This document shows, piece after piece, positions 1 through 33,110 of a DNA stretch of 33,110 bases. The translations under genes were made by a program, and so were the position numbers. Under the pieces are notes generated by a model, which saw only the letters and a list, made by a program, of their open reading frames with translations, was not told the origin of the DNA and did no database searches. The stretch spans positions 1 through 33,110 of IMG/VR virus record IMGVR_UViG_3300010362_000066. One strand, 5' to 3'. Within the stretch, counting starts at the first letter, position 1. Each line of letters opens with the position of its first letter. Source of the DNA: a virus (lineage: Duplodnaviria > Caudoviricetes).

Positions 1-64
1 CCACCACGCCGGCGCCGGCACGCCGGTGGACCTTGCGGCCAATTGCGTGATGATGGAGGACGAC

Positions 65-250
65 ATGACAGAGACGGTCGTAGTGTCGCTGATTCTCGAG
101 CGCGTCGACGAGGGAACGTGGACCTTGGGTTTCAGTGTGCGTGGGCGCGACGTGCCGATCATGGACGGGCGCGGCCGCACGGCCGAGGAGGCGGCCGAGG
201 ACATCGCGGCGCGACTGCGCGAGGCGGTCAGGCCGACGGCGAGACTATAG
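65..250 (+). CDS. Small hypothetical protein, possible HicB-N/UPF0150-like fold
   Basis: ATG at 65 preceded by GGAGGA; 61 aa with beta-strands followed by GRTAEEAAEDI helix, as in HicB-like domains. Confidence 0.55.
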   Translation: MTETVVVSLILERVDEGTWTLGFSVRGRDVPIMDGRGRTAEEAAEDIAARLREAVRPTARL

Positions 251-260
251 GAGGGCTGAG

Positions 261-668
261 ATGGCGCGACAGTTACTAGTGCTCGAGGAAGTGCTCGCCT
301 GGCTCAAGGCCTCCGGCGCGCCGAACCGCGTGATTGAGGCTTTCCGCAACTACGCCGAGACGGCGCTCGAGCACCGCGAGAAGTCCGAGAAGACGGTCGA
401 CGAAGTCACCGTCGCGAGCGGCTACGGTCAGAACACGCGCCAAGGCTTTGTCGAGTTCACGCTCAACGATCAACGCTCCCAGATGGACACGAAGAAGGCG
501 CGCGAGATTGGCCTGATGTTCCTTGAGGCGGCCGAGGCGGCGGAGAGCGATGAGCTTTTCGTCAAGCTCCTCGAGCGGACGGGCCTCGACACCGAAGCCG
601 CTGGGCGCATGCTCATCGAACTCCGCAACATCCGCCACGGTACCCGCGGCGTGTCATGGCCGCAATGA
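261..668 (+). CDS. Hypothetical phage protein (135 aa)
   Basis: AGGAGGG SD before ATG 261; high GC3; stop overlaps next start (ATGA at 665-668). Confidence 0.8.
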   Translation: MARQLLVLEEVLAWLKASGAPNRVIEAFRNYAETALEHREKSEKTVDEVTVASGYGQNTRQGFVEFTLNDQRSQMDTKKAREIGLMFLEAAEAAESDELFVKLLERTGLDTEAAGRMLIELRNIRHGTRGVSWPQ

Positions 669-1108
669 CCATCCGGCCGGCGACGATCGCGGACTTCGAC
701 GTCATCGTCGAGCTCGTCGAGCACTTCCTCGCCGCGAGCATCTACGCCAAGATCCTCGGCCCGGCGGACCGCGAGACGCTCGAGAAGCTGGTCGGCGCGG
801 TAATGGACACCGGCGTCATTCTGCTCGCCGAAGGGTGCGCCGGCGACGTCGAGGGCATGCTCGCGCTGGCGGTGTTCGACCATCCGGTGACCGGCATCCC
901 CTACGCCGACGAGCTCGCGTGGTGGGTCGAGCCGCACGCCCGCGGCTCGCTAGGACCCCGGTTGCTGGCCGCTGGCGAGGCCTGGGTGCGCGAACGCGGG
1001 CTGTCCGGCCTCAAGATGGTCGCGCCGGCGGACTCGAGCGTCGGGCGCCTTTACGCGCGCCGCGGCTACGTCGAGGTCGAAACCGCCTACCACAAGCGCT
1101 TCACATAA
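665..1108 (+). CDS. GNAT family N-acetyltransferase
   Basis: TIRPATIADF N-terminus, WWVEPHARGSLGPRLL motif A, RLYARRGY motif B; ATGA coupling. Confidence 0.85.
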   Translation: MTIRPATIADFDVIVELVEHFLAASIYAKILGPADRETLEKLVGAVMDTGVILLAEGCAGDVEGMLALAVFDHPVTGIPYADELAWWVEPHARGSLGPRLLAAGEAWVRERGLSGLKMVAPADSSVGRLYARRGYVEVETAYHKRFT

Positions 1109-1129
1109 CGCAACTTTCGGGCGTAGAAT
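1100..1129 (+). promoter_or_regulatory. Sigma70-like promoter for the virion operon
   Basis: TTCACA (1100-1105), 18-nt spacer, TAGAAT (1124-1129) at the only sizeable gap before the head genes. Confidence 0.55.
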
Positions 1130-1209
1130 GTCCGGCCAGACAGACTGAACAGTCCGTCCGGTCAGACGCCTGCGGCTGTCTCGGTCGACATCCCCACTCG
1201 AGGTCACAG

Positions 1210-1614
1210 ATGGCTGGGTTCTTTGGTCGAAGCGCGGCCAGTGCCGCGCGGCTGGGGCAGGCGCTGGGGCCCATTGCTGGGACGCCGGCGGGCGAGGACC
1301 TCCGACGCCGCATCGCGACACTGCCGCAGAGCGGCTTGGGCGGGCGGGTCGGGGCCGCCCTCAATCAAGCGCTCGGGCCTGCCCCGACTGGGGCGACGAT
1401 CGCTGTGCCTCCGGCCGGCACGGCACCGACGACTGGGACGGCTGGGCCAGGCGTGCCCACGCCGCCCGTCGCCAACGTCGGCGCGCAGATGAATGCCGCG
1501 CAGGCGGCCGCCGCTCGTGCGCGTCGGCGCGCGCGCGGGCCGCTGATGGGCACGGTCGGCCAAGCGGTGCCGACCGGCACGGCCGGCACCCGGACGCTCC
1601 TGGGCGGCTACTGA
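1210..1614 (+). CDS. Small Ala/Gly/Pro-rich pre-portal virion protein
   Basis: GAGGT SD, ATG 1210 (the 523 start in the ORF track is an over-extension); ends RTLLGGY, like TLLG-terminated small genes before portals of BPP-1-like phages; TGATG overlap with portal. Confidence 0.7.
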   Translation: MAGFFGRSAASAARLGQALGPIAGTPAGEDLRRRIATLPQSGLGGRVGAALNQALGPAPTGATIAVPPAGTAPTTGTAGPGVPTPPVANVGAQMNAAQAAAARARRRARGPLMGTVGQAVPTGTAGTRTLLGGY

Positions 1615-3386
1615 TGGCGAGCGAGTACGGCGCGGAGGGCCTCGCGAAGCGCTCGCGCTACGACTCGCTCCTCGCCGCGCTCAAGTCCGAGCGGAGCTCG
1701 TTCGACCCCTTGTGGCGCGACCTCGGCGATTGGATTTTCCCGCGCCGCTACCGGTTCCAGCCAAGCGACCGCAACCGCAGCGCCGGCCGCAAGCAGGACC
1801 AGAAGATTCTCGACTCGACCGCCCGCTTTTCGGTTCGCACGCTGCAGTCGGGCTTGCACGCCGGCCTCACCTCGCCGGCGCGCCCGTGGATGCGGCTGAC
1901 CACGCCGAACCAGGATCTCGCCGAGCAGCAGCCCGTGAAGGAATGGCTGCACGTTGTCACGCAGCGCATGCTGACGGTCTTTCAGCAGACGAACCTCTAC
2001 AACACGCTGCCGATCGTCTACGGCGACATGGGCGTGTTTGGCACCGCCGCGATGAGTGTCGTTGACGACACGAAGGATCTCTTCCGCTGTTACGCATACC
2101 CCGTCGGCAGCTACGTGCTCGGGCTCGATGCGCGCAACCTCGTGACGACATTCGCGCGCGAGTACCAGCTCACCGTGCGCCAAGTCGTCGAGCAGTTCGG
2201 CGTCGTCCGGCCCACCTCGCGCGACATCGACTGGTCGATGCTCAGCACCACGGTCAAGAGCCTCTGGGACCGCGGCCAGTACGAGGCCGCCGTCGACGTC
2301 ACCTGGATCATCACGCCGAACGAACAGGCGGACCCGCAGAAACTCGCCGCGAAGTACCTGCCGTTCAGCAGTTGCTACTACGAGACGGGCAGCACTGAGC
2401 AGAAGTATCTGCGCGAGTCCGGCTTCCGCACGTTTCCGATCATGGCGCCGCGCTGGGACGTCACTGGCGAAGACACCTACGGCACCGACAGTCCAGGGAT
2501 CACGGCGCTCGCCGACGTGAAGCAGTTGCAGCACGAACAGGCGATGAAGGCGAAGGCGATCAACAAGATGGTCGACCCGCCGGTGATGGCGCCGACGGTG
2601 CTGAAGACGCAGACGACCGGCCTGCACGCCGGCGAGATCACCTACGTCGATGTGCGCGAAGGCATGGCCGGCATGCGCTCGGTCTACGACCTCCGCATCA
2701 ATCTCGCCGACATGTCGGCCGACATTCAGAGCGTCCAGTACCGCATTCAGCGCGCGTTCTACGAGGACCTGTTCCTGATGCTCGCGCGCAGCGACCAGAT
2801 GCGCGGCGCGCAACCGCTGACGGCGCGCGAGGTGGAGGAGCGGCACGAAGAGAAACTGCTCGCGCTCGGGCCAGTGCTCGAGCGCACAAACGACGAACTC
2901 CTCGAGCCGCTGATCGATCGGGTCTACGCGATGATGGACGAGGCCGGCTTTATCCCTGACCCGCCGCCGCAGATCCAAGGCAAGCAACTCAAGGTCGAGT
3001 ACACGAGCATCATGGCGCAGGCGCAGAAGCTGGTGTCCGTCGTCGGCCAGGACCGGTTCTCGATGACCGTGCAGCCGCTCACGCAGTTGTATCCCGAAGC
3101 GAAATACAAACTCGACGTGTTCCAACTCGTCGACAACTACGGCGAGATGCTGGGTGTCGACCCGCGGATCATCGTGCCGAGCGACGAGGCCAAGCAGGCG
3201 ATGGCGGCCGACCAGCAGCAGGCGGCGGCGGCGCAGCAGGCGCAGCAGATGGCGCTCGGCGCGAAGGCGATGAAGGACGCCAGCCAAGCGGACCTGAGTG
3301 GAGATAACGCGCTGAACCGGATGGTCGATGCGGCGACGGCCGGCGGCGGGGTCGCACCGCCCGCAGGACAGGCGACACCCGTATGA
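1614..3386 (+). CDS. Portal (head-tail connector) protein, T7 gp8/BPP-1-like
   Basis: 590 aa; LQSGLHAGLTSPARPW, FGTA, PRWDVTGEDTYG, TAREVEERHEEKLLALGPVLER, VEYTSIMAQAQK motifs. Confidence 0.95.
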   Translation: MASEYGAEGLAKRSRYDSLLAALKSERSSFDPLWRDLGDWIFPRRYRFQPSDRNRSAGRKQDQKILDSTARFSVRTLQSGLHAGLTSPARPWMRLTTPNQDLAEQQPVKEWLHVVTQRMLTVFQQTNLYNTLPIVYGDMGVFGTAAMSVVDDTKDLFRCYAYPVGSYVLGLDARNLVTTFAREYQLTVRQVVEQFGVVRPTSRDIDWSMLSTTVKSLWDRGQYEAAVDVTWIITPNEQADPQKLAAKYLPFSSCYYETGSTEQKYLRESGFRTFPIMAPRWDVTGEDTYGTDSPGITALADVKQLQHEQAMKAKAINKMVDPPVMAPTVLKTQTTGLHAGEITYVDVREGMAGMRSVYDLRINLADMSADIQSVQYRIQRAFYEDLFLMLARSDQMRGAQPLTAREVEERHEEKLLALGPVLERTNDELLEPLIDRVYAMMDEAGFIPDPPPQIQGKQLKVEYTSIMAQAQKLVSVVGQDRFSMTVQPLTQLYPEAKYKLDVFQLVDNYGEMLGVDPRIIVPSDEAKQAMAADQQQAAAAQQAQQMALGAKAMKDASQADLSGDNALNRMVDAATAGGGVAPPAGQATPV

Positions 3387-3748
3387 GCGAGCGCGCATTC
3401 GTCGAGAACTACGCCGACGGCTCGCAGCAGCGCTACGGCAACCGCGTCGTACGCCGCCGCGAGGCCGCGAGTCTCGAGGCCTTCCGATCCGTGCTCCGCA
3501 CGGCCGAGGGCCGGCATATGTACTGGGACGTGCTCGCGCGGTGCGGCGTGTTCCGCTCCATCTGGCAACTGAGCGCGGCGATTCACTACAACGCGGGCCA
3601 ACAAGACATCGGCCATTGGCTCATGGGGAAGTTGCTCGAGGCCGACGAGCAGGCGTACGAACTCATGCACCGCGAGGCCCGAGCTCGCGAGCGCCGACAG
3701 AACGTCGACGTCGAAGCGCAACGGACCCCCAGCATCACCGAGGAGTAA
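3383..3748 (+). CDS. Bbp19-like small head-module protein
   Basis: TAEGRHMYWDVLARCGVF...YNAGQQDIG motif; located between portal and scaffold; ATGA overlap. Confidence 0.75.
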   Translation: MSERAFVENYADGSQQRYGNRVVRRREAASLEAFRSVLRTAEGRHMYWDVLARCGVFRSIWQLSAAIHYNAGQQDIGHWLMGKLLEADEQAYELMHREARARERRQNVDVEAQRTPSITEE

Positions 3749-3751
3749 GGC

Positions 3752-4384
3752 ATGGCCGAGACACCTGGCGCAAAGCCTGACAGCGGAAGCGCCCTGAAGC
3801 CGGACGCGAAGCCGGACACACCCAAACCGGACGCGACCCCGGATGCGAGCAAGACTCCGGACAGCAGCGCCCCACCCTCCGCGCCGGCGCCGGCGGCAGC
3901 CGCCGCCCCCCCGACGGCGCCTGAGCGGTACACGCTGAGCCTGCCGGAGGGCGCGCACCTCGATAGCGGCGACCTCGCCGCGTTCGAGCGGTTCGCGCGC
4001 ACCAACAACTGGACGAACCAAGACGCACAACAGGTGCTCGAGGAACACGCGGCCGCGCTCCAGGCGCAGAGCGCGCACTACCGCGCTGAGCTCGAGAAGG
4101 ACCCGATCTACGGCGGCGCGAATCTGATGGAGACAGAGCGTCTCTGTAATCTCGCGCTCGATCGGCTCCGACCGCGAGGCACGCCGGCCGGCGATGAAAT
4201 TCGCCGCGCACTGGTCAAGACCGGCTGGGGCAACTACAAGCCTGTCGTCGCCCTCTTCGCCGACATCGGGCGAATGATGGCCGAGGACAAAACGACCGGG
4301 GCGCTCGGCTTCCGCCTCACACCTGAGAAACCCAATCCCGCCGACGCGTTGTTTCCGACCACGGTCGGAGTCAGCGGGGGGTAA
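3752..4384 (+). CDS. Capsid scaffolding/assembly protein
   Basis: Pro/Ala-rich N-terminus, APERYTLSLPEG, helical middle, IGRMMAED and ADALF C-terminus; directly before capsid. Confidence 0.8.
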   Translation: MAETPGAKPDSGSALKPDAKPDTPKPDATPDASKTPDSSAPPSAPAPAAAAAPPTAPERYTLSLPEGAHLDSGDLAAFERFARTNNWTNQDAQQVLEEHAAALQAQSAHYRAELEKDPIYGGANLMETERLCNLALDRLRPRGTPAGDEIRRALVKTGWGNYKPVVALFADIGRMMAEDKTTGALGFRLTPEKPNPADALFPTTVGVSGG

Positions 4385-4402
4385 GCGCCACTGGAGTGAC
4401 GC

Positions 4403-5404
4403 ATGGCAACACTTGGAACCGGCAATCTCACGATGGCGGACTGGGCGAAGCGGCTCGGTCCGGATGGCAACGTGCCGATCATCATCGAGCTCCTCAGTCA
4501 AACCAACGAAGTCCTCGACGACATGACGTTCGTCGAAGGCAATCTCCCGACCGGGCACCGCACCACCGTTCGCACCGGCTTGCCGGCGGTCGCGTGGCGT
4601 CTGCTCAACCAGGGCATCACGCCGAGCAAGTCAACCACCGCGCAGATCGACGAGCAGTGCGGCATGCTCGAGGCGTGGAGCGAAGTGGACAAAGACCTCG
4701 CAATGCTCAACGGCAACGTGAACACATTCCGCCTCTCGGAGTCGAAAGCGTTCATCGAGTCGATGAACCAGGAATTCTGCCAGACGCTGTTCTACGGCAA
4801 CGCGGGGCTCGCGCCGGAAGAGTTCACCGGCTTGTCGGTACGCTACGCGACGACGAGCGGCTCGCCGGCGAACGCGGACAACATCATCAAGGCCGGCGGG
4901 ACCGGCGCCGACAACACCAGTATCTGGTTGATCGCGTGGGGCGACCAGACGATCACGGGCATTTTCCCGAAGGGCAGCAAGGCCGGCTTGATCCACGACG
5001 ACTTCGGCGAGGTCACCGTCGAGATGACGGCGGGCCTGCCCGGCTCGCGGATGCGTGCGTATCAGGAACGCTGGCAGTGGAAGAGCGGCATCGCGCTGAA
5101 GGACTGGCGCTACGTCGTTCGCATTTGCAACATCGATGTGAGCGACCTCGCGGGCGCCACGCCGCCGGACCTGATCGACTTCATGGAAGCGGCGACCGAG
5201 ATCATTCCGAACAACCTCGGGAAGAAAACGTTCTACATGAACCGCTACGTCGCGCGCTATCTCCGCAAGCAGGAGCGGGCGGACGTGTCGACGGGCGGCG
5301 GGCTCACCTACGAGAACGTCGAAGGCAAGCGCGTCTTGATGTTCGGCGACATTCCGGTCAAGCGCGTGGATCAACTGCTCAACAGCGAAGCGCTGGTGCC
5401 GTAA
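4403..5404 (+). CDS. Major capsid protein (BPP-1 Bbp17-like, HK97 fold)
   Basis: 333 aa; IIELLSQTNEVLDD, RTGLPAVAWRLLNQG, LFYGN...EEFTGL, DWRYVVRICNID; GGAG SD. Confidence 0.93.
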   Translation: MATLGTGNLTMADWAKRLGPDGNVPIIIELLSQTNEVLDDMTFVEGNLPTGHRTTVRTGLPAVAWRLLNQGITPSKSTTAQIDEQCGMLEAWSEVDKDLAMLNGNVNTFRLSESKAFIESMNQEFCQTLFYGNAGLAPEEFTGLSVRYATTSGSPANADNIIKAGGTGADNTSIWLIAWGDQTITGIFPKGSKAGLIHDDFGEVTVEMTAGLPGSRMRAYQERWQWKSGIALKDWRYVVRICNIDVSDLAGATPPDLIDFMEAATEIIPNNLGKKTFYMNRYVARYLRKQERADVSTGGGLTYENVEGKRVLMFGDIPVKRVDQLLNSEALVP

Positions 5405-5415
5405 AGGAGGCGCGC

Positions 5416-5853
5416 ATGTTTATCGACAATCTGTTACTGGTATCCGACGCGCAGGCCTTCACGGGCGCGGCGACTGTCTCGACCAACGTGATCGACCTGG
5501 GCAACGTCACGCCGAAGCGCGAGATCGGCACGGGCGAGGGCATGGGGTTCGGCGTGGCGTTCGACGTCGCCGCCGGCGCCGGCTCGACGCCGGTGATCGA
5601 TGTGATTCAGTCGGACGCGGCGGCAATGACGTCGCCCGATGTGATCGCCTCGGTCAGCGATGTGGCCGCGAACCTCACGGCCGGCAAGCTCCTCTTTGTC
5701 CCGATTCCGCCAGGCAAGCCAACGAAGGAGTTCCTCGCCATCCGCGTCACGATCACCGGCGGGACCACGACCGCCACGCTCACGTCGTGGCTGACGCATC
5801 GCGACCTCTTCTCGATCACGGCGAAGGCGTACGCGAAGAGCTACGTGGTGTGA
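5416..5853 (+). CDS. Capsid cement/decoration protein (Bbp16-like)
   Basis: AAGGAGG SD then ATG 5416; MFIDNLLLVSDAQA..STNVIDLG, beta-rich jelly-roll character. Confidence 0.85.
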   Translation: MFIDNLLLVSDAQAFTGAATVSTNVIDLGNVTPKREIGTGEGMGFGVAFDVAAGAGSTPVIDVIQSDAAAMTSPDVIASVSDVAANLTAGKLLFVPIPPGKPTKEFLAIRVTITGGTTTATLTSWLTHRDLFSITAKAYAKSYVV

Positions 5854-5856
5854 GTC

Positions 5857-6234
5857 ATGGCGAAAACCAAAGCCGATCCGAAACACGCGGCGCCGACCTA
5901 CAGCGAGGGCGACGACGAGTCGCTCTCGCCAGCGCCGGACGCGACCGAGGTCGAGCTCCCGCCGCAAACACGCAAAGTGCGGGCGACGGCGCCGACCTAC
6001 TACGACGACAAACGCCGGCGACTGGGCGACGTCTTCCGCATCCGTCAGCCCTACGAGATCCCAGGCCCGAAGGGCAAGCCGGTCCTGCACGACGACTTCA
6101 ATCCCAAGTGCATGGAAGACGTGGCGGCCGACACGCCGGAACATACGAGCACGGGCAGGGACGAACTCCGGCGGCAGCACGACGAGATCCTCGGCGCGCA
6201 TCGGCGGCCGGGCATGAACGTCCTCGGCGATTAG
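5857..6234 (+). CDS. Hypothetical virion-module protein (125 aa)
   Basis: High GC3; VRATAPTYYDDKRRRLGDVFRI resembles a small motif common after capsid genes. Confidence 0.75.
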   Translation: MAKTKADPKHAAPTYSEGDDESLSPAPDATEVELPPQTRKVRATAPTYYDDKRRRLGDVFRIRQPYEIPGPKGKPVLHDDFNPKCMEDVAADTPEHTSTGRDELRRQHDEILGAHRRPGMNVLGD

Positions 6235-6242
6235 GTCGACAC

Positions 6243-6359
6243 GCGCGCGGTTCAGCGGCGAGCTCGTTGCGGCGTTCACCGCCTGGGAACCTCGAGGGCA
6301 CCCTCTCTCGAGGATGGGATGAACCGGACTGCGACCCCATTGAACCGCGCGCCGTTTTT
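6243..6359 (+). terminator. Long nested RNA hairpin followed by TTTTT (terminator, processing site or switch)
   Basis: Perfect 12-bp outer stem 6243-6254/6341-6352, inner stems 6266-6272/6329-6335, 6274-6278/6320-6324 and 6290-6298/6305-6313, then CGTTTTT. Confidence 0.6.
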
Positions 6360-6376
6360 CTCGAGGAGGCTCCACG

Positions 6377-7120
6377 ATGGGACGCACGTTAGCCGTTCTC
6401 GTTCTCGCGTTCGCGAGCGCGGTGCCGCTCGAGGCGCAAATGACCGGCCCGATTCCGATCAGTCCACCGGTCGCCGGCCGGGCACAACCACCGAACCTGC
6501 CCGCGCCACAAGCGAGTGGCGGCCCCGAATGCACGCAGGCCGGCGTGTGTGCCGTCTTTCCTGCCGGCAACCTTGTCTCGTATGGGTTCGACATCTCCGG
6601 CACGTTTGTGGGCACGCTGCAATTCGAGGCGACGATCGACGGCACCAACTGGCGCCTAGTGCAACTCCTGAACGTCTCGACCGGCGGCGCGAGCGCCACG
6701 ACGACGGCGGCTGGGTCCTACACGCTCAGTAACATCGGGTTTCTGACGCTCCGCGTGCGCGCGACAACGTGGACGTCCGGTACCGCGCTCGTCTCCATGC
6801 GCCGCGGGTATGCGGCGTGGGCCCGCTCCGGCGGCACCAATCCGTCGCCGACGATCGCGCAGGTCACGATCACGCCGGACCTGATTCTCAAGGCCGCAGG
6901 TACGAACGCGAGCGCGCTCGGCATCTTCACACTCGACGGCGCGACGTTCGCGGGCGGTCTGCAGTTTGGCGTGCTCGCGACGACGCTCGCGCAACCGACG
7001 TGCTCGGTCACCACGCGCGGGCTGTTCTGGAGCTCGTTCGGCGCGCTCGGTGTGAAGGACGCGATTGCCGTGTGCGCGAAGAGCGGCACCGACGGCTACG
7101 CGTGGCGCACGATTTACTGA
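6377..7120 (+). CDS. Beta-rich putative virion protein with an N-terminal signal-peptide-like sequence
   Basis: GAGGAGG SD; MGRTLAVLVLAFASAVPLEA|Q; ISGTFVGTLQFEATIDGTNW beta-sandwich motif. Confidence 0.75.
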   Translation: MGRTLAVLVLAFASAVPLEAQMTGPIPISPPVAGRAQPPNLPAPQASGGPECTQAGVCAVFPAGNLVSYGFDISGTFVGTLQFEATIDGTNWRLVQLLNVSTGGASATTTAAGSYTLSNIGFLTLRVRATTWTSGTALVSMRRGYAAWARSGGTNPSPTIAQVTITPDLILKAAGTNASALGIFTLDGATFAGGLQFGVLATTLAQPTCSVTTRGLFWSSFGALGVKDAIAVCAKSGTDGYAWRTIY

Positions 7121-7121
7121 C

Positions 7122-8381
7122 ATGCCCTACCGTCGCCCACCCGAACGCGGCCATACGGTCTACGTGCAAGCGGGCCCAAGTGTCGGCGCGACGGGCGCGA
7201 CCGGTGCGACCGGGCCCGCAGGTCCGGTCGGCCCCACTGGGGCGACGGGTCCCACGGGCGCGACGGGTCCTGCCGGCCCGACCGGCCCGGCAGGCGCCGA
7301 TGGTGCGCTCACCAACAGCAGCGGCGCCTTGACAGCGCACGCCGTGCTGCTCGGCAACGGCACGGTGGATGTGAAACCGATCGCGGCGCTCGGCACCGCC
7401 GGCCAGGTACTGACGAGCGGCGGCGCCGGCGTCGATCCAGCGTGGGCGACTCCCGCCGCCGCCGGCGGCACGGTCACACACACGGTCGGCGCACTGACCG
7501 ATCACGCGGTCGTGGTCGGCAACGCATCGGATGATCTCCAAGTCCTGAGCTCGCTCGGCACGGCAACCACGCTGTTGCACGGCAATGCGAGTGGCGACCC
7601 GACGTGGGGCGCCGTCGATCTCGCGGCTGATGTGACGGGCTCGTTGCCGCAGAGCGCCGTCGCGAGCCTCGTTAGTGACCTCGCGCTGAAAGCGCCGCTC
7701 GCGTCAGCCGCGCTGACCGGCACGCCGAGTGCGCCCACGCAGACGACGGGCGACAACTCGACCAAGCTCGCGACGACGGCATTCGTCGCCGCCGCCGTCG
7801 GCACGGCGAGCTACGCGCTGCCGTCGCTCGGCTCGTTTGCGTGGATCAACCAAGGCACGGCGGCGATCGACACGCTGACCACGGGCTACACGATGACCGC
7901 GCCGGTGGGGGCCTCCACCAACTGGCGCCTGCAAACGCTGGCGGCCCCAGCCACGCCCTACACGCTGACGACGGTGTTGCGGATGTCAGCCCTGATGGCG
8001 AATTTTCACCAAGTGGCGATCGGCTGGCGGCAATCCTCCGACGGCAAGCTCGTCACGTTTGGGCCGCAATGCAACACCAGCACGGCCTCCTACGGCATGC
8101 ATCTCGGCGTCCACAAGTACACCGCGGCCGCAGGGTCGTTCTCAGCAAGCTATGTGTCGGCCCTGCCCACGCGCCTCTCGACGGCCCCCTTCTGGCTCCG
8201 GATCAGCGATGACGGCACGAACCGCAAGTGTTGGATCTCGGCGGACGGCACGCACTGGCAGTTAGTGCACACGGTCGGGCGCACCGATTACCTGACGGCG
8301 GATCAGATTCTCTGGGGCGTCGATGTGGAGAACGCAACGTATGAGGGCCTCGCCACGCTGTTGTCCTGGGCGGTGACGTAA
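7122..8381 (+). CDS. Collagen-repeat tail fibre/appendage protein
   Basis: ATG 7122 right after upstream stop; 14 Gly-X-Y triplets; two ~40-aa GALT.HAV..GN repeats; KAPLASAALTGTPSAPT..ATTAFV fibre motif; lectin-like C-terminus. Confidence 0.85.
   Translation: MPYRRPPERGHTVYVQAGPSVGATGATGATGPAGPVGPTGATGPTGATGPAGPTGPAGADGALTNSSGALTAHAVLLGNGTVDVKPIAALGTAGQVLTSGGAGVDPAWATPAAAGGTVTHTVGALTDHAVVVGNASDDLQVLSSLGTATTLLHGNASGDPTWGAVDLAADVTGSLPQSAVASLVSDLALKAPLASAALTGTPSAPTQTTGDNSTKLATTAFVAAAVGTASYALPSLGSFAWINQGTAAIDTLTTGYTMTAPVGASTNWRLQTLAAPATPYTLTTVLRMSALMANFHQVAIGWRQSSDGKLVTFGPQCNTSTASYGMHLGVHKYTAAAGSFSASYVSALPTRLSTAPFWLRISDDGTNRKCWISADGTHWQLVHTVGRTDYLTADQILWGVDVENATYEGLATLLSWAVT
7185..7310 (+). repeat. 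Collagen-like (Gly-X-Y)14 coding repeat
   Basis: GAT GAT GAT GPA GPV GPT GAT GPT GAT GPA GPT GPA GAD GAL. Confidence 0.95.
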
Positions 8382-11300
8382 TGGCGACCGCTGCGCCGAA
8401 GTCGTCCGTACCCGATCGTGTCGTGTACCTCAACGTCTACGTGGTGCTGAAAGATCCCAACGAGGTCAAGTACTGGCAGCAGTGGTGTAAGGACCACAAC
8501 CTGCCTGGCGTCACGCCGCCGATTCTTGGCTACATCGATTCGCCGAACGCGCTCGCCACACGGCACAACGCGCCGTGGAAGGGCTACACCGATCCGAAGG
8601 TCGGCGGGAACTACAGTTGGTCGCCGTGGAAGGCCGACGACAAAGGCAACGCGTTCCCGCTCGATCAGGCGGTATTTCAGATCAAGAGCGGCGGGTTCTG
8701 GATTTTCGGCGGCACGGTGATCGAGTACCGCTGGCTCGCGCAGTTTGTCGTCGGCACCGATCCGGATCATCCCGACGGCGGCACGAGCACGGCCTACGGG
8801 CCGATTCGCAATCGCCGGTGGATCTGCGGCTTCGAGCTCGCCGCGATGCGGAAGGGCGACCTCGTTCGACTGTCGCCGGATGCCGCGCGCCATGTGGGCG
8901 GGCTCGGCTTCGCGATCCGACAGAACTCAGGCACGGTGAACATCACCACCACGTATTACGGCGGCACGGCCCCGCAGCAGAGTTGGGAACGCTTCTATCT
9001 GCGGCTGCGGCGGAAACCGACCACGACGAACCCTGTCTTCTGGCAAACACGCGGGACGCCGTCGACGACGCCGAGAGTGCAGCTGGGGATGACGCCCGCC
9101 GGCGACGTCGTGGCCTACGGCTACGATGGGTCGACCACCGTCACGCTCGGCACGGTCGTGCGGATGACCGAGTGGGACCCAGTCACCAATCCCCACGCGT
9201 GGCGGAAGTTCGATGTGTTCATCCGCTACGATGGCGCGGCGCCCGCCAGCAATACGAACCTCCTCAGCATCTTCGTGGATGGCAACCCCGTGTTCTCGGT
9301 CGGGCCCAACGTGCCTGGGTTAGCGACCAACGCGCACACCGACAGCGAGTTTGTATCGCCGAGTCTTGGGACGGACCTCCTCGAACTCGATGTCGATGAC
9401 TGGATCAACGCCGACCCCGGCAACGGCACCCCGCCGGTGGCGTACTTCGGGCCGACCGGCAAAGACGGCTATGCCGGCTCCAAGATCGTGCGGTTGCATC
9501 CGAAGGGCTTCTCCACCAACCACAACGCCGGGGCGTGGCCTGGCGATTTTCGCGTGCTCCTGCAGTCCATGATGACGCTGGGCGCGCCGATGTACGCGCT
9601 CTCGAGCAGCACCTCCGGCGCCCTGCTGGCGGTCGACACCGATGATGCGATTCAAGTCGATGCGGACACGGGCAAGTTCGGGTGCGCGGCGCTGCTCGCT
9701 GCCGCGGGCGGCGTGAAAACCTTTGCGGCGGCGAACGGGCAGGTCGGGGCGAGAGCGGCGGGCGTCACCAGCATGAAGACGATGACCGAGTCGAACGCAC
9801 TGACCGGCAACAGCGCATTGATGAACCCGCCGACGGTGGCCGTCGATCCGCCCGACTACACTCCGATCGAACTCCGGCGCACCAAAGGGACCGACGCGAA
9901 CGCCTCGAGTACGCACTGTCTCTCGGGCGAGGCCGAACTCGTCGGGACGTGGGCGAAGTGTGACCTCTACGCGCTGACGCCCGAAGCGCGGGCGATCTAT
10001 GACGCCTACGTCGAACCGGTGTGGGTGGGGCAACACAACTGGTCCTACCCGCTGTCGCCGTGGGCGCAAGGTGGGGAAGCGCCGCCGCTGTCGCCGTTCA
10101 TCGTCAAGTGCGGCACGTATGTCGGCAACAATACCGGCCAGGATCTCGAGTTCCGCGCGCCGGTCAACTGGCTCTGGATTCGCCGCACGGGCGGCGGCAC
10201 GGTGGGCGTCTATACGTGGTGGACGGGGATGCTCGGCGCGCACAAGGACCACAGCACGGCGGTGTCGTCGCAGGTCCCGCTCGGCATCGAGGATGCGACC
10301 TACGTCGGCGCGAGCGGCGAAGGGCAGCAGCAAAGCTACCTTCTGCGTCTCGCCGGCAACGATCCGAGCAACAACGCGATCGGGATCACCTACCAGTACA
10401 TCGCCGTCTGCGACCCTGGCTCGCGCTACATGCTGAACATGTCGTGCGTGCATCGCAACGCCGAGGGCACCTACGACAACAAGCTCGTGAACGCCGACTG
10501 GCTGACCGAGTTCGCGTTCCTGCAGATGGAAGAGGCCGGCGCCGGCCCCGCGCGCCCGCTGTATGCGCGCGGACCCAACAGCCAGAGCGATGCGATGTCG
10601 GCCTTCGACGTGGGCAACGCGATCACGAACAGCCTGAGTTTTGCGGCGGGGATCGTCACCAGCAAGGCCGGCGTGCACGCGGGCTCGTCGTACAACAACG
10701 CGTTCAGTCTCTGGCGCCACAGTGACGGCAACGGCGATCCGGGGCAGCCAGGCACGGTGCAGATCGGCGGCTACACGGGCGACGGCTCGGGCTCGCGCAC
10801 GATCGGCCTCACGCCGAGCGGCCTGCGGCCCGTGTTCGCGATTTTCTTCACCGAGGCGGTTGCCACGGGGTTCTGGCGCGATCCCTCGCACACCAGCACG
10901 AACAGCGCGAACTACGCCGGCACCGACACCGCGAACGGCATCACCGGCGGCGGCATCGATTCGATCACCGTCGGCAGTGCGCTGAACACGAACGCGATCC
11001 GCTACAACTATCTGGTCCTGATGGGCAGCGCGACGGCCGGCAACAACGGCTGGGGCGTGAACGGCGAGTTCATCAACGGGGAGTTCTATCCGCCGGCGAA
11101 CGGCCCGTGGCCGCCGATCACCGGCGAGCCGCCAGGCGCCCCAGGCACCGAGCCGCCAAGTGGCGGCGGCGGCGCGGGACCGCCGGAGCCGCCTGGGAAT
11201 AACACCGGCGCAGGGTGCGTCGGGTCGACGCAGTCGCTGATGAATCAGGCCCTGTCGCGGATCGGCGTCAGTAAGCAGATCGGCGACCTCGCCGCCGAGT

Positions 11301-12547
11301 TGACGATCGAGGCGACCAGCGCGCGCCTCATCGTGGACGATGACGTGGACGCGACCCTGCGCGACTTTGCCTGGCCGTTCGCCACGAAGTACGCCGCGCT
11401 CGCTCTCGTCAGCGGGAGTCCGGCCGCGCCGACGAATCAGGATTGGATCTACACCTACCAGCGCCCGGCGAATTGCGTCTACGAGCGGCGGATTGTCCTC
11501 GACCGCGGGACCGCGATCGATCCGACGCCGCCGCCGTTCGCGCTCGGGAGCGATGCCGCCGGCGGCGGCCTGATCTACTCCAACGTCGCGAACGCGGTCC
11601 TTGAGTACACCGCGCGCGTGTTCTGCCCCGCGAGCCAGGGCGACGCGCTCTTCCGCGAAGCGCTGATGTGGCGCTTTGCCGCGAGTCTCGCGCCGGCCCT
11701 CTCGCGCATGGAAGGCAAGACCGAGAACGCGCTACAGATGTACGAGCGCGTGCTGCTGAAGGCGCAGCAGATCCTGCGGCCGGGCAACCCCGGCAACCCT
11801 GCGGCGGCCGGTGCGCTGGATCAGAGCGCCGCCGCGCAGGCTGCGAACCTCGCGGTTGTGAATCTCGCGCTGGTCCGGATCGGGGCGCACACGATTCGGA
11901 GTCTGGCCGAGCAGAACCGCGAGGCGACCGCGGCCCGTCTCGTCTTCGAGGAGGAGCTCGTCGCGACACTGCGCGACTTCCCGTGGGCGTTTGCGACCGC
12001 CTACGTCGATCCCCTCACCCTGTTGAGTGGCACTCCAGCGGCGCCGGTCAATCCCGACTGGACCTATGCGTATGCGTTGCCGACCGATTGCGTGTTCGCG
12101 CGGCGACTGACGAGCGGCGCCAGGCGAACGTGGGAAGAGCAGCCGCCGAAGTTCCGCATCGGTCAGGACGGCACGACGCGCGCGCAAGTGCTCTTCACCG
12201 ACGAACAGGACGCGGCGCTCGAGTACACCGCGCGCCTCGACGGCATCGTCGCGCTCGGCGATCAACTCTTCCGCGAAGCGCTGTCGTGGAAACTCGCGGC
12301 CACGCTCGCGCCGTCGGTCGCGCAAGTTACGCCGGAGTATCCGCCTGAGCAATTCGGCCGCGGGCCCGATGACGCGCGCGAGCAGCGGACGCCGAAGCCG
12401 ACCGGCGTGCAACTGCGCCGGCAACTCGCGCTTGATGCCGCCGCGAACTACGCGGCGACCATCGCGAAGGCCAAAGCGATCAACGCGCGCGAGCAGCAGC
12501 CGGACCTCGACGAACCGGACGCCCCGTGGATTCTGGGGCGCAACTAG
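8381..12547 (+). CDS. Tail appendage protein fused to two tandem tail adaptor (tail tubular protein A, T7 gp11-like) domains
   Basis: ~900-aa beta-rich N-region with GTYVGN/GGYTGDG repeats, Pro/Gly linker, then two copies of N.AL.RIG...LRDF.W.FAT...W.Y.Y..P..C...LEYTAR...D.LFREAL.W..AA.LAP; precedes nozzle. Confidence 0.85.
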   Translation: MATAAPKSSVPDRVVYLNVYVVLKDPNEVKYWQQWCKDHNLPGVTPPILGYIDSPNALATRHNAPWKGYTDPKVGGNYSWSPWKADDKGNAFPLDQAVFQIKSGGFWIFGGTVIEYRWLAQFVVGTDPDHPDGGTSTAYGPIRNRRWICGFELAAMRKGDLVRLSPDAARHVGGLGFAIRQNSGTVNITTTYYGGTAPQQSWERFYLRLRRKPTTTNPVFWQTRGTPSTTPRVQLGMTPAGDVVAYGYDGSTTVTLGTVVRMTEWDPVTNPHAWRKFDVFIRYDGAAPASNTNLLSIFVDGNPVFSVGPNVPGLATNAHTDSEFVSPSLGTDLLELDVDDWINADPGNGTPPVAYFGPTGKDGYAGSKIVRLHPKGFSTNHNAGAWPGDFRVLLQSMMTLGAPMYALSSSTSGALLAVDTDDAIQVDADTGKFGCAALLAAAGGVKTFAAANGQVGARAAGVTSMKTMTESNALTGNSALMNPPTVAVDPPDYTPIELRRTKGTDANASSTHCLSGEAELVGTWAKCDLYALTPEARAIYDAYVEPVWVGQHNWSYPLSPWAQGGEAPPLSPFIVKCGTYVGNNTGQDLEFRAPVNWLWIRRTGGGTVGVYTWWTGMLGAHKDHSTAVSSQVPLGIEDATYVGASGEGQQQSYLLRLAGNDPSNNAIGITYQYIAVCDPGSRYMLNMSCVHRNAEGTYDNKLVNADWLTEFAFLQMEEAGAGPARPLYARGPNSQSDAMSAFDVGNAITNSLSFAAGIVTSKAGVHAGSSYNNAFSLWRHSDGNGDPGQPGTVQIGGYTGDGSGSRTIGLTPSGLRPVFAIFFTEAVATGFWRDPSHTSTNSANYAGTDTANGITGGGIDSITVGSALNTNAIRYNYLVLMGSATAGNNGWGVNGEFINGEFYPPANGPWPPITGEPPGAPGTEPPSGGGGAGPPEPPGNNTGAGCVGSTQSLMNQALSRIGVSKQIGDLAAELTIEATSARLIVDDDVDATLRDFAWPFATKYAALALVSGSPAAPTNQDWIYTYQRPANCVYERRIVLDRGTAIDPTPPPFALGSDAAGGGLIYSNVANAVLEYTARVFCPASQGDALFREALMWRFAASLAPALSRMEGKTENALQMYERVLLKAQQILRPGNPGNPAAAGALDQSAAAQAANLAVVNLALVRIGAHTIRSLAEQNREATAARLVFEEELVATLRDFPWAFATAYVDPLTLLSGTPAAPVNPDWTYAYALPTDCVFARRLTSGARRTWEEQPPKFRIGQDGTTRAQVLFTDEQDAALEYTARLDGIVALGDQLFREALSWKLAATLAPSVAQVTPEYPPEQFGRGPDDAREQRTPKPTGVQLRRQLALDAAANYAATIAKAKAINAREQQPDLDEPDAPWILGRN
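11225..12544 (+). repeat. Tandem duplication of the adaptor domain, ~618-nt period
   Basis: GAGTACACCGCGCGC at 11603 and 12221; CTCTTCCGCGAAGCGCTG at 11648 and 12266; both offsets 618 nt. Confidence 0.9.
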
Positions 12548-14773
12548 ATGCCCGAGAGCATCCTGCAACGCTCGTTCGCCGGCGGCGAGCTCGCGCCGGC
12601 GCTCACCATGCGCGCGGATCTCGCGAAGTACACCATGGGGCTGCGGACGTGTCGCAACTTTCTGGTGCGCCGCGAGGGCGGCGTCAGTAACCGACCAGGG
12701 ACACGCTTCGTTGCCGCTGCCAAGGACAACGATCCGGGCAAGCTCCTCATGCGCTACATCTCGAGCGAGCCCGGCCAGTCGGTACTCATCGAGGCCGGCA
12801 CGGGCTACTTCCGCTTTTATCTGAACGGCGCCGCGCTCAGTCTCAGCGGGCCGGCGGCCGCCTACAACGGGGCGACGGCGTACGTGCCGGGCGACCTCGT
12901 CTCAAGTGGCGGCGTGAACTACTACTGCCACACGATGACGACGGGGAACGCGCCGCCGAACGAGTCGTACTGGTTTGCCCTCACGGGCTTGCTCTACGAG
13001 CTCCCCACGCCCTACGGCGGCGTGACGCCGATGTTCAAGTGGAGCCAGAGCGGTAACGTCATCACGATCACCGAACGCAATCAGCACCCGCGCGAACTCA
13101 TTTGCTACAGCCTCACGCGCTGGGTCTTGCACGACATCACGACGCTCCCGCAGGTCAGCGCGCCGACCAGTGGGTTCAGCGGCGCCTCAGGGCCCGTAGG
13201 CACGCTCACCTATCACTACGTGGTGACCACGATCGATGAGGCAACCAACGAGGAGAGCAACCCCTCGACGCCGATTGATGTGACGTTCACCGACCCGCCC
13301 ACCGAGCATGAACCGATTGTCCTGGGCTGGGACGCGGTCACGGGCGCCGCCGAGTACAACGTCTACCGCGACCCGACGGGCAACGGCATCTACGGCTACG
13401 TCGGCAGCACGACGACGAACGCCTTTTACGACACGCTGTTGGTGCCCGACATGATGCTCACCCCCCCGCAGGCGCAGACCCCGTTCGAGGACGTGAACGA
13501 TTATCCGGACTGCTCGGCCACGCATCAGCAGCGGCGCTACTTCGGCAACACCGATCACCAACCCGATGCGGTGTGGGGATCACGCATCGGCTATCCGAGC
13601 AACTTCAGCATCTCGACGCCGCTGCAGGACGACGACAGTGTCAACTTCAAAGTGGCCGGCAACAACCACCATGCGGTGTGGTTCCTGCTCACGCTGAAGG
13701 CCGGCTTAATCCTGATGACGACGGCCGGCGAGTGGAGCGTCGTCGGTGACAACGGCGGCATCATCAAGCCGGACGCGATCCAGGCCGACCAGAACACCTA
13801 CGTCGGGTCGCATCCGAAAGTGGCGCCGGTCATCATCGGCAACAGCGTGATCTATCCGCAACTGCATGGCAACGTGCTGCGCGAGATCCGGTTCGACCAA
13901 CAGGTCGAAGGCCTCGCTGGCCGCGACCTCACGTTGTTTGCGGCGCACCTCTTCGAGGGGCACACGATCGTGGACCTCGACTACCAGCAGACACCCGACT
14001 CGATCATCTGGGCCTGTCGCAGCGACGGCGTGCTGCTCGGGCTCACCTACATTCCCGAGGCGGATGTCTGGGGCTGGCACCGCCACGACAGCGCGGCCGC
14101 GGCGCACTTCGAGGACGTGTGCGTCGTGCCGGAGCTCGGGCGCGACGTCCCGTACTTCCTGGTCAAGCGCACGATCGGCGGCGGCACCGTGCGCTACATC
14201 GAGGCGCTCGAGGACCGCACGATCTTCAACTGGAACCAGGACGTGTTCTTCGTCGACTGCGGCCTGAGCTATCACGGCGCGCCCGTCTCAAGCGTGAGTG
14301 GGCTCGGGCATCTCAACGGACAAGTGGTCGCCGTGGTCGGCGATGGCACCGTCGTCTACAACGGTGATCCCGCCGGCGCGAACGCGGCGTCGTTCACGGT
14401 CAGCGGCGGCAGTGTGAGTCTCGGCGGCAGTTACTCGGATGTGCATGTCGGGCTCGCGATCCGCTTCGCGGATCTTGAGACGCTGAACCTCGACGTGCAG
14501 GGGCAGGCGATCCGCGACAAGTGGAAACGGCTCGGCAGCGTGAGTGTGATCGTCGATAAGAGTGCGCGCAGTTTTCAGGCGGGACCGGACCTCGCGCACC
14601 TCTCGAGTTACTTGCCTGCGCCGTATGACCCGACGAGCGCGAGCGTGAGCGACGACCTCGAGTTCAACATCACGGCCGTCTTCACGCATCACGGCCGCTT
14701 CGTCATTCGCCACAGTGATCCGCTGCCGTTGACCATTCTCGGCGTGATCCCGAACGTGGAGCTCGGAGGGTAG
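12548..14773 (+). CDS. Tail nozzle / tail tubular protein B (T7 gp12, BPP-1 Bbp13-like)
   Basis: QRSFAGGELAP, CRNFLVRREGGVSNRPGT, YPDCSATHQQRRYF, WGWHRH, FFVDCG, PLPLTILGV. Confidence 0.92.
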   Translation: MPESILQRSFAGGELAPALTMRADLAKYTMGLRTCRNFLVRREGGVSNRPGTRFVAAAKDNDPGKLLMRYISSEPGQSVLIEAGTGYFRFYLNGAALSLSGPAAAYNGATAYVPGDLVSSGGVNYYCHTMTTGNAPPNESYWFALTGLLYELPTPYGGVTPMFKWSQSGNVITITERNQHPRELICYSLTRWVLHDITTLPQVSAPTSGFSGASGPVGTLTYHYVVTTIDEATNEESNPSTPIDVTFTDPPTEHEPIVLGWDAVTGAAEYNVYRDPTGNGIYGYVGSTTTNAFYDTLLVPDMMLTPPQAQTPFEDVNDYPDCSATHQQRRYFGNTDHQPDAVWGSRIGYPSNFSISTPLQDDDSVNFKVAGNNHHAVWFLLTLKAGLILMTTAGEWSVVGDNGGIIKPDAIQADQNTYVGSHPKVAPVIIGNSVIYPQLHGNVLREIRFDQQVEGLAGRDLTLFAAHLFEGHTIVDLDYQQTPDSIIWACRSDGVLLGLTYIPEADVWGWHRHDSAAAAHFEDVCVVPELGRDVPYFLVKRTIGGGTVRYIEALEDRTIFNWNQDVFFVDCGLSYHGAPVSSVSGLGHLNGQVVAVVGDGTVVYNGDPAGANAASFTVSGGSVSLGGSYSDVHVGLAIRFADLETLNLDVQGQAIRDKWKRLGSVSVIVDKSARSFQAGPDLAHLSSYLPAPYDPTSASVSDDLEFNITAVFTHHGRFVIRHSDPLPLTILGVIPNVELGG

Positions 14774-14778
14774 GGGCG

Positions 14779-15399
14779 ATGGCATTTACGACGGCCATGC
14801 TGGTGATGGGGATCGCCTCGATGGCGACCTCGACCTACGGCCAGGTGCGCGCGGGGCGCGCAGCGAAGCGCGCCGGCGAGGCGCAGCAACAGGTCGCCGA
14901 GAGCGAAGCGCAACTGAGCGACTACAACGCGCAGGTCGCCGAGCTCCAGGCAAAGGACGCGCTCGAGCGTGGCGGCGAGAAAGAATCGCGGTTCCGCGAC
15001 CAGGTGCGCGGCCTGATTGGCTCGCAGCGCGCCGGCTTCGCGGGCGCGAACGTCGACGTGGGCTACGGCTCGGCGGCCGACGTGCAGGCCGATGCGGCGT
15101 TCCTCGGCGAACTCGACGCGCTGACGATCCGGAACAACGCGGCGCGCGAGGCTTGGGGCTACAAAGTGGAAGCGGAAGACTTGCGGCGGCGCGCCGAGAT
15201 TCAGCGTCAGGGCGGCGAGATGGCGGCGGCCGCCGGCCGCGAGGCGGCAAAGGGCGCCTACATCGGCGCGGCCGGCACGGTGCTTGGCGGGACCAGTTCG
15301 CTATTGGCGACGAGGTACGGGTTCAACGAACGCGACCAAACGGCGCGACAACAGGCGTATTGGGCCGCGGGCAACACGGGACCTGTCGCGCGGGGCTAG
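14779..15399 (+). CDS. Small ejection (internal virion) protein, T7 gp14-like position
   Basis: Hydrophobic N-terminus, Ala/Gln-rich helix, QRAGFAGANVDVGYGSA..DALTIRNNAAREAWGY motif. Confidence 0.8.
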   Translation: MAFTTAMLVMGIASMATSTYGQVRAGRAAKRAGEAQQQVAESEAQLSDYNAQVAELQAKDALERGGEKESRFRDQVRGLIGSQRAGFAGANVDVGYGSAADVQADAAFLGELDALTIRNNAAREAWGYKVEAEDLRRRAEIQRQGGEMAAAAGREAAKGAYIGAAGTVLGGTSSLLATRYGFNERDQTARQQAYWAAGNTGPVARG

Positions 15400-15402
15400 A
15401 CC

Positions 15403-17193
15403 ATGCCGACGGTTCGTACCTACGGTCCACGCCAAGTTCTCACCGAAGCGCTGCCTGGCGTCCGCAAGCAGGCCGCACTCACCGAGGAGGCGGCCGGCGT
15501 CGGCGTCGAGCGGGCGAAGATCGGCACGGGCCAGGCGCTCGCGCAAGTCGGCGGGCAACTCGCGCAGACGGCCTTCAGCGAGTACCAGCAGACGCGGCAG
15601 AAGGAGATCAACGAGGCCGATCAGATCGCCGTCATGGAAGCCGAGACGGCACTCGGTCGCTGGGAAAACACGCGACTCTTCGGCGATGGGGGCGCCCTCT
15701 CGCAACAAGGCAAAAACGCGCTCGGCCTCCCCGAACAGGTGAACGAGGAGTACAACCAGTTCGCCGACGAGATCGCCAGCGGCCTCTCGACCGACCGCCA
15801 ACGGCTCGCGTTTCAGAAAGTCCGATTGCAACGGGGCATGGGCCTCGACATGACGGTGCAGCGGCACGTCTCTGGAGAAATTCAGAAGTACAAAACGGAG
15901 ACGGTGAAGGCCAACGTCGGTAACGCGTCCAACCTCGCAATCGCGTACGGGCTCGATCCCGAGCGCTCCAAAGCTGAACTCGACCGCGCCCTCAACACCA
16001 TCGACATCGCCGGCGCCCAACTCGGCCTCCCGCAAGTGCAGATCGATGCGATGAAGCTTGATACGCAGACCGCCGTACATGAGGGTGTGATCAATCGCCT
16101 GCAGGAGAACGACAAGTACGATGAGGCCGAAGTCTATTTCAAAAAGTACAAAGAACTCGGCCAGATCCGAGGCGACAAACTCGATGACCTCGAGAAAAAA
16201 GTGCAGATCGGCAACGTCAACGTCGAGGCGCAGCGGATGGCCGACAAGATCCTCGCGGACCCGAGCCTCGATACGCTCGCCAAACAACAGGAGCGCGCGA
16301 AAGAGCTCGCCGGCGAGAAGCACAAAGGTGAACTCCGCGACAAGGTCAACGCGCAACTCGAGCATCAACAGGCACTCAAGGACCGCGCGGAGAATCAACG
16401 CGAAGAAAACCTGCTCAACGAGATCAACACACGGCTCTATCGCAATGGCGGTGATCTGACCTCCATCAAACCGTGGGAGGAGGCAGCGCTTGGCAAGCAC
16501 ATGCCGAACATCCGCTCGTTCGCGCAGTCACTGCAGCAAGGCAACGAACCGACGCTCAACCTCGGCGCGTACTACACGCTCAAGACGATGGCGAGCAGTG
16601 ACGATCCGAAACAACGCCAAGCCTTCATGGATACCACGCTCCCGAGCCTCAGTCACTTACTCCCAAAGCACGAAATGATGGAGATGATCGAGCTTCAAAC
16701 CAACATGCGGCAGGCGACCAATAAGGCGCCGAACGTCGTCGCCGGCATCCGCTCGAATGAGGACATGTTCAAGAACACGATGCTCGACGCCGGCCTCGAC
16801 GTCGACAGCGATGGCGCCAGACTCATTCACCGCCAGTGGGATTTACAAGTCGACCTCGAGCAAAGCGCCGGCAAACCCATCCCGAGCTCGCGGAAGCAGG
16901 AGATCCTCGACGACATCTGGCAGAGTGTCATCCTCAAGCCCGGTGGCGTGTGGAACTACTTCGGCGGCGGCGACGTCACGAAACCGATCAGCAAACTCAC
17001 GATCGACGACATCCCGCAGGACGAACGCCGCCAACTGTTTGAGGCGGTGCGGCGCGCCTTCCCCACGGTCGCCGAGCGCACCGCCGATGGCAAGATCAAT
17101 CCGCAGTTTGAACAGCGTCTCTTACGGCAGTACATCTACACGAAGCGGAGCCAGGGCAAGGGTAGAGGCTTTAAGTACGTGGCGCCGGAGTAA
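15403..17193 (+). CDS. Middle ejection (internal virion) protein, T7 gp15-like position
   Basis: MPTVRTY start, all-helical 596 aa, QQGKNALG motif; lies between small and giant ejection genes. Confidence 0.7.
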   Translation: MPTVRTYGPRQVLTEALPGVRKQAALTEEAAGVGVERAKIGTGQALAQVGGQLAQTAFSEYQQTRQKEINEADQIAVMEAETALGRWENTRLFGDGGALSQQGKNALGLPEQVNEEYNQFADEIASGLSTDRQRLAFQKVRLQRGMGLDMTVQRHVSGEIQKYKTETVKANVGNASNLAIAYGLDPERSKAELDRALNTIDIAGAQLGLPQVQIDAMKLDTQTAVHEGVINRLQENDKYDEAEVYFKKYKELGQIRGDKLDDLEKKVQIGNVNVEAQRMADKILADPSLDTLAKQQERAKELAGEKHKGELRDKVNAQLEHQQALKDRAENQREENLLNEINTRLYRNGGDLTSIKPWEEAALGKHMPNIRSFAQSLQQGNEPTLNLGAYYTLKTMASSDDPKQRQAFMDTTLPSLSHLLPKHEMMEMIELQTNMRQATNKAPNVVAGIRSNEDMFKNTMLDAGLDVDSDGARLIHRQWDLQVDLEQSAGKPIPSSRKQEILDDIWQSVILKPGGVWNYFGGGDVTKPISKLTIDDIPQDERRQLFEAVRRAFPTVAERTADGKINPQFEQRLLRQYIYTKRSQGKGRGFKYVAPE

Positions 17194-17195
17194 CG

Positions 17196-20100
17196 ATGGC
17201 CGGCAATCCTTTCGACGAGCAACTCGAGCAACTCACCGACGAGGAGAAGAAACAGAACCCGTTTCTCGAGGGGGCATTCCAAATCCGGGCGGCCGAAGAA
17301 GCGGCGCTCAAGACGTCCTTCAACGTCGGCGGCAACGTCTCGCCGGACCACGCCGCAGCCATTCTGAAAATCTCGCGCGAGACAGGCGCGCCGGAAGGCC
17401 TCGTCACGCGCCGCTACGATACCTTCCGGCGCCAAGTCGACAGCGACCAGGCCCACCGCGATGCCAAGGACACGCGCACCCTCGCCGACTGGCTCGGGAA
17501 TCCGACGAATGCCGCCGTCGCGCACGATGATGTGCCCACGCTCGCCGGCATGGAGCGGAGCCTCACGCTCGGCAGCAAGGCGACGAAGCCGTCACCGGAG
17601 GCGCAGCGCTTGTCGCGCTTGCTGGGGCAACTGCCGCTCAGCGACCTGACCGCGCAAATGGTATCGGCGGCCGCGAGTCAGAGCACGCCAACCGCCGACT
17701 TGATCACGCCCGGCAACATCGACCTCTTCGCGCAACCGCGCGTCCGCAACGCCGATGGCAGCATCAGCACCGTCGACAGCATCGGTGTCGAGCTCGATGG
17801 GAAGGAAGTGCTGTTGCCGACAGTCACACCGGACGGCCGGCACTTCGTCGGTGATCCGCAAGTCGTCCAGCAGCAGGCGGTCGACGAGTATCGGAAGACG
17901 GGCCAACACCTCGGCATCTTCCGCACCGCCGCCGCCTCAGACGCATACGCTGAGCGGCTCCATCGTCAGTATGCGGCCGGTGTCTACGATCAACCCGACC
18001 CGATGAAAGAGCCGGCGGCCCTCCGCGTGCCGGCGAACATCGCGCGGTCGACCGGCGCCGGCCTCATCGGCGGCGGCTACGGCAACATCGCCGGCGCCGT
18101 GCAAATGCTGGCGGACGTCTACAGCGAGGCGCGCCGCGACATCGGCGATGTGTTCGCGCACATTCGGTCCTTCCCGTCGATCGCGTTTCAAGGCTGGGCG
18201 CCGCCAGCAGCGCCGCAGAAAACGACCATCGGCGAGCTCGCCAAGCGCGAGGCGGAACGTGGCGAACGAGTCGCGCAAGCGCTCGGCCCGCCGCCGGCGA
18301 AGTACGGCTACGTCGAGCAACAGGTCTACAGCGGCTTTGAATCCGTCGGCGCGAACCTCCCAGGCATGGTCGCCGGCGTCCTCACGGCCAACCCGGAGCT
18401 CGGCCTCGGCCTGATGGGCGCCTCGAGCACGGGCGGGGCGTACCGGCAGGCGCGCAAAGAAGGCCTCGACGTCTACGAGGCGGCGGCGTTCGGCGGTCTG
18501 CAAGGGACGATCGAGGTCGCGACCGAAGGCCTGCCGATGCACTACTTCGTCGAGGACCTCACGCACAACGCGCCGCTGCGGAAACTGATCGTCCACCAAC
18601 TCGCGACCGAGCTACCGGGCGAGGAGATCGCGACCCTGTTGCAGGACCTAGTGGAGTGGGGCGAGCTCCCGTCGAACAAAGACAAGACGTTCGCTGACTA
18701 CCTCTGGGCACGGCCCGAACGCGCGGTCGCAACGGCGATCAGCACGATTGTCATGATCGGCACGTCGAGCATCGGCGGGCACGCCGCGAAGGCGGTTTTC
18801 GATCGGCTCGGCGCCGACGCGCAGAACTCCAACACGCTGAAGCGGGACCCCGCCTCCGTCGATGCGCTGATGACGCAGGCCGGCATCGCCACTGGCGTGA
18901 CGCACGTCTACGCGCCGACCGAGACGTTCACGACGTTCTATCAAGAACAAGGCATCGACCCGCGCGCGAAAGCGACCGAACTCACCGGCGACCCGACGGC
19001 GTATGACCGCGCCGTCGATCAAGGGCAAGACCTCCCGATTCCGATCGGCGCGTACGTGACCAAGATCGCCTCGGACCCGGTCGCGAATGCGTTCTTCTCG
19101 AATGAGTTCCGGCTCGACCCCAGCGAGCAGAACCGTCGCGAGCGTCTGGCGAGTCGCGAGGCGATGACCGAAGCGGCCGCGGCCGGCACCAAGACCGCCG
19201 ACGCCGACAAGAACGAACCGGTGCGGCTCGCGATTCGGGACCAACTCGAGGCGAGTGGCTACACGCCCGAAGTGGCCGACTTTCAGTCGCGCTTCTTCTT
19301 GCGCGTGTTCACGCGCTTGGCCGCGCGCGAGAAGGTCAATGCCGCGGACCTCTTCGCGCGCTACGGCCTCCGCATCGAGCGGCCCGACCTCCAGGCGCCG
19401 GAGCTCCGCGAGGCGCTCGAACGCGTGCGGACAGCCGCTGCGGAAGGGCGCACCGACCACCTCCAAGACCTCGCGAAGCATCCGGACAAGCAGGTCGCCG
19501 CGGCCGCCGAGGCCGCGCTGAAAGTCATGCAGGCGCAAGGCACCGACATCGCCGGCGCGCAAGTCGCGACGTCGATGAAGGATGAATCCATCGAGCGCCT
19601 GCGTGAGGTCGCCTCGAGTTCGGACCCAGTGCAGGCCGAGGCCGCACGCAACGAACTCACGACGCGCGAGATGCTGCCGCCGACACCCACGATCGAGCCT
19701 GGCGCGCCGGTGGGCGAAACCGTCGCCGCCGAAGCGCCGCCTGCGGCGGAAACGATCCCGCCGGCGCCGACCGGTCTGTCGCCAGAGGTCGAAGCGTATG
19801 TCGCCGCCATCCGCGCGCGCGCCGAACAGGCCGAAGCCGCGCGCGCGGCCGCCGAACGCGAAACCGCGCAGGAACGCGGCGAACGGCGCAAAGAAGAACG
19901 GCGCGCGATGACCGATCCGCTCACCGGCTTAGGTAGTCGCCGCGCCTACGATGCCGCGCTCAAGTCCGTCGAGGCCGATCCGAACATGGCCGTGATCGTG
20001 TTCGACGGCAATAATTTCGGCGCCGTCAACAAAGTTGCACAGAATCTCGGCGGCGGCCAGGAAGCCGGCGATGCGATAATCAAAGCGGGCGCGGACGCCG

Positions 20101-23100
20101 TCAAGCAGGCGGCTACTGAGTTTGGGTATGGCGCGCGCGTCTTCCGTCGGGGCGGCGATGAGTTCGTCGTCTTCGCTCCGCATGAATTCAAAGAGGCGAT
20201 TCGGCTTCGCGCCGAGCAACTCTTCACGCCTCGCGAATTCACGAAAGAGAACGGCGACACCTTCGAGGTGTCGCTCAGCGGATCGCACGGCAACACGTTT
20301 GCCGAAGCCGATGCGATCCTTCAAGCGGCTAAAGCCGAACGAAAGGCCCAGTATGCCCCTCGACCTCCGGCGAGTCGACCAACTGATCGCCTCCGGATCT
20401 CCCGTGAGAGCGGCGTTCCGCCAAGCCGCCCGCGAGAACGCGAAACGCCTGCGGGCCGCGAACGACGCAAGAGTCAACACCTGGATGCAGTCTTTGATGA
20501 ACTCCTCGGCTACGCCCGCGAACTCGACCCCACCGTCGACCCCGCCGCCCTCCGCGCCGAATTCGACTACCGAATAAACGCGCTTGAAGAGCGCGAAGCC
20601 GCGGTGCGTGGCGATGACGTGCCCACGCCGCGCGGCCTGCTTGAGGCGGTCGCGAAGCTCGGCGGCATCGGCGACGATCCTACGTTCCCTGGCGAACTGA
20701 AGTGGCTGAAGGAGGGGCAGACCTTCGGTCGCGTGCAGGGTGTGCGTGGCGTGTTCCAGAAGACCACGCAGGACGCGCGTGGCGTGCGCCAGACGGGCCA
20801 TAGCCTCGACGGCATGCTGGAACTGCTCCGGCAGGACCCGCGCTTCGCCGGCCTGCAGAACATCAACCACCTGATCGACGCGATCGACGATGCCATCCGG
20901 CATCCGCTCGAGGACGAGGGCGGCACGTTTCCCAGCACCGCCGAGTATGCGGCCGACCTGCAGATGTGGCCGGACGAGACGTGGTGGGAGGACTCCTGGC
21001 AGCGTCAGCCGGCGGCCGCCGAGCTCGCCGCCGCAGCGCCAGAGGGCATGCTCGAGCAGCGCCGGCCGCGCAAACAACCATCATTGCGCCGCGGCCAGAC
21101 CGTCCAACAGAACATCTACGGTGACCAGCGCTGGCACGTCGTCAACGCTCGGGGCGAATGGGGCCGCCAGAGCTACGCGACAGAGGCCGAGGCGCGCGCG
21201 GCCATGCTCGAGCCGCCCCGCGCGCCGAAAACGGGCGAGGGCGAACCTTACGAAACGGCCGCCGTTCACATCACGACGCCGGGCGGGCTGGCCGGCATTC
21301 GTGCGACGGGCTTCGATGTCGCGCGTGGCGGCGGCCTTGGCGGCGATACCTACGGCCCTGGGATCTATCTCGCCGACCGTTCCAGCGATGCGGCCAGCTT
21401 CTGGCGGGAGCAACTTCGCACGCGCGAGGCGTCGGGCGAGATCGAGACGACAGCGCTGCCGGCGCAAGTCAGGCTCCAGAACGCGCTGGTCGTCGAGGAC
21501 ATGCGCCCAGTCGGCGGCCGATACGGCGGCGACCTCATGCGCCAGCTCGACCGGCGCGACATCGTCGCCAAGCAGATGCCGGACCAACTCGCGCGGTTCG
21601 ATGAACTCGTCAAGCAGCACGACGGCTCAGAGAACCAGGCCCTCGGCCAACTCGCGCGCGAGAACGGCTACGACGGGCTCGTCTTCGAGCGCCGCCTCGG
21701 CACTGAGATCATCGCGTTCGATCCCAAGTCCGTCACGTTCGAGGGCGTAACGCCGCCAGCAGCCGAGGACGTGCTCCCGACCGGCGAAGTGCAACCTCGG
21801 TTGCCGGGGGCCGAGCCGGTCCGCGAGCAAGAGATCGCCACGCCACAAGTCGCCGAGGCGCAGTTCGCGCTCACGCCGCCGCCGGCGAAGCCGACGACGC
21901 CGGACCAGGGCACGCTGTTCCAGATGGCCGATGCGGCGACGGCCGTCGAGAACGTGGCCGCACTGGATGCGATGTTGCCCGTCGCCCGCGAGGGCAACTT
22001 CCCGAAGCGGCGTGATCTCAAAGTCCACATGCAGGAACTGGTGCGGCAGGCCGCCAAGGAGGCCGGCGCAAGTGTCGATCCGAGCACGCCTGAAGGGCAC
22101 GCCTACCTCGTCGGCATCGCGCTGCGCGATGTGCTCACCAGCCTCGGCTCGAATCCGAACGCCGTCGGCTGGTACGACGAGAAGACGCAGCAGGCGCTCG
22201 CCGTCGCCGCGCTGATTCATCCCGAACTCGAGCACGATGAGAACGCGCGCTTCGCCTTCACCTACGCGCTGGCGATTCATTCCAACGGTCTGCCCGTCAA
22301 TCAGAACTTCCAGATCGCGGATGCGGCCTACGAGGTCTACCGCAAGACGGGCCAAATGCCCTCGAACCTCGGCATCGGGGCGGCCCGTCAGCAGATCCGT
22401 CAGGCGGCTGAACTCTTCAACGAGCGCGTGCAGCAATGGGGCCTCGATACGTTCCGCAAGTTCATGCTCAGTGAGTTCACGGTCAGCGAACTCCGGCGGC
22501 TCGGCGAGGATGTGAACGGCGAGGCGGCGAGCGCGGTAGTGCGCGGCGCGGCCGTCATCGGGCCGAAGATCGGCAACGGGTTCTTCTCGAACCTCAATGG
22601 CTTCTTTGATGCGCTGACGATGGACCGCTGGCTGATGCGGACCTGGGGGCGCTGGACTGGGACGCTGCTGTTCGACAACGAGGCGCTCGTCCGCAAGAAG
22701 CGCGGCGAGTTACGGGACAGTGTGCGCCAGTTACTCGCGCGCGCCCCAGCGCAGGCGCGTGTCTTCGGCGAGGCGGTCGGGATCAATCTCGCCACGGTGC
22801 GGAAGCCGAAGGACATCGATGCGCTCGGACATGCCATTCGGAAGGCCAGCGCCGATCCGAACGTGCGCGCCGTCATGGCCGGCACGTCATGGGGCGATGC
22901 CGTCCGGCGTCACGGCAACATGCTCGGCGCGCATCTCGACGGACAAAAGGAGGCACCGGCCAATCCAGTCGAGCGTTCACAGATCCGCGCAGTATTTAGC
23001 GACGTCCTCGCCGAGCTCCAGCATCTCGGCTACACTGGAATGACGACGGCGGATTTACAGGCGCTGCTCTGGTATGCGGAGAAGCGGCTGTACGATGCCG

Positions 23101-26100
23101 GCACCTCGGAGAATGAGGTCGCGCAAGGCTACGAAGATTCCGAGGCACCAGACTATGCGAACGCGGCAAGCGCGCTCGCCCGTTCCAAGGGGATTAGCGA
23201 CGATGAAATCAACGCCACGCTTGCAAGAGTTACTCAGTCAACCGGTCGCGCCGATGACCGCGCAGGAGTTAGCGGACGAGCAGTTCCTGCAGCGGAAGCC
23301 GCGGAGCCCGGCGCAGGGCCAGCAGGACAAGCAGTTGGTCGAGGCTTTGCTCCAGCGGAACGAGAAGCCTTCCTCGCCCGCTACGCCAAAGCCCCCCACC
23401 ACGGAGCCGTCCATCTAACGCCCACGCTCGAGCGCGAAGCCCGCGCCGAGCCTGCCCGCATCCCCGGCAGCAGCAACCTCGGCACCTTCTTCCAATCGCT
23501 CCTAGACGCGGTCGACGAACAGACCGGCGCCCCGTTCTATTCCCGCCTGCAGCGCGCGGTCGAAACCTCCCAACAAGCGAAGGCGAGCGGCGCCCAGTGG
23601 AAGGCGACGATCAAGAACGCGAAGGTCGGCATCAATCGCGACGAGTACGCGCTCACCAGAGTCGAGGACCTCGAGGACGGCAAGACGTACACGAAGCAGG
23701 AAGTCCTCGACTACCTGAAACAGAACGCCGTGCAGGTCGAGACGCGCGTGCTCGGCGAACAGGCGGGCCCGTCCAAGGAGGCGATCCACCAACGGCGTCA
23801 GGCCATCTACGAAGGGTGGGTCGATGAGAAGGTCCAAGAGATTGAGGAGTATCGGGGCGGGCCGCCAGAGCTACCCACGCCGGAAACCGACGTTGGCTAC
23901 AACAAGGACGAGGGCGGATGGGAAGCGGCGGTCGATGGTGACGACCTCGGGTTTATCTACGACAGCCAGGAAGAAGCGCAGCAGGCGGCTGACGCAGAAG
24001 CGCAGAAGCGCCTTGAGAAAGATGAGCAAGACCTCCGAGAGGCTCTGCGCGACCATGCCCAATCGTTGTTGCCGCCCGATGCCTGGGACGAAGCCTTAAC
24101 GCAGGCCGAGCAAGAACTCGGCGCCGACCAAGCAGGTTCACGCTATGGCGAGTACGTCGAACCGGGCGGCGAACCTGGCTCCTATCGCGAGGTCTTCCTC
24201 ACGGCACCTGAGGCGGCCGCGACCGACAACGGGCAACAGTGGCAAGACGGCCATGAGGAGTACGGCGATATTGAGAACCCGATCGTGCGGTTGCGCTACA
24301 ACATTCGCACGACGGCCGACGGCCAGCGCGTGCTCTTCCTCGAGGAGGTGCAGCCGCCGCATGAGGACGAGCAGAAGCGAATGCCGGAGCTCTTCCGCAA
24401 AAACTGGCGCGAGATGGCGTTCAAGTACGCGCTCCGCATTGCCGCCGAGCAGGGCCTCGACGGGGTGACGTGGACACGCGGTGAACAGCAGGCGCAGCGC
24501 TATCGGCTTGAGCAGGTCGTGCAGAAGATCGACTGGACGCCGCTGACTGAACAAGAGCACGGCTTGGAGGGCAAGCACGTCATCATCAACACGCGGCGCG
24601 GGCTCATGGGCCTGATTGTGGAGCCCAACGGTCGGATAGCCGATACGCGAGCGCAAGCACCGGACGACTGGGTCGGCCGATCACTCGCCGATGTGATCGG
24701 CAAGGAACTCGCCTCGCAGGTTGTCGAAGGCGAGGCCCGTGGCGAAATCAGCGGCGAGGGTCTGAAGATCGGCGGCGAGGGCTTAAAGAAACTCTACGAC
24801 GTCGACTTCCGCAACGTCGTGAACAGCCTTCCGGCGGTCAAGCGCAGCGGGGCCAAGGTCGAGCGGCTCATCGTCAGCGAGCTCGGCACCGAAGGCCGCA
24901 TCACCAAGCAATTAGACGAACTCCACGAAGAGATGCAGCGTGAGCGGGCATACGGGCGGATGACGGAATCGATGGAGAACGTCTATCAGCGGCGCGAGCG
25001 CGAGCTCATGGCCTCACTCGCCGTCGCCGGGCTGGAAGGGGAACGCGAGACGAATCAAGGCGTGATGTTCACGCCTGAGCTCCGCGAGGCCGTCATGGGC
25101 GGCCAGACCTTGTTCCAGCGCGAGGGCGATGAGGGCGAGGCCGGCGCGGCCGCCCCGCCGGCCGAAGGCGCCGCGCCGACCGCACCACCACCAGGGCAGA
25201 CGGCGCGCGGTGGGTATTCGCGGCTCGCCTCAGGCCGCCTCATTCAACTGTTCGAGCAAGCCAACTTCTCGACGTTCCTCCATGAGACGGCGCACTTCTA
25301 CTTCGATGTCATGGCGGACTTGGCCGCGCGTCCCGATGCCTCGCCGGAGCTCCAGCGCGACATGGCAACCATCTTCAAATGGATCGGCCATGAGGGTGAC
25401 ATCCACGCGTGGCAGGCGCTCAGTCTCAACGAGCAGCGCGAGGGGCACGAGAAATTCGCAGACGGGTTCAACGCGTACCTGATGGAAGGCAAGGCGCCGA
25501 GTCTGCAGATGCAGACGATCTTCGATCGCTTCCGCGGCTGGCTGCTCGACATCTACAAAGCGGTCGAGGCCCTCGGCGTCAATCTCACGCCAGACGTTCG
25601 CGACGTCTTCGACCGGATGATCGCGACCGACCAGGAGGTCGCCGACGCTGAGCAGGCGCGCGACGTCCCGCCGCTGTTCTTGACACCCGAGCAGGCCGGC
25701 GTCTCGCGCGAACGGTTCGAGCACTATCGCCAGAAACTTGAGGACGCCTCCCGCCAAAGTCGCGAACGGCTCGAGAAGAAGGCGCTCGAGGATGTGCGCC
25801 GGCGCCAGACGGCCGAATGGCAAGCGCGCCGCGCGACGACCGAGACGCAGGTCCGCAGCGAGCTCGCCACGCAACCCGCCTACATCGCCCTGACGGCCAT
25901 GCAACGCGGCACGACGCCGGAGGGCGCGCCGCTGGTCGAGGGCCTCGAGGTCCGGCCGCAGAAACTCTCGCGCAAACTGCTGGCCGAGCGGTTCGGCGAA
26001 GAACGCGTCAAGCAACTCCGCGAGATCCCTGGTCCGTTGATCTACACCCGCGACGAACAGGGGCTTGATCCGGATTTGCTCGCCGAGCTCTACGGCTTCT

Positions 26101-29100
26101 CGAGTACCGATGAAATGCTCAAGGCCGTCCAGGCGGTGCTGCCCTACGAGCAAGCCGTCACCGCCGAAACCGACCGCCGGATGAAGGCGCAGTACGGCGA
26201 ACAGCCCGTCGAGAACCAACTCACCGACGCCTCGCGTGCCGCGCTGATGCACGACTCGCGTGAGGAGATTATTCGCGACGAACTCCGGATGCTCGCGCAA
26301 CTCCGGCAACGCAACGCCCGCGGCGAAGCGCGCGCCGACCTCGCGCAACAACGCGCGAACCAAGCCTACGAGCGCCGCTGGTTCGAGGCGGAAGCGCGTC
26401 TGCGGATCGCGATTGCGGAAGGCCGGAAGCAATCCGAGATCGATACGCTGCGCGACCAGCTCCGCACGCTGAAGGGGGAGGCCCGCGGCGGCGCGGCGCG
26501 CATCAATGCCGCGTTGCCCTCGGCCAAAGAGATCCGGTCCTACGCGCAGGCGACGATCAACGGGATGCTCGTCCGCGACATTCGACCCGACATCTACTGG
26601 GCGGCCGCGCGCAAAGCGGGCAAGGCGGCGGTCGACCACGCCGCCCGCCAGAATTTCGACGAAGCCATTAAGGCCAAGCAGCAGGAGCTCCTCAACACCG
26701 CGCTCTATCGCGAGGCCACGCGCGTGCTCGAGGAAGTGAACGCGCGGGCCCTGGCGGCACGGGACCTCGGCCGCGGGCCGGCGCGCGCGCGGTTGGGGCT
26801 CGCCGGCGAGACGTATCTGGATCAGGTCGACGGCATCCTCGACCGCTACGAATTCGCGCGGGTATCGAACAAGGTGCTCGAGCGCCGCGCCAGCATTCGC
26901 GCGTGGGTCGCCGCGATGCAAGGCGAGAACATGCCGGTCGAACTCCCCGAACTCGTCCTCGAGGAGGCCCACCGCAAGAACTACCGCGAGCTCACGGTCG
27001 AGCAGTTCATGGCGGTGACCGACGGCCTCGCGCAGATCGCGCACTTGGCGCAACTGAAGAACAAACTGCTGACCGCGAAGAAGCAGCGCGACTTCCAGAC
27101 GACGCGCGACGGCATCGTCGACCACATCGAGCAGCACGGGAAAGCGCGCCCGAAACCGATCGCGATCCGGATCAGCGATGCGCCGGCGCGCAAGGTCGGC
27201 GAGTGGATCGCCTCGCATACCAAGCTCGCCGAATTCATCGCGCGCCTCGACGGCTACGTCCAGGGCGGCCCGATGTGGACGGCGATCATGAAACCGCTGA
27301 ACGAAGCAGCGACACGGGCCGCCGTCATACAAGAGCGAGCCGCGCAGCGGCTCAGCGAGATTCTGACCACGGCGTACAGCGGCGCCGAGGTCGCTGCACT
27401 CCGCGGACCGAGCGCGAAACAGAAGGCGCTCGGGCTGGGCAAGGACACGCTGCTCTTCATTCCGGCGATCAACGCGAGCCTCACGAAAGAAGAGCGCCTC
27501 GCGGTCGCGCTCAACTGGGGCAATGCCGGCAACCGACAGCGGCTGATGGAGTCGGGCCGCAACTGGAACGAGACGCAGGTCCAGGCGATTCTCAACACGC
27601 TCGACGAGCGCGACCTGAAGTTCGTTCAGGACACGCTCGACTACATCAACTCGTTCTGGCCCCAGATCGAAGCGCAGGACCGCCGCCTCAAAGGCCTGCC
27701 GCCGGACAAGGTCGAGCCGGCGTCGTGGGTGCATCCGCAGTTCGGCGAACAGCGTGGCGGCTACTACCCGATCGCCTATGACGGACGGCTCTCCGTCCGC
27801 GCTGACCAACTGATCAACGCCGGCGAGGCGAATCTGCAGGCGCACGCGGCGTATGCGTACGCGACCACGCGTCATGGCTACACCAAAGAGCGCCAGGCCA
27901 AGGTCAACCAACCGGTCCGTCTCGAGCTCAGCGTGATGTACGAGCACCTCGAGCAGATCATTCATTCGCTGTCGCATCGCGAAGTGATGATCGACGTCGG
28001 CCGACTGCTCGCCGATCGGAAGATCCAAGACGCCATCGTGTCGCGCGAGGGCGACCTCGGCTACAAGGCGATGCGCGACAACCTCCTCGACATCGCGCTC
28101 GGGACGCAGCACGCCACGAACATCGTCGACCGGGCGATGACCTATCTTCGCAACGGCGGCACGCTCGCCGGCCTCGGCTGGAACGTGTGGACGGCAGTGC
28201 AACAACCGATCGGCATCCTGAACGGGGCGGTCATCAACGGGCCCGTGTGGCAGGCGCGTGGCCTGATGCGCTTCCTGCGCGACACCAGCACGATGGAGTG
28301 GAGCTCGCAGTGGGTGTACGCGAAGTCCGAGATGATGCGCCTGCGCGGGCAGACGGCGAACCGCGACATCGCCGAGATGCGGAATTCGCTCACCCGCAGC
28401 GGGTCTTGGTTCGACAACATCCTGCGAACCGTGAGCGGCGACCGCCTCGAGCGCGAGGACATCACCAACAGTTACCTCGCGCTGATTGAGCTCGGGCAGA
28501 AGATGGCCGACATCCCGACGTGGATCGGCGCCTACGAGCGGCACCGTAGCGCCGGTGAAACAGAGGAGCGGGCGACGGCGCTCGCCGACCAGGCGGTGCT
28601 CGATGCCCAGAGCGGCGGCCAGATGAAGGACCTCGCGAAAGTGCAGCGCGGCTCGCCGGCGTTCAAGCTGTTCACGATGTTCTACAGCTACGGCAACCTG
28701 ATGTTCAACCAGACGGTGCGCGTGTATGGGCGCGACTGGGTGCATGGCGGCTCGGTCGGCCAGATGCTCGGCAACCTGTCGCTGCTCTACATCGCGCCGG
28801 CGGCGCTCACCGTCGCACTCGCGAAGGCCTTCGGCAAGGGTGACGACAAGGAGCCGTGGTACCTCGCGATGGGCAAAGAGGTCCTCGCGACCGCCATGAA
28901 CATGATGGTGTGGGTGCGCGAGTTCGGTCCGCTCGCCACTGGGCGCACGGGCGGGCGCGGGTACGAAGGCCCGAGCGGCACCCGCTTCGTCTCGAGCGTC
29001 TACAAACTCGGGCAACAGATTGAGCAGGGCAAAGCCGACCGTGGCCTCGTCCGCGCGACCGAGGACGTGGCGAGCATTCTCTTCAAGCTGCCGCTCGGCC

Positions 29101-29204
29101 AAGTGCAACGCTCGATCGATGGCTTCGTCGCGATTCAGGAAGGCAAGACCAAGAACCCGCTGGTCATCTTGACTGGCGCGCCTGCCAAGAAGAAAGCGAG
29201 TTAA
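17196..29204 (+). CDS. Giant (4002 aa) polyvalent ejection protein with GGDEF, ART-like, HhH-GPD-like and HExxH peptidase domains
   Basis: Uninterrupted ORF in the T7 gp16 position; LPD22-like N-terminus (NPTNAAVAHDDV); STFLHETAH; GGYYPIAYD and FTMFYSY in the conserved C-terminal core. Confidence 0.9.
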   Translation: MAGNPFDEQLEQLTDEEKKQNPFLEGAFQIRAAEEAALKTSFNVGGNVSPDHAAAILKISRETGAPEGLVTRRYDTFRRQVDSDQAHRDAKDTRTLADWLGNPTNAAVAHDDVPTLAGMERSLTLGSKATKPSPEAQRLSRLLGQLPLSDLTAQMVSAAASQSTPTADLITPGNIDLFAQPRVRNADGSISTVDSIGVELDGKEVLLPTVTPDGRHFVGDPQVVQQQAVDEYRKTGQHLGIFRTAAASDAYAERLHRQYAAGVYDQPDPMKEPAALRVPANIARSTGAGLIGGGYGNIAGAVQMLADVYSEARRDIGDVFAHIRSFPSIAFQGWAPPAAPQKTTIGELAKREAERGERVAQALGPPPAKYGYVEQQVYSGFESVGANLPGMVAGVLTANPELGLGLMGASSTGGAYRQARKEGLDVYEAAAFGGLQGTIEVATEGLPMHYFVEDLTHNAPLRKLIVHQLATELPGEEIATLLQDLVEWGELPSNKDKTFADYLWARPERAVATAISTIVMIGTSSIGGHAAKAVFDRLGADAQNSNTLKRDPASVDALMTQAGIATGVTHVYAPTETFTTFYQEQGIDPRAKATELTGDPTAYDRAVDQGQDLPIPIGAYVTKIASDPVANAFFSNEFRLDPSEQNRRERLASREAMTEAAAAGTKTADADKNEPVRLAIRDQLEASGYTPEVADFQSRFFLRVFTRLAAREKVNAADLFARYGLRIERPDLQAPELREALERVRTAAAEGRTDHLQDLAKHPDKQVAAAAEAALKVMQAQGTDIAGAQVATSMKDESIERLREVASSSDPVQAEAARNELTTREMLPPTPTIEPGAPVGETVAAEAPPAAETIPPAPTGLSPEVEAYVAAIRARAEQAEAARAAAERETAQERGERRKEERRAMTDPLTGLGSRRAYDAALKSVEADPNMAVIVFDGNNFGAVNKVAQNLGGGQEAGDAIIKAGADAVKQAATEFGYGARVFRRGGDEFVVFAPHEFKEAIRLRAEQLFTPREFTKENGDTFEVSLSGSHGNTFAEADAILQAAKAERKAQYAPRPPASRPTDRLRISRESGVPPSRPRERETPAGRERRKSQHLDAVFDELLGYARELDPTVDPAALRAEFDYRINALEEREAAVRGDDVPTPRGLLEAVAKLGGIGDDPTFPGELKWLKEGQTFGRVQGVRGVFQKTTQDARGVRQTGHSLDGMLELLRQDPRFAGLQNINHLIDAIDDAIRHPLEDEGGTFPSTAEYAADLQMWPDETWWEDSWQRQPAAAELAAAAPEGMLEQRRPRKQPSLRRGQTVQQNIYGDQRWHVVNARGEWGRQSYATEAEARAAMLEPPRAPKTGEGEPYETAAVHITTPGGLAGIRATGFDVARGGGLGGDTYGPGIYLADRSSDAASFWREQLRTREASGEIETTALPAQVRLQNALVVEDMRPVGGRYGGDLMRQLDRRDIVAKQMPDQLARFDELVKQHDGSENQALGQLARENGYDGLVFERRLGTEIIAFDPKSVTFEGVTPPAAEDVLPTGEVQPRLPGAEPVREQEIATPQVAEAQFALTPPPAKPTTPDQGTLFQMADAATAVENVAALDAMLPVAREGNFPKRRDLKVHMQELVRQAAKEAGASVDPSTPEGHAYLVGIALRDVLTSLGSNPNAVGWYDEKTQQALAVAALIHPELEHDENARFAFTYALAIHSNGLPVNQNFQIADAAYEVYRKTGQMPSNLGIGAARQQIRQAAELFNERVQQWGLDTFRKFMLSEFTVSELRRLGEDVNGEAASAVVRGAAVIGPKIGNGFFSNLNGFFDALTMDRWLMRTWGRWTGTLLFDNEALVRKKRGELRDSVRQLLARAPAQARVFGEAVGINLATVRKPKDIDALGHAIRKASADPNVRAVMAGTSWGDAVRRHGNMLGAHLDGQKEAPANPVERSQIRAVFSDVLAELQHLGYTGMTTADLQALLWYAEKRLYDAGTSENEVAQGYEDSEAPDYANAASALARSKGISDDEINATLARVTQSTGRADDRAGVSGRAVPAAEAAEPGAGPAGQAVGRGFAPAEREAFLARYAKAPHHGAVHLTPTLEREARAEPARIPGSSNLGTFFQSLLDAVDEQTGAPFYSRLQRAVETSQQAKASGAQWKATIKNAKVGINRDEYALTRVEDLEDGKTYTKQEVLDYLKQNAVQVETRVLGEQAGPSKEAIHQRRQAIYEGWVDEKVQEIEEYRGGPPELPTPETDVGYNKDEGGWEAAVDGDDLGFIYDSQEEAQQAADAEAQKRLEKDEQDLREALRDHAQSLLPPDAWDEALTQAEQELGADQAGSRYGEYVEPGGEPGSYREVFLTAPEAAATDNGQQWQDGHEEYGDIENPIVRLRYNIRTTADGQRVLFLEEVQPPHEDEQKRMPELFRKNWREMAFKYALRIAAEQGLDGVTWTRGEQQAQRYRLEQVVQKIDWTPLTEQEHGLEGKHVIINTRRGLMGLIVEPNGRIADTRAQAPDDWVGRSLADVIGKELASQVVEGEARGEISGEGLKIGGEGLKKLYDVDFRNVVNSLPAVKRSGAKVERLIVSELGTEGRITKQLDELHEEMQRERAYGRMTESMENVYQRRERELMASLAVAGLEGERETNQGVMFTPELREAVMGGQTLFQREGDEGEAGAAAPPAEGAAPTAPPPGQTARGGYSRLASGRLIQLFEQANFSTFLHETAHFYFDVMADLAARPDASPELQRDMATIFKWIGHEGDIHAWQALSLNEQREGHEKFADGFNAYLMEGKAPSLQMQTIFDRFRGWLLDIYKAVEALGVNLTPDVRDVFDRMIATDQEVADAEQARDVPPLFLTPEQAGVSRERFEHYRQKLEDASRQSRERLEKKALEDVRRRQTAEWQARRATTETQVRSELATQPAYIALTAMQRGTTPEGAPLVEGLEVRPQKLSRKLLAERFGEERVKQLREIPGPLIYTRDEQGLDPDLLAELYGFSSTDEMLKAVQAVLPYEQAVTAETDRRMKAQYGEQPVENQLTDASRAALMHDSREEIIRDELRMLAQLRQRNARGEARADLAQQRANQAYERRWFEAEARLRIAIAEGRKQSEIDTLRDQLRTLKGEARGGAARINAALPSAKEIRSYAQATINGMLVRDIRPDIYWAAARKAGKAAVDHAARQNFDEAIKAKQQELLNTALYREATRVLEEVNARALAARDLGRGPARARLGLAGETYLDQVDGILDRYEFARVSNKVLERRASIRAWVAAMQGENMPVELPELVLEEAHRKNYRELTVEQFMAVTDGLAQIAHLAQLKNKLLTAKKQRDFQTTRDGIVDHIEQHGKARPKPIAIRISDAPARKVGEWIASHTKLAEFIARLDGYVQGGPMWTAIMKPLNEAATRAAVIQERAAQRLSEILTTAYSGAEVAALRGPSAKQKALGLGKDTLLFIPAINASLTKEERLAVALNWGNAGNRQRLMESGRNWNETQVQAILNTLDERDLKFVQDTLDYINSFWPQIEAQDRRLKGLPPDKVEPASWVHPQFGEQRGGYYPIAYDGRLSVRADQLINAGEANLQAHAAYAYATTRHGYTKERQAKVNQPVRLELSVMYEHLEQIIHSLSHREVMIDVGRLLADRKIQDAIVSREGDLGYKAMRDNLLDIALGTQHATNIVDRAMTYLRNGGTLAGLGWNVWTAVQQPIGILNGAVINGPVWQARGLMRFLRDTSTMEWSSQWVYAKSEMMRLRGQTANRDIAEMRNSLTRSGSWFDNILRTVSGDRLEREDITNSYLALIELGQKMADIPTWIGAYERHRSAGETEERATALADQAVLDAQSGGQMKDLAKVQRGSPAFKLFTMFYSYGNLMFNQTVRVYGRDWVHGGSVGQMLGNLSLLYIAPAALTVALAKAFGKGDDKEPWYLAMGKEVLATAMNMMVWVREFGPLATGRTGGRGYEGPSGTRFVSSVYKLGQQIEQGKADRGLVRATEDVASILFKLPLGQVQRSIDGFVAIQEGKTKNPLVILTGAPAKKKAS
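19908..20345 (+). other. GGDEF (diguanylate cyclase-like) domain within the giant protein
   Basis: TDPLTGLGSRRAY, IVFDGNNFGAVN, GQEAGDAII, FRRGGDEFVV (GGDEF at 20151-20165), VSLSGS. Confidence 0.9.
20353..20577 (+). CDS. Candidate overprinted gene 1 (+1 frame, 74 aa) directly after the GGDEF domain
   Basis: GAAAGG 6 nt before ATG 20353; over 50 codons GC3 is 40/50 in this frame vs 25/50 in the host frame (hand count); MPLDLRRVDQLIASGSPVRAAFRQAARENAKRL. Confidence 0.6.
   Translation: MPLDLRRVDQLIASGSPVRAAFRQAARENAKRLRAANDARVNTWMQSLMNSSATPANSTPPSTPPPSAPNSTTE
21249..21740 (+). other. ADP-ribosyltransferase-like (ART-PolyVal type) domain
   Basis: AVHITT...GFD...YGPGIYLA...A...VRLQNAL...GYDGLVF...TEIIAFDPKSV pattern (H 21267, E 21705). 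Confidence 0.7.
22161..23090 (+). other. HhH-GPD DNA-glycosylase-like domain
   Basis: GWYD..., VIGPKIGNGFFSNL..LTMDRWLMRT (K and D spaced like G.KTA...VDTH..R), C-terminal LQALLWY. Confidence 0.5.
23203..23418 (+). CDS. Candidate overprinted gene 2 (+1 frame, 71 aa) directly after the glycosylase-like domain
   Basis: AAGGGGA 9 nt before ATG 23203; over 50 codons GC3 is 41/50 in this frame vs 19/50 in the host frame (hand count); MKSTPRLQELLSQPVAPMTAQELADEQFLQ. Confidence 0.65.
   Translation: MKSTPRLQELLSQPVAPMTAQELADEQFLQRKPRSPAQGQQDKQLVEALLQRNEKPSSPATPKPPTTEPSI
25203..25620 (+). other. Zincin-like metallopeptidase (MPTase-like) domain
   Basis: ARGGY...IQLFEQANFSTFLHETAH (HExxH at 25281-25295) and downstream HEKFA as candidate third ligand. 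Confidence 0.75.
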
Positions 29205-29206
29205 CG

Positions 29207-29554
29207 ATGAAGAAAGAGCAGCCGCACACGGCCGACGTCCCGCCGCCCCCGATTGCGGCCGTCCCGAAAATCGAAGTGCTTGCGCCCGACCAGTACAACG
29301 AGCTCGGCGACGGCGACTACACGGTCACCGCCGCCGGCTACGCGCAGGGCCTCTGGCGCGATGATGGCACCGCCTCGCAACCGACTGACGTGCTGTCGCT
29401 GCAGCCGGACGGCACCTGGCAGACGCGCCCAGCCGGCACCGCCGGCAATTTCGAGCGCTGCAAAAAGACGGCGGCCGGCGCGGTGTACCGCCCGATTGGG
29501 TCCGACGGCAAGACGTGGCTGGTGGGCATGGCGACCGAGACGCCTAACACATGA
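29207..29554 (+). CDS. Hypothetical 115-aa beta-rich protein, possibly fascin/beta-trefoil-like
   Basis: High GC3; VLSLQPDGTWQTRPAGTAGNFE motif; ATGA overlap with next gene. Confidence 0.7.
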   Translation: MKKEQPHTADVPPPPIAAVPKIEVLAPDQYNELGDGDYTVTAAGYAQGLWRDDGTASQPTDVLSLQPDGTWQTRPAGTAGNFERCKKTAAGAVYRPIGSDGKTWLVGMATETPNT

Positions 29555-30762
29555 GCGCCATTCTCTCACCCGCGCAGCAGTACTACCTTCTGTCGAACGT
29601 CGAACGCTCGAGCGGCGGCGCCATCGATCCGTCCACGTTGTCGCTGCGGCAAATCGCGGCCATCCGCGGCGCGATGTGGACGGTCCGCGGCGCGTGGCAA
29701 TACGGCCCGCGTCCAGGCCAGCCCTCGAACGTGACCGCCCTCGAGTACCTCTACAGCTACGGCGACCCGTACAACCCGATGGCACTGGGCGGCGCGTTCA
29801 ATTTGAACGACGAGCAGCAGGCGATGTTGAGGACCTACTGCAGCTTCGGGTACACGCATGCGTGCATCGGCCCCGTCACGGCGCAGAGTTATCGCGGCCA
29901 CTATCCCGACTACTTCTTCGACACGCCGGAGAGGTTCGAGTGTTTCCTCGACTGGTTGCAGTGTCTGTGGGATTACCACCTCATTCCGATCGTCTTCATG
30001 CATCCGGACAACTGGACGCTCGAGCAGACACAGGAGCTCTACGAGCCGCTGATTCGCGGCAACGCGCGCGCGCAGCGGTTGATCCGTGCGTGCGTCCCGA
30101 GTGGATGGGAGCCGGCGTACTACAACTGGAGCTCGGAGACGTGGGCGCGCTACTTCGAGTGGGGCCATGACCTGCTACCCGATGCGCTCATTTGCTGCCA
30201 CACGGTACCGGACGTCGATGCGCCCGGCGGGACCGATGAACTCGGCGACGACAACGGGGCGGGCAACGACAAGGTGTGGGCGCGCGTGTGTCCGACGATT
30301 CACGGGTGGCTGCACCAGGCGAGCTCGTTCGCGAACCCGAATGAACACGGCGACCCGAACCATCCGACCAAATCGAACTATGACAACTGGGCGGATCTGT
30401 TCGCGGCCGACTGCCCGTACTCGTTCTACAACAGGTTCCATTTCGGGTACGCGGGCTGGCCGACGTGCAGTCTGTGGGGGCCGAACGAGCCCATCTACCT
30501 CTATGCCGGCGAGTACTGCGCGTACTGGAACTATCACGACAACAGAGCCTACGCGGAAGGCGAGGCCTGGGGCGACCGTGCGGTGTCGGTCGGCGCCGAC
30601 GGCTACCTCGACTCCGGCGCCGGCACCGTGCCGCAGCGGCCCGAGACGTTCGTCCGCATGGCGCCGATGGTGACGGTCGACACGACGGTGCGCGAACCGT
30701 TCACGGTGTCGCCGCTGACGCCGTACGCCGCGCAGCGGCGCGGGCAGCGGTTGATTCGTTGA
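29551..30762 (+). CDS. Trp/Tyr-rich putative glycoside hydrolase (TIM-barrel-like), candidate endolysin
   Basis: 403 aa; GYTH, PIVFM, GWEP and LYAGEY segments resemble clan GH-A strands with two Glu; followed by small TM genes. Confidence 0.5.
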   Translation: MSAILSPAQQYYLLSNVERSSGGAIDPSTLSLRQIAAIRGAMWTVRGAWQYGPRPGQPSNVTALEYLYSYGDPYNPMALGGAFNLNDEQQAMLRTYCSFGYTHACIGPVTAQSYRGHYPDYFFDTPERFECFLDWLQCLWDYHLIPIVFMHPDNWTLEQTQELYEPLIRGNARAQRLIRACVPSGWEPAYYNWSSETWARYFEWGHDLLPDALICCHTVPDVDAPGGTDELGDDNGAGNDKVWARVCPTIHGWLHQASSFANPNEHGDPNHPTKSNYDNWADLFAADCPYSFYNRFHFGYAGWPTCSLWGPNEPIYLYAGEYCAYWNYHDNRAYAEGEAWGDRAVSVGADGYLDSGAGTVPQRPETFVRMAPMVTVDTTVREPFTVSPLTPYAAQRRGQRLIR

Positions 30763-30875
30763 CCGAGGACGAGTACGCGCGCGCCGGCTTGATCCTGCTC
30801 GGCGTGATCGGGCTGCTGACCCTCGCGGGCTACGTCGTCATCTTCGTTCGCTACTGTTCGCCTTGGAGGGACTGA
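30759..30875 (+). CDS. 38-aa single-TM protein
   Basis: TTG start overlapping upstream TGA; MTEDEYARAGLILLGVIGLLTLAGYVVIFVRYCSPWRD. Confidence 0.6.
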   Translation: MTEDEYARAGLILLGVIGLLTLAGYVVIFVRYCSPWRD

Positions 30876-31009
30876 TGGCGCACCTACACTTGATCCTCTA
30901 CGTCGCCGCGCTCGTCCTCTTCCTGCTCGCGGCCTGGCCTGTCGATGCACGGGGCCGTAACCTGATCGCACTCGGCCTGGCGGCCCTGACCCTGACGCTG
31001 ATTGTCTGA
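30875..31009 (+). CDS. 44-aa two-TM protein, holin-like
   Basis: GGAGGG SD, TGATG coupling; MAHLHLILYVAALVLFLLAAWPVDARGRNLIALGLAALTLTLIV; absent from the ORF track. Confidence 0.7.
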   Translation: MAHLHLILYVAALVLFLLAAWPVDARGRNLIALGLAALTLTLIV

Positions 31010-31179
31010 TGCGTCGAGTCCTCATTGCGACGTTGCTGGTGCTGCTCGAGACGAACTGCGCGTTGCCACTGCGCCGCGTGTGTCCGGACGGATGGCCGAT
31101 CAAAATTCTCCAACACCCGGAGTGTCCGCGGGGCATCTGCGGGTATACCTGTCAGCCTGATCGCTGGCGGTCAGGCTGA
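31009..31179 (+). CDS. 56-aa Cys-rich secreted or lipoprotein-like peptide
   Basis: TGATG coupling; MRRVLIATLLVLLETNC then four more Cys; absent from the ORF track. Confidence 0.55.
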   Translation: MRRVLIATLLVLLETNCALPLRRVCPDGWPIKILQHPECPRGICGYTCQPDRWRSG

Positions 31180-31180
31180 C
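31151..31180. terminator. Hairpin at the convergence of the late operon and a minus-strand gene
   Basis: GTCAGCCTGA / TCAGGCTGAC perfect 10-bp inverted repeat plus 3 inner pairs; no U-tract. Confidence 0.5.
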
Positions 31181-31383
31181 GCCCAGAGCAACACGCCCCA
31201 AGTCAGCAGCAGGAAGACGCCGGCGGCGAGCCACTTCGAGGCCTCGCGCGTAGCGGCTTCGCGCCGGCCGCGGGCTGCCGGATCGTTCCCGCGAATCTCG
31301 CTGAATGCGAGCACGCCCGCCAGCATCGCAAAGAGGCCGGCGCCGAAGAGCGCGATCTCGACCGCCGTCAACACCCAGTGCAT
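31171..31383 (-). CDS. 70-aa two-TM membrane protein
   Basis: GAGGG SD; two hydrophobic helices around an Arg-rich loop. Confidence 0.7.
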   Translation of the reverse strand: MHWVLTAVEIALFGAGLFAMLAGVLAFSEIRGNDPAARGRREAATREASKWLAAGVFLLLTWGVLLWASA

Positions 31384-31411
31384 ACAGCCCTCAGGGAATT
31401 AGTTCCATACT

Positions 31412-31658
31412 TTGGGCGTACCGTGGGCATGGAACGAGTGAAACCGGGTGTTTTCTGGTGACTTCTGGACAGGTCGTGCTGACCGGCCGGACATAGGAAT
31501 CGGCGATTTTCCTGAGCAATTCGCCAAAGTCGAGGGAAAAAGCTGGTGGACGGCAGGAGGCTCGAACTCCCGACCTCCGCGTTGCGAACGCCCCGCGCGC
31601 GCGCGGATTCGCTCAGCATTAGGCGCGCTTCCGAGTGGCGTTGGGCGTACGGTGGGCA
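31412..31658 (+). repeat. 18-bp direct repeats flanking the att core (candidate integrase arm-type sites)
   Basis: TTGGGCGTACCGTGGGCA at 31412-31429 and TTGGGCGTACGGTGGGCA at 31641-31658 (17/18 identical). Confidence 0.75.
31544..31591 (-). mobile_element. attP core: 3' half of tRNA-Ala(CGC)
   Basis: Minus strand GCG-TTCGCAA-CGCGG-AGGTC-GGGAG-TTCGAGC-CTCCT-GCCGTCC-A-CCA: anticodon CGC, T-arm, U70 and A73 Ala determinants, CCA; 5' half absent; 27 nt downstream of the integrase stop. Confidence 0.88.
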
Positions 31659-32743
31659 CGGGGCCGCTCGGCACGCTTCTTCAGCATGTCCTGCGTGCTC
31701 ATTTCGGTGTAGATCGCGAGCGGCGTGTCCGGCGTTTTCCAGCCGCCGAGCGCCTGCACTTCGGCCGGCGTCCACCGATCGTCGAGAAAGCGCCGTGTCG
31801 TCCCAGTCCGGCGCGTGCCCCAGTGAAACGTGATGCCCCGCTTGGTCCGCCCGTAGGGCACGTCGGCCTCCCGACAGAGATACTCGAGGCGCTGCCGCAC
31901 CGAGCCCGGCCAGTCGCGCGGGTCCTCAGCCTTCCGAAACTTCGGGAAGAGAAACGGGCCGGCGCGCTTCGCCTTCTTGAGCGCCGTGAGGCCGGCGACG
32001 GCGCGCCGCGAGATCGCGAGCGGCACCTCGAGCGGGTCGCCGTTCTTCGTCCACGCGACCCAGAGCGAGCCATCGGCGACGTCGTCCCACTGCAGATCGA
32101 TCAGGTCACCGAGCCGGACGAGGAAGTCGATGCCGAGCACCAGGATCAGGTAGTCCTGGGGGTCGCGCTTGGCGACGGCGAGGAGTTTGCGCTCTTCCAC
32201 TTTGCTCATGATGCGCCGCCGCACTGGCGCCTCGTCGTAGCGCGCCATGCCCTTGAGCGGCGAGGCGGCGAGGTAGGTCGGACACGCCTCGCGCAGCATG
32301 ATCTTGAGGTGATCGACCTCGCGGTTGATCGTCCGGTTCGTCACGCCCGCCGCCGCGCGCCACGTCTGATACTCGTCGACCAGCATCGTCGTGAACCGGG
32401 AGAGCAGGACGTCGTCCCGCTCGTTCACGAAGTAGCGCTCGAGCACCGTCAGGAGCTCGGCCTCGCGGGTCCGGCCGCGGTGCTTCGGCGTCTTGTGCTC
32501 GCGGTACCACGCCGCATACTTGCTGAACCGAATCTGTTCGCGTTCGCGCGGGAGGTTGTAGACGTCAGCGGCGTAGCCGTTGTGGAGTTTGGTGTAGAGC
32601 GCCTCGGCGAGTTTGTAGGAGTCCTTCTGCTGCTGCGTCGTCGTGCCGACGAGGATGTTGGTGTCGACACGCTGCTCGCCGACGGGCGCATTCTCGATCC
32701 AGAGCCGGTAGTACTTCCGTCCCGCCGAGGCCTGCACGCCCAT
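31619..32743 (-). CDS. int: Tyrosine recombinase / phage integrase
   Basis: NRTINRE in the core-binding domain; catalytic R (LVRLGDLIDLQWDDV), K (TKNG), HWGTRR, LGGWKT, Y (LAIY); GAAGGG SD. Confidence 0.92.
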   Translation of the reverse strand: MGVQASAGRKYYRLWIENAPVGEQRVDTNILVGTTTQQQKDSYKLAEALYTKLHNGYAADVYNLPREREQIRFSKYAAWYREHKTPKHRGRTREAELLTVLERYFVNERDDVLLSRFTTMLVDEYQTWRAAAGVTNRTINREVDHLKIMLREACPTYLAASPLKGMARYDEAPVRRRIMSKVEERKLLAVAKRDPQDYLILVLGIDFLVRLGDLIDLQWDDVADGSLWVAWTKNGDPLEVPLAISRRAVAGLTALKKAKRAGPFLFPKFRKAEDPRDWPGSVRQRLEYLCREADVPYGRTKRGITFHWGTRRTGTTRRFLDDRWTPAEVQALGGWKTPDTPLAIYTEMSTQDMLKKRAERPRAHRTPNATRKRA

Positions 32744-32844
32744 GATCTACCCTTCAGTTAATGGATTGGCCGTCGCGGCCAACTTGTTGTCTCGACTGTA
32801 GCGACCACGCTGCTCCCCTCAGCGGTCGCCACGCGCCGCGCGGC

Positions 32845-33003
32845 TCAGGCGGTTCGTCGCCGCCGGTAGCGGCCGTCGCAGGCGCGCACCGACTCGATCG
32901 CCGCCTGGAGATCACGCCGCCGCGGATCGGCCGCCGGCAACGGCTTGGCCGAATCCTCGAGCAGCGCGAGCACCTGGTCGACGGCCCGCCGCTGGCTGGC
33001 AAA
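32845..33003 (-). CDS. 3' part of a hypothetical gene whose start lies in the unreliable window end
   Basis: High-GC3 frame FASQRRAVDQVLALLEDSAKPLPAADPRRRDLQAAIESVRACDGRYRRRRTA-stop. Confidence 0.45.
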   Translation of the reverse strand, partial: FASQRRAVDQVLALLEDSAKPLPAADPRRRDLQAAIESVRACDGRYRRRRTA

Positions 33004-33110
33004 GGGCGGAAATGCGAGGAGGCTCGAAGGTGCCCCCCACCCCCCCCCCCCCCCCTCCCTTTTTGCTGTGCCCTTTGCGCCCCCCCCTCCGCACGTTTTT
33101 CTCTCCCTCC

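Follow-up and report, generated by a model that had tools for sequence, protein, structure and literature searches.

A small gene very likely nested in the +1 frame of a giant podophage protein gene accompanies the downstream domain, not the adjacent GGDEF domain

Same-strand embedded genes of phages, such as lambda Rz1 within Rz and phiX174 E within D, are read in the +1 frame of a larger gene from a ribosome-binding site (RBS) of their own. Polyvalent phage proteins form a different class of system; in the work of Iyer et al. (PMC5512222), GGDEF is named among their domains and their packaging in the capsid is inferred. Small phage peptides are represented by the YIPs of PB1-like phages, described (PMC8085984) as 3.6-kDa predicted membrane peptides encoded in the early region and raising c-di-GMP, with relatives absent outside Pbunavirus. 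Finally, the protein family phrog_2423 (PHROGs v4) is of unknown function and includes phiEap-2 ALA45591.1 and ORF22 (S1_022) of Pbunavirus SCUT-S1; for the latter, 7 peptides amounting to 77% coverage were recovered from DNA-emptied particles (PMC6521218). Here we compare with these systems a small +1 open reading frame (ORF) located inside a giant phage gene, directly after its GGDEF domain.

The giant gene of the window and its +1 frame

The window, that is, the whole stretch of DNA analysed (33,110 nucleotides), is a linear 33-kb virus record, 77% complete, with the gene order of a podophage: portal, GP7 capsid, tail and gp14-like genes, followed by an ORF of 4002 residues. The product of this ORF carries LPD22 at residues 41-124 and has the characters of a polyvalent protein, being large and multi-domain, combining an LPD with enzyme domains and lying in the virion module. 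It resembles the proteins of PMC5512222 in the pairing of LPD22 with GGDEF and in belonging to a portal/terminase-type phage, and, like them, it is likely packaged in the capsid. Twenty other giant proteins match this region of the window, 19 of them with GGDEF. Elsewhere in the window, a 485-codon frame (4396-5853) overlaps the major capsid gene (4403-5404), with a Bbp16 match confined to its last third (residues 349-460); the match is probably to a separate downstream gene whose open frame extends over the capsid gene. The 1388-residue protein of 8381-12547 has a tail-protein match only at residues 951-1131, preceded by a long unassigned N-terminal part. The features discussed below are as follows.

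17196..29204, + strand: giant ejection/polyvalent protein gene, 4002 residues, with LPD22, GGDEF and a phrog_9880 C-terminus
19881..20351, + strand: GGDEF domain of the giant protein, with an intact GGDEF signature and a family-specific DxNNF motif
20341..20346, + strand: Shine-Dalgarno (SD)-like GAAAGG, seen in the sequence 6 bases 5' of the ATG
20352..20480, + strand: host-frame low-complexity linker, with a dip in GC3; the other reading of the nested gene
20353..20577, + strand: nested +1 ORF, 74 residues, from ATG 20353 to TAA 20575-20577, in frame +1 relative to the gene at 17196-29204
20353..20450, + strand: core of the nested gene, about 33 codons, defined by conservation; basic, predicted helix-turn-helix hairpin
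20451..20577, + strand: non-conserved tail of the nested ORF, varying in length and sequence among homologues
20481..20942, + strand: unnamed helical domain D1, directly 3' of the nested core; partner of the short nested form
23203..23418, + strand: second nested +1 ORF, 71 residues, preceded by AAGGGG (23187-23192), with the strongest codon flip in the gene

The original prediction had described a +1 gene of 74 residues opening with GAAAGG, a 6-nt spacer and ATG, within about 10 nt of the end of the GGDEF domain. These elements are all in place: GAAAGG occupies 20341-20346, within the final codons of the C-terminal helix of GGDEF, and the family alignment ends at about 20351, a few bases before the ATG, the Pfam GGDEF match ending at residue 1028, short of that point. 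The GC3 values given for the first 50 codons (25/50 for the host and 40/50 for the +1 reading) are also exact, and the former does lie well below the gene as a whole, which has a mean GC3 of 0.82 and a value of 26 at the 1st percentile of its 50-codon windows. Since GC3 of the +1 frame equals GC1 of the host frame (gene mean 0.71), the figure of 40/50 is by itself weakly informative. In the giant gene, +1 frames that begin with ATG and run for 50 codons or more number 37, four of them with an SD-like 4-mer. With a codon model trained on the window's own genes, the log-odds of the +1 frame exceed those of the host frame at only two places in 4002 codons, 20316-20500 and 23166-23430. The +1 frame is open from 20080, with further ATGs upstream of 20353; the start at 20353 is preferred because homologues begin at the equivalent position with an SD. 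The SD of the window is weak, and its nested ORF is the one with the weakest codon signal. No internal promoter was found on the + strand, and the RNA folds at the starts were unremarkable.

Residues 1-40 of the nested peptide are predicted to form a two-helix hairpin (helices 5-13 and 18-39, pLDDT 87.6), and residues 1-36 have a pI of about 11.9. The S/T/P-rich part of the tail corresponds to host domain D1 read in +1. Fold searches with the peptide and PDB sequence searches gave nothing significant, and the ESM Atlas returned only unnamed clusters under 0.9.

Conservation of the +1 frame and linkage to D1/D2

Phage loci collected with the GGDEF alignment comprised 17 distinct long GGDEF-bearing ORFs with DNA after the domain, including the window; duplicates (L009, L026, L027 and L028), L025, truncated at the domain, short stand-alone GGDEF genes (L011, L012, L030 and L032) and weak matches (L017-L021 and L035-L091) were left out. 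A second scan, baited with the peptide-family profile alone, yielded eight further loci, seven of them distinct and all with long forms of the nested gene. No matches were obtained in a scan with a single GGDEF, nor new loci in further scans (A4, A5 and A6); scan A7 gave none in viral sequences and, among genomes, L107. Being identical to 17355-23945 of the window, L107 is not an independent relative; it occurs in a genome bin titled Steroidobacteraceae bacterium, a hint of the host that comes from binning only. The search of viral contigs with the single peptide, suggested in the original prediction, was carried out and returned L001 and L002, both rejected as chance matches that lie out of frame over an unrelated gene.

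The expectation that homologous GGDEF cassettes would also carry the +1 frame proved right for 8 of the 17 loci, where a +1 ORF lies just 3' of the domain (three short forms, namely the window, L013 and L004, and five long forms), and wrong for the other nine. Lengths among homologues are 56, 61 and 74 residues, and an SD of the GAGG/GGAG type precedes the equivalent ATG in L004, L013, L006, L007 and L023; L033 contains frameshifts, yet still matches the profile (E 3e-7). A profile of L013 and L004 ranked the window peptide best of 604 six-frame segments (E 2.5e-6). Between the window and L013, identity is 14/24 in the +1 frame versus 9/24 in the host frame, and pN/pS is 0.74 versus 2.53. The comparison of selection in both frames, also anticipated, thus favours the +1 frame in this pair but not in window/L004 and L013/L004, where pN/pS is near 1 in both frames. 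For the long-form pair L006/L007, pN/pS is 0.52 in the +1 frame and 2.16 in the host frame, and the GGDEF domain of the same pair shows 5 non-synonymous and 32 synonymous differences in the host frame. Of 37 columns compared in 11 long-form loci, the small frame has 8 that are invariant and the host frame has none; seven of the eight are written with several codons, and the small frame is the more identical one in 53 of 55 locus pairs, a comparison tilted toward the small frame because some of these loci were peptide-baited. A clear SD or start is missing in about 4 of the 11. The conservation makes it highly probable that the +1 frame is a selected gene, and a real nested gene is very likely.

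This gene goes with the domain that follows it. Among the GGDEF loci, it is present at 8/8 with D1 or D2 directly downstream and at 0/9 without, by profiles of D1 and D2 that were themselves built from loci positive for the nested gene. Relatedness between D1 and D2 is undetectable, yet the nested gene accompanies both; D1 (model pLDDT 73.6) has no match in Pfam or in a fold search. At all eight peptide-baited loci the gene is nested in +1 within an open frame of 1456 codons or more, with D2 after it and no GGDEF nearby; the window-type GGDEF family was found nowhere in these eight records, six of which are at least 94% complete, in a search that did detect it in the control G002. The closest relative of the window linker (P0019, 20/25 identical) has D1 and lacks GGDEF. 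It is the one protein behind the case of a short form without GGDEF and is known without DNA; from its protein sequence, the +1 reading could be identical at 22/24 positions, a degree of compatibility reached in 389/3000 null draws and hence not significant. A complex prediction for GGDEF, D1 and the peptide scored 0.01, a value that counts neither for nor against a contact, and the GGDEF tree lacks the resolution to order the events. The nested gene adjoins GGDEF but is not tied to the cyclase: the part of the original prediction that proposed a second +1-frame gene under selection stands, whereas its proposal of an inhibitor or regulator of the cyclase is not supported.

The GGDEF family of the window (19881-20351) is itself unusual in its metal-binding motif, reading DxNNFGxVNK where solved cyclases show DxDxFKxxND. 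The lysine of the latter motif is catalytic in canonical cyclases, and since it is missing here, the activity or product of the phage family may differ. The same family also occurs as short stand-alone phage genes (L011 2923-3447, L012 2860-3444 and L030 1139-1690), and two tandem copies are present in P0002.

Relation to phrog_2423

The long forms match phrog_2423 with E values of 8e-4 to 1e-5. This family and the nested gene have in common a helix-Gly-helix core with L-x-x-x-G and A-x-x-x-A, small size, basic character and a place in the late structural region; the known phrog_2423 members are free-standing or N-terminal fusions, whereas the window gene is nested out of frame. The window peptide found no match at a useful threshold in Pfam, PHROGs or NCBIfam and none directly with the phrog_2423 family profile, and the segment preceding the first helix, which makes up the N-terminal third of the family, is absent in the window, L013 and L004. 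With the short forms excluded from its construction, a family profile missed the window, found L013 at E 8e-5 (partly via the tail) and L004 only at E 1, and profile-profile alignment (hhalign) of the short with the free-standing and long forms gave a probability of 33% and E 4e-4. An intermediate is provided by P0027, which combines in tandem a long unit with a short one resembling that of the window, the conserved stretch reaching window residue 31. Because direct matches are lacking and the profile-profile support is modest, the assignment of the short form to the phrog_2423 family through such intermediates is likely on sequence grounds, but not firm. Tandem pairs of small-family units are also seen in P0029, P0064 and P0066, in addition to P0027.

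Searched against 1.84 billion proteins, the family profile gave 58 matches, free-standing basic members included, and a free-standing member used as the query matched 465 phage records. In six records inspected, a free-standing member lies among head, portal or terminase genes in four and among tRNAs in one (phiCbK); in the sixth, the module forms the beginning of the head protease. Of 33 longer proteins scanned, the match of the module was shown in 32, always at or near the N-terminus, with a head protease as the fusion partner in 2 of the 33; a domain of another module fusion, P0119, recurs at residues 169-256 of the giant protein (E 5e-24). A GGDEF fusion is absent from the 120 proteins listed of 520. 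A C-terminal motif conserved among the nested long forms is missing from the free-standing ones, and 2 of 8 records have a free-standing copy in addition to the nested one. Prochlorococcus phage MED4-184 has an unannotated free-standing member in its head module (L095; NC_020847.1, 3001-3129). As for binding of c-di-GMP, Arg-Leu-Gly is the start of the MshEN c-di-GMP-binding motif. It does not occur as such in the nested peptide family, Pfam MshEN was detected in 0/31 family members at E up to 1, and the profile aligned with the c-di-GMP-binding domain of PilF at a non-significant E of 0.5-1.

Possible roles, history and comparison with known systems

The best explanation, to which we give a probability of roughly 0.45, is that the nested gene encodes a small virion protein, basic and two-helical, which acts via D1/D2 as an escort of the giant protein into the head and is not directed at the cyclase. 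The peptide would be translated from its own RBS on the late mRNA of the giant gene and would become a virion protein, a location suggested by the distant family member in SCUT-S1 particles. Supplied in trans, it would grip the domain encoded just after it (D1/D2) and so load the giant protein. The escort role is suggested by the occurrence of the same module as an N-terminal leader on head proteases and on the protein sharing a domain with the giant protein.

A tentative alternative is an independent small basic virion protein that binds to DNA, to the inner capsid or to the scaffold, its position before D1/D2 reflecting inherited gene order only. The high pI, the occurrence of free-standing members in the head modules of phages that lack a giant protein in the neighbourhood and the Pbunavirus member found in virions are all in line with such a protein, as is the lack of a second copy in 7 of the 9 nested-copy records at least 90% complete, or in 6 of 8 if the count is confined to G001, G002, G014, G017, G019 and G020, which show none, and to G015 and G016. 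It accounts less well for a linkage to D1/D2 that is strict in giant proteins with different upstream domains, for the C-terminal motif conserved on nested long forms only, and for the two records that retain both copies. As points against an escort, the nested copies of such records may serve another function, and the linkage to D1/D2 could be no more than co-inheritance. An inhibitor or regulator that silences the adjacent diguanylate cyclase in late expression, or a peptide sensing c-di-GMP, appears quite improbable on the distribution of the sequences: the nested ORF does directly follow GGDEF in the window and at seven other loci, phage peptides binding a diguanylate cyclase are known from the YIPs, a different family (PMC8085984), and the PilF matches point the same way at non-significant E values (0.5-1), but this GGDEF family occurs in 0/8 peptide-baited records, 9/17 GGDEF loci lack the peptide, P0019 retains the linker without GGDEF, and the counts for MshEN (0/31) and for GGDEF fusions (none in 120 listed) are zero.

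Two further readings are less favourable to a gene. That the frame is in this phage the decaying, N-terminally shortened and untranslated relic of an engulfed gene is unlikely; the missing N-terminal third of the family, the weak SD and codon signal and the pN/pS near 1 in two of the three short-form pairs would be expected of a relic, whereas an ATG, an SD and an open core retained in three divergent phages, the same short unit in P0027 and a host-frame pN/pS of 2.5 against L013 would not. A chance open frame, produced by high GC in a low-complexity linker, is highly improbable: frames of this kind are numerous in the gene (the 37 counted above), but the codon flip, the conservation of the +1 frame and the identity and profile tests oppose it, and such an island is seen in 0/11 other long GC3-rich forward ORFs.

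On the escort reading, the small gene would likely have stood before D1/D2 and then been engulfed as upstream domains were fused in frame. The ages of overlapping frames have been judged by distribution and codon usage (PMC8227390); an inner frame overprinted de novo should be the rarer and the codon-atypical one, whereas here the inner frame has likely free-standing relatives in 465 records and outscores the host frame in codon usage. Old de novo frames can also acquire genome-like codon usage, according to PMC3494269. Its free-standing relatives and a codon usage like that of the genome make the small frame the likely ancestral reading and the host linker a likely younger one, arisen de novo; the term "overprinted", applied earlier to the small gene, thus likely has the direction backwards. 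More generally, giant ejection proteins might possibly grow by reading through older small genes, with the engulfed genes kept as domain-specific escorts, and a capsid-targeting leader that acts in cis on head proteases elsewhere might here act in trans from inside the gene of its cargo; we offer both ideas tentatively.

The second nested ORF (23203-23418) is unrelated in sequence to that at 20353 and follows a large unnamed domain (residues ~1560-1975), which P0018 also has, at 71%. Judged from protein sequence only, this island is compatible with conservation in P0018 at 39/54 positions, a value reached in 0/1500 null draws. Such +1 islands occur in 9 of 11 GC-rich GGDEF-bearing long ORFs, a set enriched for known-positive loci, versus none of the 11 remaining long forward ORFs whose GC3 is at least 0.8, a control count that omits islands in antisense or low-GC3 long frames (G002, G011, G013 and L024). 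The last of these contains a +1 ORF of 115 residues (4259-4603) with AAGGAGG and without a match in PHROGs or NCBIfam; the stretch just 3' of it resembles a DarB-type methylase domain. In G007, a +1 island at codons ~2540-2620 of the giant ORF (L119/L120), 1500 codons past GGDEF, has a GAGG and encodes a basic product whose end faintly resembles the C-terminal motif of the family (E 0.18, not significant). Since gene callers miss nested genes, giant ejection genes hold more proteins than annotated, and an inner frame likely older than the outer one would make some low-complexity linkers by-products. Should the module be a head-targeting leader, it would be relevant to the loading of very large proteins by podophages, and a widespread, unstudied family becomes testable.

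Among the described systems, the YIPs and the window peptide are both small phage peptides in a c-di-GMP context and are set apart by the description in PMC8085984. For polyvalent proteins, we found no description of nested genes in open-access main texts, and the word "overlap" is absent from the main text of PMC5512222; the window adds a test that separates the nested gene from the cyclase. With Rz1 in Rz and E in D, the window gene shares the arrangement of a small +1 gene lying wholly within a larger one and provided with its own RBS. Rz1 and E are lysis genes, whereas the nested gene is not one, and its inner frame is likely the ancestral of the two. Same-strand embedded phage genes are thus already a known kind, to which nesting within a polyvalent giant gene adds a new case.

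Follow-up and report, generated by a model that had tools for sequence, protein, structure and literature searches.

Small genes that lie completely within another gene, on the same strand, out of frame and with a start of their own, are known from Rz/Rz1 of phage lambda, E in D of phiX174 and comS in srfAB of Bacillus. In polymorphic toxin-immunity pairs, a small and variable partner gene comes after the enzyme domain, and unrelated partners can occupy one slot. Immunity proteins present acidic surfaces to DNA-acting enzymes, and arrays of orphan immunity genes that lack an enzyme exist. Acidic, mutually unrelated immunity proteins are likewise described in the Rehh preprint (10.64898/2026.09.22.753552). 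Zhong et al. 2023 (PMC10327210) present Rpn, an in-frame intragenic antitoxin of a bacterial defence gene. Polyvalent proteins of phages and conjugative elements were defined by Iyer et al. 2017 (PMC5512222), whose main text proposes cassette-like recombination. Lastly, Dag1 and Dag2 (10.1101/2025.10.29.685425) are HhH conflict glycosylases that act on modified bases.

Here we describe an open reading frame nested in the +1 frame of a giant phage gene, behind a domain that resembles DNA glycosylases. The giant product resembles the class of Iyer et al. 2017 (PMC5512222) in that it is encoded among virion genes and unites several enzymes, with LPD22, GGDEF and ART-like domains, in one protein; the main text of that paper contains neither 'glycosylase' nor 'overlap', and uses 'nested' for a hairpin only. 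The full same-strand, out-of-frame nesting with an own start is that of Rz/Rz1, E/D and comS. In Rz/Rz1 and E/D both frames are functional over the overlap, whereas here the host frame is unconstrained over the core of the peptide, and, unlike in all three systems, the peptide stays with a single domain while the neighbours are shuffled. As in Rpn (PMC10327210), a gene lies within a gene, and its small product blocks an enzyme that damages DNA and is encoded by the same stretch, the inhibition being a proposal in our case. However, RpnS is in frame and represents the toxin's own C-terminus, whereas the present ORF occupies the +1 frame of a phage gene, shares no sequence with the enzyme and does not arise from an in-frame internal start. 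The toxin-immunity pattern is matched by the order of enzyme and small partner, the unrelated partners per slot, the acidic core and an enzyme-free copy; polymorphic toxins carry the toxin domain at the C-terminus and a separate immunity gene, whereas our domain is internal and its partner is read through by the host frame. Like Dag1/Dag2 (10.1101/2025.10.29.685425) and OGG/EndoIII, the domain is predicted to have the HhH fold, with a putative catalytic Lys-Asp pair, and, as in Dag1/Dag2, it would serve conflict and not repair. Those proteins are bacterial anti-phage enzymes used in conflict or repair enzymes, whereas the present domain is phage-borne and has no sequence match in the PDB. A literature search that covered few subscription papers and no supplements yielded no account of genes that lie out of frame within those for polyvalent proteins.

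Results and Discussion

The host gene and its glycosylase-like domain

The window, i.e. the whole stretch of 33,110 nucleotides that was analysed, is a linear virus record (IMGVR_UViG_3300010362_000066) that is about 77% complete. The following features are relevant to the host gene:

17196-29204, plus strand: host gene for a large polyvalent protein of 4002 aa, whose domains include LPD22, GGDEF, an ART-like and an HhH glycosylase-like domain
21954-23219, plus strand: HhH (EndoIII/OGG-like) DNA glycosylase-like domain, host residues 1587-2008
22566-22568 and 22623-22625, plus strand: predicted catalytic Lys (GPKIG) and Asp (TMDRW), 19 residues apart
31619-32743, minus strand: integrase gene

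Several unrelated enzymatic and LPD domains are combined in one chain, which marks the product as a large polyvalent protein; LPD22 and GGDEF scored above the cut-off, and ART-PolyVal below it (E 4e-4). Upstream of the giant gene lie genes for the portal, the major capsid protein and a T7 gp14-like protein, the latter recognised below threshold. The phage is podovirus-like and probably temperate, and from the gene order we infer that the giant protein is part of the virion. The ART-PolyVal-like domain (21240-21749) directly precedes the glycosylase-like domain, and no trough in the host GC content at third codon positions (GC3) is found behind it. The first nested ORF of the giant gene, of 74 aa, is located in the +1 frame after the GGDEF domain (20353-20577). 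Host GC3 drops there to 25/50, the Shine-Dalgarno (SD) pairing is weak (-3.2), and one scan for homologues found none.

The AlphaFold2 model of host residues 1587-2008 has a pLDDT of 94.6. When it was used in an exhaustive VIA structure search, DNA glycosylases made up 19 of the top 22 rows (Z 6.9-10.8, rmsd of about 4), with 3n0u as the best match (Z 10.8, rmsd 4.1, 198 aligned residues); the other three were two queuine-salvage enzymes and PaMx11 gp46. The coherence of this list places the domain in the HhH superfamily, at Z-scores that are modest for a helical protein. No significant match was returned by Foldseek with the domain model, none by a PDB sequence search with the domain, and no useful family match by Pfam and PHROGs for domain or peptide. 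In the Atlas the domain lies near DUF7178 clusters, a lead of low recognition value, and a literature search for 'DUF7178' found no mention of it. An identity as amino acid:DNA transferase was also considered and is not favoured, though conceivable: PaMx11 gp46 ranked 11th (Z 7.8), below glycosylases and within their range. The Lys and the Asp were invariant in all 88 aligned sequences. Their spacing of 19 matches that of the catalytic pair of human OGG1 and of EndoIII, and it is on this spacing that we base a putative catalytic role. Based on these models, the domain is predicted to be a bifunctional glycosylase/lyase.

The nested reading frame and its start signals

Behind, and slightly overlapping, the end of this domain the following features were delineated:

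23187-23193, plus strand: Shine-Dalgarno sequence AAGGGGA, overlying host Lys-Gly codons
23203-23418, plus strand: nested +1-frame gene of 71 aa, inside the 17196-29204 ORF
23254-23292, plus strand: core helix MTAQELADEQ..., with a near-invariant Gln at 23263-23265 (family profile and model)
23308-23361, plus strand: second predicted helix, with the family motif L-E-x-L-L at its end (model)
23364-23418, plus strand: putative passenger tail of the peptide, host frame constrained (pN/pS and codon view)

The first-pass annotation had placed a gene at 23187-23418 and had pointed to AAGGGGA, nine nucleotides and an ATG in the +1 frame. This start element is present exactly as described, with the ATG at 23203. 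The end and the frame of the proposed gene also hold, but the ORF itself begins at 23203, position 23187 being the start of its SD sequence. Likewise, the peptide quoted at the time comprised the first 55 residues correctly and missed the 16 residues that follow before the stop (TAA, 23416-23418), which indeed precedes the TFFQ motif. A complete ORF with its own start signal thus lies in another frame of a longer gene, as in other nested genes. With an anti-SD pairing of -7.6 kcal/mol, the AAGGGGA element is the strongest among those of the ORF's ATGs, and the alternative start at ATG 23254 is weaker. The relative L002 shares the element and the ATG with the window, despite a change of the overlying host residue from Asp to His, and both L001 and L002 encode Leu at the position of ATG 23254. 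We therefore favour ATG 23203 as the start. It should be noted that L001 has no ATG at the position used in the window, and that the SD pairing of its nearest ATG is weak. The nested TAA overlaps a CTA Leu codon of the host frame in all three clade copies, and CTA is rare in the host gene (5 of 343 Leu codons). No sigma-70 promoter was found near the nested ORF, no RNA data set containing it was listed, no start codon for host-frame re-initiation is present at its stop, and one DNA run, possibly the source of the window, contained no variant letters over it.

As for composition, recalculation gave precisely the GC3 values reported before (19/50 in the host frame and 41/50 in the +1 frame), and the described runs of GCA, GGA and GTT codons are present in the host frame. 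Against a gene-wide host GC3 of 0.82, the trough of 19/50 has a binomial P of about 3e-12; the next-lowest 50-codon window, with 25, is the one at the first nested ORF. The +1 GC3 is by definition the GC content at host codon position 1, which ranges from about 26 to 45 per 50 along the whole giant gene, so that the value of 41/50 is little informative by itself. Moreover, SD-like sequences with a +1 ATG also peak just upstream, as a by-product of acidic host codons, and the scarcity of +2 ATGs everywhere weakens the +2 frame as a control. At the level of sequence, it is the comparative evidence that is decisive for the nested gene, and not GC3 or the SD sequence alone.

Conservation of the +1 frame

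Scans of viral, metagenome and genome collections and of annotated records provided 202 anchored loci, with 2 loci lacking the anchor and 9 being too short; two large scans contributed the best 80 of 443 and the best 80 of 575 confirmed stretches. Removal of duplicates resulted in 159 loci, forming 96 clusters at 80% identity. 95 clusters were used, with L201 being dropped because it lacks the Tyr anchor, and with L167, which is identical to the window, representing it. A count of the motif by regular expression (58/95) is partly circular, and profile tests were used in its place.

Conservation among homologues, whose lack the first-pass annotation had named, along with a lack of ribosome footprints, as refuting its proposal, was found to be extensive. 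When six frames of the 95 loci were searched with the family profile, it matched at the expected place in 72 clusters (E≤1), and 19 of these matches were outside the training set, not counting L167. The remaining 23 clusters gave no match at this place, and most of them have a different +1 ORF there. L076 has the same downstream domain as the window and at the usual place a different, acidic +1 ORF that lacks an ATG. In the six frames of the window, the best match to a profile from which the window's clade had been omitted was the nested ORF (E 0.009, the next being 0.96). Independently of the profile, a +1 ATG ORF of at least 60 aa starts at the site in 71/95 clusters, as compared to 0-10 of 94 in six upstream control windows and 10-26 of 73-74 in three downstream ones. 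The stretch is free of stops in 84 of 94 clusters versus 64.9±3.7 expected from synonymous resampling, and SD pairing of -5 or stronger precedes 48/64 starts versus 64/459 control windows. The SD sequence, the start and the open frame are maintained across loci of 32-71% GC. In a profile search of 1.8 billion proteins we obtained 79 matches, 69 of which are not longer than 100 aa and 53 of which have a Met start within 8 residues of the motif. Two more peptides of the clade (P0111 and P0113) were among the predicted proteins, and in the Atlas a family peptide matched unnamed small viral clusters only.

These data also bear on the idea that programmed frameshifting into the +1 frame generates a shorter giant protein with a +1 end, and no separate peptide. 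The window's +1 frame is already open upstream of the ATG, from 23044 onwards, and the database proteins P0008 and P0111 run from the host frame into the +1 frame, which may reflect sequence errors or natural indels. However, 64 of 66 motif-bearing clusters have a start no more than 20 codons away from the core Gln (exactly three codons before it in 26), mostly with an SD sequence, a +1 stop occurs within 25 codons upstream in 36 of these 66, and a copy in the bacterial genome G056 is free-standing with its own SD sequence. We consider frameshifting distinctly improbable.

Selection acts on the nested frame over the core of the peptide

In 20 close pairs, one per cluster, the pN/pS over codons 58-90 past the Trp anchor was 1.15 in the host frame (CI 0.81-1.64), 0.26 in the +1 frame (0.18-0.35) and 0.95 in the +2 frame, while the glycosylase-like domain gave 0.16 in the host frame. 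For the 15 codons of the core helix the values were 2.10 in the host frame and 0.16 in the +1 frame. This is the pattern of purifying selection on the nested frame, with one of the three pairs from the window's clade being mixed. Over codons 60-96, the window and L001 differ at 12/7/3 of 37 host positions 1/2/3, as opposed to 31/25/69 per 120 in the domain. The corresponding pN/pS values for window/L001 were 0.31 (+1) and 2.81 (host), and those for L001/L002 were 0.56 (+1) and 0.96 (host); in the mixed pair, window/L002, the +1 value was 1.35 over codons 60-98 and 0.62 over codons 44-98. Over the last 17 or so codons of the peptide the relation is reversed, with 0.15-0.31 in the host frame versus 1.9-9.4 in the +1 frame. 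These codons look like a passenger tail that is constrained by the host frame, and it is solely here that the host frame is constrained within the overlap. Judged from the substitution patterns, the host frame over the core of the peptide is unconstrained filler.

The first-pass annotation had offered as its alternative the remnant of a captured downstream gene, which is now read through out of frame. A flip in GC3 alone would indeed outlast the death of a gene for a while, and the mixed window-clade pair would fit a dead gene. On the other hand, the +1 pN/pS of 0.16-0.26 in close relatives implies recent purifying selection, and the start signals and openness are retained across the 32-71% GC range. 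A dead remnant is thus very unlikely: capture was probably the right idea, but the gene is still under selection. Taken together, the nested ORF is almost certainly a real gene, as far as sequence comparison can tell.

The peptide is linked to the domain upstream of it

The small gene is consistently adjacent to the enzyme, at the expected place in 72/95 clusters and displaced in two more. In the latter, L074 and L174, no ORF is present at the usual spot, and the motif occurs in the +1 frame about 295 codons past the Tyr anchor and about 260 codons farther than usual, where host GC3 drops to a trough after an inserted domain. These were the only off-target matches of the profile in six frames of the 95 loci. 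Furthermore, the peptides of the window and of L001/L002 are similar despite different downstream domains, which indicates that the peptide tracks the domain upstream. That more nested families exist is suggested by L202 and L203, where further +1 ORFs follow another domain about 260-330 codons past the Tyr anchor; L203 has two of them in tandem. A third +1 module (E-A-L-R-R-L-x-A-R-R) was seen in L043, L060, L064, L074, L180 and L203, before a domain that starts with LAPLEGAP...GPDPR.

A second module (DPI...HPGLTRE...FGF) is present in many relatives. Its occurrence goes along with that of an acetyltransferase-like domain downstream, which we take to be a GNAT domain: 42 have both, 48 neither, and 3 and 2 are discordant, in loci that share ancestry. 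This module, too, is under selection in the +1 frame (pN/pS 0.36, 8 pairs), and the spacer between the modules in the host frame (0.15). In L268 the second module is found with the acetyltransferase-like domain in the absence of the glycosylase, and the cassette of the window ends where the second module would begin. A two-module nested gene is also present, unannotated, in the cultured Limnohabitans phage DC33 (L197:6097-6312; PQ492659.1 27781-27566, minus strand). GenBank assigns DC33 to the Inoviridae, and the available part of the DC33 paper describes a tailed icosahedral phage, with no mention of 'overlap', 'glycosylase' or 'polyvalent' in that part.

The free-standing copy, P0063 (66 aa, profile E 2.4e-11), has a strong SD sequence and is a hypothetical protein in the NCBI annotation. 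It belongs to a train of four SD-led small genes (L289:9910-11831, G056:C1) that has a complete type I R-M operon on one side and an integrase on the other. A glycosylase profile search of the G056 genome gave no match. The neighbour of P0063 resembles a different nested module (E 0.004), so that at least two nested genes without enzyme domains appear to be present in G056. The frame around P0063 still resembles a polyvalent linker (E 1.9e-5), and the train is possibly a decaying polyvalent gene. Plasmids, viral contigs and three samples, each of about 400 genomes, yielded no further orphan copies.

Origin of the nested gene

The host codons at which a +1 gene begins in distal relatives are almost those of the window. 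The host ORF continues for 182-239 nt past the start of the small gene in L183 and in L198-L201, which are plasmid genes, and the long host ORF of L188 ends 17 nt after the small gene's GTG, which represents a plain operon. L198-L201 are glycosylase-like genes that stand alone on megaplasmids of alphaproteobacteria. A +1 ORF overlaps the 3' tail of each, and two of them adjoin a crotonase gene. By its arrangement L188 resembles the two-gene operon that the first-pass annotation had proposed to search for, but its peptide is not detectably homologous to the family of the window. The same applies to the other distal peptides, including the plasmid cases (hhalign probability 0.4), and the series from operon to nested gene is therefore one of position and not of homology.

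The term overprinted gene, as used in the first-pass annotation, is apt for a functional +1 gene, given its position, motif, start signals and purifying selection, and less so for a de novo origin. De novo overprinting of the linker, by a peptide whose function is unrelated to the adjacent enzyme and is directed, for instance, at a host target, could have been cheap, as the -1 frame of a GC3-rich gene would be poor in stops, and no plain operon was found in which the domain is followed by a peptide gene of the same family. It would, however, leave unexplained the constant place after one domain in 72/95 clusters and the retention after displacement, and it fits poorly with the operon-to-nested series and with a host frame that is neutral over the core (pN/pS 1.15-2.1), where overprinting would have this frame constrained. 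De novo overprinting is thus improbable in our view. Capture of a two-gene cassette followed by read-through likely fits better: an enzyme gene and its downstream partner gene would have fused into the polyvalent gene as one cassette, the giant frame now reading through the partner gene as a floppy linker.

A possible inhibitor of the glycosylase-like domain

The model of the peptide contains helices at residues 7-11, 20-30 and 36-53 and no tertiary fold (pLDDT 79.5, pTM 0.34); the folds of both domain and peptide are model predictions. The family core consists of x-A-Q-[QE]-[QE]-[HQ]-[DN] plus L-E-x-L-L. A net acidic core helix was seen in 44 of 53 cases; taken over its whole length, the peptide of the window is not acidic (net +1 over 59 aa).

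On balance, we lean towards the view that the peptide is an inhibitor of the adjacent glycosylase-like domain. This reading is based on the enzyme-then-small-gene geometry, the domain-specific modules, the retention after displacement, the unrelated peptides that share one slot, the mostly acidic core and the orphan copy. The nested gene would be translated from its own ribosome-binding site, such that the same late mRNA would yield both the giant protein and the peptide. The helical peptide would bind and inhibit the glycosylase/lyase domain, so that in the producing cell the DNA of phage and host would be spared. Upon ejection into a new cell, the giant protein would arrive without the inhibitor, and the enzyme would act there. 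Translation, binding, inhibition, toxicity of the enzyme, virion delivery and the origin are what we infer in this scheme. Counting against it are the mixed window/L002 pair, the missing ATG in L001, the 23/95 unmatched clusters, the single free-standing copy, the non-acidic peptide of the window and the ART-like domain without a GC3 trough. In addition, the domain might need no inhibitor, since the related defence glycosylases Dag1/2 act on modified bases.

The peptide could also be real and tied to the domain in another capacity, namely as a chaperone for folding or packaging, as an activator or as a cofactor that targets substrates. The selection and linkage data would fit such roles equally well, and the lack of a stable fold of the peptide alone is expected of a bind-and-fold partner of any sign. 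However, a free-standing copy beside a restriction system, in a genome with no enzyme detected, is hard to square with a chaperone or activator, and unrelated peptides in the same slot resemble the turnover of immunity genes. We regard these roles as less likely than inhibition.

If the peptide and its counterparts are inhibitors, they would account for the safe production, by a phage, of a protein packed with enzymes that attack DNA and proteins. They would also flag harmful effectors among the uncharacterised polyvalent domains, and supply the inhibitor needed for the cloning and study of these domains. Standard annotation overlooks nested genes of this type, as illustrated by the unannotated one in the cultured phage DC33. 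More tentatively, phage polyvalent genes may be strings of enzyme-plus-antidote cassettes, with antidotes in the +1 frame of the linkers and with modules that travel with their domains and fuse when these become neighbours, while bacterial defence islands, such as that of G056, may excise these genes and gather them, free of enzymes, into orphan arrays of antidotes against injected phage effectors. The G056 island hints at a bacterial defence that employs the phage's own antidotes.
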